Part shown: one piece after another, positions 1 through 56,414 of the stretch
How the letters are laid out: each line of letters opens with the position of its first letter
Position numbering within the stretch: the first letter of the stretch is position 1
Assembly: GCA_963575745.1 (NCBI GenBank)
Contig: CAUYUJ010000091.1
Coordinates: forward strand, 62,001 to 118,414
Direction of reading: 5' to 3'
From: Prorocentrum cordatum
Lineage: Eukaryota
Length of the DNA stretch: 56,414 nt
Position numbers and translations under genes: made by a program
Notes under the pieces: generated by a model
Told to the model about the DNA's origin: nothing
Database searches by the model: none
What the model saw: only the letters and a program-made list of their open reading frames with translations

Positions 1-1984
1 GTACGGAGAGGCAGTGCCACACGGACATTGGCCTCTGAGACTCTGAGGTCGACACCATGGACAAAGAATGTTTTGAGAACGTTGGGGTGAAGTCAAAGAC
101 GGGGGAGGGGAGTCGATCCCCTCCGTCCCCGTGGAAGATGGGGCGAGGGTCGAAACCCTTCCTCCTTCCTTCTCCAGAGTGAAAGGCGGTCGGGGGGGGT
201 GATAAAACCTCCTGCTGCCCCCCTGGCGCCAGTGCAGACCCCCCCTGGCGCCAGCACACAACAACGACGGCGACGACGACGACAAGGACCGCGCCACGAC
301 GACGACGACGAGGATAACGACGATCATTTTGAGAACATGCGATCTGACATACTCATTCGACTTCATATGTTCTCCTCTCTCCCTTGCAGCCCATCGGAAT
401 GTCCATGGACGAACCCACTGATCGGGGGGCGTCTTTTCTAACCAGCTCCTGGGAGCAAAATTCAGCAGCGCGCACTACGCCGACATGGCCGTCGTTCAAT
501 GAAGTCGCGCCCGCGGGCTACTCAATTATTTGAGCGACTTGCGAGGAAGTCTCAGGAGGGAGCACCGTTCCTGAGCTGAGGGCCTCCAGGGCGTCCCAGA
601 GTAAACTGTGAGGAAGTTGCGACATTGTTTTGCCGATCTGCGTGGGCCCTCGCACCCAACCCCCTGCCCCCCATTGAGTGGATCTTGGGTGTTTTTTGGC
701 GCCTGTTTCAAGCAGGTGGAGTCTCCCCCATACTACGTACTGTTGCAAACAGTCGCACTAAGAAGATGTCCCGCGCCAGACCCCCCCCACATCCCCTCCC
801 CTCCGCCCAATGTCGAATCGCCGAATAGGAAAACGTTCGTTTTCGAGCGGAGCATTTGCGTAGCTGGACCGTCACCCACTCGAACGACTTGCGAGGACGT
901 TTCGGGTGAGAGCGCCATTCTTGAGTAAGAAAGCGTATGGCCAGGGCGCGCGCGAGGACATTACAAGAGAGCATCGAACGGCAGCCACTGTCGTCAGAGT
1001 TGGGCGTTGAACGCGCTGCGAACATGCCTCGGGCGAGGGCTCCGCTCACGTGTCTTGCGAAGGGCGGCCAAAGTGCCCGGGAGTAAATCGTCGATTTAGA
1101 GGTGATCGAGGGGGAACCGCGGCCGTTGCAGTCGAGAGGGCTCTGAACAACCAGGATTTGGTCGGGCATGTCCCTCTGCAGGAGTTTTAGTCCAAATTAG
1201 CCAAAACATAATCCTGGGACACTGTTTTGACTGTGTTTGACCATCTTTGAATATTGTTTGATCATGTTTCGCGCTTTTCTCCCACAATCCACGTGGACGA
1301 CGCAAAAAAAGTGCTCTTCTGCGCCGACATTGGCGCGTAAGGTCGCGCGTAAGCGCCCTCGCTTCAAGTGTGGCGTGCCGCGCGGGCGGCCCGCGTGAGT
1401 CACCGCGTAAGGTCGCTACGTCATCTCGCGTAAGACCCGTTTTTGATCGGCGCTCACCTGTAGGGTGACATGTCCGACCTAAAGCCAGGATCTGGGATTT
1501 GAGCCCGCGCTCGAGCGGGCGCCCCGACGTCAAAGAACCTTATGCCTCCGAGTCGGCTTCGACGGCTTCCGATTCCGATTCGATTCGGTTCGGCTTCTCC
1601 CGACTCAGCTGCCGAGTTCGGCCGATACGATTCGTTTCGATCGCCGATCCGACTTAAAGTGGAGGCCCATGCCAGGAAACACCCTGCTCGCCTCCAGGGT
1701 GCCCTGGGCTTCTTGGGTTTCGATGGTTTTGCTGCGGAAGGCATGACGTCCCCACACTGAAAGTCAATGAACGCCTTGGGGTCTCCGGGTTGAGTTTCTT
1801 GTGGAAGGTCTCCTGTGGACCATGGACGGACCCGCCCGCCCACGATGGCAAGGGAGGCGCGCGGAGCAGCGAGAGCAGGAACGGGGCCGGCGACCGCGAC
1901 AGCAGGCGCGCCTCCAAGAGGGCAAGCGTTCGTGTGCGTCGGCTGCCGGCCCCCCCCCCCTGCAGGAGAGTGAGCGACGGCATA

Positions 1985-2160
1985 CGGTGTGGGCCCGTGC
2001 CAAGAGACACCCTGCTCGCCTCCAGGGTGCCCTGGGCTTCTTCGGCTTCGATGGCTCTGCCGTGGAGAGCGTGGCGCTCCCCTGCCAAGAGTCAGTGGGC
2101 GTCCTGTGGTCTCAGGGTGGGGTCTCTTGTGGAGGGTGTCTTGCTAGAGGGCCTCCACTG
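1985..2160. mobile_element. ~175 bp MITE family B (TIR CAGTGGAGGCC..GGCCTCCACTG, TA flanks, Tc1/mariner-type); other copies 1657-~1822, 7416-7590, 22144-22319, 26022-26186, 48126-48302, fragment ~25545
   Basis: Shared core CACCCTGCTCGCCTCCAGGGTGCCCTGGG..TTCGATGGTTTTGC..GGTCTCAGGGTT. TA on both sides in the 1985, 26022 and 48126 copies. Confidence 0.85.
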
Positions 2161-2638
2161 TAAGCGATGACATAAACATGCCAGAACACATAAAATCCGG
2201 AGCTCGAGCGCGCGGCGGCGCCTCCGGCGCTGCCCCAGGCGCGCTCCGCGCGCCAGGGAGGGGGTCCAGCCCTCAAGCAGTGGCGAAGCTTCCTGGCCCG
2301 CCTATAGGCCCACCAAAGAATGTTAGAAGAACCTTCTGTGATATGCACGAAATGTTTTTCGAACACTACTGGCTGAGACCTGTCTTGCTTGAACACATCG
2401 GGCTTACGTTCCAAGAACATCGTTTTTGTTTTTTAGAGCAGCGTTTGCTTCTAAGAACAGTTCGTGGTTGGCCTGTAGGAATGCCGGAACGGTCGGTCCC
2501 TTCTCAAAGGCCCGATCCGAGGAATTTGCGCGGACCTCTGTTGTTTTTGTATGTGTATGGCATTGCAGGTCGTTGCCTGGGCACATGTTCGGCGTCCCAT
2601 CGTTGCATCCTATCCTTACTGGTCACCGCTCCTCCCAG

Positions 2639-2689
2639 GAGCAGACTTTTTACATGAAGCGGGCGATCGAGTCGGACAATGTTCGGGAG
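2639..2689 (+). CDS. VPS35: VPS35 exon (first recognisable): EQTFYMKRAIESDNVRE
   Basis: Resembles the VPS35 N-terminal Q.F.MKR.LD motif. Acceptor cccAG|G, GC donor at 2690, phase 0 join to the next exon (..DNVRE|ALKHAS..). Confidence 0.85.
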
Positions 2690-3251
2690 GCATGCGTGCA
2701 ATTTCGTGCTGCTGCTTTTCCTGACTTCGGTCATTATGGCGGCGCCCACGCGTTATTGCAATTACTCCGAGCCAGTGTTTCGATAGTTACTCGATGGCGA
2801 CGTGTTCTTGCATGTTGGTGGTGCCATGTTCTGCTACGCAAATGCTTCTTGTGCTTCGAATGTCGGTACATGTACGATCTCAATGAGCCTTACCTATACT
2901 CATAGTCGTATCGGTCTTCGCAGGTGCAGGTCGCTTCAGGGGGGGACCAGAAAACATGGGCTTACCTCGGATAATAGTTCCGTTGCGCTCCCGCACGTCT
3001 CCGCCACCGCGTTTTGCAGTGCAGTCAAGGTTGCGCAGCCTTACTGCACGGCTGGCGCGGTCTGCGTGAGGACGGGTGCGCTGGATCTTGGGAGGCGGTT
3101 GCACACAGGCGTGCAGGTTGGCCCAGAGAGCGAGAGCACGCCTTTTGTCGTCCTGCGCGCGCCACGTTGCAAGGCCTCGAGAGGAGGCTGGTCTGGAGTA
3201 GGACACGGGCAGGAGCAGGAGGAGAATGGGAAGGAGTCAGAGGTGGAGCAG

Positions 3252-3389
3252 GTACCCATACCTCTACCCTTCCCTCGTTTCCCTCGTGTTGGGCCTCCTC
3301 GGAGGCCCTCGTCGTCACCGCTGGATTCGCCTCGGAATTCCGGTCAGAACGCACCCCGGGAGAGGTCAGGAGAGTAGCGATATCGGTAC
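3252..3389. mobile_element. ~135 bp MITE family A (GTACCCATACC..GGT(A/C)TGGGTAC); other copies 22419-22545 and 34868-~35000 (inside the DIRS-like element)
   Basis: Shared core CGCTGGATTCGCCTCG..GGTCAG(A/G)ACGCACCCCGGGAGAGGTC and inverted termini. Confidence 0.8.
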
Positions 3390-3864
3390 CATGCGGTTTC
3401 CCCGATTCAGGGGGGGGGAAGAGGTTGCGTCCCCAGTGGCCAGTGGCACGCCGTGCAAGTGTGAATAGGCGAGCGTTGCACGATTGACATGGGAGGCGCT
3501 GCCTGGACATTGCACTGTGCTCCGAATGTCAGACCCACCCTCACGTCTGCGGCTGGGTGGGGGCATATTGCTTACCGTGGCGACGTTGCAGCGTTGAAGT
3601 TGCATTGCGTCGCATGGCTGTTGTGATGCAGTGGGTTGTATTTCGGGATCCACGGGGGCATTTGGTTGGCCGTCTGCTGGCCTTCGGGTCGTCTTTTAGG
3701 GGACATTGTTGCTTACTGGATTCGGGCGAACCACATGGTCTGCAGCTGCATCTCATTACCACTGCAAGGCCACGCTTGTTTGCGCGTCGATTGCGTAGGT
3801 TCGATTGGTGTGCTGGTGATGCGCACGGCCGGGGCCGCACGCCACTCTGGTTTGCACCGCCGAG

Positions 3865-3948
3865 GCCCTCAAGCACGCTTCTAACATGATCTGTGAGCTG
3901 AGAACGTCGCTGCTGTCGCCGAAGAATTATTACGAGCTCTACATGCAG
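3865..3948 (+). CDS. VPS35: VPS35 exon: [28 protein letters not shown]
   Basis: Highly conserved VPS35 motif [16 protein letters not shown]. Acceptor ccgAG|G, GC donor at 3949. Confidence 0.95.
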
Positions 3949-4795
3949 GCTGGTTGGGTCTCTTCGTTCATCATTGTTAAAGCGTCGTCTTCGCGAGAGC
4001 ATCTTCATGCGTCATTGTTGATGCATCCTTGTTCGAAGGCCACTGATTGGTCCAGCGCCTCTTCCAGCATCATTCATCTTCTCCTATCCATCCTGCGCTT
4101 GCTTCGGCTGCTCTCCCTGCTCCATCTCTTCCACTCCCATCCGATTGCCTTCACCATCGTTCCGATGTTCTTTCAATGTTGTCCCGGGCACTGATACCGA
4201 ACCGTTGGAAGCTCATCGACGATCAACCGTTTAGCTCAGTCACTTAGCTAGCGTGTCCGCGAACCTGGCTTCCATATTCTCGCCATATTTCCTCGGCGCA
4301 CCTCGGAGGCGTGTTTCGGTGCGCATGCCTCGGAGGAGCGGGGGACAGCAGAAGGGCGAAGGCGAGATCGCACCCTGCACATTGTCGGCAGAACGAGCTC
4401 CCTGCGCCCAAAGTGCTGGTGGGACTACTACCAGCTTTCCTCTTCCTCCTCCCTCCTCCTCCTCCTCCTCCTCCTCCTCCTCCTCCTCCCTCCTCCTCCT
4501 CCTCCTCCTCCTCCTCCTCCTCCTCCTCCTCCTCCTCTTCCTCCTTCTCCTCCTCTTCCTCCTTCTCCCGTTCCACTCGCAGTTCGATTACCGCGCATGG
4601 TAGGTCGCACATCACTACTGCAACTCGTGATGTTGATTGTCGTAGTTCTGCTCGACTCGGCCCGTCACCGCTCCGCCGCCGCCGCCGCCGCCTCCCGTTC
4701 CACTCCTCCGTCTCATAGTCCTCCCCGTGCTCGGGGCCCTTCTCGGCCCTCCGCCCCGCCAACCCCGCCCTCCCTCGCGGCCCGTGCTCCAGCAG

Positions 4796-4879
4796 GTCTT
4801 CCGAGAGATGCAGAACCTGTCGGATTTCTTCGGCGACTCGAGCCGGCACAAGAAAAAAATGGTAGACTTGTACGAGTCC
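4796..4879 (+). CDS. VPS35: VPS35 exon: VFREMQNLSDFFGDSSRHKKKMVDLYES
   Basis: In-frame continuation into DLYE.VQ.AGN. Acceptor gcAG|G, GT donor at 4880. Confidence 0.88.
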
Positions 4880-6232
4880 GTCTTGGGCTCGGTATGGAGG
4901 GAGGAAGATGGGAGTAGAAGAAGGAGAACGAGAAGGGGGAGGCTTGTGGTTCCGCATCTGTTTGCCCTCTGCAGCTCCGTCCTCTCTTCCTTCCATTGTC
5001 CGAGGCAGGACCGGATGAAGGGCGAGTTTTGGAGGCGATGTGGGGCTTCTGAGCTGCGAAGCTGATGAAGCCGAAGCTGATCACGGCGATACAACTGGCA
5101 GAGTATGCAGGTTAACTAAAACGAGGGAGAAGGAAAAGGAAGGGAGGACATGGAGTCAAGGCAGGCAGAACGCAGAGTGGGAGGACGTGCGGTGGTAGTT
5201 AATGGTGCGCTGGAGGATGATGAGGAGGCGGAGGACTCCTCCTAATAGGCCCCTGCAACGGTTCACTTCCACTGGAGGAAGTGCCCCGTCGGGGAACATC
5301 CGTGTGCAAAACCTTGAAGCGTGCCGAAACACCATTCTCAGGACTTCGACGCCACGAACCAACCTGACTGTGGCGGCTTGAGGGTCCTGCATCGTGCTGG
5401 AAAACCACTTCTGGGACTTCAGTAGGAGCAGGAGTAGGAGAAGAAGTAGGAGGAGGAGGAGGAGGAATCTGTGTATGTTGACGACCACGGCAACGCCAAC
5501 GCCGATCAGGAGAAACGAGCGGGAGGAGGAGGAGCAGGGATGAGGAGGATGCGGAAAGCAAGGAGGGGGGGAGGTGAGATATTGATCTGAGGCGGAGGAT
5601 GGCAGGGAATGGTAGCGCAGGCAACCCGATGCTGAACAGTGCAGCGCGTCAGGAGAAGGAGCAGGAGCAGGGCGAGGAGGAGAGTGTCCTGGCGCGCTCC
5701 AGGGATGCCCTCGGGCACCCAGCGCTGGAGGGGTGGGGGGGGGTCAGTGGACCGTAACGACGGGTACTCTGGAGGTTTGCCGAACATTGTAAGTCGGGCA
5801 TGTCCCTCTCATTCGAATGATCCAAAAAACAGTGTGCAATTGTTCGATTTGTTTCTGTCATGTTTGTAATTGTTTGATTATTTTAAACAAATGTTTCTTC
5901 CAAAATCCGCCTGTGGGGAGACATGCCCGACCCAACGAAAGCTTCTACTTTGGGGTTTCTTTCTAGCATTACAGCGGTGCCCAGATCGAGGAGGGTTGGG
6001 TTCGCTGGGTCACTGGCCAAAGTGCCTGGTGGTGGAGCCCCCAGTAGAGTTAAGCCGGGCGTGTCAGAGTACAGGAGGAATATTCAAAAGCAGTCTAAAA
6101 CAGTTTCGTGACGATCTTTTGATTACTTGTTGACCATTCTGAAGTATGTTTCTACTCTTTTCACTTTTCGCCCAAAATCCGCCTTTAGGGGGACATGCCC
6201 GACCTAACAGTAGAGGGGCGCTAAGGGTGGGT

Positions 6233-6267
<35 letters not shown>

Positions 6268-6597
6268 CTCCAGTGCCCTGTGCGCACCCTTTCCCCCCCC
6301 CCCTCTGGCCGAAGTCCGCCCAGAACTGGGGCTCCTCCGTCCCTCCCCCAGCCGTCCCCCTCCCTCGACCCCTCCTCAGTCCTCCTCCTCCTCCTATCCC
6401 TCCTCCCCCCCCTCCCCCTTCTCCTCCCCCTCCTGCTCCTCCTCCCCAGCCTTCTCCTCAGCCTCCTCCTCCCCCTCCCCCTCATCCCCCTCCTCCGTCT
6501 CCCCTCCTCCTCCCCCCCTCCGCTCCCCCTCCTCCGACTCCCCTCCTCCTCCTGCTCCTGCTCCTCCCCTCCTCCTCCGCTCCTCCTCCTCCTCCTC

Positions 6598-6628
<31 letters not shown>

Positions 6629-6941
6629 TCCTCCTCCTCCTCCTCCTCCTCCCCCTCCTCCTCCTCCTCCTCCTCCCCCTCCCCCTCCTCCCCCATCCTC
6701 CTTCTCCAGGGAACCACCCCCCGCAAAGCTCTCCGAGCTGCGCCAGGGAGGCGAGGAGGTCGACGAAAGGGGGAGGCGGCGCCCAGGGGGCTTTCCGCGC
6801 CCAGAGGCCGCTCGAGGCCCCAGCGCAGGCCAGAGCATGGGAGCGCACTCGCTCTCCCGCCGCCCGCCTTATACGCCTTCCAGTGTCCCGGTGTCGGTCG
6901 TTCGACCGTCGTTCTCTGTCCGTGCATCGTCCGTCGTTTGC

Positions 6942-7167
6942 CGGTTGACCCAAAAGGGGGTGGTGCAATAGATCTGGTGCAATCGATACGTGGGGTTGCA
7001 ATACATTAGGGGCGTGCAGTACATTCCCGGGCGCAAATGTATTGTTGCACGTTCGCGTGCAATGAAATACAATGCAATACAATTCTTTGGCTCAGTACAT
7101 TTGCAATCTAATTGCCCCAACTCTAGTGCACCATCCCCTTTCAGCTGGATCCCCTTTTGGGTCACCC
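6942..7167. mobile_element. MITE with TIR GACCCAAAA(A)GGGG..CCCCTTTTTGGGTC and internal TGCAAT repeats
   Basis: Inverted termini and AT-richer interior. Confidence 0.6.
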
Positions 7168-7922
7168 AAAGTTTGTCCGTCGGTCGCGTCGTCTCTCAGA
7201 TTTCTGCCACGCTGGCAAACGGTGGCCGTGCAGGCCGTCACGGGTTGCTCTTCTTCGGACGGTCTTGTTTGGGGCCAGATGGTCGCCCCCTTGCGATGTC
7301 GATACGAAGATGATTGCATCTTTGTTTTGCCAGGTTGCCTGGCGCTTCATGACAGGAACCAAAGCTCAGGGTCGCAATCGTCCCGTTCCGTTCCGTGTAA
7401 CATAATCGGCGATTGCAGTGGAAACCCATGGTAAGAAATTCCTTGCTTGCCTCCCGGGTGCCCTGGGTTGCTTGGGTTTCGATGGTTTCGATGTTGAGAG
7501 CGTGACGCTTCCACATCAAAAATCAATGGACGTCCTGGGACTCAGGGTTGCGTTTCTTGTGGAAGGTTTCTTGTGGACTGGCCTCCACTGTACAAAGGGT
7601 GTGGTTACGCCCAGGTGTGGGTCGCGCGCTGCGCGGCGGCGAACGCTGTCGAGGTCGTCGCCCGCCCCCCAGGGTGCGCGCTGCACAGCATACTCCTTGC
7701 AGGCCATTCCTCTCGGAGTCGCCGACAGACTAGAAGGGGGCGAGGGGAAAGAGGCGGAGAGGGGAGGAGGGGGAAGAGGGGGAGTAGGGGTAGGAGGAGA
7801 GGAGGAGGAGGAGGAGGAGGAGGAGGAGGAGAAGGAGGAGGAGGAGGAGGAGGAGCAGGAGGAGGAGGAGGAGGAGGAAGGGGAGGGGGAGGAGGATGAG
7901 GAGCAGAACGGGGAATGCCGAG

Positions 7923-7970
7923 GTCCAGAGTGCCGGGAACATCCTGCCGCGGCTGTACCTCCTGGCGACG
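7923..7970 (+). CDS. VPS35: VPS35 exon: VQSAGNILPRLYLLAT
   Basis: Contains the VPS35 signature AGNILPRLYL (PRLYL motif). Acceptor ccgAG|G, GC donor at 7971. Not represented in the ORF track. Confidence 0.95.
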
Positions 7971-9204
7971 GCGGGGCGTTCCCGGCGTCGAGCCTCCTCC
8001 CCTTCCGCCTGCTCGGGCTTCCCCTCCCGTTGCTGACTGCCCTTCTGCTCGGCGGCGAAGTCTTGAAGAAGAAAAGACACCATACACATAAATTGTTGTT
8101 ACTCCGCGCGGATTTCCTGGATCCGCGCTGGGCCCCCCTGGCGGCGCCTCTGGCGCCGCCCCTGGCGCGCTCCGCGCGCCAGAGGGGTCCGGCGCAGTTC
8201 CAAGAAATCCGCGCGGAGCGCCAGAAGTTCATGTTCATGGCGCCTTTTCTTTCTGAAATTAAAATCCGCATCCTACCCTCGCTGATCCACGATTCAGGTC
8301 AGAGCCCCGAGTCATCAGGGCTTGAGGCGGTCAGGGATAGCTGCAGATTCGCGCCTCGGGGGCCCCAACTGGAGTTACCCTGGACCGCAGTTACCCCGGA
8401 TAACTCGGGCGTCCAACCCTCCCGAATCGTCAGGGTTTGGGGCAGTCAGGGATAAACTACAGATTTGCGCCTCGGGGGCCCAAACCGAAGTTACCCCGAA
8501 CCGCAATCATCCCGGATAATTCGGGCGTCCAATCAGGCAATTCGATAGGCGGCGGGGGTAGGGTTCCGAATTCGTCGAACACGTCGCGAAATCCGAACCC
8601 TACCCCCGCCTCCAATCGATTCAGGAGAACCGATGGTTTGTGGAGGTAGGGTTCGGATGTTGCCACCTATCGGAAGTCCTCCAACGCGGGGGTTGAGGTG
8701 CTTAGTCGATTGTCCCGGGGGTTGCCGCCCAAAAGCGGTGAGTCTTTCCCTAGTGTATGATTGAATTCGGTCAGTGTCCCAGTTTGACTAGGTCGCCATG
8801 GTCACTCGAATGGAATGGAACCCCCTCCCCGTCTCCCGGACCCTCCCCCCTCCCCCTGTGATGAGAGAAGCTTCTCAGAAGGCTTGGAGACTTCCGAGCC
8901 TTCTGAGAAGGCCCGCCCCTTCTCACTTCCCCCCTCGCTCGCCGCCTATACTCGCAAGCGTCCGAAAAACACATGTCCGCTGTGATGTAGTTCATCGTAG
9001 CTCACCCGCGGCGGATCCAGGCCATTTGCGAGTAGTTACTTTGCGAGTGGTGGAACGCGCTCGTCCAGATACCCCCCATCCCTTCCTCCTCTCTTCGACG
9101 GCCTTGCCTCGCGGGGTGCGCAGCGGCTCACGCTGTAGGTCAGCTCGTGGCCCCCCCCTGCCCAGTGCCCCCCTCCATCTCATCCCCCAGGCGCCCTCCC
9201 CACT

Positions 9205-9380
9205 TGAGCGACGCAAAAAACGGGGTCGTCTGCGTCGACATTGGCCCGTAAGTTGTCCGCGTAAGGTCGCGCGTAAGCGCCCTCTTCTCCCAAGTAGCGT
9301 GGTGCTCGAGCGGCCCGCGTAAGCGACCGCGTAAGGTCGCTATGGCGTCTCGGGAAAGACCTGTTTTTGATCGTCGCTCA
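9205..9380. mobile_element. MITE family D (TGAGCGACGCAAAAAACGGG..CCTGTTTTTGATCGTCGCTCA); other copies ~1298-1456 (nested in C) and ~24753-24893
   Basis: Inverted termini and internal GCGTAAGGTCGC repeats shared by three loci. Confidence 0.75.
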
Positions 9381-9660
9381 CTTGTCCTCGCCCCTCTTCC
9401 TTTCCCCCCCACCCCACCCCCCTCTCTCACCAGAGGGCGGAGGAGGGAGAGAGGAGGGAGGAGGAGGAGGAGGAGGAGGAGGAGGAGGAGGAGGAGGAGG
9501 AGGTGAAGGCGGAGGAGGAGGAGCCATCCCCCCTCCGACCTGGAGGCCCCCAGGAGAACTCTGGGGATTTCCGGCGGTCCACGCGGAGTCCTCCGGATGT
9601 GCGTCAAGAGTGCGCAGAGAGGGGAAAAGGATGGAACTTCCGACAGTTCTCCCGGGCATA

Positions 9661-9963
9661 TACATACCCAGAGATCCAACGTGTTAAACAATCAGATCGC
9701 AGGTTTTTCCCAAACTTCGGCCCCAAGTGGCCCTCGCTGGGCCTCGGGACCATCAGAAAACGACTCAGGATGAAAAACAGGTCCTGGGGAATGGTTCGAG
9801 AATTCCCGGGGCCCCACATGTGAAAAAATCACGACCCATTCCCCAGGACCAGTTTTTCATCCTGAGTTGTTTTTGACGGTCCCGAGGCCCGGCGAGGGTC
9901 TCTAGGGGCCGAAGTTCGCGAAAACTTGCGACCTGATTTTTTCAACACGTCGTCTGGGTACAT
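9661..9963. mobile_element. ~300 bp imperfect palindrome (foldback element)
   Basis: For example ACTCAGGATGAAAAACAGGTCCTGGGGAATGG (~9763-9794) pairs with CCATTCCCCAGGACCAGTTTTTCATCCTGAGT (~9836-9867). Pairing extends out to TACCCAGA/TCTGGGTA. Confidence 0.8.
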
Positions 9964-10039
9964 CCATCTCTATATCTATATCACATTCGAAGGAGCAGCG
10001 GCCAGTTCCCGAGGCCCCCGCGGGGGGGATATATGTTCG

Positions 10040-10872
10040 TATGTTTATGTGTATGCATGTATGTATGTATGTATGTATGTATGTATGTATGTATGTATGT
10101 ATATATATATGTGTGTATGTGTGTACGTATGTATGTATGCATGCATGCATGCATGTATGTATGGATGTATGTATGTATGTATGTATGTATGTATGTATGT
10201 ATGTACGTATGTATGTATGTATGTGTATACGTATGTATGTATGTATGTATGCATGTATGCATGTATGTATGTATTCATGTATGTATGTATGTATGTATGT
10301 ATGCATGCATGCATGCATGCATGCATGCATGCATGTGTGTATGTATGTATGTGTGTATGCATGCGTGCGTGCGTGCGTGCGTGCATGCATGCATGCATGC
10401 ATGTATGTATGTATGTATGTGCATGTATGCATACATGTAGGTAGGTAGGTATGTATGCATGCATGCATGCATGCATGCATGCTTGTATGCATGTATGTGT
10501 GTGTGCATGTTTGGCTGTATGTGTGTATGGATGTATGAATGTATGTATGAATGTATGTATGTATGTATGCATGTATGTATGCATGCATGCATGCATGCAT
10601 GCATGTATGTATGGATGTGTGTATATATGCATGTGTGTATGCATGCATGCATGCATGTATGTATGTATGTAGTGTAATGGAATGACATGAAATGTAATTG
10701 CAAATACAATGTAATGTAATGTGAGGTAATGTAATGTAATGTATGGTAATGTAATATAATGTATGTATATATGTATGTATGTATGTATGGGCGTATGTGT
10801 GTATGAATGAATGAATGAATTCATGCATGCATGCATGTATGTATGTATGCATGCATGCATGTATGTATGTAT
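10040..10872. repeat. (TATG)n/(TGCA)n compound microsatellite; resumes at 15737-15914; similar tract 17330-17480
   Basis: Directly visible tetranucleotide repeats. Confidence 0.95.
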
Positions 10873-12214
10873 GAGAGAGCGCGCCCGCAGGGCCCGAGCA
10901 AAGGGGAGGGGGGGGGGGGCTAGGCTTCCAGCTACCCCCCCTCCCTTGAGCCGCCCTTGTTGGAAGCACCCCCCCCTCCCCCCTTTTTTTGCAGGGGGGG
11001 GGGGGCTAACAGCCACCCCACCCCTCCCCCCTTGGACCCGCCCCGAAGCTAACCCCCCCTCCCCACCCCTCCTTTTTTCCAAGGGTGGGGGGTGCTTAAA
11101 GCTACACCCCCCTCCCCCCCTTTCGTGCAAAGGGGGAGGGGGGCTTGGAAGCTACCCACCCCCCACCCCCCTTTGGCCGCCCCGGAAGCTACCCCCCCCT
11201 ACCCCCGGGGGGGTGCTTAAGCTACCGCCCCCCTCCCTTGGAGCCGCCCTGCTGGAAGCTCCCACCCCCCTCCCCCCCTTTGTGCCAAAGGGGGGGGGGG
11301 CTTGGAAGCTTGCCCCCCCCCCTTGCCCCCTTTGGCCGCCCAGCCCCCGGAGCCTCCGCCCTCCCTTTCGCCGACGATCCAAAATGAACAATCCACGATC
11401 GAGGATGGACGATCGACGATCAACGATCGACGATCGAAAATCCCAATCGAATCGCTTGCAATCGATTGCACTCCATTCCACTGCAATCCCCCTCCCCACC
11501 TTCCTCCGCTCCCTCCCCTCCCTCCACACCCTTCGTTCCATCTCCTCCCTCCCCTCCCTCTCCTCCCCTCCCTCCCTTCCGTCCTGTCCCTTCCCTGCAA
11601 TCCAATCGATTGAATCGATTGCAATTCAACCGATTGCAATCCAATCGATTGCAATCCAATGGATTGCAATCGAATCGTTTGCAATCCAATGGATTGGAAT
11701 CGATTGCAACGCAAGTGTATCATTCAACGTGTCCCGTGACAACGCCCAGGAACGAAAAATTACCTTGGCGACGTACCCAACCCCTGCGCAAACGCGGGGC
11801 GCAAATAGTTTAGGACACTTTATAAGGCGGACGATGACGGAGCGAGAGTTACATATGTCTGCAGACGGAATTCGGGAGACTCGCAGGAAACTGGCTTCAG
11901 GACAAGGACTAGATAAAGCTAATTAGTTGCAATCCCTGAGCAACCCTAGCCACTTCGAAAGCGGGGGTCTCAGCTCGCAGCCCCCCAGGGATGGCGAGGT
12001 CTAATTCTGTACGCTTCGCGTATCCCCACCAGCCCATCTCACAGCAGCAACTCTCGCGAAGCTTGCCGACAGTCGTGTTTTTCAGGCGTGTGTCCGCTTG
12101 GCCCCGCATATCTCCCCTGTTCCTCCTTCCTCCCGCCTCCTTGTACATCCTCCTTGTGGGGGGAGCGGGAGAAGGACGAGGCGGAGGAGGAGGGAGAGAA
12201 AGCGCTCCTCGTGA

Positions 12215-12985
12215 TTTGAGTCGTTTGGGGTTTTTCGTCCTGGTGTGAGTCGTTCGGGCCCTTCTTCCTGGTGTGAGTCGTTCGGGCTCTTCGTGGTGTG
12301 AGTCGTTCGGGCTCTTCGTCCTGGTGTGAGTCGTTCGGGCTTCTCGTGGTGTGAGTTGTTCGGGCCCTCGTCCTGGTGTGGTCGTTCGGACCCCGCCTCC
12401 TGGTGTGAGAACTCGTTTCGGGCTCCTCGTGGTGTGAGTCGTTCGGGCGGTGCGTGGGGCGGGGCCCCTCGTCATTGGTGTGATGCGTTCGGCGGCGGGC
12501 TTCCTGCCCCCTCGTGGTGTGTGAGTCGTTCGGGCGCCTCGTCCTGGTGTGAGTCGTTCGGGGCCCTCCTTCTGGTGTGAGTCGTTCGGGCTCTTCGTGG
12601 CGTGAGTCGTTCGGGCCCCTCGTCCTGGTGTGAGTCGTTCGGGCTCCTCGTGGCGTGAGGCGTTCGGGCCCTTCCTTGTGGTGTGAGTCGTTCGGGCTCC
12701 TCGTGGTGTGAGTCGTTGGGGTCTCTCGTCCTGGTGTGAGTCGTTCGAGCTCCTCGTGGGGCCTGTTGGGGGCTTCTTGGAGCCTCTTGGGGCCTCTTGG
12801 GGGCCTCTTGGGGGCCTCTTGGGGGCGTCTTGGGGGCCTCTTGGGGCCTCGTGGGGCCTCTGGGGTGCCTCTTGGGAGCCTCTTGGGGACCTCTTGGGGC
12901 CTCTTGGGGGCCTCTTGGGGGCCTCCTGGATGCCTCTTGGGGGCTTCCTGGGGGCCTCTTGGGTCCATCTTGGGGCCTCTTGCGA
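12215..12985. repeat. Minisatellite of ~22-26 bp (TGGTGTGAGTCGTTCGGGC..) followed by a 10-11 bp GGGGCCTCTT array
   Basis: Directly visible tandem units. Confidence 0.9.
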
Positions 12986-13398
12986 CCTCCTCAGAAGCGG
13001 AAATGAGCGCTTCCCCCTGATTTGACCAAAATGAGCCCAACACCTTCGTAAACTCAATGATTTTGCTATGAAGGAAGGGGAACGCGGCCCCCTCAGAAGG
13101 CCAAATGGGGCCAACACCGTAGTAAAATCAATGTTTTTAGCTTCAAAGACGAGCTGAGGCGCCAAACGCACCCCCCCCCCCCTCGGGGCCAGAATCCTCG
13201 TGAGGGTCGTCGTTGTTTGGCCCTCCCAGGCGTCGAAAAAGACTCCCCTGACCACGCTCGGGGCTGCCTCTCCAGGTCCAGGGGGAGGGGGTAGGGGGAG
13301 GGGTAAACCCCTCCCCGAAGGGGAAGAAGGGGGGTTGAGTAGGGGGGTTGAGGACAGAGAGAGCTCGCTAAACCAATCACGCCCAAAGGGCTGGTGGG

Positions 13399-14535
13399 AT
13401 TTGGGTCCGCGCGTGGCGTCACTGCGCTGGGCCCCCCAGCAGGCCTCGAAAGTGGCGACAGTTTCACAGATCGCAGCCCCCCCCAGGGATGGCGAGGTCT
13501 AATTTGAATCTGCGTGTGGCGTCACTGTGCTGGGCCCCCCCAGCAGGCCTCGAAAGTGGCGACAGTTTCACAGATCGCAGCCTCCCAGGGATGGCGAGGT
13601 CTAATTTGAATCCGCGCGTGGCGTCGCTGTGCTGGGCCCCCCAGCAGGCCTCGAAAGTGGCGACAGTTTCACAGATCGCAGCCCCCCAGGGATGGCGAGG
13701 TCTAATTTGGGTCCGCCCGTGGCGTCACGGTGCTGGGCCCCCCAGCAGGCCTCGAAAGTGGCGACAGTTTCACAGATCGCAGCCCCCCAGGGATGGCGAG
13801 GTCTAATTCGAATCTGCGTGTGGCGTCACTGTGCTGGTCCCCCCAGCAGGCCGCGAAAGTGGCGACAGTTTCACAGATCGCAGCCCCCCAGGGATGGCGA
13901 GGTCTAATTTGAGTCTGCGGTGTGTACCCACTGTGCTGGGCCCCCCAGCAGCCTTCGAAAGTGGCGACAGTTTCACAGATCGCAGCCCGCCCCAGGGATG
14001 GCGCGGGTCTAATTTTTGGGTCAAAACAAGCGCGCGTGGCGTCACGGTGCTTGGGGCCCCCCAGCAGTCCTCGAAAGTGGCGACAGTTTCACAGATCGTA
14101 GATCGGAAGGGGACGCGAGGTCTAATTTGGGTCCGCGCGTGGCGTCACTGTGCTGGGCCCCCCAGCAGGCCTCGAAAGTGGCGACAGTTTCACAGATCGT
14201 AGCTCCCCAGGGACGGCGAGGTCTAATTTGGGTCCGCGCGTGGCGTCACTGTGCTGGGCCCTCCAGCAGGCCTCGAACGTGGCGACAGTTTCACAGATCG
14301 CAGCCCCCCAGGGATGGCGAGGTCTAATTTGTGTCCGCGCGTGGCGTCACTGTGCTGGCCCCCCAGCAGGCCTCGAAGTGCGACAGTTTTTTTTTTTTTT
14401 TTTGTCAAAAAAAAAACAGATCGCAGCCCCCCAGGGATGGCGAGGTCTAATTTGTGTCCGCGCGTGGCGTCACTGTGCTGGGCCCCCCAGCAAGCCTCGA
14501 AAGTGGCGACAGTTTCACAAATCGCAGCCCCCCGC
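13399..14535. repeat. ~101 bp tandem satellite, about 11 copies; a detached half-unit lies at ~11976-12006
   Basis: CAGATCGCAGCCCCCCAGGGATGGCGAGGTCTAATT..CTCGAAAGTGGCGACAGTTTCA recurs at ~13467, 13571, 13672, 13773, 13874 and onward. Confidence 0.95.
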
Positions 14536-15919
14536 AAGCAAGACAGGAGGAGGCAAGAGGGAGACGGGACGGGAAGGAGGAAGTGGAGACCACTTTGCTC
14601 TATTCAAAACGAATACCCAATCAAGGAGGGTTGGGACAAATACTAATTATCCCCCCCCCGAAAGAATATTAGGGTTGCACGAAGTGTAATTCGGAAAACG
14701 CCAGCCCGTCGGGTTTGGCAGTGTTCCTGTAAGACGGCGGCCAGCTGGGGGAGGAGGGGGCGGAGGATGGGGCAGGCTGAGGGGGAGGAGGAGGAGGAGG
14801 AGGAGGAGGAGGAGGAGGAGGAGGAGGAGGAGGAGGAGGAGCAGCAGCAGGAGGAGGAGGAGGAGGAGGGACAACTGGAGGAGGAGGAGGAGGAGAACAC
14901 CGAGGAGGAGAAGGAGGAGGACCGGGAATGGAAAGGGAAAAGAAAGGACCCGCGGGGGATACGATGATGATGAGATACTGATGATGATGAATGATGATGA
15001 TGAATGATGATGGAATGAAAATAATGATGTGATTGATCATGATCATAATCATGAATCATGATCATGATGATGATGACGATGGTGATGATGATGATGATGA
15101 TGATGATGATTATGATGAATGAGATGATGATGATGCTGATGATGATGACGATGACGATGACGATGACGATGATGACTATGAGGAGGATGAGGAGGACGAG
15201 GAAGAGGAGGAGGCAAAAGGAAGAAGAGGAGGAGGGAGAGGGGCGGGAATAAATGGAGGCGAAAGGGAGGGCGATGGCTCCAGGAACTGGGCGGCCAAAG
15301 GGGGGAAGGGGGGGGGCTTCCAAAGCCCCCCCCTTTGCACCAAGGGACGGGAGGGGGGGGCTTTCCAAGCACCCTCCCCTTTTCAAGGGGTGGGGGTAGC
15401 TCACCCACAGCCCATTAAAGGATGGGAGGGGTGGGGTAGCTTGGAAAGCCGCCCCCCCCCCCCTTTCCGGCCACGCAAAGGGGAGGGGGGGTACTTCCCC
15501 AAGCTCCCCCCCCTTTCAAAGGGGGGGGGTGGCTCACAACCCGGCTCAATTAAAGGGAGGGGAGTGAGGGGGTAGCTTTGAAGCCCCCCCCCCCCTTTCC
15601 GAACCACGAAAAGGGGGGGGGGAGGGGGGGAGGGCTTCCGAAGCCCCCCCCCCTTTTAGCAAGGAAGGGGGGAGGGGGGTAGCTTGAAGCTGGGGCCCCC
15701 CTTTTAGTCTATCGGGCCCCACGCGCGCGCTCTATCGTATGTATGTATGTATGTATGTATGTATGTATCTATGTATGTATGTATGTATGTATGTATGTAT
15801 GTATGTATGTATGTGTGTATGTATGCATGCATGCATGCATGCATGCATGCATGCATGCATGCATGCATGTATGTATGTATGTATGTGTGTGTGTGTGTAT
15901 GTATGTATGTATACATCTG

Positions 15920-17130
15920 CGGGCGAAAGGGGATCGGGGCCGCCAGGCAGGTACCTCTGTCCCCCATGGCCGACCCGGGGCTCCGGGAGCGCTCCTTTTC
16001 GGGCCAAGAGGCGGCCAAGACGTGCCCAAGGAGGCACAAGTGGCCCCCAAACCGGTCCTAGACGGCCCCGGGGGGCTCAAAGATCGCCCCTGGACGCTCA
16101 AGACTGCTCCCATTGAGCCCAAGAAGCCGCTACAACGCCCCAAGTTGTTTTCCAAGAGAACCCCAAGCGGCCAAAATCATAGATTTTGCATAGGAAAACG
16201 TACATTTTCAGCATCTACGTCTTTTCGTTCTTCACGGCGTGCTCGAGGGTACAAGAGGCCCCCAGGACGGCCCCAAGACGGCCCAAGAGGCTCCCAACAC
16301 GGCCCAAGAGGAACCCAAGACAGCCCCAGAGGCGGCCAAGGCGTGCTGAAGAGGCGGCCAAGACGTGTCCACGGAGCCCCAACAGGCTCCCAAATCGGTC
16401 CAAGACGGTCCCAGGGCTCGCAAAGATCGCCCTTGGACACCCACGATGGCTCCCATACAGCCCAAGAGGCCGCTACGACGCCCCAGGAGGTTTTCCAAGG
16501 GAGCCCCGAGCGGCCAAAAGCATAGATTGTGCATAGGAAAACATGCATTATTAGCAGCTGCGTCTTTTTGGTGCTCACGGCGTGCAAGACGGTACAAGAG
16601 GCCCTGAAGACGGCCCCAAGAGGCTACCAACACGGCCCAAGACAGCCCGAGGGGCGGCCAAGGCGTGCCCAGAGGGCACCATGAGGCTCCCAAAACGTTC
16701 CATGGCGGCCCCGGAGCGCTCAAAGCTAGCCCTTGGACGCCCACGACGATTCTCACAGTGCCCAAAAGACCGCGAAGACGCTCCAAGAGGCCCCCAAAAG
16801 GCTTCCCAAGAGGGCCCCAAGAGGCCGCAATCATTGATTTTGCGTTGGGAAACGTATTCTTAGCATCTACGACTTGTCGGTCTTCATAGCGGCGGCGAAG
16901 GTACAAGAGGCCCCCAAGAGAGTCCCAAAACGGCCCGAGAGGCTCCAAAGACGTCCCGAGAGGGGGCCAAGACACCCCAAGAGGTCCCCAATACGACCTA
17001 GTAGAGCTCCAAGACGGCTCCAAGAGGAGCCCAAGACTGGGAGCCCGAACCGAAAATCCGACCCTTCCGCCCCAAGAAGGTCCCAGGAGGCCCCGAAGAG
17101 GCTCCAAGAGGCGCCCAAGAGATCCCCCCA
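15920..17130. repeat. Diverged ~330-350 bp tandem units rich in GGCCCCAAGA; related opposite-strand copies at ~19980-20420, 20990-21600 and 29450-29625
   Basis: Recurring anchor AATCATAGATT(T/G)TGCATAGGAAAAC at ~16177 and ~16518, degenerate at ~16829. Confidence 0.7.
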
Positions 17131-18522
17131 ATAGGCTAAACCCAGAGAGCAGCGCGAGCGCTAAGGACCATAAGCAGCGCGAGCGCTAAGGACGAGCTCT
17201 GTTATCTTTGTTCGAGTCTTCCGTCGACCTTTTTTTTTCTGACGCGTTTCGACGAAGATTGGCTCGATTTGTCCTTGACCCCGGCTAGAACCAAAGCGCG
17301 CGCGAAGCGCGCGCGATGGTTGTAGTATTTATGCATGTATGTAAGTAAGTATGTATGTATGTTTGCATGTGTGTATGAATGCATGTTTGCCTGTATGTAT
17401 GTGTGTGTATGCATGCATGCACGCATGCATGCAATCATGCACGTATGCTTGCATGTATGTTGATATGTATGTATGTATGTAGACCTAGTGGTCTATACGC
17501 GTGTATATACATAGAGAGAGAGAGAGAAAGAATTGTCTGTCATTCACCGTGGGTAGTTCACGCGTGTATATACACATTCTAGATCTTTACATAAAACATC
17601 CCCCACACAGTGCTTGCGTGTAACCTCTGTGGGCTTTACTAGATTGGGCTGGTGCCCGCCTCGTGGGCTCCTCGTGGGCCCTCCGCTCTCTCGGGGGGGG
17701 GGCGAAGCTTCGCCTCTGGTGCCCGCACAATGGGGGGGGGCGCGTGGGCGCCCCGCTCGTTGGGGAGGGGGGGTACGAGTTGTGCCGAGGTTTCGCCTGG
17801 TGCCTGCCCGCGGGCGCCTCGTGGGCGCCTCCATGGCTCGAGCCACGCAGATTCTCTTTTGGAAAACAAAATAGGATCTACCCCCCCCTCCTGGCGTTAT
17901 CGCCCCCCCCTTTTCGGATATGTAAATCACATACGATTCTGACCACATGTCCACCCGAAATATGAATTTACACTATCCCAGGCCAAGTGGTATCCCCCCC
18001 GAGGTTCTTTTTGTAAGTAACGCTATGCGGTGACATTTTCTGCTCTAGCATAAGATTTGTTTCGCGAGTCCTTTTTACAAAAAAATGAGACGAAATGCGT
18101 GCGCGCGCCGCCGCGCGCGCATGCCGAAATCCTTCAAAAACCTTCGCTGATGGAAGGATTTCGCAATCGAGTTTCCAAAACACATACAAAAACAAAAGGT
18201 TTCGCAACACGGATTTGCGAAAAAAACTTCCGCGCGAGCTCGTGCGAAGTCATCGGAAAACCATAGGTTTTCAATCCAAACGGGCGTCGCGCGCGCGCAT
18301 GTCGAAATCTGTCGACCGCGTTTGCGCGTGCGCCGTCGCGAGAATCCTCTGCAAAATACGGAACGAAATGCAGACGCGCGCGTCGTCGCGTGCGTATGCC
18401 GAAAACCTTCAAAACCCATCGGTTTCGTAAGGATTTGAAAAATCGTGTCTCAAAAAAACAGTACAAAACCACAAGGTTTCGCAACACGGGTTTTCAACAA
18501 AAGCGTGCGCTCGCGCTCTTGC

Positions 18523-19135
18523 GTCGTCGTCGTCGTCGTCCTCCCTCTTCCCTTGTCGTCGTCGTCGTCGCCGTCGCCGTCGTCGTCTTCTGTCTTTCCT
18601 CGTCGTCGTCGTCGTCTTGGCGTCGTCGTCGCTTCCGTCGTCGTTGTCGCCGTGGTCGTCTTTCCTCCCTCGTCGTCTTCGTCGGCGTTTCGTCGTTCTC
18701 CCTCCTATTTCGTCGCCGTCGTCGTCGACGTCGTCTTCACTCCTCCCTCGTCGTTATCCTCCTCCCTCGTCGTCGTCGTCCGTCGTCGGCGTCTCGTAGT
18801 CGTCCCTCCTATTTCGTCGCCGTCGTCGTCGTCTTCGTCGTCGTTGTCGTCGTCGTCGTCTTCCCTCCTCCCTCGTCGTTGTCGTCGTCGGCGTCGCCGT
18901 CCTTCCTCCTTCTTCGTCGTTCGCGTCGTCGCCGTCTTCCCTCATCCATCGTCGTTGTCGTCGTTGTCGCCGTCGTCGTCCTCCTTCCTCCCTTGTCGTC
19001 GTCTTCGTTGGCGACGTCGTCGTCGTCGTCGGCGTCGTCGTCGTCGTCGACGTCGACGTCGGCGGTGTCGTCGTAGTCGGTGTCGGCGGCGACGTCGTCG
19101 TCGTCGTCGCTGTCGTCGTCGGCGTCGGTGTCGTG
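18523..19135. repeat. (GTC)n-based degenerate microsatellite
   Basis: Directly visible. Confidence 0.9.
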
Positions 19136-19606
19136 GCCAAGTGCCATGTGGTACCTACCGTCACGGTCTTGTCTTAAGAAGTCTTGCGACCAAGTTGCGG
19201 GTGGGTGGGGGGGATGTTTGCGCGAGCAGTGGAGGTGGTCGGGCGCGGTGCAGGGTAGTCAATTGCACCACATAGCTTGCACCACATTTTTCTTCCTCCT
19301 CTCATCTTCCTCCTCCTCCTCGTCCTCCTCCTCTTCCTCCTCCTCCCCCTCCTCCTCCTCCTCCTCCCCCTCGTCGTCCTCCTCCTCCTCTTCCTCCTCC
19401 TCCTCCTCCTCGTCCCCCTCCCTTCGTGGGCTCGAACCACATAGCTTGCGCCACGCAGATTGCACCGGGTAGTTTGCACCACATCGCTTGCGCCCCACAG
19501 CTTCGACCAAATGTGTGCACCACATAGCTTGCACACCAGTGCGGCACTTGGGGTCCATGCTGGCTAACAGGCGCACGCGCATGTTCGAACATACGTGTAG
19601 ATGTGT

Positions 19607-19641
<35 letters not shown>

Positions 19642-20787
19642 CACGTTGGAGTTTAATCGTCTGGCTTGGAATCCATTGGCTCACGATCGATTGAATTGCA
19701 GTCGATCGGATTGTAATCGGTTGGATTGCAATCGTTTGGAAGGCAATAGTCTGCGTTGCAGTGGATCTGATCGCAGTCGATTGGACTCCATTCCAATGGA
19801 CTGCAATCGATTGGAATGTAAGCGACTGAGAAGACTGGGTGAACAGCAAGAGAAGGAAGAAGAGCAGGAGGAGGACTAAGAACAGGATGACGCATCCCCC
19901 CTCCCCCCAGTCCGTTGTTTGGGGGTGCTTTGGGGGGGGTTAAAGTCATCCAGGTTTTTCGTTGGGATATCGTGGGAGGCCTCGCGGAAGGCTCGAATTG
20001 TCCGTTCGTGTTCCTTCTCTTGGGCTCCTCTTGGGGCAGTCTGAGGGGCTCTCGTGGGCCGTCTTGGGTGCTTCTGGGGCCGCGTTGGGGCCATCTTGGG
20101 CCGTCTTGGGCCCATATGTGGGGCTTCTTGGGCCGTCGTGGGGCGATCGTGAAGGCCTCTTGCGCCATCCTGGAGCTTGGGAAGCCCGAGCATGCGAGAA
20201 CGCGAAACACATTGAACAGCACAAGTAGCATACGTGATTGTTTCATCTTGGGGCCCTCTTGGAGTTCCTCTTGAAGCGCTCTTGGGGCTTCTGTGGGACA
20301 TGTGGGGCCGTCTTGTGGCCATATGGGTGTCTTCGGGCGCTCTTGGGCCGTCATGGAGGCCTCTCGGGTCCTCCTGGGTGCTTCTTGGAGCCGTCCTGGC
20401 CCGCTTGGGGGCCCTCGGGTTCATAAAGCATGAGCAGTGGGAGCAGAGCGGCGCGCTGCCAACGTGAGGAGAGGCAGTGAACGAGCACATGCTCTGAGGC
20501 CAAGTCGCAGAGCGGCGCTCTGCTAATCACGAAGCAGGATGGGGAACCCTACCTTGAGGCAAATTAGCAGAGCAGCGCCCTGCGAATGAGGGAAGGAGTA
20601 TCGAGTGCGTACGCGTTGGGGCAAAATTAGCAGAGCGCCGCTCTGCGAATTTCGAGCCCGAACGGTCGGAGAATGTGGGGCCCCAGCTCCTAAACTATGA
20701 GAACCGGGAAATCTGGACAGAGAACACATGACACCTGGGGGGACTTCTCCTCGCGCCTCCCGGCGCGGTGGCGGCACACACACACAC

Positions 20788-20857
<70 letters not shown>

Positions 20858-20923
20858 CCTCCCGCCCGCCCGCACGCACGCACGCACGCACGCACGCATT
20901 CACGCACATGCACACACAGACAC

Positions 20924-20971
<48 letters not shown>

Positions 20972-21942
20972 TTCATGTCAGAGTTCTCAGGAAGGCGTCG
21001 TGGGGTCTCTTCGAGCTCCTTCCGCGGATTCTAAGGGGCAGTTTGGGGTCATCTGGGGGGCGTCCTGGGGACCTCTTGGGGGCCCCTTGCGGCCTCTTGA
21101 GGGCCTCTTGCGGCTTCTTGGGGGTCCCTGGGAGCTTCCTCGGGGCCGCAGGCTCGAAATGTCCGTTCGGGTCCCCCCATTTGTGCCCCCTCTCGGGGCC
21201 GTCTTTGGGGCCTCTTGGGGCGTCTTGGGCACCTCTGGGACCGTTTTGGGGCCTTCTTGTGCAATGTAGGGGCCTTCTTGGACGCCTCCTGGGCCGTCTT
21301 GGGGCGATCTTGGGGGCCTCTAGGGTCGTTAGGGAGCGTCGAAAAGGCGGGAACGCCAAGCGCCTTCAGAAACCAGATGGAGTTCAATGATGTTGGCCTC
21401 TGGGGCCTTGGGAGGCCTCTTGAGGCGTCATGCAGGCCTCTTGGGCCGTCTGGGGGCCATCTTGAGCGTCTTGGAGCGATCGTTCGGCGACTCGGGGCCC
21501 TATCGGACCGTCCTCGGGGCGTCTTGGGGTCCCTTTGGCTCTTCTGGGGGACCTTTGGGGCCCGAAAACGTCACGCGACAAGACAACCGGGGCACGCTCC
21601 AAGCCCTAAGAGATTTGAGAATTTGGGGCCTGGGCCCCCTCAAGACTTCTCAGGGGTGTGAGCCGCGGCTCAAAGGATGCGCCAAATAGGCTTGCGTACC
21701 TATGCTTATATTAAGATGTGTAGTATACGTACGTATCCTTAGATGTTTATAGATGTATATCTAGAAACCTCTATATGTCTGCATGTTTGCGTCTTTGTGT
21801 ATATATATATATGTTTATTGTATATATTCGTACAGTTACTAACCAGTATGTGCATCCACCTATACATAAACATACATGAGTTGTGTGTATATGTATACGT
21901 ATCTATCTGTAGATCTAGATTGCGATCTCTTTCTTCGCGCAG

Positions 21943-22052
21943 GTGGCCAAGAGCTATGTGCAGTCCAAGGAGGCGCCCGCGAAGGAGATCCTCACGGATG
22001 TCAACGAGCTCTCCAAGGGCATACAGCACCCGCTGCGCGGGCTCTTCCTGAG
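21943..22052 (+). CDS. VPS35: VPS35 exon: VAKSYVQSKEAPAKEILTDVNELSKGIQHPLRGLFL(R)
   Basis: Conserved G.QHPLRGLFLR motif. Pyrimidine-rich acceptor gcAG|G, GC donor at 22053, phase 2 (AG|G = Arg). Confidence 0.95.
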
Positions 22053-25000
22053 GCGACCGGGCGGCCGCATGTGGGGGGAGGCCTGGCCGGGAGCTGGTCG
22101 GGGAAGGGCGCCTCCTGCCTTACAGGAGGGTCAAATACCCATACAGCGGAGGCCCGTGCCAACAAACACCTTGCTTGCCTCCAGCGTGCCCTGTGTTCTT
22201 TGGTTTTCGGTGGTTTTGCCATGGAAAGCGTTGACGTTCCCGCACCCAAAAATCCATGGACATCCTGGGGTCTCAGAGCTGGGTTTCTTGTGGAGTTCTT
22301 TGTGGACTACCCTCCACTGTCTGGCTGCGTTTCCATCGTTTTCCTTCTCAGAGGGGGTCTGGCCTGGGGCCCCGGGGCGGGTCGGGGAAGGGCGCCTCCA
22401 GCTTCACAGGAAGAACACGTACCCATACGGCTAACTATCCCTCGGTTTCCTCCGGGAGGCTCTCGTTGCCAACGCTGGATTCGCCTCGACAATTCTTGGT
22501 CAGGACGCACCCCGGGAGAGGTCTTGGGAGTAGCGGTCTGGGTACATTCTAGTTCCCCCAAAGCGCGGGTCGGGGAAGGGCGTTTCCTGCCTTCCCATTT
22601 CGCCGTGCGACGCCAGCTGCTCTTTTTCGTCGTCGTTCTCCTCCTCCTCCATCTCCTCCTCCTCCTCCTCCTCCTCCTCCTCCTCCTCCTCCTCCTCCTC
22701 CCTCCTCCCCTTCCTCCTCCTCCTCCTCCTCCTCCTCCTCCTCCTCCTCTCTCTCTCTCCCGTCCTCCTCCTCCTCCTGTTCCTGTTCCTCCTCCTCTCC
22801 CCCCTCCTCCTCCTCCTCCTCCCTCTCCTTCCCCCTTCCTCCTCCTCCTCCTCTCCTCCTCCTCCTCCTCCTCCTCCTCCTCCTCCTCCTCCTCCTCCTC
22901 CTCCTCCTCCTCTTCCTCTTCTGAAAAGGGGGCTGCAGCTTCTGGTTGGGCGTCCAACCAGGCACAGCCTCTTCTCGGGCGGCGCGGGGTCCAGGACACA
23001 GCCAGCGGGGCTCTCCATCTGGTGTGCCTCGCTCTGGACAAAGCCTCCCGTCGGGCGACACGGTGTCTGGTCGGAGCCAACGCGGTTTCATCCGGTGGGC
23101 CTCCACTTGGACAGCGTCTCCTCAAGCAGTGGCGAAGCATCCTGTCTCGCCTTTAGGCCCACCAAAGTTCAAAGAAGCTGTTGTGGTTGACCTGATGAAC
23201 AGAAGGCTCGGAAGTCTCCCGGCCTTCTGAGAAGTTCTCGAAGCCTGCCACGAATTACACAAAAAAACATTCTCAGGAGACGCGAGGGAAGCCCCGCCGC
23301 CTTCTGAGAAGGCCCTCTCCTTCTCACTTCCCCCCCTCGCTCGCCGCCAACCGCAGCTTGAGCCCCCAGCTCCTCGGTGGGCCCTCTGAGGCACATGGCA
23401 GATGGCAAGTGGCTCGAGCCCTCTGTGGGGCCTCTGAGGCAAATGGCCTCTGTGGGCACCGTCCCCAGTTCTGCCGCCCACGTCCTCTTAGGGTGGGGCT
23501 CTCTCAGGTCCTCCAGGGTGGGGCTCGCTCGGGCCTCCCAGGGTGGGGCGCTCTCGGGTCCTCGGCGGTGAAGTTCCTGAGGCGATGCTGTCACGCGATG
23601 CTGCTCGCATTCTTCGTAATGCTGTCCCACTGTCGATTTTACCACGAGGGCAGACGTAGCGATCGCAAGGCAGGCGGGCACGTTGGCAGCTATGTCGTCC
23701 GACGGCCCCCCCCCACCCCCTGCACAGGCAGCCATGCAGCTCCTCTCAACAGGGCGAAATTCCAAGGGCGATTCGGATGTTGAAAGGGGCGCCCACATCA
23801 GGGCTTGTTTCGATTCGTGCGAATCGATTCGACTTCGATGGCTTCCGATTCCGATTCGAGTTGACTTGGGATTTCGATTTGGGTTCCGATTTCTTGTTGG
23901 AGACATACTCGTTTGCCGATGTCCGCCGATTTAATTTTTACCAACTTGGCTGCCGATTTCCGCCGATCCAACGCATGTTGATCGCCGATCCCACTCGTCG
24001 TTTCGATTCTTGGCTCTCCTGGCCCACATCTCGAGCGAGGGCCAGTGGCAGAGAGGGGGCAGCGAGGGGAGGAAGGGAGGGAGGCGATGGGGACGGGGCG
24101 CAGCTCCCCTGTACTTGGCATCGCTCGGGCGTTTCGCATCCTCTTCTCCGCACACGGCATCTGCCGCGTGGCCGCCGACGCCCGTTTTTGGTGCATCTAT
24201 CAGCTTATTCCGGAATGCACCTCCTCCTCCTCCTCCTCCTCCTCCTCCTCCTTCTCCCCCTCCTCCTCCCCCTCCTCCTCCTCGGAGTGCAGGGTCACCG
24301 GCGCGGTATTTGACCCCTACTCGCACGGTGCTGCGCTGCATGCGCTTTCCTCCTGGGGCGCCCCGGCAGGCATGGGCCCGAGGCGTGCGCGGCACTGCAA
24401 AGGGCGGGCCGGTCTCTCGGACGGCCCCGCGTCCGAGGACCATCGGGGAGAATCCTGCACCGCCTGGGCGAAAGCGAGAGCACGCACGAGGCCGAACACG
24501 TGCACGGGGAGCGGACGTCCGAGCGATGGCAGGTGTGGTGTCCCCCTGGAGGGAGAGCGCGCGATTCTATCTTCGCGTGGCGTGCCCCCCGCGCCATCTG
24601 CCGAGGCGCTCCTGGTGCGGCCCCTCCCTCCGAATCGTGCCTGGGTCACCCGCGGGGTCCGCGAAGGAATCCGCGCTGCGGGGGTCTGCGCTCGAGAGGC
24701 GCTTTTTTGTTCTGCGGGGGGGGGGGGGGCGACACGAGGGCGCGGAGACCACTGAGCGACGCAAAAAAACGGGGCCGTCTTCGCCGACGCTGGCGCGCAA
24801 GCTGCCCGCTGGTTAGGGTCGCGCGTGAGCTCTCCCGCTTCCAGCGCAGCGTGCCGCGCTGGCGGCCCGCGTAAGCCACCGCGTCAGGTCGCTGCAGTCG
24901 GGGTTATGAGCTGCTGTGCAGTTTGCCTCTGGTTTTCCTTCGGTCTTCGAGGGGGAACCGAAGCTGAAGTTATGGAGGAAAGCGGCCTCGTTCCTTCTTT

Positions 25001-26464
25001 GTCGTTCCTCTTAGTGGGCCCTGGAAAAGACATGACCGTGTTTGTTACCGGTTCCGTTTTGCCGTTTGTGTTGCTTGTTCCGACGCAGTTGGTTTACCGG
25101 TTCCGTCGCCGTGTTTCACCGGTCCCTCCTGTCGCCGTTTTTGTTGCCGCTTCCATGTTCAAGAGACGTGTTTGCTTTGCCTCGGAAACGGTAAAAGACG
25201 TTTCTGGGGCCCTCCTAAGTCGGTTTTTCGGTCAACGCCCCAGCTGCGCGTCGTCTCGCGTACAGTCGGGGCCCTGAAGAAGGAACCCTTTTCGTTGGGG
25301 AAGGGCTCGGTGTTCCTTGATTTTTCCTGCGGTTGTTTTCCTGCGGTTTTTGCATCGGAAATCGAGGTTGAGCTTATGGGAAAAAGGGGCCCCGTTCCTT
25401 TTTTAGGGTTCCTTAGGTCAACGCCTCGACTGTAGGCAGGACCCGCTTCCGATCGTCGCCCCGCTGCGCCCTCCGCGCGGCCCGGGAGGCGCGAGGGTGG
25501 GCGGCCGCAGCCTCCCGAACGAGGTATGTGGAGAGATGCACACACAGTGGAGGCCCATGCCAAGAAGCACCTCTTCCCATTCCTCCTCCTCCTCCTCCTC
25601 CTCCTCCTCCTCCTCCTCCTCCTCCTCCCCCATCCTCCTCCATCCTCCTCCTCCTCCTCCTCCTCTCCTCCTCCTCCTCCTCCTCCTCCTCCTCCCCCCT
25701 CCCCCTCCTTCCCTCCTCCTCCTCCTCCTCCTCCTCCTCCTCCTCCTCCTCCTCCTCCTCCTCCTCCTCCTCTCCTCCTCCTCCTCTCCTCCCCTCCTTC
25801 CCCTCCCCCTCCCCCATCCTCCTCCTCCCCCCTCCTCCTCCTCCTCCTCCTCCTCCTCCTCCTCCTCCTCCTTCTCCTTCTCCTGCTTCTTCTTCTCCTT
25901 CTCCTCCACGCGCGCTCCGGCGGCGCCTCCTCCTTTCACCCCCTGCTGCGCGCGCGGGAGGGGTCCCACGACACGATCGACATGGGCACGGCAAGATCGA
26001 TGATCATCAGGATGTGTGTTACAGGGTCCCGTGCCAAGAAACACCCTGCTTGCCTCCAGGGTGCCCTGGGTTTCGATGGTTTTGCGATGGACAGCGCGAC
26101 GCGCCCGCGTCAGAAATCCATGGACGCCCTGGGGTCTCAGGGTTTTGGTTTCTGGTGGAAGGCTTCTTGTGGTAGGGCCACCACTGTATAGAGAGATGTG
26201 CATACCCTGCGCTGGCCTGGCCCAGCGGACTGACGGCCCTCCCCCAGGCAGGTCCGCCTACGATCGGACTCGATCCGATTCGGTTCGCCGGCGGGGGCCA
26301 CGATTCAAGTTCGATGCGATCTGGCTCCGCCCACCAGCCTCGGCCAGGGCCGGCCGGAAGCGGGGCGCGGCCACTTCGATTCCGATTCGGGACGATTCGT
26401 TGGCGATTCGATCAACTCTTGATCCGATCCGATCTCGCGATCCGATCCAGCGCAGATCTGCCAG

Positions 26465-26529
26465 GTACTACATCTCGCAGATGCTCAAGGACAAGGTGCC
26501 CGACACCGGGTCCGAGTTCGAGGGCGAAG
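26465..26529 (+). CDS. VPS35: VPS35 exon: (R)YYISQMLKDKVPDTGSEFEGE(G); 3' end is 26529 (GC donor) or 26532 (GT donor), same phase
   Basis: Matches VPS35 Y..Q..KDK.PD.GSE.EG. Acceptor ccAG|G completes the Arg codon from the previous exon. Confidence 0.9.
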
Positions 26530-26545
26530 GCGGTGCGTCGAGGCC

Positions 26546-26735
26546 TCCTAGATGGGGTCCGAGTAGATGGGGTCGGAGGATCGCGCCGCATCGCCGATGC
26601 ATCCGCGATGCGGCTCGATGTGGAGCCCGTGTGTTCTCCACGCCGACGGCGCTGATGCATCGCTGACGTCGCCGATGCATCGGCGATGCGGCGGCGCGAT
26701 CGTCCGACCCCATCTACTCGGACCCCATCCAGGAG
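26546..26735. mobile_element. ~190 bp palindromic MITE just downstream of a VPS35 exon
   Basis: GATGGGGTCCGAGTAGATGGGGTCGGA at the left end is the exact reverse complement of TCCGACCCCATCTACTCGGACCCCATC at the right end. Confidence 0.8.
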
Positions 26736-27174
26736 ACCTCGAGAGCTCGGCGACCCTCCTCCTTCTCCTCCTCCTCCTCCTCCTCCTCCTCCCTCCTCCT
26801 CCTCCTCCTCCTCCTCCTCCTGGCAGGAGGGGGGCAGCAGGCCTGAGGTGGAGGGCAGTCCCGCGCCGCAGCTGCGCCCCTCGAGAGGGGGGGGGGGGGG
26901 AGAGGCTCGGGAGGGGCCTGAGGGGCTTGCTCGCGCCTCGGGGGGGGGGGGGGGAGGGAGGCGGGGGCGGGGGAAGGCCTGGGAGGGGGGAGGGAGGCGA
27001 GGGGCGGGGGGGGGGGCGGGGGGGGGGGACTCTGGGAGGAGGGGCGGGGGAAGGCCAGGGAGGGGGGCACCGGGGAGGGAGGCGAGGGGGAGGGAGGCGA
27101 GGGGGGGGGGGGGGAAGGGAGAAGGGGAGGGGGAAGGCTAGCGAGGGGGAGGGAGGCGAGGGGGAGGGCAGGGC

Positions 27175-27365
27175 TCGTTTCGATTCCCCCGATTCGATTC
27201 GATTCGACTTCGATGGATTCCGATTCCGATTCGATTCGACTTGGGATTCCGATTTGGGTCACGATTTCGCATTGGACGCATACAAGCCTGCCGATTTCCG
27301 CCGATCCAATTTTTGTCCGACTGGGCTGCCGATTTCCGCCAGTCCGATTCGTGTCGATTCGATTT
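27175..27365. repeat. Dispersed GATTC-rich repeat family; copies ~1545-1655, 23803-24010, 26265-26460, 33640-33790
   Basis: Shared ..TTCGATGG(C/A)TTCCGATTCCGATTCGA..TGGGATT(C/T)CGAT.. text. Confidence 0.7.
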
Positions 27366-27956
27366 GGGCTCTCCGGGGAGGGGGGAGGGGGGAGGTGCCA
27401 TGGCGCCAACATCGCAGAGTGGATTTCGCACGGGCAACAATTGGATGGGCCTGGATTGTCCTGGAGAATTTCGCTCCAGATTTCGGAGTGGATTCCGTGC
27501 GGATTTTCTTGGGCCAGGAAAGAAATCCAGGACAAATCCACGTGGAATTCACTTTGTTTTTCGTTCGCCGTTTCGTAGCTTTGCGTAGACAGAAATCCAC
27601 GCAAAATCCGCTGCATCGCGTCTGTAAGGCAGGTGCAGTGGGAGGTGGGGGACGGAGACAGGGGGGGGGAGGAGGCGCTCGGGAGGGGGAGGGGCCTCCT
27701 CGCCCCACTAGGGGGGGAGGGTGAGGGGGGGAGGAAGGGAGACGGGGGGGGGGGAGGCCAGGGAGGGGGAGGGAGGCGAGTGGGGAGGTGGGTGGGGGGA
27801 GACAGGGGGGGCGGGCGTAGGCAGGGTCGGCGGCGGGCGTGAGCTCGTCGACGGCCTGTTCGTACTTCGGGCGCATGTGGTTCTCCACCGCATCGTAGAA
27901 GCACCTCCTCCTCCTCCTCCTCCCTTTCCTCCCTTTCCTCCTCCTCCTCCTCCTCC

Positions 27957-28608
27957 TCACCACCACCACGCCCTGCCCTTGGAGTAGTTCGCGTCAATCT
28001 GCCTCTTCGCGTCGCCGCCCGTACCCCCGCCATTCTCGATGATTCCACCAGCTCTGGGAGCTCGTCTTTGACCAACTGTGGTAAATCGTCCTTCTTGACT
28101 TGACTGTGGTATGTTCACCTCCTCCCTGACTCCCTCAACGGAATCCTTGATCTCCGTAACCGCTTGCTCTGCCGTTCTCGCAGCGCGATTCGTCTGCTGC
28201 GCGACAGCTTTGGCCATGGTGACCTCCTTTTTCGTGTCCTGTAAGTCCTTGCTCAAACCATTCATCATTTGCATAAGTTTCCTCATCATGCTTTTCATGT
28301 CCAAGACCTCGTCGTCCTCCGCCTGCTCCCCCTCCTCATCGTCAGCCTCTTCCTCTTCGTCGGATTTCTGCATTCCTTCATCTTTCACGTCCTCCTTTTT
28401 ATCATGTTCCTTGTCGCCAGCACGCGCGATCTTCTTATCAGGCGCGTTGGCGATGCTGCCATTCGCCTCAAGCTTGCTGCCCTCGCTCATGTTGACCGCG
28501 GCCTTTCCTGAGTGTCCGATCCACGCCCGAAGACCGAGAGGTTGCCAGGGCTTGCCGGCTTGAACCGTTGCTGACTTGAGCTGTTGCTGACCTGAGCCAG
28601 GCTACGGT
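27957..28608 (-). mobile_element. 5' fragment of a retroposed element: degenerate SL relic(s) followed by an acidic/coiled-coil ORF (28490-27957), LINE ORF1-like
   Basis: Minus strand reads ACCGTAGCC-TGGCTCAGG (28608-28591), then TCAGCAACAGCTCAAG and TCAGCAACGGTTCAAG. The ORF has coding-like composition and heptads (MKSMMRKLMQMMNGLSKDLQDTKKEV..). No EN or RT follows. Confidence 0.55.
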
Positions 28609-29624
28609 ATCGAGGGAGTGCCCTTTGTGCAAGAGGAGGGGACAAGACGAGAGGCGGCCGCGGCGACAGGAGGCGAGACAAGAGAGCGCACGCATGCGGC
28701 GAGGCCGCAGGAGGGCGCGCGGGGCGGCCGGGCCGCAGGGCAGTCCCTGGCAGCGAGCGCGGGGCGGCGTCGCGGGCGCACCCAGGAGAGGAGCCAGCGG
28801 CTGCAGTGCTGGGCGGGGCCCAGCAACTGGGAGCAGCGGGAGCGGCGGGCCACCGGGCGGCAGGCCGGGGGCGCTGAGGGGGAGAGCTGCGGTGGGCTGG
28901 GCGTGTGGCCCTGCGCCGGTGCAGGGTGGCCTCGAGGCGAAGCGCGACCACGGCGCGGGGGGGGTGCGAGGCGGCGAGGAGACGAAGCTGAGCGGCGGGA
29001 GAGTGGCTCTTTGTTCGAGCCGTCTTGGACTGGTCTTGGGGGCCTCGTGGGCCGTTTGGGGCGCTCGGAGTACCCGAAGGCGCCGACACAACTGTTTGAA
29101 GCCATTCGTGGTGTTCGCCTCGTGGGGCGACCCGGTATCACCCAAGCCTCTTAGGGTCATCTTGGTCGTCTGGCAACGACCTCCAGCCCCGAGGAGGAGG
29201 AGGAGGAGGAGGACGACGACGACGACGAGGACGACGGGAATGTTTTCGATGGTTTGGGGTCCTTGTCGAGGTCACCCTCGCGTAGAGCCTCTCTGTGTCA
29301 AATGAGTCCGTCGAGGACGTCGCTGGGGCCTCCTTTGTTCCAAGTTGGTCGGGGCGGGTTCCTGTGGGAGAGGGTGCGGGAGGGAGCCGGTTCACGACCC
29401 GAAAATTCGGGGGGGGTCGGCGGATGTTTACAAACATACATGCTCATGGCTTCCTCGTGGAGGTGGTTTTGGATTGTTTTGGGGCCTCTCCTGGGCCTCT
29501 TGGGGATTTGCTTGGGCCTCTTAGGGGCCTCCTGGGACTTCTGGGAGGCCTCTTGGGGGCCTGGTGGCGGTCTCGGGGTCATCTTGGGGCGGAGGGCTCG
29601 AGAGGTCGGTTCGCGTTCCACTCT

Positions 29625-29840
29625 TTAATTTTGCCTTTCGTGCCGGCCTACCAAGCAGCCGGCCGGGCCGCAACTTCCTCGGGCTGCGTCTGGCCCATTT
29701 TGCCCTTGTTGCCGGCATGCCAAGCAGCCGGCCGGGCCGCGACCTGCTCGGGCTGCGTCTGGCCCATGTTGCCCTTCGTTTGGCATGCCAAGCAGCCGGC
29801 CTGGCCGCAATCTCCTCGGGCTGCGTCTGGCCCAGCCTGC
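29625..29840. repeat. ~60-70 bp tandem repeat, 3 copies
   Basis: CCAAGCAGCCGGCC..CTCGGGCTGCGTCTGGCCCA three times. Confidence 0.85.
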
Positions 29841-30392
29841 CCAGCTGCAGCTGGTGAAAGTCCTGGGTTTCAGGTCTCGCGCGAGCTCCTTTGCCGGTGG
29901 GTGGTTTGGCCGATCAGGATACATTAGACATTACTTGGGGCCCCTGATGCCAAGCTCCCCCCGCCACGGCGGCGTACGTTGGCTATCTTCTCGGCTGCAC
30001 TCGGTGCCCGCGTGGCAGTCTGCTCGTCCGCGGAGCTGGCCTGATACGAACCGTTGAAGGTCCCAGCGAAGTCGTGTCGACCTTTTTGGTGCGCGGCGCT
30101 TCGAAGTTGATGGTGTCCTTCGGGCGTTGTGTCTCCTGCTTTCCCGCATTGACTCCTGCTTCTCCTCGAGCTCGCAGACGGCGCCGCGGACTGTCAGCAA
30201 GCTGACAGGTCGCAGTGAGTGTGCAGCGGGCTCGGTGGGATTCAGGGTGGCTTGCGGTGTGCTGGTGGGGTGTTTGCCCTCAGCGCAGAGCAGGAAGGGT
30301 TGTGGCTTGGAGGAGCGTGTGCAGCCCTGAGTCCAGTAAGCTCGAAGGGACCAGATGACACTCCACTCAGTGCCGACAGCAATGTGGCGGAT

Positions 30393-30588
30393 TTCGGCTG
30401 CGAGCGGGGGGGGGAAATGAGAAGGAGAAGGCCTTCTCAGAAGGCGGCGGGACTTTTCAGAAGCCCTCGCTTCTGAGAGCTTATTCGTGTCTTCGGGAAA
30501 GCTCAGAAAACTTCTCAGAAGGCCAGGGGACTTCCGAGCCTTCTGAGAAGGTCCGCCCCTTCTCAATTCCCCCCTCGCTCGCCGCCGA
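30393..30588. mobile_element. Foldback MITE family E (long TIR ..GCCTTCTGAGAAGG..CTTCTCA(C/A)TTCCCCCCTCGCTCGCCG); partial copies 8863-8946 and ~23200-23350
   Basis: The complete copy is self-complementary and the same arm recurs at two other loci. Confidence 0.75.
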
Positions 30589-30889
30589 GATGACAAACCA
30601 CTCAGTGCCGACGGCACCGTGGTAGATTGGGGCTTTGGAGGGGTGTGCACGGGAGCGGGCCAGGGTTTCTTCTTCTTCTTCTCATTCGTATTATGTTTAT
30701 CCTCATTGTTATTATTATTATTCTTCTTCTCAGCGTCGAGGGGGGAGAGTTGAGGAGGGAAGGTGGTTGAAGACAGGGACGGGCGTTGGACGGGCAGGGG
30801 GCGAGAGGAGGAGAGGTGATGGTATGAACGAGCATAGGAGGCAGGCAGGCAGACAGGCAGGCAGGGTCGCCCGCTCCCTGCACACACAG

Positions 30890-30990
30890 GTGGCAACATC
30901 GACGACGCATTCAACTTTATCTTTAGCAATTTCATGGAGAGCAACCGGCTGTGGGTGCGGATCCAGCACCAGGGTCCTGCCAAGGACAAG
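30890..30990 (+). CDS. VPS35: VPS35 exon: (G)GNIDDAFNFIFSNFMESNRLWVRIQHQGPAKDK
   Basis: Conserved NF.E.N.LWVR.QHQG motif. Acceptor acAG|G, GC donor at 30991. Confidence 0.95.
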
Positions 30991-31491
30991 GCCGCTAGCC
31001 GATGGCAACTTGTTGAAACAGGTATGGGAGTGGGAGGGGCGGGAGGAGCGGGAGGAGCGGGAGGAAGGATGCACGGAGGAGGGAGACGGGGAGGGCGGAA
31101 GAAGCCGGGAGGAGGATTGGGAGGAGTGGGGCGTCGATGATTAACGGGTGAGGAGGGCGAGGGGAAGGCTGTGCAGGAGGAGGAGCAGGAGGAGGAATGA
31201 GGACAAGGGGGAGGCTCAAGAGGTAGAGGATGTGGGAGGAGGAGGAGGAGGGAGGAGGAGGAGGGAGGAGGAGGAGGAGGAGGAGAGGAGGAGGAGGAGG
31301 AGGAGGAGGAGGAGGAGGAGGAGGAGGAGGAGGGGGAGGTGGTGTGCGGAAGAGTGGGAGGTGGGAGGACGTGAGGAGGATGTCGATGAGGGGGAGGGGG
31401 GCGCGAGGAGAGGCAGACGAAAGAAGGGGGGGGGGGGGGGCGCAGGAGCAGAGGGCAGGGATCCCGGCAGCCCCAGCTCGCTGGGCCCAAG

Positions 31492-31607
31492 GCCCGACGG
31501 GAGAAGGAGAGGCACGACCTCCGCGCGCTCGTCGGGGCCAACCTGGGGAGGCTCAGCCAGCTGGAGGGGATGACTGTAGACTACTACGTCAACACCGCGC
31601 TGCCCAG
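31492..31607 (+). CDS. VPS35: VPS35 exon: ARREKERHDLRALVGANLGRLSQLEGMTVDYYVNTALP(R)
   Basis: Conserved RE.ER..LR.LVG.NL.RLSQLEG motif. Acceptor caAG|G. A non-canonical GA donor at 31608 is required for the in-frame join to the next exon. Confidence 0.92.
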
Positions 31608-34146
31608 GAGCCCCGCCCGCTGGAGCTGCTCTGCTCTGCACGCCGGTCGTTGAAGGTAGGTCTGTTTGGACATGTTGATCCGAATCTGCTACGGGCGCCT
31701 TCCTACATCAAAAGAGTCGAGCTCCTGCAGTCCTTCTTGCCTCCTCCTCCGTGGCGGGTGGAAGCCCAATCTATTCCCAACGCCTTCCTACTTCATGGTT
31801 CTACCCACTTCTTCCGACCAGCGGGTAGTGTCACGGGCTGCCAACGCACCCGTGTCCGCGCCCTCGCCTGTCGGGATTCCGGGGCGCGCTCCCCTGGATG
31901 CGCGGTCGCACGGATGCCTTCGCGGCGGGGGGGGCAGCCGCGACAAAAACGCCCCGCATCCGAGGGGTCGCGGCCTAGAGGCCCGGTTTGCGAGGCTGCG
32001 GATACGAATTTTTGCTTAGCAGTACCCGCACTGGGCCTTGCCTCAGCAGGTGCACCGGCGCAGCAGCCGCCTCCGTCCCCGCTGGCGGGGCTGGCCGTGC
32101 CAGCTCACGCAGGGAAGTGATCCGTCCCCCCTGAGTGGCCCTCGACTTGCCTCCCCCCCTCTGCGCCCTGTCCTGTTTTCCTTTCTTGCATGTTGGCCAA
32201 TTCGCTACAACGGTGCCCCCGTTTAGTGGGATCCATCCGCCTGCGCAGACAACCTCTGCCTAGCCGCCGACGGAACAAAATTAGGAGCGCCCGTGGCTGT
32301 GAGGATGGAGTTGTATGGTGGCGTTGAGGTCCACGTCGATGTTGACGGGGTGGACGTGCAGCCCGATCTGGAAACGTGCTTGGGCGTACGTCGGTAATGC
32401 TGACGATCAGGATGAAAAAGTATGTGGATAACGGCGACGCCGATGACGATGGCGATGATTCTTGTGGTGGCGGCGAAGATATCCACAACTCCAGCGAGCA
32501 GCCAGAGACAGGGCCTGCATCTTGTGGGCCAGGCGGCGAGCTCTGCGCGCGACGCGGGTACAACAGGCGCACAAACGAGGCAGCGTGAAACGTGTTGACC
32601 TCCAGTCGGACCTGCCCCATCTACAGGGGGGAAATCAAAACATAATACAAACATACTCTGGAGACGATTTGTTGGATTTGTGTTGAGTTTTTTTTTCCGA
32701 TGGTGTGTGGTATTTTGCCCGTTGGTTCTTGCCTTTGGGCGGATTTGTTGAAAGTTGTTTATTGTTCTGTTTGGGTACTATTTGAGAGTATGTGTCTTTT
32801 TCTGCGTCTTCTGGATTATTTTGTGGGCATGTTTCGATTATTCGTTCGTCCAAGATTCCCCTGGAAGGGGACAGGCCCGACCTAACCCGAGATCGAGGAA
32901 GCTTGGCCAGCGCGCCACTGGAATTCCCGCCGCATGGCCCCGAGGCGCTGCCACACACGCGAGCGAACCGAACGGAAGAGTCATGAAGGGCCCATCTCCC
33001 ACCACCGCTACAAGAGGTTGGAGAGGGAGGCGGAGGAGGAGGAGGAGGAGGAGGAGGAGGAGGAGGAGGAGGAAGAGGAGGATGAGATCCTCCTCCTCCT
33101 CCTCCTCCTCCTCCTCCTCCTCCTTCTCCTCCTTCTCCTCCCTTCTCCCCCGTTCTCCATGTGGTAGTGGTGATGGAAAACCTGCCCATCGAATCAGGTA
33201 GGACCGCATACCCAGACATCTGGCTGCTCCAATTGTTTTGGTGCGTGGACCCTGGAGGTCCAGACCTTTTCCTTGGGACCCGCTTTTCGTCCGGAGTTGT
33301 TTTTTGACGCTACCGAGACCCAGCAAGGGCCCCCGGAGGCCGAAAACTGCCAAAACCCCGCCGCTCTTTTTGGGGGGGGGCGTCGGATCTCAGGGCACAT
33401 GTCAGCCACGAAGCACTTGTGCCGACTGCGCCGACGTTCGCGCGCAGGCCGTCCGCGCAGGGCCCCCCCTCGTGCGCGTGGCCTGCTGCACCAGCCGCAC
33501 GCAGAGCCCGCCGTGCAGACGCAGTTTTCTTCGTTGCCCAGGAGGAGGAGGAGAAGGAGGAGGAGGAGGAGGAGGAGGAGGAGGGGGGGGGGGAGAAGGA
33601 GGAGGAGGAGGAGGAGGAGGAGGAGGAGGAGGAGGAGGGTCCGAGTTCGATGGCTTCCGGTCCCGACTCGATTTGGCGTGGGATTCCGATCTGGGTCCCG
33701 ATCTCTCGTCTTGGGCGCGCACTACGGCCTGCCGGTATCCGCCGTCCCGATTCATGTCGATCCCCGATCCGACTTCTTGATTCGATTCTGGGCTCTCCTG
33801 CCTGATGGAACCCTCTCGTGCGCGTTGCTGATCTGGGACAGCCTCGGGCGCCTCTCGCCCCTGTCCTGGCGCGAGCGCCGCTCGAGAGGCCGTTCGGGCT
33901 TAGGAGCGGCTCCGTATGGAAGGCATGTCCCGAAGACGACGTTCCGAAGTCGAGCGAGTTGCACACCTGGTGTGACGAGTACACGTTGGACGCTGAAAGC
34001 AGGTAGTTCTGGGCTCCCGGATCCCAATCTAATTAATTCAAGCGCCCGTCGACTTCAAGAACCGGTCTGCTTTTATCGTGTTCTGTTGTCTTTTGGGAGG
34101 GTCTGGACCCAGTCTACTTGATTCGCCTTCCTACTTCATGTCTCAC

Positions 34147-37100
34147 CTACTCCGAGTTTCTTAATAAGCGTCGGAGGGGGCGTCACCCCCGCCGACAGCC
34201 CCACATCGACCCCCGTCGCGGGCAGCCACCGCGCGCCGAAGACGCTCCGACCCCCGTCGCGGCGCGACGACCAGGCGAGGTTGACCCCCGTCGGGGGGGG
34301 GGTACTGCTGCTCGGTGAGTCCCCCGAGCAGCCACTCCTAGGCGCGCCGGTACTGAACGACCGCATCCCAGAGAGAGTGAGTCAGGGCAGCAAGGCCTTG
34401 GGATGGGACGCTGGCGTGGCCGAGGCCTTGCGCGAGCGCGAGCGCGCGCCGAAGTGGCGGCCGGCCAGGCCTGCCGGCGAGACCCGTCGGGCCTCGCTGG
34501 TGTCGTGCTGTCGCCGCGCTCCAGTGCCGACGAGAAGGTCGGCGCGTCGTGGGCGGACGGTGGTCCCCGAGAGCGCGGGCCATCGATGACCTCACAGCCT
34601 CGGGGGTGAAGTCCACGGCCGCGGCGCAGGGGAGCATGGAGCACGAGACGCTCGCTACCCTGGCAGCAGCCGCCCAAGCGTTGTGGTCCCAGTTGGGAGG
34701 TCATCGTGGAGCACGTATTCGCTTCCGGAAGGGCGGGGTGCGCAAAATGCGCATTATAAGATTTAACGACAGCGCGCGAGGACCACATGCCGTTGGCAGC
34801 CGCCATAGCTGCTGAGTCGGTTGAGCTGGTTTCGTTCCTGCAGCTGTGGTGTTCAGAGGAGGAAGAGGTACCCATACCTCTACCCTTTCCTCGTTTTTCC
34901 CTGTTTGAGCCTCCTCGGAGGCCCTCGTCGCCACCGCTGGATTCGCCTCGAAATCCTAGTCAGAACGCACCCCGGGAGAGGTCCGGAGGGTAGCGGTATA
35001 AGCCGAGTGTCCACGCGTGGCAGCACGAGGGTTTGGCCTTCCAGCGCATTCTTTGAAAAACATGTGCAGCATTGTGTATCCACATTTCGTGGGCGAGTTT
35101 CGGGGCAGAGGCAAACAGTGCTCCGGCTGGCAGTAATAGCTCAATGTCCGGCGCGCCCCTGGCCCGTTCTGTAGTCCAGGAGCTGCTCGGGTGGCGACTG
35201 GATCCTCAAAAGGCGGTCGCGGCCGCTCGCGGCTTCGTAGCACTCGCCCTGGGCGCGTCTCTCGACGCAGGGGCGCGGGCTCTGCATTTTGTCGCGCCGC
35301 CCGACAAGTAATGCCCCAAATGGTTGGCAGAAATCCCGGACATTCTCGCCAGCCCGAGGCTCACCCCAGCAAGCGCGCAGAATCTAGCTGGTCGACCCAG
35401 CTGGGGAGCCGCGGAGGTTTTTGGCAAAGGCGCCCGCGTATACCTCGCCCCGCTGTTCTGGCCCGCTTCAGACGAACGGATGCCGATGCGTCTGATCAGG
35501 GCGTTTGAGTGGTGGCAGCGCTTTCTGGAAGCGAATCCTCGCAGGAGCTTGCTTCTGGATCCGTCTGTCGAACCGCGACTGGTGATACACACAGACGGTA
35601 CGGGAGCAGGCACGTTGGCATGAGCCGCGGCGCTTGCAGGCGGAATGTGTTTGTTCTTGCGCGGGCCCCCCGCTGGCTCAGCCGGTGGGCGTGCAGGCAG
35701 CAAATTGCCACGTGGGACTTTGTGGCCGTCGTCTGTGCTCTGTGGTATTTTTGCAAATCTACCGCCAGCGCGGGGAGCTTCGATACTGTGGCGTGTCAAG
35801 CTTCTCCGGAACACGCGCACATACATCACCACCGCGGGTTTGTTTTCTGTCATGGGTTGATCGGATTATTGTTTTGGCGGTGGGTTGCAGGGCGCGTCAA
35901 ATCTCGCGGCGATGACATGCCGCGTGTGCGGCGTCATTTGGGCACGCGGTTGCGTGCGCCAGAAAACAACACATTCACGTGGTTTATGTTTCGGGGTGGT
36001 GTATAAAATTCCCAGGAGGCAACTTCTTTGAGACACCGCCACCGTGCTGTCATAGGGTGCTTGGGAGCACCGCGCTGGCGGCCAGGGCGAGCCTGCGCCG
36101 CCGGCCAGCGAAGCCCCCCCGGCAGGAGGGCCCGCGCAAGCCTCAGGGGGCGAGGCGGCGGCCGCGCAGCGGACCGCGGAGTTTGCAGAAGCGGCGCTGG
36201 CGGCGCTCCGTTTCCTCGCTGCACTGCGCCTGCGGTGCGAGCGCGTGGGCCCAGGGGAGTTGGCCAACGCGGTGCGTCAGAGGAGCTCCACTCCGCGCGG
36301 CAGACACGCCACTGCGACGCCCCTGGCAACCCGCGGGAGCGCGCGGCCCGCGTTGAGCCCAATATGGCCGGGCTCATGGCGACGCAATAGCTCTTCAGAA
36401 ACAAGTTTTTCGCTTGGCACCGCAGCGCGCACAAGCGCGCTTCCCCAGTGCGCCCATGAGGGCAGGTGGCCTGGAACCCTAAAGCGCCGAGCCCCCGCCG
36501 GAGCCAGTGCTGGGAGCATGCGCGTTCGCAGTGCAGAACGGGGCCTCTCTGACTGCACGCAGATCCGTACTGTGCTCAGGCTGTTCCACGTACCGCTTGG
36601 GCGCTTGGAGGACACTTCATGCCTGGCGCGTGGAGCGAGCAAGGCGGCCGCGGCAACTCGGCGTTTCCGGGCGCGGGCCTCGGCGCGGCAGACCCGGTCT
36701 GTCGCGCAGCACCTCCGGGAGGCGCTTTGGTGATCCCGCAGGCAGACGGACCCCATTCCAAGGTAGTCTTGTCCACCGAGGGCTGCCTGCCGACGGCCAG
36801 CATGCACCTGCGCCGGCGCAAGACGTGCACTGAGACGACGGTTGTGTCCAGGCGGTGCGTCTGCGCCTTGCAGTCCCGGCAGCTCTGCGGGCCGCGCGCG
36901 CTGCGCGGTCGCGCGCAAACAATCCGAGTCTTCCCCGCGCTGTTGTACAGACGCGCCTTGGCTCAGCTGAAGGTCGCGGCGTTGGCTCTGGGCTTCAAAC
37001 GCGCGGCCGAATGGGGCACGCGCGCCTTCCGCCGCGGGTTGGCGGATGAATGCCTGGCTGCCGGGGGCGCCCCGGCGCTGTTCCACAGCGGGGGGCGGCG

Positions 37101-38226
37101 GGGAGTGGTTGCCGTCGGTCACGCCTCGGCGGCGTCGCGGGACGCGGCGACCGCGGCAAAGTGGCTCGTCGAGTTTGCATGGTCGTCTGCGTCCGAGGGG
37201 GCGCCTGCGCCTTGAGCCGGGGGAACGTTCTCGCGCTCGGCCGCCTCTAGCATGTGCGGAGAGTTGCGCCGCGCATTCCGCCCGACCCCCGCCCCCGCCC
37301 AGACCCCCCCGAACTGGCGGCGATATGTTGCAGCCAGGGTCGCCGTGAGCCCCAGCAGTGGGTCTCGAGGTCTCGCGAGGGTCTTTCGAGCGCCCCTGGC
37401 CAGCCGCACCGCGTGCACTGCCGAATTGTCCGTGCGGGCGGGGACAGCCCACCACAATATTCATCGTCCCTGAGCGTGGCTCCTGGGGAGGGGGATTCTG
37501 GGCAGGCTGCGCCCTCATCACCATGGCTGGATTTGGAGATTCGCCGCTATTGGCCTATATTTACTTTCCGCCCGAGTCCGAGGCGGGATATCAAGCGTCG
37601 GCATTCGCCCCCGAGGGGAGAGTTCCGCCCCCCCCTGGCCGCCCGAAGGCCTGGCGAAGGGGGCAGGGGGGTCGCTGGCTCCCGCGTGGGCCCAAAGGGA
37701 TCCCCACAGGTCCCCTGCTGCCCCGTAAGTTGCTTGTTTTCCGGAGGGCTCGCAGGGATTCTTCGGGGGGCCCGCACGCCGTATAGTTGCTGGTGTTGGC
37801 GTGTACACGACGACCAAGGGTGTCCCAGGAGAGCGCTTGGCGGGCCGACGCCTTGGCTGCGGGCCGCAGGCTCCTGGCTGGCGTCGCCGGCTTCCCCACC
37901 CTCCGTCCCGGGTTGGTTTGGTGCGTCGGCTGGCGGGGTCTCGAGGTTTCGTTCGGTTTTCTCGGGCGCCCCTGGCTGGCCGCACCGCGTGCGTTGTCCA
38001 ATTGTCCGCGCGGGCGCACTGGATCCCCCAAGGGGGGAGGCAGCTCACCATAATCTTCATAACCGTCGGGGGGGCGCCACCCCCGCCGACAGCCCCACAT
38101 CGACCCCGGCCGCGGGCGGCCACCGCGCGCCGAAGGCGCTCCGACCCCCGCCGCGGCGCGACGACGGGGCGAGATTGATCCCCGTCGGGGGGGCACCTCC
38201 CCCCGCTTAGTAAGAAGTCCAGAGTA
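34147..38226 (+). mobile_element. Decayed tyrosine-recombinase (DIRS-like) retrotransposon, internally deleted and frameshifted
   Basis: RT thumb and RNase H start at ~35190-35620 (LAGRPSWGAAEVFGKGARVYLAPL..FEWWQRFL..LVIHTDGTG). YR C-terminus in ORF 36619-37215. Terminal direct and short inverted repeats. Confidence 0.72.
36380..37215 (+). pseudogene. Degenerate tyrosine recombinase of the DIRS-like element
   Basis: LRRRKT..RRCVC, WGTRAFRRG (H-x-x-R box with H>R), GGRRG..GH (expected GGW..Y box decayed). N-terminal part is split across frames. Confidence 0.65.
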
Positions 38227-38322
38227 GACCATGGGGCGCCCCTTCGCCGAATTTTGGCACCTCCCAGCTCGGAATCCGCAGCTCGGCCTGCGGTCTCCGA
38301 GGGCGCATCGGCGTGCGAATCC

Positions 38323-38409
38323 CGAGGAAGAGGAGAAGGAGGAGGAGGAGGAGGAGGAGGAGGAGGAGGAGGAGGAGGAGGAGGGAGGAGGAGGAGGGAG
38401 GAGGAGGAG

Positions 38410-38469
<60 letters not shown>

Positions 38470-38950
38470 GAGGAGGAGGGAGGAGGAGGAGGAGGAGGAG
38501 GAGGAGGAGGAGGAGGAAGGAGAGAGGAGAGAGGGGAGGGAGGAGGAGAGAGGAGGAGGAGGATGAGGAGGAGGAGGAGGAGGAGGAGGAGGAGGAGGGA
38601 GGAAAGGGGGAGAGAGGAGGAGGAGGAGGAGGAGGAGGAGGAGGAGGAGGAGGAGGCGGAGGAGGAGGAGGAGGAGGAGGAGGAGGAGGAGGAGGAGGAG
38701 GAGGAGGAGGAGGAGGAGGAGGAGGAGGAGGAGGAGGAGGAGAGAGAGAGAGGAGAGAGGAGAGAGGAGAGAGGAGAGAGGAGAGGAGAGAGGAGAGAGG
38801 AGAGAGGAGGAGGAGGAGAGGAGGAGAGAGAGGAGAGAGGGAGGAGGAGGAGGAGGAGGAGGAGGAGGAGGAGGAGGAGGAGGCAGGAGGAGGAGCAGGA
38901 GGAGGAGGAGGAGGGACGAGAGACGAGGAGGGGGGGGGGGGGGGGGGGGG
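38323..38950. repeat. (GAG)n / poly-purine microsatellite; representative of many (GAG)n/(CCT)n tracts, e.g. 4438-4565, 6370-6700, 22640-22920, 25580-25905
   Basis: Directly visible. These tracts generate the poly-E/P/S/R/G ORFs in the track. Confidence 0.95.
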
Positions 38951-38984
38951 CGAGGGTCCAGACCTTCCTCGAGGGCTAAAGATA

Positions 38985-39136
38985 GGTCGGGCATGTCCTC
39001 CTGCAGGAGGGTTTGGGACGATCAATGGAACACATTCAAACAACATTCCAAAGTAGTCAACCGTAATCGAAGCATCGTCCCAAAACTGTGTTTGCTCTAT
39101 GTTGAATGTTCCTCCTGTAGAGGGGCATGCCCGACT
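38985..39136. mobile_element. MITE family C (TIR GGTCGGGCATGTCC..GGACATGCCCGACC, TA flanks); other copies 1160-1479, 5792-5932, 6053-6204, ~32604-32882
   Basis: Conserved inverted termini with variable AT-richer interiors. The 1160 copy contains a nested family D element. Confidence 0.8.
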
Positions 39137-39394
39137 TAATGGCAAACAGTAGCATCAGGACCTCGACATCTAAAACCCAGTCGAGGTTGCAAGCGGTCCA
39201 GATAGGCCTATAGGTCTGAAGGGTTATTTTTTTAGCACTCTGGAAGGTCAGGGGAGCAGGGGGGGAGCAGGGGGGACCCTCGCGCCGTCCTCTGCGCCAT
39301 CCAGCGGGCGGGACGTGCTGCCTGCCGCCTGTTGCCGACCTGCGGTCGACAGGGAGGAACAGGAGGGGGCAGTGAATGATGGGGGGGGGCCAAG

Positions 39395-39464
39395 GATCGT
39401 GGAGCACATCGTGTCCGTGAGGGACACTATGTCGCAGCAGTACTTGCTGGAGATTATGATTCAA
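39395..39464 (+). CDS. VPS35: VPS35 exon (last recognisable): (R)IVEHIVSVRDTMSQQYLLEIMIQ
   Basis: Matches VPS35 ILEQVV.C.D..AQ.YL.E.IIQ. Acceptor caAG|G, GT donor at 39465. The expected next exon (VFPDE.HL) was not found in the window. Confidence 0.9.
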
Positions 39465-39485
39465 GTCCCTCCATTAATATGTTTG

Positions 39486-39516
<31 letters not shown>

Positions 39517-39520
39517 TTTT

Positions 39521-39555
<35 letters not shown>

Positions 39556-39561
<6 letters not shown>

Positions 39562-39577
39562 ACCATTTTGGCTCAAG
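39556..39577 (+). other. Relic dinoflagellate spliced leader (DinoSL)
   Basis: TCCGTAACCATTTTGGCTCAAG matches the consensus DCCGTAGCCATTTTGGCTCAAG at 21/22 positions. It is followed by ATG rather than a GT/GC donor and SL intron, so it is not an SL RNA gene. Confidence 0.95.
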
Positions 39578-39747
39578 ATGTCCGATTCCCTCGGGGTCAG
39601 AGTGGAGACCTCTGATCCGAGGACAGCAACCGACAGTTTTCAGCTCCAGGGAAGCGCACCCCCCTGGAGTGCCGAGACTGCCCCTGCCGCGGCGTGCGGC
39701 TACGCGAGTTCTGCCACCAGAGTCTGGAGTTGGGTTCCAGGGTCACG

Positions 39748-41007
39748 ATGGCGGGCGACGGCGCAGGAACGCTGCTGTTCGGGCCCAAGCGGCCACATTG
39801 GGGGTGCTCCCGCTGCGGCACGGCCAACAACTGGGCCTGTCGCCTGCAGTTCCGATGTGGCGCGCGCGCGCCGCAGCGGGTCATCACCAAGGCTAGACAG
39901 GAAGAGAAGAAACTCAGAGCCGCCGACAACCCGAAGGGGCAGCCTCCTTCGCGCAGCGGTGGCAACGGCGGAGGCAGGCTTGATTCGTCACAGCTGGCGC
40001 CATGGGCCTCGTCGAAGCTCGAGAAGGAGTTGGTGGCACTGCGCAAGCATGTCCAGCAGCTCAAGATGGAGAAGGACAAGGACCCTGCCCCACCTCAGGC
40101 AGCCCCCACTTTCGTGTCTGATGCGGCCATGGGGGTTGATGAAGGCTCGGCAGGGGCCAAGGACACGACGGCGACGGCGTTGCAGCGGAGCGCTATTCAG
40201 AACAAGATCGGCCACTACGAGCTGTTCGTCAAGTCCCTCGCCCTCTACGAAGACACTGAAGCTGAGCAGCTACAGACGGCCAAGAAGCAGCTGGAAGTGC
40301 TTCGAGTACAGCTACGTGAGCTACGTCCGCCGTCCACGGCGCACAAGGTCGCAACGCAGAAGTTTGAGCGCTGCCGTACCCAGCTCGATCGCTACCGCAC
40401 CGAGGCTGCTGACCGACGCGAGAAGATCGCTAAGTTACAAGAGGCGTTGGGCACGAAAGAGGCCGCCATCGTCCAGGAGGAGGCTGAGATTGTCCAGCTC
40501 ACCATGGAAGTGCGCACCTGTGCCGAGGCGCTGTCGGAGCAGCGCGGCGAGCCCGTCACGGCGGCGACGAACCCTGCGTCCGCCCCCGTGCTCTCGCCCG
40601 GCTTCTTGCAAGTGGATATGCCCGAGCTTGAAGGCCAGCCTGACCTCAAGCTCTTCTACCAGCAGGTCACCACTGACCCAAGGTTCAGCTCGCTCCAGCA
40701 GGTGCTGGCCAAGCACGTCAAGGTCAGCATGGTGCCGCAGCAGCCGTCTCTTGTTCAGCCTGCTGGTGGCGCTGATGATGATCATGAGCTGGATGACAAG
40801 GCTGATGTCGTTAAGCGCGGAGCCGAGCCCACACTCGGCATGGATGGCGTTCGACAGATGTACGAGGAGTTCAAGAAGGCAGGCGCTGTCACAGGCGAAT
40901 CTGAGGAGCAGCTGGTCGCGCGGTTGCATGAGCTCGTCGATGACATGCACAAGGCCAAGCGTGGCCGCGTCGCCCAGCCAGCCCCTGCAAGCGTGGGGTG
41001 TGCCTAA
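39748..41007 (+). CDS. LINE ORF1 (419 aa from ATG 39748): N-terminal RanBP2-like zinc finger plus long coiled coil
   Basis: WGCSRCGTANNWACRLQFRCG (one Cys apparently replaced by F), heptad-rich E/K/Q/L segments, strong cacgATGG start context, coding-like codon bias, position upstream of EN/RT. Confidence 0.85.
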   Translation: MAGDGAGTLLFGPKRPHWGCSRCGTANNWACRLQFRCGARAPQRVITKARQEEKKLRAADNPKGQPPSRSGGNGGGRLDSSQLAPWASSKLEKELVALRKHVQQLKMEKDKDPAPPQAAPTFVSDAAMGVDEGSAGAKDTTATALQRSAIQNKIGHYELFVKSLALYEDTEAEQLQTAKKQLEVLRVQLRELRPPSTAHKVATQKFERCRTQLDRYRTEAADRREKIAKLQEALGTKEAAIVQEEAEIVQLTMEVRTCAEALSEQRGEPVTAATNPASAPVLSPGFLQVDMPELEGQPDLKLFYQQVTTDPRFSSLQQVLAKHVKVSMVPQQPSLVQPAGGADDDHELDDKADVVKRGAEPTLGMDGVRQMYEEFKKAGAVTGESEEQLVARLHELVDDMHKAKRGRVAQPAPASVGCA

Positions 41008-41089
41008 CCACCAGCCCCGCGTGAGCGGGCTGCGGCTGCGACGAGGTGAGCTCCTACGTGCTGATGCACCGCTGAGCTCCCAGAAGTCG

Positions 41090-44000
41090 CACTTGCTCGA
41101 GACCTTTCATGCCACTCAGGGAAAACCCACTCTGAAGCGACGGCTTGAACGGACGCAGGCGCTGGTGGTGCTAGTTCAGGAGACTGGATATCATGCGCAT
41201 GAAGTTGAGGAGCTTCAATCTTGGGCAGGTGCCCGTGGCTGGCAAGTGATTGCCGTTGCAGGCAGTCCGACCGAAGGCTACCTGCCTTCCGCTGGCGTGG
41301 CGGTCTTCGCTCGCAGCGAGGTCGGGCTGCGCTGGCCTGATGGCCGCAGCTCGTCGATGTTGGTGCCGCAGCGCGCCCAGCACGTCATTGTTGATTTACC
41401 GGGATGGGAGCCCATTCATATCTTCAATATCTATTTGCATACGGCTGGGGGCATCACGGTGCGCAACGCGCGTATCCTGTGCTCCGTAGGCGAAGCCATG
41501 TCTGGCATTCTCGCCCCGTGCATCATCGGCGGCGACTGGAACATGCCTGCCAGTGAGGTGGAGGACTCCACTTTCCCAGCCAACGCGCAGGTCAGCTTGG
41601 TAGTTCCGGCGGCAATCACATGCCGCACTGCCCGCTCGTGTTCCACGATAGATTTCTGCGCGTTGAGTTCTGCAGCGATGCGTTCGCTCAAGTGTGTTTC
41701 AGCAGATGTGGCGTGGCCAATCAAGCCTCATCGACCTGTTCAGTTGCAGCTTGCCATTGATGGGCAGTCTCTGCAGCACCTTGCTTACGGCATGGCGCCT
41801 AAGATCCCTGGCGTGCAGGTTCACGGGCCACACTGCGAAGACTCGTCCTGGGCCACTGAGGCGTCCTATGCTGAGCACGCGGTGGAGTTGGCCAGGCACC
41901 GGCGCGCTGACGGCGCCTGGGGTTTTCTGTCAACAGCTTGGGCCAAGTTTGTAGCGCGCGCAGCTCAGAGGCTTTCGCATGTCACCGCCACAGAGATCAA
42001 GGACTTCAACTCCTTCGCCAGGTGCCCCACGCCAAGGTGGGTGGAGGTCAGCTATGAGGCCAAGGATCCCGAAGGCGTTCAAGCCCGCGCCGAGGGCTGG
42101 CGGTGGCTTCACAATGCTATCACCTACATCATCCAGCTGGGCGAGGGCGCCTCTGTCAGGCCTACTAGTGGCCAGCCAGCTTCGACGGTTTCGTTGGCGA
42201 CAAGAGCAGTTCCATGCCCACAACCTGCAGCTGGTCACGCCGTGGACGTTGAGGACCGCGACCCGTTCGAGGACCTGGCTGCAGATCTGGATGACAGTGA
42301 TACTACTCAGAATGGGAATCGGTCTAACATCGGATCCAGGCCATGCGCCAGCTCCCACCCCCCTGCTGTGTCTTTTGGGCAGGATGGCAGTCTCGGTCCG
42401 ACCCCTGGCGGCGGTGCGGCGCCGTTGCTGGATGCAGCTTGTCTAAACTCGGTGTCCGAAGTGCACAGACAGCGTGATGGCTCCTCCGCCAGCCAGCTGG
42501 CGCGAGAGATCGAGTCTTTCCAGGCGCTGGTCTACGTCGGCCAGGGGCTCAACCACAGGCTCGATGCCACCGTGGAGCAAGCCCGCAGGCTCGCCTCCTA
42601 CGCGCCGCTTCGCATTGACAACCTGCGCGAGCTGCTGGCCGACATTGGGGGGGACTTCCAGGCCGTCAACCAGGAGGCAGGCCGAGACAGCAGCAGTCGC
42701 TGGAAGGCGTGGCGCGACCAAGCTAGTGCTGGCGGTGCTCGTGGCCTCCACCGCGTCACCAAGGTCAAGGATGCGCAGCAGCCGACTGTTCGCGGAGCCC
42801 GAGGTGCCACTGTTCATCCTCATCACGTTGTTCGGGTCATGGAGAAATCCTACATGGAAGTGTGGCATGGATCAGCGCAGGCGCAACGTGCTCGTGTTCC
42901 TGATCGCGCGTCCCTGCCCAGAGCCACGCCTGAGCAGATCAGAATGGCTGCGAAGTCCTTTCCGTCGTCGACTGCCAGCAGCCTGGACGGCATCCACCCG
43001 CGCTGCTTCGCGTTCCTCAGTGATGATGCGCTCAACGTGCTGAGCGCCCTATGGGAGGCTACAGAAGCGCTCGGCTTGCTGCCGAAGCAGTTGCAGTGGA
43101 TCCTCCTCCCCATGCTCCCTAAGCCGACTGGCGGGCACAGGCTGGTTGTGATCTACGCTGCCAGCTACCGCGTCTGGCAGCGCGCCAAACGAGTGCATTC
43201 GGAACCTCTGCAGCAGTTTCTTGATCGCAAGTACTGGGGTGTCTCCACTGGCAGGTCGGCGATCGACAATGCTTGGGTGCCGGCGGCACGGACTGAAGTG
43301 GCCGCGTCTACTCAGATGCACTCTGTCACGCTGGTGGCTGACTATTCGAAGTATTATGAGGAGATTAACCTTGACGAGCTGCAGTTTAAGTTCGACCAGA
43401 TGCAGGCGCCCACTGGTTTCACTAAGCTCATCTTCAATACGTGGCGAGGTCCACGGATCATTAGGTCTCAACGGCACCATGGAGAGTTTCCAGGATTTGC
43501 ACTGCGCGGAGTACCTGCTGGTGATGGTGTTGCTGACATTGCCATCAAAGTTCACGCGCTGGCGGAGTATGACAGGCACGTGTGCCTTCACCCGCTGGCA
43601 TCTTCTTCCAGCTATATTGACGACACGGCGATTGGCCTGCATCACGCCGATCCGCAGCGTGTCATCCAGCTTGCCGTCCAGGCTGGGCGTGATTTTCAGC
43701 AGGTGGCCACGTGGCTTGGATCTCGTATCAATGACAAGTTTGCCATCGTCGCTTCTAGTGCTGCGCTTGGGCGAGAAGTTGCACTTCAGTTAAATGTGAC
43801 TGACGAAGCGGCAGTCAGGCGTGTTGTCTCCTACCTAGGCGTCGACTACTCAGCAGGTCGCGCTCGTCAGGCCCCAGGAGCTCGTGCCAAGCAGAGGGCT
43901 CGCCTGGCTCGGCACAGGAGGCGGATGCGCAAGATATCCAAGTACAAGAAAGCGACTCCTGTGAAGAAGGACCTTCGCCTAGGCAGGATCTACCGCACTG

Positions 44001-46102
44001 GCGCGCGCCCTGCATGCACGTAAGGAGTAGAAGTCAATGGCCTGGCTGATGCAGAGCTTGGTGATCTTCGCCGTGCTTATGGGCGCCAGGTCAAGCCTTA
44101 CCACGGGGGCACGTCGGCCACGGCCAAGCTGGCGCTGGACGGTGACCCCGCCATCCGACAGGCGATCGCGCCAGTCATTCAGTACAGCCGCATGCTGTGG
44201 GAAGCTATTACACGTCCTGAGCGTGCGATTGTATCGCAGGAAGATCTCTTGCTTTGGTGGGACTCTGCTGTTACTTTCTTGGGCCGCCCTTGCAGCTGGG
44301 CTAAGTCACGAGGGCCACTGGAGCGAGCGGCTCTGTGTCTTGAGCGCGTCGGCTGGACCACACACAGCGGCGCCCCCTGGCGTGATCATCTGGATCAAAA
44401 GGGTCGTGTCGACCAGCTTTCACCAGCCGTAGTTGAGGACCTGCTCAGTGCGGCGATGCAGCGGATGCTCGAATGTCAATTTGCTGACAAATGGGAGTTG
44501 CCTGCTGGAGTTCGTGTCACGTTCAACCTCATTCAGGGCGCGGCCCGCGAGCGCTCGGCCAAGTACACCAAGTATCAGAAGTTCCTCATTCGCACCTGCG
44601 CATGCGAAGGAGTGTGGACACGACAGCGGGCACGAGAGCGCGGGTACGACACCAACGGCCTCTGCAGTTGCGGGCAGCCTGATACTGTCCACCACAGGCT
44701 CTACTCCTGCATGCGAGCTGACGTAGTCGCGGCACGTTCTGATAGCGGAGTCAGTCCGACGTTCACCCACGGGGGTCACGAAGCTGACGGGGATCTGCGC
44801 TAAGTCACGGGGGCATTCGCCTACGAGGAGCGTCTGCTGCCACCGCTTGATAGCGGTACGACTGTCCACCTTCTTGATGCTGATGGTCATGAAGCAAATC
44901 GTGAGCCTGAGGCTCTCTGCAACATCATTGCCCCCAGCGTCCCGTCCGTGGAGATTGCAGGTGACTGCTCTTGCAGTGTGCCGCTCCTTGCAGCTGCTCG
45001 CCGCGCTGGCTGGGCTTTGGCACTGCTGGACCCGAGCGGCAACCAGCCGCTCCGAGTGATGTGCGGTGCAGTCCCTGGCTCCCTGCCGCAGCGATCAGCC
45101 ATGGCTGAGCACTTGGCACTGGCATACGTCGGGCAAGTGGTGGACAGGCCGACGGACGTCCTCGCTGACTACATGGCTGCTGTGATTGGGGCCACCAATC
45201 GCCCCGAACAGCAGCTGCGACCTGGTGCGCGATATGGTTGTGTCAAGCTTTTTGGTCAACAGGTGCATGGTTTTCATCACATTCGGTCCGTGTCGCACGT
45301 GAAGGAACATCGCTCTGCTGACCAGTATGCTCAGTTGTCTGAGGTTGATAAGCGTCTCACTGACGCCAATGTTGTTGCTGACGTCTTCGCCAAGCGCGCG
45401 GTCCAGCTGCATGAGCCCGTGCCGCGTGAGCTTGATGAGCAGCTCGAGACTGGGCTGCGCATCGCGAATGGTTTCGTGTCTCTGGCCGCCGCCGTGCTGC
45501 CGCTTTTCGACAGAGAGGAGCGCTGGTCGCGAGCGTCGGTGGCACAGCGCGCTGCACACATTCAGCGCACTCGTTGGCATGACTGGCGCCGCACAGTGAT
45601 AGGCGAGCAATGTAGCAAGTGTTTGTGTTTAGCACATGACACGCATGACAAGCCCCTCTCAGGATGTAGGGGCATGCCCAAGTATCTTGACAGTTTTGTG
45701 CGTACCCCTCTAGGCCGCACACTTGTAGCTGTGAATCAGGGGGGCAAGGCCCCTGCGTGCCCAGGTTGCTGCCGCCCAGTGTATGTGTGTACTAAGTGTG
45801 GTGCCTGGGCTCAGCAGTCCAGGAGGAGCAAATTAAGACGACCTTGCGAGCCCCCCACCAGGAAGGGGCTTGAGGTCCTTGCGAATTTACGTAACGGAGT
45901 TGGCCCCCACAGGGGACTCGCTCGCCAGGTTGACGCCGCCCTCCCAGCTCTTCAGTCTGTGTCTTGTGCTGTGAGGCGTCCCGAGCTTGAGACCACACGC
46001 GTTTCCAGAGCTCCTGTGTCCGAGGGCCCCCCGACCTACGAGTCCAGGATGGCTGCCCTCGCCGAGAGAATTCGTCTGAAAGAGCAGGCTGCCTCAAGGT
46101 AG
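41090..46102 (+). pseudogene. LINE ORF2 (APE endonuclease - RT - CCHC knuckle - RNase H - Cys-rich tail), one frame interrupted by TAA at 44021-44023 and 44801-44803; the same frame is open back to ATG 39578
   Basis: EN: LVQET, IFNIYL, IIGGDWN, TIDF, PHRPV. RT: LPKPTGGHRLV, ADYSKYYEEI, RGVPAGD, SYIDD, YLGV. Knuckle: CSCGQPDTVHHRLYSC. RNase H: GDCS..AGWA, AEHLAL, LADY, HVKEH, NVVADVFAK. Tail: CTKCGAW..LRRPC. Track ORFs 39578-44023, 44192-44803 and 44948-46102 share one frame. Confidence 0.92.
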
Positions 46103-46459
46103 TCTGTTTTCAGGCGTGGCAAAGTCGCCGAAGGTTGTGCATTGTTTTGCACGCGCCAGGGCCCAGAGCTGCTGGCGTGATCAGGTTGAGCCGCCATCCT
46201 CCTCGGAGTTTCAGCATTCAGCATTCAGCATTATCTCTCTATCTCTCTCTCTCTATATATATATATATGTATATATCGGAGGTTGTGGGGTGAGATCGCA
46301 GTGGAACGGATACCCCCAACCGGGAAATCGTTTCGTTTCGTTCGTGTCGTGCGTGCGGGCGAGGCGAAGTTGCGCGGGCGCGCGCGAGGAAAGAACCCGC
46401 CGTTGCTAGGGCGAAGTCAAGACAATTGATTTCCCCCCGCCCGCCCGTCCAGCGGTGGC

Positions 46460-47240
46460 TCGCGGTGTCCCGCGGTGTCCCGTGGTGTCCCATGGTGTCC
46501 GCCGTTGTTAGGACGAATTCAAGACAAAGGATTCTCCCCCGCCCGCCACTCCGTCCGTCCGTCTAGCGGTGGCTCGCGGTGTCCCGCGGTGTCACGTGGT
46601 GTCCCGTGATGTCCCGTTGAGTGAGATCGATATTGAGATCGATACGGGGATCGATATTGAGATCGATATTGAGATCGATGTGGTGCCCCCGGTGCCCCCA
46701 AGTGTCCCGTGGTGTCCCAAAAAGTGAGGTCGATAGTGAGATCGATAGTGAGATCGACAGGTGTCCCGTGGTGTCCCGTGGTGTCCTGTTGAGTGAGATC
46801 GGTAGTGAGATTCATAGTGGGACCGATATTGCGATCGATGTGGTGCCCCGAGGTGTCCCGTTGAATCCCGTTGTGTCCCAAAAAGTGAGATCGATAGTGA
46901 GATCGATAGTGAGATCGACAGGTGTCCCGTTGTGTCCCCGTGGTGTCCCGTGGTGTCCCGTTGAGTGAGATCGATAGCGAGATCGATAGCGAGATTGATG
47001 TGGTGTCCCGAGGTGTCCCGTGGTGTCCCGTGGTGTCCTATGGGTCCCGTTGAGTGAGATCGATAGTGAGATCGATAGTGAGACCGATAGTGAGATCGAG
47101 AGGTGTCCCGCGGTGTCCCGTGGTGTCCCGTGGTGGCCCATGGTGTCCCGTTGAGTGAGATCGATAGTGAGATCGACAAGTGTCCCGTGGTGTCCCGTGG
47201 TGTCCCGTTGAGTGAGATCGGTATTGAGATCGATTGAGTC
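46460..47240. repeat. Compound minisatellite of alternating (GGTGTCCCGT)n and (GAGATCGATAGT)n blocks
   Basis: Directly visible 10-mer and 12-mer blocks forming a higher-order repeat. Confidence 0.9.
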
Positions 47241-47860
47241 AGATGTTGGTTTCCCCCCTCTCCCCCCCACCACAATCTCCTTATCACCCGAAGGGTGGTT
47301 GTGTAGGTGTATGTTTTGCGCTCTTTATCGCTCTTATCTTGCGCTCTGTCTCGCGCTCGCTCTCTCTCTTTCTCTCTATCTTTCTTCTCTCTCCTCTCTC
47401 CCTCGCTTTCTCGACGACGCATGCGGCAAACCAGCGCGCACCCTGCCTTTTTGGGGAAACGCCCATACCGCTAAACTTCTGGGCAACGCCTGGCCAAGCA
47501 GTTGGACTCCGTGCCCCCCCCCCCCCAACCGTTGTGGCCCTTGAGGGGTGCACCCCAGGACCCATGGAGTAGCCGCTGTCGGGGGCGTGCAGCACTCGCA
47601 ATCAGGCTGCAGGTCATAGGAGGAGAGGGAGGAGAAGGAGGACGAGGAGGAGGAGGAGGAGGAAGGCACGAAGGCCTCTTGAGGCCGCCTCGGGGCTTCC
47701 TGGCGGCTCCTTGGGAGTATCTCGGGGGCATCTGAGGGGCCTCTGTGGGGCCTCTTGGGGGCTCCTAGGGGGCCCTGGGGGCCTCTGCGGAACATCTTGG
47801 CCTTCGGAGGCGTGTTTCGTTTCCTTTCCGTTCTCATTCACTGTCTCTTCTCTCTCTCTG

Positions 47861-47909
<49 letters not shown>

Positions 47910-48485
47910 CTTCTCTCTCCTTCGGTAGCAAAGCATCGGAGCCTGGTATACCCTCTTATTTCTTCTTTAGCATCGATTGGCGTCTGAAAGGCGGAGGGAT
48001 AGCCCGATGTAGCGTCGATTTAGCGTCGATCTCGCGTCGACCAGCGTCGATTCGCACGAGACGACAAGATGGTATGGGAGGATCCCATGAGTTGCCACTG
48101 GAGTCTCCTCCTCGTCGGTCCCATACAGTGGGGGGCCATGCCAAGAAACACCCTGCTCGCCTCCAGGGTGCCCTAGGCTTACTGGGTTTCGATGGTTTTG
48201 CGATGGCAAGCGCGACGCTCCCACTCCAGGAACCAAAGGGTGCCCTGGGGTCTCAGGGTTTGGTTCATTGCAAAAAAGTTTCTTGTGGACTGACCTTCAC
48301 TGTATCTTGTCGCCCATCTGTGTGTGGCCGTCTTCCCCATCCCTCCGGGCACCTTCCTCCCAGAGCGGGAGCCACGGCGGGTCCCCCGTCTTGCAGAAGC
48401 GAGCACGTCCCGCGACCATGGGGGAGGAGGGGGAGGAGGGAGGAGGGAGGAAGAGGAGGAGCAGGAGGAGGATGAGGAGGAGGAG

Positions 48486-48521
<36 letters not shown>

Positions 48522-48586
48522 GGGGAGAGGGAGGGGGAGGGAGAGGGGGAGGGGGAGAGGAGGGGGAGGGAGAGGGAGAGGGGGAG

Positions 48587-48618
<32 letters not shown>

Positions 48619-49754
48619 GGAGGAGGAGGAGCAGGAGGAGGAGGAGCCGGAGGAGGAGGTGGGGGTCGCGGGCGAGCGGAAAGTAGCATGATGCCGCAGG
48701 GGGCCCGCCGTAGTCTTCACGCTTCGCGTGCCCCCGCCAGCCCATGCAGAAGCGACGCCATGCAAGCTGCTGTCGCCAGAGGATTGCAGGAGCAGGTAAT
48801 GGAACGTCAGAGAAGGCCAGCTGTAAAACCGCAGCTCGGAATCGTCCTGGGCAGACCTAGGGGTCCATCATACACGGAATCACGAATTCACAGATCGTGC
48901 GATCAGCGCGATCCGTCGGACAGTTTCTCCAGGCTATCTCACGGCCATCTTGGTTCAGCGTTCTCTCTTAGGGCCATCTTGGGAGCCTTTTCTGATGCTC
49001 GTGGGGCCATTTGGGAGGATATCGAACGGCTAACGGGGCGAGCTACAGCTCATTACCCCCGTCGGAGCCCGACAGGTCGCCTCTTGGGGCCCACCTGGGG
49101 CCATCTTGGGACTTCGGAGCCGCCTCGGAGACGTTTATGGGCCCCTCTTGACGCTCCATTGGGAAGCACCGAGGCCACTTTGAGCAGTCCCTGGACCGCA
49201 TTGGGGCATCATGGATGCATTTTGGAGGCCACGTTGAAACAACTTGGGCCAGGTTGCGACATCTGTGAGGCCATCTTGAGGCTCGCGGACCATCCTGGAG
49301 CCATGATGGCCCACACGCCTCCCAAGGATGCCCCCGAGCTGCCAAAACCAAAGAGAATACATGCGTATGTAGGTACAAGTGGCACATGCGCGCCCTGGCT
49401 TAGAAGATACATACTTGCTTTACGTAAGCAGCCCGCCGGCTCGACCTGGCCGCCCGTGCCTGCTTTCCCAACCCGGCCGCTAGGGTCTGCCCGGTCGATA
49501 TGCCCGTCTGGTGTTACCACGTGTTTTCTGCTCCTAGCCCCCCTCCTGCTAATTTCTCTCGTGCTCCATCCTTCTCCTTCCCCCTTTCATCCGACTTCTA
49601 TTCCCTTGTTTTAAGGGCTACACTGAACCCACCTGGCAGGCAAGGAAGATATACCCCCAAAGGGGTACGATCGAACGCGAGGAGGGCGGGCATCGAGGGT
49701 TTGGAAGAAACGGGTTGAGTGGCGCGCGAGCAGAAAGGAACGGCAAGTCTCAAA

Positions 49755-50125
49755 GTATTGTTGTTGGTGACGTTATTGTTGTAGTTGTTGGAGATGTTGT
49801 CGTTTTGTTGGTGTTGTTGTTGATGTTGTTGTTGCTTGTGCTGCTGCTGCCGTTGCTGCTGCGGTTGTTGTCGTTTGTGAGTTTGTTGTTGTTGGTGGTG
49901 TTGTCGCTGTTGTTGTTGCTGTTATTGTTTTTGGTGTTGTTGTTGAGGTTGGTATTGGTGCTGCTGTTGCTGTTGTCGTTGGTGTTGTTGGTGGTGTTGT
50001 TAATGGTGGTGGTGTGTTTGCTGTTGGTGGTAGTGTTATTAGTGTTGTTGTTGTAGCTGTTGTTGCGGTTGGTGTTGCTGTTGTTGGTGTTGTTGTTGTG
50101 TATGTTGGTGTTCTTGTTGTTGAAC
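49755..50125. repeat. (GTT)n degenerate microsatellite
   Basis: Directly visible. Confidence 0.9.
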
Positions 50126-50643
50126 TCGCGGCACTGAATAATACTTTATGTTGATCCTCTTTCGGGGGCATTACATTTTTAAGTTGAAGTGCCCTTCCAG
50201 GGGCTCGCACCCTGTTTCTTGTCTGGGAAAGTTTGGGGTCTCAGAATTGAGCCCCTGGCCCCCGAGTTACAACAACAACGGCTCCCGCCTGATACTTCTT
50301 CACAATGGAGTCCCAAGTCGCGCTCTCGCGCGGGACGTCCTCAACATTTTGTGCAGGAATCTCGCTCTCGCGTGGGACTTGCCTGACAATTATTCAGACG
50401 TTGCGCCCTCGACACTCAGGAATCACGCACTCGCTTTGGCCTATCTCACGATTTATTCGGGAATCGGCTATCGCTCGTGATGTCCACATGATTCATGCGG
50501 GACGGACGCTTCAGCAACCCGCCTGTTGACCTGGCCGCCTGGGCCCGCCTTCCCGACCCGCCTGTAAGGCTCTACCCGCCCGATCTGCCCGTCTGGTTCT
50601 GCCACGTGTTTTCTGTTCCTATCCCCCCTCTTGCTACTCTCTC

Positions 50644-50674
<31 letters not shown>

Positions 50675-51481
50675 CTCTCTCTCGTGCTCCATCCGTCTTC
50701 CCCTTGTCTCTTTCTTCCATCCGTCCGATCTTCCCCTGCCGCAGGGGCTGCATGACATACACGTTGCAGGTCAGACAGGTATACCTCCACGGAGATACGA
50801 TCGAAGACGAAGAGGCCGCGCATCGAGGGCACGGGATATACGTGCCGAGTGGTACGCACGGAGACAAGAGCGACCAGTCTGAAAATGATTGTTGCGTTTG
50901 GTGGTGGTGGTGGTGGTGGTGGTGTGTGTGTGCGCTTGACTTTAGCGCAGGGGCGGCACCAATGGCACGAGCTGGATTTGCATACCCGCCCCACCAGAGT
51001 CCCAAGCCATCACCACTTGCGGCCACCTGGGGGAGCTCGGGGGCGCCCTTGAAGCCGTCTTCGGCGCATCGGAACGAAGGGGCAATAATGTCAGAATCAC
51101 TGAACGAACGCATACGTTTAGTATTAGGTTGATAATTTCATCCACCCTCGGAAAGCTCATGGGCCATTTGGAGCCGCCTTGGGTCGGTCGGACTCTTGGA
51201 AGTATGTTGGAAGTCACCTTTAGCGATAGTGTGCAGTATCTGTTGCCGGTATGGGCTACCTGTGGCCATCCTTGACACGCCAACGTTCTCCTTCGTCCCA
51301 GTCCAGACCCAGGGGAAAGGCATAGCTGGACAGGTAAACTTCTCCCCGCAGGGTACGAAGTGCGTTGCGCTCTAAGCCGCCTGCGCCCAGTGCTTGTGGG
51401 ACTCTGTCCCCCCCGTTTCTTCTTCTCCTTGTTCATTCTCTCTCTTGCTCTCTCTCTCTCTCTCTTTCTCTCTTTCTTGTT

Positions 51482-53635
51482 TTCCCAACCATCCTGTGGT
51501 GTTGGGTCCTCGTTTTGAAGAGACAGCGCCCCGCGTCCCACCTTCCTCCTCCTTCCTCCTCCTCCTCCCCCTCCTCCTCCCGCTGCTCCCTCCTCCCCCT
51601 CTTCCCTGCGGTTCCCCCACCCAGGGCAGCGCTTCGTAGCCCCATAGGGAGCTCCACCGAAGACCCCAGTGGGGGTGCCCGCATGCGGTTCCCCCACCCA
51701 GGGCAGCGTTTCATAGCCCCATAAGGGAGCTCCACTGAAGGCCCCAGTGGGAGTGCCCGCATGCGGTTCCCCCACCCAGGGCAGCGCTTCGTAGCCCCAT
51801 AGGGAGCTCCACCGAAGGCCCCAGTGGGGGTGCCCGCATGCGGTTCCACTACCCAGGGCAGCGCTTCATAGCCCCATAGGAAGCTCCCGAAGGCCCCAGT
51901 GGGGGTGCCCGCATGCGGTTCCCCCACCCAGGGCAGCGCTTCGTAGCCCCATAGGGAGCTCCACCGAAGGCCCCAGTGGGGGTGCCCGCATGCGGTTCCC
52001 CACCCAGGCAGCGCACATAGGCCCCACCGAGGCCCCAGTGGGGGTGCCCGCATGCGGTTCCCCCACCTAGGGCAGCGTTAGTAGCCCCATAGGGAGCTCC
52101 ACCGAAGGCCCCAGTGGGGGTGCCCGCATGCTGTTCCCCTTCCCAGGGCATCGTTTCGTGGCCCCATAGGGAGCTCCAACGAAGGCCCCAGTGGGGGTGC
52201 CCGCATGCGGTTCCCCCCAGGGCAGCGTTGCGTGGCACCACAGGGAGCTCCACTTCTCATGCCCCAGTGGGGGTGCCCCATGCGGTTCCCCACCAGGGCA
52301 GCGGCTTCGTAGCCCATAGGGAGCTTCCCACCGAAGGCCCAGAGGGGGTGCCCGATGCGGTTTCCCCACCCAGGGCAGCGCTTCGTGGCCATAGGGGAGA
52401 TCCACCGAAGGCCCCAGTGGGGGGTGCCCGCGCCGGTTCCCCTCCAGGGCGCGATTTCGTAACCCCATAGAGAGTTCCACCGAAGGCCCCAGTGGGGGTA
52501 GCCCGCAATATGCGGTTCCCCCACCCAGGGCAGCGCTTCGTGGCCCCATAGGGAGATCCACCGAAGGCCCCAGTGGGGGTGCCCGCGCCCGGTTCCCCCA
52601 CCCAGGGCAGCGTTTCGTAACCCCATAGAGAGTTCCACCGAAGGCCCCAGTGGGGGTGCCCGCATGCGGTTCCCCCACCCAGGGCAGCGTTTCGTGGCCA
52701 TATAGGGAACTCCACCGAAGGCCCCAGTGGGGGTGCCCGCATGCGGTTCCCCCACCCAGGGCAATGTTGCGTGGCCCCACAGGGAGCTCCAACTAAGGCC
52801 ACAGTGGGGGTGCCCGCATGCGGTTCCCCCACCCAGGGCAGCGTTTCGTGGCCATATAGGGAGCTCCACCGAAGGCCCCAGTGGGGGTGCCCGCGCCCGG
52901 TTCCCCCACCCAGGGCAGCGTTTCGTAACCCCATAGAGAGTTCCACCGAAGGCCCCAGTGGGGGTGCCCGCATGCGGTTCCCCCACCCAGGCAGCGTTTC
53001 ATAGCCCCATAGGGGGCTCCACCGAAGGCCCCAGTGGGGGTGCCCGCGCCCGGTTCCCCCACCCAGGGCAGCGTTTCGTAACCCCATTTGGAGCTCCACC
53101 GTAGGCCCCCGTTGGGGTGCCCGTATGCGGTTCCCCCACCCAGGGCAGCGCTTCGTAGCCCAATAGGGAGTTCCACCGAAGGCCCCAGTGGGGGTGCCCG
53201 CATGCGTCTCCCCCACCCAGGACAGCGTTTCGTGGCCCCATAGGGAGCTCCACCGAAGGCCTCAATCGGAGTGTTCGCATGCGTCTCCCCCGCCCAGGAC
53301 AGCGCTTCGTGGCCCCATAGGGAGCTCCACCGAAGGCGCCAGAGGCGCAGTTTGCATGCGTCTCCCCCACCCATGACAGCGCTTCGTGGCCCCATAAGGA
53401 GCTCCAGCGAAGGTCCCAATGGCACAGTTCGCATGCGTCTCCCTCGCCCAGGGCAGCGTTTCGTGGCCCCATATGGAGCTACACCGAAGGCCCCAGTGGC
53501 GGTGTCCACATGCGTCCGCGCCACCAAATTCGGCGCACCCCTCACAAGTTTCGTGGCCCCATAGGAGCTTCACCGAAACCGGTACCCACAATGCGGTACT
53601 CGCAACTGCACATGGGTTGTCCTTCTTCAACATAA
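51482..53635. mobile_element. Composite non-autonomous element copy 1: hairpin head, (CCT)n, 77 bp satellite array, conserved tail (DINE-1/Helentron-like)
   Basis: Head CCCAACCATCCTGTGGTGTTGGG..CGTTTTGAAGAGAC, 77 bp period (51631, 51708..), tail CAATGCG..CAACTGCACATGG..TCCTTC. Confidence 0.65.
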
Positions 53636-53756
53636 TTCCCAACATCCTGTGGTGTTGGGTTCCTCGTTTTGAAGAGACGGTTGCCCCGCGCCTTCTTCTC
53701 CTCCTCCTCCTCCTCTTCCCCCTCCTCATCCTCCCATCAGCATCTCATCATCATCG

Positions 53757-53821
<65 letters not shown>

Positions 53822-55647
53822 GTCATCATCATCGTCATCATCATCGTCATCATCATCGCCATCACCCACCATCATCGTCATCATCACCATCATCGTCACA
53901 CCTCTCACACGTTTCGTGGCCCCATAGGGAGCTCCACCGAAGGCCCCAGTGCCGCCGCCCGCATGCGTCAGCCACACCCAATTCGGCACACCCCTCACAC
54001 GTTTCGTGGCCCCATAGGGAGCTCCACCGAAGGCCCCATTGCTGCCGCCCGCATGCGTCAGCCACACCCAATTCGGTACACCCCTCACACGTTTCGTGGC
54101 CCCATAGGAAGCTCCACCGAAGGCCCCAGTGCTGCCGCCCGCATGCGTCAGCCACACCCAATTCGGCATACCCCTCACACGTTTCGTGGCCCCATAGGGA
54201 GCTCCACCGAGGGCCCCAGAGCTGCCGCCCGCATGCGTCAGCCACACCCAATTCGACACACCCCTCACACGTTTCGTGGCCCCATAGGGAGCTCCACCGA
54301 AGGCCCCAGTGCCGCCGCCCGCATGCGTCAGCCACACCCAATTCGGCACACCCCTCACACGTTTCGTGGCCCCATAGGGAGCTCGCGCCAGCGGCTCAGT
54401 GCAGCGCCCGCTGCTGCGTCACCACACCCAATTCGGCACACCCCTCACACACTTTCGTGGCCCCATAGGGAGCTCCACCGAAAGGCCCCAGTCAAGTGCT
54501 GCCGCCCGATGGCGTCACCGTCAGCCACACCACGTTCGGCACACCCACCCGAAAAGACCCGGGCATGCCAACGGAATCTTCCACCAAGCCAGTTGCCGCG
54601 GTCCGCATGGTCAGCCAAACCCAATTCGACACATCCCCTCACACGTTTCGTGGCCCCTAGGGAGTCAACCGAAGGCCCCAGGTGGCCGCCGCCCGCATGC
54701 GTCAGCCACACCCAATTCGGCATACCCCTCACACGTTTCGTGGCCCCATAGGGAGCTCCACCGAAGGCCCCAGTGCTGCCGCCCGCATGCGTCAGCCACA
54801 CCCAGTTCGGCACACCCCTCACACGTTTCGCGGCCCCATAGGGAGCTCCACCGAAGGCCCCAGTGCCGCCGCCCGCATGCGTCAGCCACACACAATTCGG
54901 CACACCCCTCACACGTTTCGTGGCCCCATAGGGAGCTCCACCGAAGGCCCCAGTGCTGCCGCCCGCATGCGTCAGCCACACCCAATTCGGCACACCCCTC
55001 ACACGCTTTCGTGGCCCCATGGGGAGCTCCACCAAAGGCCGCAGTGCCGCCGCCCGCATGCGTCAGCCACATCCAATTCGGCACACCCCTCACACGCTTC
55101 GTGGCCCCAGCCCGCATGCGTCAGCCACACCCATTTCGGCTCACCCCTCACACGTTTCGTGGCCCCATAGGGAGCTCCACCGAATGCCCCAGTGCCACCG
55201 CTCGCATGCGTCCCGCACACCCATTCCGGCACCTCCACCAAACACAGCGTTTCGTGGCCCCACGGGGACCTCCACCGAAGGCCCCAGTGGTGCCGCCCGC
55301 ATGCGTCACCCCCACCCCAGCACAGCATTTCGTGGCCCCACAGGGAGCTCCACCGAAGGCCCCAGTGGTGCCGCCCGCATGAGCCACCCCCACCCAGCAC
55401 AGCGCTTCGTGGCCCCATAGGGAGCTCCACCGACGGCCCCAGTGGTGCCGCCCGCATGCGCCACCCCCGCCCAGTACAGCGTTTCGTGGCCCCGCAGGGA
55501 CCTCCACCGAAGGCCCCAGTGGTGCCGCCCGCATGCGTCACCCCCACCCAGCACCGCGTTTCGTGGCCCCACAGGGAGCTCCACCGAAAGCGGCACCCGC
55601 AATGCGATATTCACAACTGCACATGGTTGGGTCCTTCGCCAGGATAA
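53636..55647. mobile_element. Composite element copy 2, abutting copy 1 head-to-tail: same head and tail, (CCT)/(CAT)n, 90 bp then ~77 bp satellite units
   Basis: Period 90 (53911, 54001, 54091, 54181, 54271, 54361). Shares the core TTCGTGGCCCCATAGGGAGCTCCACCGAAGGCCCCAGTG with the 77 bp unit. Confidence 0.65.
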
Positions 55648-56414
55648 GTGTTTTTTATATTTCTCTCTCTCTCTCTCTATTTCCGTAATCATATGTTTCG
55701 CTATTTATAGGCACGTATGCAAACATGCGTTGCCCCTCAGCTTTCCACCCAATGTTTTCTGCATGGGAAATGTGAGGAGTTTCGTTATGAGAGGGAGGAG
55801 GATGAGGACTGTGACGAGGAGGAGGAGGAGGAGGAGGAGGAGGAGGAGGAGGGGCACTAGGAGGACGAGGAGGACGAGGAGGGAGGGGCAGGATCGATAT
55901 GCGTATATGGATGAGTATGAAGAGCAGAACCATGAAGGCACGAATCTGGCGTACAACAAAACAAGCAGAAGAGGCATGGGGCAGGATGAGGGACGAGCAG
56001 AGGAGTCGTTCAGGGCTCGAGCTAGTCGATGTTTGGACGACGCCGTTTTCTGTTTCATTCATCTTTGCAGCAGAGGCGGAACGACGACAGAACGAGGAAC
56101 ACCGAAACTAAACGCAAACGAACAACACCGTTGAGCTTCGGCCCTGGAGTGGCTTGCAATTCTCCTTTTGGTGTGATGTGCCCCCCTTTGTTCTATCCTG
56201 TTGCCAGGGCCTCTGCTGAAAGAGGCCTGCCTGGAGGCCTCCAAGAGGAGGGGCCCCGACCCCTCCTCTTGGAGGCCCCCGATCCGTGGCAGACGGCTGC
56301 CCCCCCTGTCGGCCCCAGGGGCGCAGACAGGATGGAGGGCCCTCATGGAGGGACGAGGCGGAGGGAGGAGGAGGAGGAGGAGGAGGAGGATGAGGAGGAG
56401 GGAGCCCTCCCCTT

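What the first reader, a model, noticed from the sequence alone, without database searches (positions are those of the whole stretch)
39556..46232. LINE retrotransposon whose 5' terminus is exactly the dinoflagellate spliced leader
Seen: the element starts at TCCGTAACCATTTTGGCTCAAG (21/22 to DinoSL), directly after the flanking (CT)n, and carries ORF1 plus APE-RT-RNase H ORF2. Known: DinoSL is trans-spliced onto mRNAs and SL relics mark retroposed host genes, while SLACS/CRE/NeSL elements insert into SL RNA genes, which is a different situation. Inference: this element's own RNA was SL trans-spliced and copied to its very 5' end. It may need no internal promoter, because it lies in sense inside a VPS35 intron and the terminal AG of the relic could act as trans-splice acceptor, regenerating an identical capped 5' end each cycle. 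Such an RT is also a candidate engine for dinoflagellate retrogenes.
Basis: partly seen in the sequence, partly recalled or inferred. Interest (0 to 1): 0.88.

Follow-up and report, generated by a model that had tools for sequence, protein, structure and literature searches.

The report
LINE retrotransposon starting with spliced leader
A nearly intact jumping gene in a dinoflagellate genome begins exactly with the short leader that these cells splice onto their messenger RNAs, which suggests it was copied from its own leader-capped messenger RNA and that its enzyme could also make the many retrocopied genes of dinoflagellates.

Summary
Window 39556-46232 is a 6.7-kb APE-type LINE. It has ORF1 and an ORF2 with endonuclease, reverse transcriptase, a CCHC knuckle and RNase H (fold-checked), ending in a (TTCAGCA)n tail. 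Its first 21-22 bases match DinoSL at 21 of 22. The same CT-rich microsatellite lies on both sides, so the leader is part of the inserted unit.

It is not an SL-RNA-gene insertion: no leader-gene intron follows the leader or the element.

I found no second copy of this family. Two other LINEs in contaminant contigs show the same layout. L149 is a distant relative, complete, with (AG)n on both flanks, an exact leader at the 5' junction and an A-tail. L135 is an unrelated LINE with an exact leader 98 nt before ORF1. Both were found by searching for the leader.

Best reading (0.75): LINE mRNAs are SL trans-spliced and reverse-transcribed to the capped end.

The copy lies in sense about 90 nt behind a VPS35 exon. 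The relic's last AG is the first AG after that exon. Re-splicing and promoter independence are untested, because no RNA data could be used. The copy has two in-frame stops.

Five literature searches found no explicit description. Side finding: the ORF2 frame stays open across all of ORF1 in two related elements.

The parts
39390..39464 (+). Last visible VPS35 exon of the host gene (Pfam Vps35 profile positions 230-257). A GT follows at 39465-66.
   Evidence: ORF 39174-39893, residues 73-100, Vps35 E=1.5e-5. Three further exon matches lie upstream at about 21940-22053, 30886-30996 and 31489-31608 (E 3e-12 to 4e-11). Sequence read.
39486..39555 (.). 5' flank: a (TC)n microsatellite, the target-site sequence. 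It is a pyrimidine tract of about 70 nt on the sense strand.
   Evidence: (TRF: 39486-39557, period 2, 36 copies).
39556..39577 (+). DinoSL relic, 21 of 22 (A for G at leader position 7). It is the 5' terminus of the element. Base 39556 is ambiguous between flank and leader.
   Evidence: unique in the window; 0 of 100 shuffles matched; consensus from PMC7245778.
39578..41008 (+). Upstream extension of the ORF2 reading frame. It starts at the first AUG, directly behind the leader, overlaps all of ORF1 in the +1 frame and has no stop.
   Evidence: 0 stops observed against 6.8 expected. 1 of 5000 synonymous-codon permutations reached 0 and none of 5000. One search gives the reciprocal test.
39748..41007 (+). 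ORF1, 419 aa. It has an N-terminal Cys-rich, RanBP2-like zinc-ribbon motif with variant spacing (about 39799-39870), followed by a coiled-coil region.
   Evidence: zinc-ribbon similarity to L132 ORF1, E=0.003. L132 ORF1 hits Pfam Zn_ribbon_RanBP at 1.6e-7; no Pfam zinc-ribbon hit in the window copy at E<=10, only weak coiled-coil-type hits; homology to the N-termini of relatives P0004 and P0088.
41009..46102 (+). ORF2 reading frame. It is one frame throughout, interrupted by two TAA codons.
41132..41659 (+). Apurinic/apyrimidinic-type endonuclease (APE) domain.
   Evidence: Exo_endo_phos E=1.1e-4, 22.5 bits against a cut-off of 24.5; relatives cover it, for example P0004 at 46% identity; 33% identity to the L132 APE.
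42626..44020 (+). Reverse transcriptase with its N-terminal extension. The active-site motif reads YIDD.
   Evidence: RVT_1 at 1.7e-6; alignment A1; the A1 profile hits human LINE-1 ORF2p at E about 1e-7 and a group II intron RT at 3.6e-9.
44021..44023 (+). First in-frame TAA. It replaces a tyrosine that is conserved in relatives.
   Evidence: in A1, 8 of the 8 relatives that reach this column (P0031, P0059, P0087, P0091, P0094, P0103, P0110, P0113) align beside it. 7 show Tyr-Gly there; P0091 reads Trp-Gly.
44579..44719 (+). CCHC zinc knuckle downstream of the RT (CSCGQPDTVHHRLYSC).
   Evidence: Read. One search gives only a weak zf-RVT hit (E=0.099).
44801..44803 (+). Second in-frame TAA.
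44939..45403 (+). RNase H domain with the catalytic D-E-D-H-D set present.
   Evidence: alignment A3 has invariant E57, D77, H124, N144 and D148; D9 is at least 90% conserved. AlphaFold2 mean pLDDT 77.7; the top Foldseek hits are RNase H domains (E=1.8e-6; target TM-score 0.6-0.75).
45611..45907 (+). Conserved Cys/His-rich C-terminal domain of unknown role.
   Evidence: conserved C225, C228, C243, H260, C284, C287 and C303 in A3. The model confidence is lower here.
46103..46232 (+). 3' UTR ending in the tail (TTCAGCA)3.3 at 46210-46232.
46233..46267 (.). 3' flank: CT-rich microsatellite remnant followed by (TA)n. It is the same repeat type as the 5' flank, so it is a putative target-site duplication whose length cannot be fixed.

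Best explanation
This is a young, slightly damaged, full-length copy of an APE-type LINE. Its template RNA was a mature mRNA that had already received the 22-nt dinoflagellate spliced leader by trans-splicing.

Proposed steps:
1. The element's endonuclease and reverse transcriptase inserted it by target-primed reverse transcription into a (CT)n microsatellite.
2. The cDNA ran to the capped 5' end of the RNA, so the leader became the first 21-22 bases of the DNA copy.
3. The G-to-A change at leader position 7 and the two nonsense codons arose after insertion.

Shown: the anatomy, the flanks and the same layout in two other LINEs.

Inferred:
- The RNA history of this copy.
- That the copy could be re-expressed without its own promoter, being transcribed within the VPS35 pre-mRNA and trans-spliced at the relic's terminal AG.
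- That this class of reverse transcriptase also retrocopies host mRNAs.
For: (1) The leader lies inside the inserted unit. The 5' flank is (TC)36, the leader follows directly, and a CT-rich remnant plus (TA)n follows the 3' tail. (CT)n arrays of at least 12 bp make up only 162 bases of the window. Both junctions lying in such arrays therefore points to one insertion into one microsatellite.

(2) Only the leader exon is present. ATGTCC... follows it. Leader RNA genes seen in L125, L126, L131 and L137 continue with GTAC.... This fits trans-splicing, not a copy of a leader RNA gene.

(3) Independent LINEs show the same layout.
- L149 (the same contig as L132) is complete. It has (AG)n on the 5' side, an exact 21-mer leader at 117-137, ORF1 with a RanBP zinc ribbon, and an ORF2 with APE and RT. 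It then has an A6 tail followed by (GA)n again.
- L135 has an exact leader, a 98-nt UTR, ORF1 and an ORF2 that starts with APE. BLASTP finds no similarity between it and the window's ORF2.

(4) Control. In the same 22 non-viral loci, 0 of 143 other ORFs of at least 130 aa (other strand, upstream or other frames) hit RT or APE families.

(5) The copy is otherwise intact. ORF2 stays in one frame over 5.1 kb, with homology along its whole length.

(6) For possible re-use: the element is in sense behind VPS35 exons. The only AG between the exon end and the element body is the relic's terminal AG, at 39576-77, and a pyrimidine tract of about 70 nt precedes it.
Against: - No second copy of this family could be examined, so its 5' end is defined by the flanks alone.
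- L149 and L135 were found by searching for the leader itself. They show that the layout recurs, not how often it occurs.
- The three LINE fragments found by reverse-transcriptase search without reference to the leader (L154, L158, L189) are cut by contig ends. They give no 5' junction either way.
- Both flanks are simple repeats, so no exact target-site duplication can be stated.
- There is no RNA evidence of any kind.
- In L149 the upstream flank is purine-rich on the sense strand, so a pyrimidine tract before the relic is not general.
Confidence: 0.75

Rival explanations
1. The leader was captured once, long ago, and is now simply an inherited part of the element. New transcripts start at or near the relic, which would act as an internal promoter or initiator. 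They are not re-spliced each cycle.
For: Song et al. 2017 propose that a TTT(T/G) motif kept from the leader serves retrogenes as a promoter (PMC5585692, abstract passage). The DNA alone cannot tell a re-added leader from an inherited one. The position-7 A could be inherited.
Against: Three elements share no detectable similarity at their 5' UTRs and come from DNA of GC 0.43, 0.60 and 0.70. All begin within one base of leader position 1-2. That pattern is what copying to a capped leader end predicts. Two of the three carry the exact consensus, but they were selected for it.
Confidence: 0.15
2. The LINE landed by chance next to an older leader relic, or it targets leader RNA genes as SLACS, CRE and NeSL-1 do.
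For: Leader relics are common in dinoflagellate genomes, reported upstream of about 22-23% of genes (PMC6050394, passages). In L135 the leader is followed by GT and its 3' flank is not on the contig.
Against: The window's flanks are one microsatellite on both sides, not leader-gene sequence. No leader-gene intron follows either the leader or the element. L149 has both junctions in (AG)n. Exact abutment in three elements is not expected by chance. The endonuclease is APE-type. That the leader-gene-specific elements use a restriction-like enzyme is recalled, not tested.
Confidence: 0.04
3. The reverse transcriptase jumped at the 5' end of an unspliced LINE RNA onto a leader RNA or another leader-capped RNA (a template switch) and so appended the leader.
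For: Template switching is a known property of non-LTR reverse transcriptases. This rests on the search listing (titles and abstracts of PMC8857657 and 10.1101/2021.05.13.443781). The human U6-L1 chimeras are recalled.
Against: A jump onto a leader RNA would copy its intron part as well, and only the exon is present. A jump onto another mRNA would bring that mRNA's 5' UTR between the leader and the element. Three elements show a clean junction.
Confidence: 0.04

Closest known systems
DinoSL-relic retrogenes (recycled processed cDNAs of dinoflagellates; Slamovits & Keeling 2008, as described in PMC12014239, PMC6050394 and PMC5585692)
   Same: A genomic copy begins with the leader that is normally added only to RNA, which marks reverse transcription of a mature mRNA. 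Several other relics in the fetched loci also abut simple repeats (L120, L123, L134).
   Different: Here the retrocopied mRNA is that of the retrotransposon itself, so the relic is the terminus of an autonomous element. No truncated second relic (CCATTTTGGCTCAAG) follows the leader in any of the three LINEs. Locus L130 does show such tandem relics. The papers I read attribute retroposition to unidentified retrotransposons, one favouring Ty1/copia. None describes a LINE with a leader terminus.
SLACS / CRE / CZAR of trypanosomatids and NeSL-1 of nematodes (leader-gene-specific non-LTR elements; recalled, not read here)
   Same: A non-LTR retrotransposon is physically joined to spliced-leader sequence in an organism that trans-splices.
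   Different: Those elements insert into leader RNA genes, so the leader there is target DNA. Here the flanks are microsatellites inside a VPS35 intron. The leader exon is complete and joined to the element's 5' UTR, and the endonuclease is APE-type.
L1Tc / ingi with the Pr77 internal promoter (Trypanosoma)
   Same: A LINE in a trans-splicing organism has to solve the problem of making a translatable, full-length RNA.
   Different: Pr77 drives transcription from the first base and yields unspliced transcripts (abstracts of PMC1874656 and PMC8190864 in the listing). The elements here carry the leader itself at their first bases, which points to the opposite solution.
Human LINE-1
   Same: Two-ORF layout, with an N-terminal APE, an RT and a CCHC knuckle in ORF2. 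The family profile matches ORF2p residues 340-520 at E about 1e-7. L1 is the engine of processed pseudogenes (stated in PMC12014239).
   Different: This element has an RNase H domain and an extra Cys-rich C-terminal domain. Its ORF1 has a zinc-ribbon motif and it has a microsatellite-type tail. It has a leader at the 5' end in place of an internal promoter. A single-sequence search of the PDB found nothing. No phylogeny was built, so clade membership is open.

Membership tests
APE-type non-LTR retrotransposon (LINE) | Reverse transcriptase domain of the non-LTR type with a YxDD active site | tested here: met
   RVT_1 at 1.7e-6, 28.3 bits against a cut-off of 29.6. YIDD is present in A1. 2890 HMMER relatives. 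The profile hits LINE-1 ORF2p and a group II intron RT.
APE-type non-LTR retrotransposon (LINE) | N-terminal apurinic-type endonuclease in the same ORF | tested here: met
   Exo_endo_phos at 1.1e-4, below Pfam's cut-off. The region is 46% identical to P0004 and 33% identical to the APE of L132, which passes the cut-off.
APE-type non-LTR retrotransposon (LINE) | No long terminal repeats; a 3' tail; a target-site duplication | tested here: inconclusive
   No internal or terminal repeat of the element was found in the window. The tail is (TTCAGCA)n. Both flanks are CT microsatellite, so a duplication is plausible but its length cannot be read.
DinoSL-relic retrocopy | Genomic match to DinoSL at the 5' boundary of the retrocopied unit, in sense | tested here: met
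   21 of 22 at 39556-39577, unique in the window.
DinoSL-relic retrocopy | The transcript of the copy receives a new leader (leader plus relic in cDNA) | not testable with these tools
   No RNA run was listed.
Leader-gene-specific LINEs (SLACS/CRE/NeSL-1 type) | Insertion inside a spliced-leader RNA gene, with leader-gene sequence on both flanks | tested here: not met
   The flanks are (TC)n and a CT/(TA)n repeat behind a VPS35 exon. Leader genes in L125, L126, L131 and L137 continue with GTAC... after the exon, which is absent here. There are no Rfam matches in the window.
L1 clade of LINEs | Placement within the L1 clade in a reverse-transcriptase phylogeny with reference elements | not tested
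   No reference set of LINE clades was available. The only evidence is a profile match to human ORF2p.
RNase H-bearing LINE ORF2 | RNase H fold with the catalytic carboxylates, downstream of the RT | tested here: met
   A3 conservation, AlphaFold2 model with pLDDT 77.7, and Foldseek top hits all RNase H.

The most novel reading that the evidence does not exclude
Dinoflagellate LINEs have given up an internal promoter and use the host's trans-splicing as their 5'-end machine.

- Any sense copy inside a transcribed region would be cut out of the host pre-mRNA at the AG that ends its own leader relic.
- It would then receive a fresh capped leader, and so regenerate exactly the same mRNA in every cycle. 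This would explain why no tandem relics build up in the three LINEs.
- On that leader-capped mRNA, ORF2 would be translated from its own AUG near the 5' end, in a frame that overlaps all of ORF1 (leaky scanning).
- The same enzyme, able to copy leader-capped RNA to the end and inserting into simple repeats, would be the long-sought source of the thousands of leader-tagged retrogenes.
Probability: 0.3. Interest if true: 0.85.

Novelty: new variant of a known kind. Interest (0 to 1): 0.68.

Why it matters
Retrocopied genes tagged by the leader are reported upstream of about a fifth of genes in Symbiodiniaceae genomes (PMC6050394). The papers I read say the responsible reverse transcriptase is unknown.

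A LINE whose full-length copies carry the leader shows three things at once:
- LINE mRNAs enter the trans-splicing pathway.
- A LINE reverse transcriptase copies leader-capped RNA to its end.
- The products look exactly like the 5' ends of retrogenes.

This turns an open question into concrete tests:
- Align the 5' junctions of the family.
- Look for leader-to-ATGTCC reads.
- Compare the insertion sites of LINEs and retrogenes.

It also offers a contrast to trypanosome LINEs, which use an internal promoter and stay unspliced.

Tried and rejected
Searches for further copies of the family:
- No whole genome is held for the window.
- There is no second copy in the window.
- No earlier notes bear on this.
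- The word-index protein search with ORF2 gave one distant hit. The same search with the peptide read through the leader gave none.
- The IMG/VR scan with ORF2 found nothing.
- The metagenome scans with a 24-mer behind the leader and with RT alignment A2 found nothing. Alignment A1 was too diverse for that tool.

Sequencing runs:
- Four DNA-type rows were listed, with 0.26 of the sampled words at best. No RNA holder was listed.
No depth, junction or expression data exist.

Leader-independent LINE copies:
- RT searches in 15 contaminated MAGs named by handle, and in a 401-genome family sample around G005 (G005 is in both sets), were run.
- They gave three related LINE fragments cut by contig ends (L154, L158, L189). 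The rest were bacterial group II-type RTs.

L127 rejected as a LINE example:
- Its contig carries bacterial genes in the stretch fetched as L150.
- Its RT match is weak and lies 6.9 kb from the leader 21-mer.
- Three stretches of the contig share no detectable similarity at the thresholds used.

Other checks:
- A downstream VPS35 exon was not found: Pfam on 95 + strand ORFs and a motif search.
- Leader-encoded peptides at the N-termini of 152 related proteins: none.
- ORFs behind the other microsatellite-flanked relics (L120, L134, L129 and others) show no similarity to LINE proteins.
- Rfam gave nothing.

Literature. Five searches, plus passages of PMC12014239, PMC3229502, PMC7245778, PMC5585692, PMC6050394, PMC11453091, PMC3942190, PMC7789003, 10.1101/783902 and 10.1101/2022.07.25.501386, gave no statement that a LINE begins with DinoSL. 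Supplementary tables were not opened. Lists of relict-bearing genes there could include RT genes.

Full report
**What is there**

Window 39556-39577 reads TCCGTAACCATTTTGGCTCAAG. The dinoflagellate spliced leader is DCCGTAGCCATTTTGGCTCAAG (PMC7245778, passages). The match is 21 of 22, with A for G at position 7. It is the only such site in the window at up to 3 mismatches, and none of 100 shuffles produced one.

A (TC)36 array at 39486-39557 runs directly into the leader. The first T can therefore belong to either the flank or the leader.

Downstream lie these features:
- a first ATG at 39578;
- ORF1 at 39748-41007;
- one long reading frame at 41009-46102, broken by TAA codons at 44021 and 44801;
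- a 130-nt 3' UTR ending in (TTCAGCA)3.3 at 46232.

After that the sequence returns to CT-rich repeat and then (TA)n.

**Coding anatomy**

Pfam finds Exo_endo_phos (1.1e-4) and RVT_1 (1.7e-6) in ORF2, both just under the curated cut-offs. An exhaustive HMMER search found 2890 relatives, 173 of them at E<=1e-30 and mostly 25-47% identical. It also found short fragments that are 100% and 93% identical (P0054, P0068), which hints at further copies of the same family in public data.

The RT alignment A1 shows the YIDD motif. It also shows that the first TAA sits where 7 of the 8 relatives reaching that column have a tyrosine. It is therefore a nonsense mutation and not the natural end.

Behind the RT come three more parts:
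- a CCHC knuckle, with only weak Pfam support;
- a domain with the RNase H catalytic residues conserved across 13 sequences, which folds with pLDDT 77.7 and whose best PDB matches are all RNase H (E down to 1.8e-6);
- a conserved Cys/His-rich tail.

The A1 profile matches human LINE-1 ORF2p residues 340-520 at E about 1e-7. The single sequence matches nothing in the PDB.

**Host context**

Four Vps35 exon matches lie collinear on the + strand, covering profile positions 100-137, 158-194, 192-231 and 230-257. The last is at about 39390-39464 and is followed by GT.

The element starts about 90 nt behind it, in sense. No later exon was found in the remaining 10 kb. Introns here are already 8-9 kb long, and the profile has 726 positions. 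An intronic position is therefore likely but not shown.

**Is the leader part of the element?**

(CT)n arrays of at least 12 bp cover only 162 bases of the window, yet both junctions lie in such sequence. This is what one insertion into one microsatellite gives, and it places the leader inside the inserted unit.

Only the leader exon is present. Real leader RNA genes, seen in L125, L126, L131 and L137, continue with GTAC... after the exon. Neither the leader nor the 3' end of the element is followed by such sequence here. Insertion into a leader gene and a copy of a whole leader RNA are thus both excluded at this locus.

**Related elements elsewhere**

I could not obtain another copy of this family. 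Scanning public collections for the exact 21-mer leader gave 119 IMG/VR loci and 20 MAG loci. Together they hold 156 distinct sites in 138 loci.

Among the 22 loci that are not giant-virus-like, two carry LINEs.

- **L149** (the whole contig behind L132, 9096 bp, GC 0.70) is complete.
  - (AGAGAGAC)n/(AG)n runs up to base 116.
  - The exact leader is at 117-137.
  - ORF1 has a Pfam RanBP zinc ribbon (1.6e-7).
  - The 2536-codon ORF2 has APE (5e-9) and RT (4.5e-11).
  - An A6 tail comes next, and then (GA)n again.
  - Its ORF2 is a distant relative of the window's: 33% identity in APE and 24% in RT.
- **L135** (2541 bp, GC 0.43) has the exact leader, a 98-nt UTR, a 286-aa ORF1 and an ORF2 that opens with APE at 7e-8. 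BLASTP finds no similarity to the window's ORF2.

As a control, none of 143 other ORFs of at least 130 aa in these 22 loci hit RT or APE families.

A third candidate, L127, was dropped. Its contig carries bacterial genes in the stretch fetched as L150, and its RT match is weak and far from the leader.

Both supporting elements were found through the leader, so they show recurrence and not frequency. The three related LINE fragments found by RT search alone are cut by contig ends.

**Mechanism**

The simplest account is as follows:
1. LINE transcripts are trans-spliced like other nuclear mRNAs.
2. The LINE enzyme then copies the mature RNA to its capped end during target-primed reverse transcription.

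I hold this at 0.75.

None of the three LINEs shows a truncated second relic behind the leader, whereas locus L130 shows the classical leader-relic-relic array. There are two ways to explain this. Daughters may come from a few master copies with a native acceptor. Or the AG that ends the relic may be the acceptor, so that the same mRNA is regenerated each time.

In the window, the position-7 change removes the relic's internal AG. The terminal AG at 39576-77 is then the only AG between the VPS35 exon and the element body, and about 70 nt of pyrimidines precede it. L149 has purines upstream, so a pyrimidine tract is not general. No RNA data exist.

One alternative is that the relic works as a promoter element, as proposed for retrogenes (PMC5585692). 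I hold this at 0.15. Chance juxtaposition or leader-gene targeting, and template switching, are each held at 0.04.

**Side finding: the ORF2 frame is open across ORF1**

The ORF2 frame is open from the ATG at 39578 through all of ORF1. It has 0 stops where synonymous-codon permutation expects 6.8 (reached by 1 of 5000 permutations and by none of 5000).

In L149 the ORF2 frame is likewise open across ORF1. It has 0 stops where 9.7 are expected (0 of 5000), it lies in a different relative frame, and one stop separates it from ORF2.

The alternative frames of the ORF2 bodies, and of ORF1 in the unrelated L135, have the expected numbers of stops.

This suggests a conserved overlap. ORF2 may be translated from its own AUG near the 5' end of the leader-capped mRNA.

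Against a simple picture, relatives P0004 and P0088 carry ORF1-like sequence fused in frame to APE. The arrangement may therefore vary, or this copy may also carry a frameshift near the end of ORF1.

**Novelty**

Five full-text searches and passages from ten papers gave no description of a LINE whose 5' end is DinoSL.

- The nearest statement is that 'RNA-dependent DNA replication' is enriched among relict-bearing genes in two Symbiodiniaceae genomes. The authors read this as activity of retrotransposons (PMC5585692).
- Supplementary gene lists were not read.

Given that dinoflagellate mRNAs are generally trans-spliced, a specialist might have expected this. As far as I could find it has not been shown, and it bears directly on which enzyme makes the retrogenes.

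I rate it a new variant of a known kind, with interest 0.68.

Noticed in passing
Loci L001-L119 (IMG/VR giant-virus MAG contigs), e.g. L011, L020, L024, L051, L106: The exact DinoSL 21-mer occurs dozens of times on AT-rich giant-virus-like contigs. Each time it sits directly behind a recurrent AT-rich motif (for example ...tttttaaatataaatttta...attttactaaacca or ...ctagta), on both strands. L024 and L064 also have short tandem units that each contain a leader. It looks like a genome-encoded leader at the start of viral genes.
   Followed up: no
window 39578-41008; L149 206-1357: The ORF2 reading frame is free of stops across the whole of ORF1 in two related LINEs. The window has 0 stops where 6.8 are expected, and L149 has 0 where 9.7 are expected. 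At most 1 of 5000 synonymous permutations reached 0 stops. The ORF2 bodies, and ORF1 of the unrelated L135, show no such depletion. In the window this frame starts at the AUG that directly follows the leader.
   Followed up: partly
L120 1-59, L123 1-52, L134 1-55 (and L132 1-137): Several leader relics on contaminant contigs abut a simple repeat right up to the leader: a GT-rich repeat, (CAT)n, (GACA)n and (AG)n. This is the same as the (TC)n in the window. The ORFs behind L120 and L134 match no Pfam family at E<=0.001, apart from one sub-threshold WW hit (4.3e-4) in L120's third ORF. They also match no LINE protein. L123 otherwise carries bacterial genes and may be chimeric.
   Followed up: partly
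L127 7980-8060 (same place as L152 about 16104); L121 8001-8021: The exact leader 21-mer occurs inside contigs that otherwise look bacterial. In L127 the same 19-nt sequence, TTTTGCTTGCAGGCGTGAG, flanks it on both sides. About 0.3 chance matches are expected in a collection of this size (my estimate).
   Followed up: partly
P0004 residues 1-170 and 275-664; P0088 residues 3-52 and 328-667: Two relatives have ORF1-like sequence (the coiled-coil part and the zinc-ribbon part, respectively) in the same polypeptide as the APE domain. Some family members may therefore be single-ORF elements, or these may be merged gene models.
   Followed up: partly
window 38324-38931, 10039-10873, 13399-14532, 18522-19127: The host introns are packed with long simple and tandem repeats: (GAG)196 just upstream of the last VPS35 exon, (GTAT)204, a 101-bp unit repeated 9.7 times and (CGT)196. 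TRF gives 189 rows in 56 kb.
   Followed up: no
window 47862-47904: A second composite (CT)9(TA)13 microsatellite lies 1.6 kb downstream of the element. It resembles the inferred target site, so such composite repeats are native to this intron.
   Followed up: no

What the first reader, a model, noticed from the sequence alone, without database searches (positions are those of the whole stretch)
39578..41090. ORF2 frame opens at the ATG right after the SL and overlaps the whole of ORF1 without a stop: possible dual coding by leaky scanning
Seen: ATG 39578 is the first base triplet after the SL and is in frame with EN/RT. That frame has no stop across all 1260 nt of ORF1, to which it is +1. The next ATG (39748, cacgATGG) starts ORF1, with no ATG between. 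ORF1 seems to avoid +1 stops: Leu/Val before A-initial codons are CTC/GTC/GTT (CTC AAG 40060, GTC AAG GTC AGC 40717, GTT AAG 40810) and CTA/GTA are followed by C (40270, 40306, 40312), although CTG/GTG are common elsewhere. No Met lies between the ORF1 stop and the EN domain. Inference: ORF2p may be made from the cap-proximal AUG with a ~500 aa Arg/Ser-rich extension and ORF1p by leaky scanning, an arrangement I do not recognise from other LINEs.
Basis: partly seen in the sequence, partly recalled or inferred. Interest (0 to 1): 0.72.

Follow-up and report, generated by a model that had tools for sequence, protein, structure and literature searches.

The report
LINE ORF1 nested in open ORF2 frame
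A dinoflagellate jumping gene keeps the reading frame of its enzyme gene free of stop signals across the whole of its first gene, starting at an ATG right after the spliced leader, which suggests but does not prove that both proteins are made from one overlapping stretch of RNA.

Summary
A ~6.7 kb LINE copy (39556-46232) starts with a relic DinoSL with one mismatch. ATG 39578 is the next triplet and lies in the EN/RT frame. That frame has 0 stops across ORF1 (39748-41007), to which it is +1.

This is not what composition predicts. Synonymous shuffles of ORF1 expect 6.9 stops, and 2 of 20,000 had none. A null built from the element's own ORF2 codon-context usage expects 7-8 (P 7e-5 to 4e-4). 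The +1 frame of ORF2 proper behaves normally (33 seen, 34.9 expected). G|A avoidance is confined to Leu/Val/Ile codons, the only class where it would create TGA (0 of 13).

Evidence from other copies is thin and mixed. Fragments keep the same frame relation, and one keeps the post-SL Met. Two contigs show a different sequence without ATG after the SL. The extension's amino acids are not conserved. A related Prorocentrum family appears to be a single ORF.

My reading is that selection keeps the frame open. Initiation at the SL-proximal AUG with leaky scanning to ORF1 is the best single mechanism (about 0.4). No RNA, ribosome or peptide data were available. This copy itself carries two in-frame TAA codons in ORF2.

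The parts
39486..39557 (.). (TC)36 microsatellite. This is the 5' flank and target of the insertion, and a (TC)n tract resumes at 46234-46254 after the element.
   Evidence: Tandem Repeats Finder.
39557..39577 (+). Relic dinoflagellate spliced leader (DinoSL), untruncated, with one mismatch (G>A, giving GTAA for GTAG). It forms the 5' end of the LINE copy and contains the last upstream stop (TAA 39560) of the ORF2 frame.
   Evidence: 1 match, 0 expected; consensus from PMC7245778 passages.
39578..39580 (+). AUG1, the first triplet after the SL, in the EN/RT frame. Context is CUCAAGAUGU (A at -3, U at +4).
39578..39747 (+). Leader between AUG1 and the ORF1 AUG. It has no ATG in any frame and no coding-type codon signature in any frame. 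A hairpin at 39589-39622 begins 11 nt after AUG1.
   Evidence: fold z -0.8, centroid hairpin.
39748..41007 (+). ORF1, 419 aa. It has an N-terminal Cys-rich RanBP2-like finger and a coiled-coil-like middle. Start context is ACGAUGG and the stop is TAA. This is the conventionally conserved frame.
   Evidence: 79% identity to P0001 over aa 1-248; a source names P0001 'RanBP2-type domain-containing'; 31% identity to P0005 aa 10-302; GC1/2/3 0.69/0.45/0.75; LLR +0.32.
39578..41080 (+). Stop-free ORF2-frame stretch upstream of EN (the 'N-extension'), 501 codons, Ser/Arg-rich, pI 12. It is +1 to ORF1 and overlaps all of it.
40928..40942 (+). The two ORF2-frame ATGs (40928, 40940) inside the ORF1 tail. 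They are the conventional candidate ORF2 starts. In fragment P0015 these positions read T and A.
41132..41659 (+). AP-type endonuclease domain of ORF2.
   Evidence: Pfam Exo_endo_phos, E 1.9e-4, 21.7 bits (below the 24.5 cut-off). Homologues P0006, P0008 and P0010 carry PF03372.
43118..43738 (+). Reverse transcriptase domain of ORF2.
   Evidence: Pfam RVT_1, E 3.2e-6, 27.4 bits (cut-off 29.6). Homologues P0002-P0004 carry PF00078.
44021..44023 (+). In-frame TAA in ORF2 of this copy. It aligns with Y (P0002) or F (P0003, P0004) of the T[YF]G motif.
44801..44803 (+). Second in-frame TAA in ORF2 of this copy. It aligns with F in P0002 and P0003.
44804..46102 (+). C-terminal part of ORF2 in the same frame, conserved with P0002-P0004 and ending in a Cys-rich motif, with stop TAG 46100-46102. 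RNase H-like motifs were seen by eye only; there is no Pfam hit.
46103..46232 (+). 3' UTR ending in a (TTCAGCA)3.3 tail (46210-46232). No poly(A).

Best explanation
This is a young, nearly intact copy of an APE-type LINE of a Prorocentrum-like dinoflagellate. It was copied from an SL-trans-spliced mRNA, so the element begins with the 22-nt leader.

In the lineage that produced it, the EN/RT reading frame was kept free of stops through the whole of ORF1. This was achieved by choice of synonymous codons in ORF1: C/T-ending Leu/Val/Ile codons before A-initial codons, and no NTA before G or A.

The most likely use of that open frame is as follows. Some 40S subunits start at AUG 39578, which sits only 22 nt from the cap and lacks G at +4. 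They translate a Ser/Arg-rich, sequence-unconstrained ~500-residue leader peptide straight into EN-RT. The subunits that pass AUG1 meet no other AUG until 39748 (A at -3, G at +4) and make ORF1p.

Shown here: the anatomy, the statistical excess of openness, its restriction to stop-creating contexts, and ORF1 being the conserved frame.

Inferred: that the openness is selected, that AUG1 is the entry point, and that ORF1 is reached by leaky scanning.
For: - Openness: 0 +1 stops against 6.9-8 expected. P is 1e-4 (2 of 20,000 synonymous shuffles), 7e-5 to 4e-4 with the ORF2 codon-context null, and 0 of 20,000 for codon-order shuffles.
- No general bias: the +1 frame of ORF2 proper has 33 stops against 34.9 expected, and its longest stop-free run is 642 nt. 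ORF1 is the outlier among the 53 long ORFs of the window.
- Specificity: G/A-ending Leu/Val/Ile codons before A number 0 of 13, against 30 of 59 elsewhere (Fisher 3.6e-4). G-ending before A is normal in four-fold codons (8 of 39 against 41 of 132) and in K/E/Q codons (15 of 15). The excess of +2 stops (25 against 15.9) fits T-ending codons being chosen before A.
- AUG1 is the first triplet after the SL, in frame, with no other ATG before the ORF1 ATG.
- No Met lies between 40940 and EN. Mets 40928/40940 are T and A in the 90%-identical fragment P0015.
- The frame relation is shared by fragments P0012, P0015 and P0013, so it is not a private indel.
- A contig about 7% diverged across 39906-40352 (26 of its 30 differences were listed) creates no +1 stop.
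- P0014 begins with Met at the AUG1 position.
- A 1:1 ratio of ORF1 domain to ORF2 seems tolerated in this clade, because model P0005 fuses them.
Against: - Only one full-length copy could be examined.
- Two X1 contigs read ...GCTCAAG GTTTT instead of ATGTCC before 39584. They have no post-SL ATG and differ in length by one base (table 7).
- The extension's residues are not conserved: 27 non-synonymous against 4 synonymous of 31 listed variants. In the 447-nt contig, ORF1 third positions (second positions of the ORF2 frame) changed most, at 13 of 26.
- The leader has no coding signature in any frame. The protein language-model 'recognition' of the extension is low, 942 against 1876 for ORF1.
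- HMMER against 1.84 billion representative proteins found only 3 short fragments of the extension. The word-indexed search found no 814-2592 aa protein carrying it.
- Relatives at 45-50% identity do not need this arrangement: P0002 starts 12 residues before EN, and P0005 joins ORF1 to EN in one frame.
- A stepwise evolutionary route to a fully open frame is hard to see if only AUG1 gives a benefit.
- A look-elsewhere effect applies. A 1e-4 event can surface in a scan of many elements.
- A first AUG with A at -3 may capture most ribosomes, which would invert the usual excess of ORF1p over ORF2p (general knowledge, recalled).
Confidence: 0.4

Rival explanations
1. Conventional LINE with a short overlap. 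ORF2p is made from the ORF1/ORF2 junction, by initiation at AUG 40928/40940 through reinitiation or an internal entry, or by recoding near the ORF1 stop. On this reading the open frame further upstream is a chance by-product that is never translated.
For: - Compared with the apparently single-ORF relatives P0004/P0005, homology leaves the ORF1 frame near 40925 and resumes in the ORF2 frame near 40976. That is exactly where the two frame-2 ATGs lie.
- The junction region 40920-41120 folds better than shuffles: z -2.46, with 3 of 200 shuffles as good.
- P0002 has its own Met just before EN.
- Two X1 contigs lack the post-SL ATG.
- The extension is unconserved and unlike a natural protein.
- The scan's look-elsewhere effect applies.
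Against: - This needs a 1e-4 coincidence that is also confined to stop-creating codon contexts.
- ORF2's own +1 frame shows no such depletion.
- Mets 40928/40940 are absent from P0015.
- The recalled +1 frameshift heptamers (Ty1, Ty3, antizyme-, prfB- and Euplotes-like) and X_XXY_YYZ sites were not found in ORF1: 0 hits each.
- There is no UAAUG at the ORF1 stop.
Confidence: 0.3
2. The open frame is selected, but ribosomes enter it by another route. ORF1-translating ribosomes shift +1, at one programmed site or at low frequency at many sites, and carry on into EN-RT. This would give ORF1-ORF2 fusion proteins like those of the single-ORF relatives. Each +1 stop removed from the 3' side would widen the 'catchment', which supplies a stepwise evolutionary path. 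Initiation at internal frame-2 AUGs (40049, 40121, 40139, 40775-40844) is a variant of this idea.
For: - The same openness statistics apply.
- Model P0005 fuses an ORF1-like domain to EN in one frame, so a fusion product is plausible in this clade.
- Lack of residue conservation in the +1 frame is expected under this model.
- Copies without a post-SL ATG would still work.
Against: - No known +1 shift motif was found.
- I know of no precedent for diffuse frameshifting as an expression strategy (recalled).
- Internal frame-2 AUGs lie behind a strong ORF1 AUG and two frame-0 AUGs (39855, 40002).
- It does not explain why an ATG sits exactly at the SL junction in frame.
Confidence: 0.15
3. Artefact of this copy or of the assembly. 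On this reading a private 1-nt indel put ORF2 out of frame with ORF1, and the true element is a single ORF.
For: - Model P0005 fuses the two in a related family.
- This copy is already damaged by two in-frame TAA codons.
Against: - Three independent fragments from another data set (P0012 at 98%, P0015 at 90%, P0013 at 56% identity) read through 40784-41185 in the same ORF2 frame as the window.
- An indel would not explain an open alternative frame over the upstream 1.2 kb.
Confidence: 0.03

Closest known systems
Canonical bicistronic APE-type LINEs (L1, I, Jockey, and SART1 with its UAAUG stop-start). Modes of ORF2 translation are reviewed in PMC3894237; I saw passages only.
   Same: ORF1 lies upstream of an EN-RT ORF2 on one mRNA. 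Copies are 5'-truncated (depth rises from 2.7 to about 60 from 5' to 3' in X1). There is a short repeat tail and insertion into a simple repeat.
   Different: In those elements ORF2 starts at or after the ORF1 end (reinitiation, IRES-like entry, UAAUG coupling, or 2A in single-ORF forms). Here the ORF2 frame is open across all 1260 nt of ORF1 from an AUG upstream of the ORF1 AUG. The 5' end is a trans-spliced leader rather than an internal promoter region.
Related Prorocentrum LINE families (P0004/P0005, named 'Prorocentrum cordatum' by their source) and the ENA metagenome ORF2s P0002/P0003.
   Same: ORF2 is 45-50% identical over EN, RT and the C-terminal Cys motif. P0005 has the same kind of ORF1 (Cys-rich finger plus coiled coil, 31% identity).
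   Different: Model P0005 joins ORF1 and EN in one frame. P0002 begins with its own Met 12 residues before EN. Neither needs an overlapping frame. Their DNA could not be fetched, so their +1 frames are unknown.
Overlapping viral genes expressed by leaky scanning, such as the tymovirus overlapping protein and replicase (recalled, not checked here).
   Same: Two long ORFs start at closely spaced AUGs on one capped RNA. One frame is conserved and the overprinted one is basic and compositionally skewed.
   Different: Those are RNA viruses. Here the long polymerase ORF would be the upstream-initiated one, and the nested ORF is the ancient gene, not a newcomer.
+1 programmed frameshifting in retroelements (Ty1 CUU-AGG-C, Ty3 GCG-AGU-U; recalled).
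   Same: The downstream enzymatic ORF is +1 to the upstream structural ORF.
   Different: Neither heptamer was found in ORF1. Frameshifting does not require an open frame upstream of the shift site.
DinoSL-tagged retrocopies of dinoflagellates (PMC6050394 abstract; PMC7245778 and PMC12014239 passages).
   Same: A DNA-encoded relic DinoSL lies at the 5' end of a retroposed sequence.
   Different: Here the tagged sequence is the retrotransposon itself and the relic is full length. Nothing in what I saw of these papers (the abstract and the passages my term searches returned) describes SL-tagged LINEs or their ORF layout.

Membership tests
APE-type non-LTR retrotransposon (LINE) | Reverse transcriptase domain | tested here: met
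   RVT_1 matches at E 3.2e-6, 27.4 bits, just under the 29.6 cut-off. The region is 45-50% identical to P0002-P0004, which carry PF00078.
APE-type non-LTR retrotransposon (LINE) | N-terminal AP-endonuclease domain in the same ORF as RT | tested here: met
   Exo_endo_phos matches at E 1.9e-4, 21.7 bits (cut-off 24.5), aa 519-694 of the same frame. Homologues P0006, P0008 and P0010 carry PF03372.
APE-type non-LTR retrotransposon (LINE) | No LTRs; many 5'-truncated copies; simple 3' tail | tested here: met
   There is no second copy or terminal repeat in the window. X1 contig depth rises from 5' to 3', with 350 contigs laid at 80-100% identity. The tail is (TTCAGCA)3.3.
APE-type non-LTR retrotransposon (LINE) | Assignment to a named clade (L1, I, Tad, CR1, RTE and so on) | not tested
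   No RT phylogeny was made. The PDB sequence search gave no hit at E<=0.01.
DinoSL-tagged retrocopy | Relic DinoSL directly at the 5' boundary of the inserted sequence | tested here: met
   A 21-nt match with 1 mismatch lies at 39557-39577, flanked upstream by (TC)36, which resumes after the 3' tail.
Dual-coding mRNA expressed by leaky scanning | Two long ORFs in different frames, both open, with the upstream AUG first and no AUG between | tested here: met
Dual-coding mRNA expressed by leaky scanning | Openness of the second frame exceeds compositional expectation | tested here: met
Dual-coding mRNA expressed by leaky scanning | Upstream AUG and open frame conserved in diverged functional copies | tested here: inconclusive
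   In favour: fragments P0012-P0015 and one 447-nt contig. Against: two contigs without the ATG. No full-length relative DNA was obtainable.
Dual-coding mRNA expressed by leaky scanning | Both products made; initiation at both AUGs | not testable with these tools
   No RNA, ribosome or peptide data were available.
Dual-coding mRNA expressed by leaky scanning | Purifying selection on the residues of both frames (suppressed synonymous change in ORF1) | tested here: not met
   Of 31 listed variants, 12 are synonymous in ORF1 and all 12 change the +1 residue. 27 of 31 are non-synonymous in the +1 frame. Only openness appears constrained, not sequence.
+1 programmed-frameshift retroelement (Ty1/Ty3 type) | Known shift heptamer in the upstream ORF near the overlap | tested here: not met
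   0 hits for the recalled motifs. Novel sites are not excluded.

The most novel reading that the evidence does not exclude
A dinoflagellate LINE family expresses its EN-RT protein from the AUG that abuts the trans-spliced leader, through a ~500-codon stretch that completely overprints ORF1. ORF1p is made by leaky scanning. The overprinted frame is held open purely by synonymous-codon choice in ORF1, with no constraint on its own residues. SL trans-splicing to the relic leader's terminal AG would regenerate the same capped 5' end without an internal promoter. This layout and way of setting the ORF1p:ORF2p ratio has not been described for non-LTR retrotransposons.
Probability: 0.4. Interest if true: 0.8.

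Novelty: new variant of a known kind. Interest (0 to 1): 0.62.

Why it matters
How ORF2 is translated from bicistronic LINE RNA is a long-standing open question (review PMC3894237, passages). A family whose ORF2 frame runs from the first AUG through all of ORF1 would be a new solution to it.

It would link retrotransposon expression to SL trans-splicing in dinoflagellates. Their huge genomes are full of LINEs and retrogenes, but LINE biology there is essentially unstudied.

It would also be a clean natural example of selection acting only to keep an overlapping frame open. That matters for methods that detect dual coding through suppressed synonymous change, which would miss this case.

The claim is directly testable with existing Prorocentrum assemblies and with ribosome profiling.

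Tried and rejected
**DNA of other copies**
- No whole genome is held for the window.
- There is no second copy in the window.
- Scans for ORF1 or ORF2 relatives found nothing in metagenome contigs, viral contigs or genome contigs.
- Earlier-findings look-ups returned nothing.

**Sequencing runs**
- The look-up of sequencing runs listed 4 runs and no RNA holder, so expression could not be examined.
- Two of the four runs (X3, X4) laid nothing.
- The laid contigs are short. The output showed 40 of 949 variant rows and 16 of 392 contig pieces, so a copy-by-copy test of the +1 frame was not possible.

**Protein searches for the extension**
- The word-indexed search among 814-2592 aa proteins found none.
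- HMMER against 1.84 billion representatives gave only 3 short fragments.

**Other analyses without a useful result**
- Atlas searches gave no usable relatives.
- Pfam on ORF1 gave only weak coiled-coil hits (E 0.024 and above). Pfam gave nothing on the extension or on the ORF2 C-terminus.
- The PDB sequence search gave nothing.
- The leader fold is not better than shuffles (z -0.8).
- Alignment of P0005/P0004 to either frame across 40714-41014 was too weak to place the frame switch exactly.

**Ideas considered and rejected**
- General codon-context bias is rejected.
- General avoidance of stop trinucleotides is rejected because the +2 frame has 25 of them.
- ORF1 being the spurious frame is rejected. 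It has homologues P0001 and P0005 and a coding signature, and third positions vary most.
- TAA being read as Tyr is unlikely, and I did not follow it up.

**Literature**
- Searches, and the passages, turned up no description of SL-tagged LINEs or of an ORF1 nested in the ORF2 frame.
- Supplements were not opened.

Full report
**What is there**

The finding lies in a single ~6.7 kb non-LTR retrotransposon copy at 39556-46232 on the + strand.
- Its 5' end is a DNA-encoded relic of the dinoflagellate spliced leader, CCGTAACCATTTTGGCTCAAG at 39557-39577. This has one mismatch to the consensus, and none of 100 shuffles gave a match. The consensus DCCGTAGCCATTTTGGCTCAAG is quoted from PMC7245778 (passages).
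- Upstream lies (TC)36. After the 3' tail (TTCAGCA)3.3 at 46210-46232, a (TC)n tract resumes. The element therefore sits in a TC microsatellite and was copied from an SL-trans-spliced RNA.
- ORF1 (39748-41007, 419 aa) has a Cys-rich finger and a coiled-coil-like middle.
- It is 79% identical over aa 1-248 to P0001, which its sources name as Prorocentrum cordatum and 'RanBP2-type domain-containing'. It is 31% identical to the ORF1-like part of P0005.
- The other frame, from ATG 39578, carries Exo_endo_phos (aa 519-694) and RVT_1 (aa 1181-1387). Both scores are slightly under Pfam's cut-offs.
- That frame is 45-50% identical to P0002-P0004 over EN, RT and a C-terminal Cys-rich region.
- The ORF2 frame of this copy does not end at 44023. 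It continues in the same frame to TAG 46100-46102 through two in-frame TAA codons (44021, 44801). These align with Y/F and F/F in relatives. The copy is slightly decayed.

**Check of the observation**

- ATG 39578 is the first triplet after the SL and is in the EN/RT frame.
- The last upstream stop in that frame is the TAA inside the SL, at 39560.
- No ATG occurs in any frame before 39748.
- ORF1 has 0 stops in its +1 frame and 25 in its +2 frame.
- The last frame-2 ATGs before EN are at 40928 and 40940.
- The 501-residue stretch before EN has Ser 19.6%, Arg 17.4% and pI 12.

**Is it more than chance?**

- Permuting synonymous codons within ORF1 gives a mean of 6.87 +1 stops (sd 1.84), and only 2 of 20,000 permutations had none. 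Shuffling codon order gives a mean of 9.6, and 0 of 20,000 had none.
- The window is GC-rich and full of long open frames: 118 stop-to-stop ORFs of at least 180 aa. I therefore checked the null in three ways.
  - *The element's own ORF2.* The +1 frame of ORF2 (41009-46099) has 33 stops against 34.9 expected. Its longest stop-free run is 642 nt, and one of four 420-codon chunks was low (3 against 7.7, P 0.012).
  - *A context-specific null.* Taking the codon chosen for Leu/Val/Ile given the next base from ORF2, the 41 at-risk sites of ORF1 are expected to yield 7.99 stops, P(0)=7e-5. The pooled version expects 6.94, P=3.9e-4.
  - *Other long ORFs.* Across 53 ORFs of at least 250 codons in the window, the shuffle P-values look roughly uniform. 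ORF1 (0 against 8.5) is one of only three with 0 of 400 shuffles as low as observed. The other two are overlapping frames of a low-GC repeat and still have 3 and 5 stops.
- The avoidance is specific to stop-creating contexts.
  - Leu/Val/Ile codons before an A-initial codon are G/A-ending in 0 of 13 cases, against 30 of 59 elsewhere (Fisher 3.6e-4).
  - G-ending before A is normal for four-fold codons (8 of 39 against 41 of 132) and for Lys/Glu/Gln (15 of 15).
- The surplus of +2 stops (25 against 15.9) is what choosing T-ending codons before A would produce.

I conclude that the open frame is very unlikely to follow from composition. A look-elsewhere effect remains, because this was found in a very large scan.

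**Which frame is the conserved gene?**

ORF1 is.
- It has the coding signature: GC1/2/3 of 0.69/0.45/0.75 and a codon log-likelihood of +0.32 per codon, against -0.29 for the ORF2 frame over the same bases.
- It has homologues.
- In a 447-nt contig of run X1 that differs at 30 sites (26 listed), 13 changes fall on ORF1 third positions, 8 on second and 5 on first.
- Of 31 listed variants in the ORF1 region, 12 are synonymous in ORF1, and 27 change the residue in the ORF2 frame. Some of those changes are radical, such as S>W, L>P and C>H. None creates a stop in either frame.

The overlapping frame is therefore kept open but its sequence is not kept. The leader 39578-39747 has no coding signature in any frame. 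A protein language model 'recognises' the extension poorly, 942 against 1876 for ORF1 (weak evidence by the tool's own account).

**Other copies and relatives**

I could not obtain full-length DNA of any other copy.

HMMER with the 501-aa extension against 1.84 billion representative proteins found three short fragments, and a cluster mate added a fourth.
- P0012: 98% identity, 40940-41164.
- P0015: 90% identity, 40865-41185.
- P0013: 56% identity, 40784-40969.
- P0014: a 93-aa fragment that starts with Met at the AUG1 position, follows the extension for about 42 residues, and then diverges.

These fragments show three things.
- The ORF1/ORF2 frame relation is not a private indel of this copy.
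- The two 'conventional' start Mets (40928, 40940) are T and A in P0015.
- A post-SL Met exists in at least one other element.

They are too short to test the long open frame.

More distant families behave differently.
- P0002 begins with its own Met 12 residues before the EN core.
- Gene model P0005 runs from an ORF1-like finger and coiled coil into EN in one frame. P0004 shares the linking peptide in the EN frame.
- Compared with them, homology in the window leaves the ORF1 frame near 40925 and resumes in the ORF2 frame near 40976.

**How it most likely works**

*Shown:* the anatomy, the excess of openness, its codon-level specificity, and ORF1 as the conserved frame.

*Inferred:* that element-level selection removed every +1 stop because ribosomes must read that frame to reach EN-RT.
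- The simplest entry point is AUG1. It abuts the 22-nt leader, has A at -3 but U at +4, and is followed 11 nt later by a local hairpin at 39589-39622. The idea that such hairpins favour initiation is recalled, not tested.
- Subunits that pass AUG1 meet no AUG until the well-set ORF1 AUG (ACGAUGG).
- Trans-splicing of a new SL onto the terminal AG of the relic would recreate the same 5' end. The relic's internal GTAG is GTAA here. Whether that matters is speculation.
- I put this model at about 0.4.

**Rivals**

- *A conventional junction start or recoding, with the upstream openness due to chance (0.3).* It is helped by the better-than-shuffled fold of 40920-41120 (z -2.46) and by the relatives' layouts. 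It is hurt by the 1e-4 statistics and by P0015.
- *A selected open frame entered by +1 shifting along ORF1 or by internal AUGs (0.15).* It gives a stepwise evolutionary route and fusion proteins like P0005. It has no known shift motif and no precedent that I know of.
- *A copy-specific artefact (0.03).* It is contradicted.

**Comparison with what is known, and novelty**

The element passes the tests I could run for an APE-type LINE and for a DinoSL-tagged retrocopy.

For 'dual coding by leaky scanning' the results are as follows.
- The structural and statistical criteria are met.
- Conservation across copies is inconclusive.
- Constraint on both protein sequences is not met.
- Expression is untestable here.

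The passages I read of a review of LINE protein biogenesis (PMC3894237) list reinitiation, IRES-like entry, UAAUG coupling and 2A. They do not mention a nested ORF1. My literature searches and the passages of four dinoflagellate papers gave no description of SL-tagged LINEs or of this layout. Supplements were not opened.

I rate it a new variant of a known kind. The statistical signal is strong, but it rests on a single copy, and the mechanism is unproven.

Noticed in passing
44021-44023 and 44801-44803: Both in-frame stops in this copy's ORF2 are TAA, and both align with aromatic residues in relatives: Y/F/F in P0002/P0003/P0004, and F/F in P0002/P0003. The simplest reading is two TAY>TAA nonsense mutations in a decaying copy. 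A TAA=Tyr reading was not examined further.
   Followed up: partly
39557-39577: The relic DinoSL is full length, not the truncated CCATTTTGGCTCAAG form described for recycled leaders (PMC12014239 passage). Its single mismatch turns the internal GTAG into GTAA, leaving the terminal AG directly before ATG 39578 as the only AG of the leader's 3' half.
   Followed up: no
39578-39712 (leader): The leader may be a module shared between elements. Fragment P0014 matches only the first ~42 residues of the AUG1 frame and then diverges completely. In X1, contig depth at 39603 is 67.5, against 2.7 in the next bin.
   Followed up: partly
39748-40491 plus 45392-45925: P0001 (418 aa, named Prorocentrum cordatum by its source) joins ORF1 aa 1-248 to the C-terminal part of ORF2 in one ORF. 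This is an internally deleted derivative or a gene model spanning the deletion. An X1 contig also joins 40780 to 43516 with 40 other letters between (tables 5 and 5c).
   Followed up: partly
40920-41120: The region around the ORF1 stop folds better than shuffles (z -2.46, with 3 of 200 shuffles as good). The UAA stop lies in the loop of a local hairpin, and a second hairpin lies about 40 nt downstream.
   Followed up: no
46397-47233: Directly downstream of the element lies a complex satellite built from 10-nt (GGTGTCCCGT) and 12-nt (AGTGAGATCGAT) units, arranged in higher-order repeats of about 80-102 nt.
   Followed up: no
37500-39150, both strands: A low-complexity stretch is open in several frames on both strands, encoding Pro/Ser/Leu or Glu/Arg runs with ORFs up to 485 aa. 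This illustrates how common long open frames are in this genome outside genes.
   Followed up: no
41009-46099: In ORF2 proper, Met is never followed by an A-initial codon (0 of 21). G/A-ending Leu/Val/Ile codons before A are mildly depleted (19 of 63 against 126 of 274, p 0.015). This is a weak general bias against +1 TGA, and it was included in the context-specific null.
   Followed up: yes
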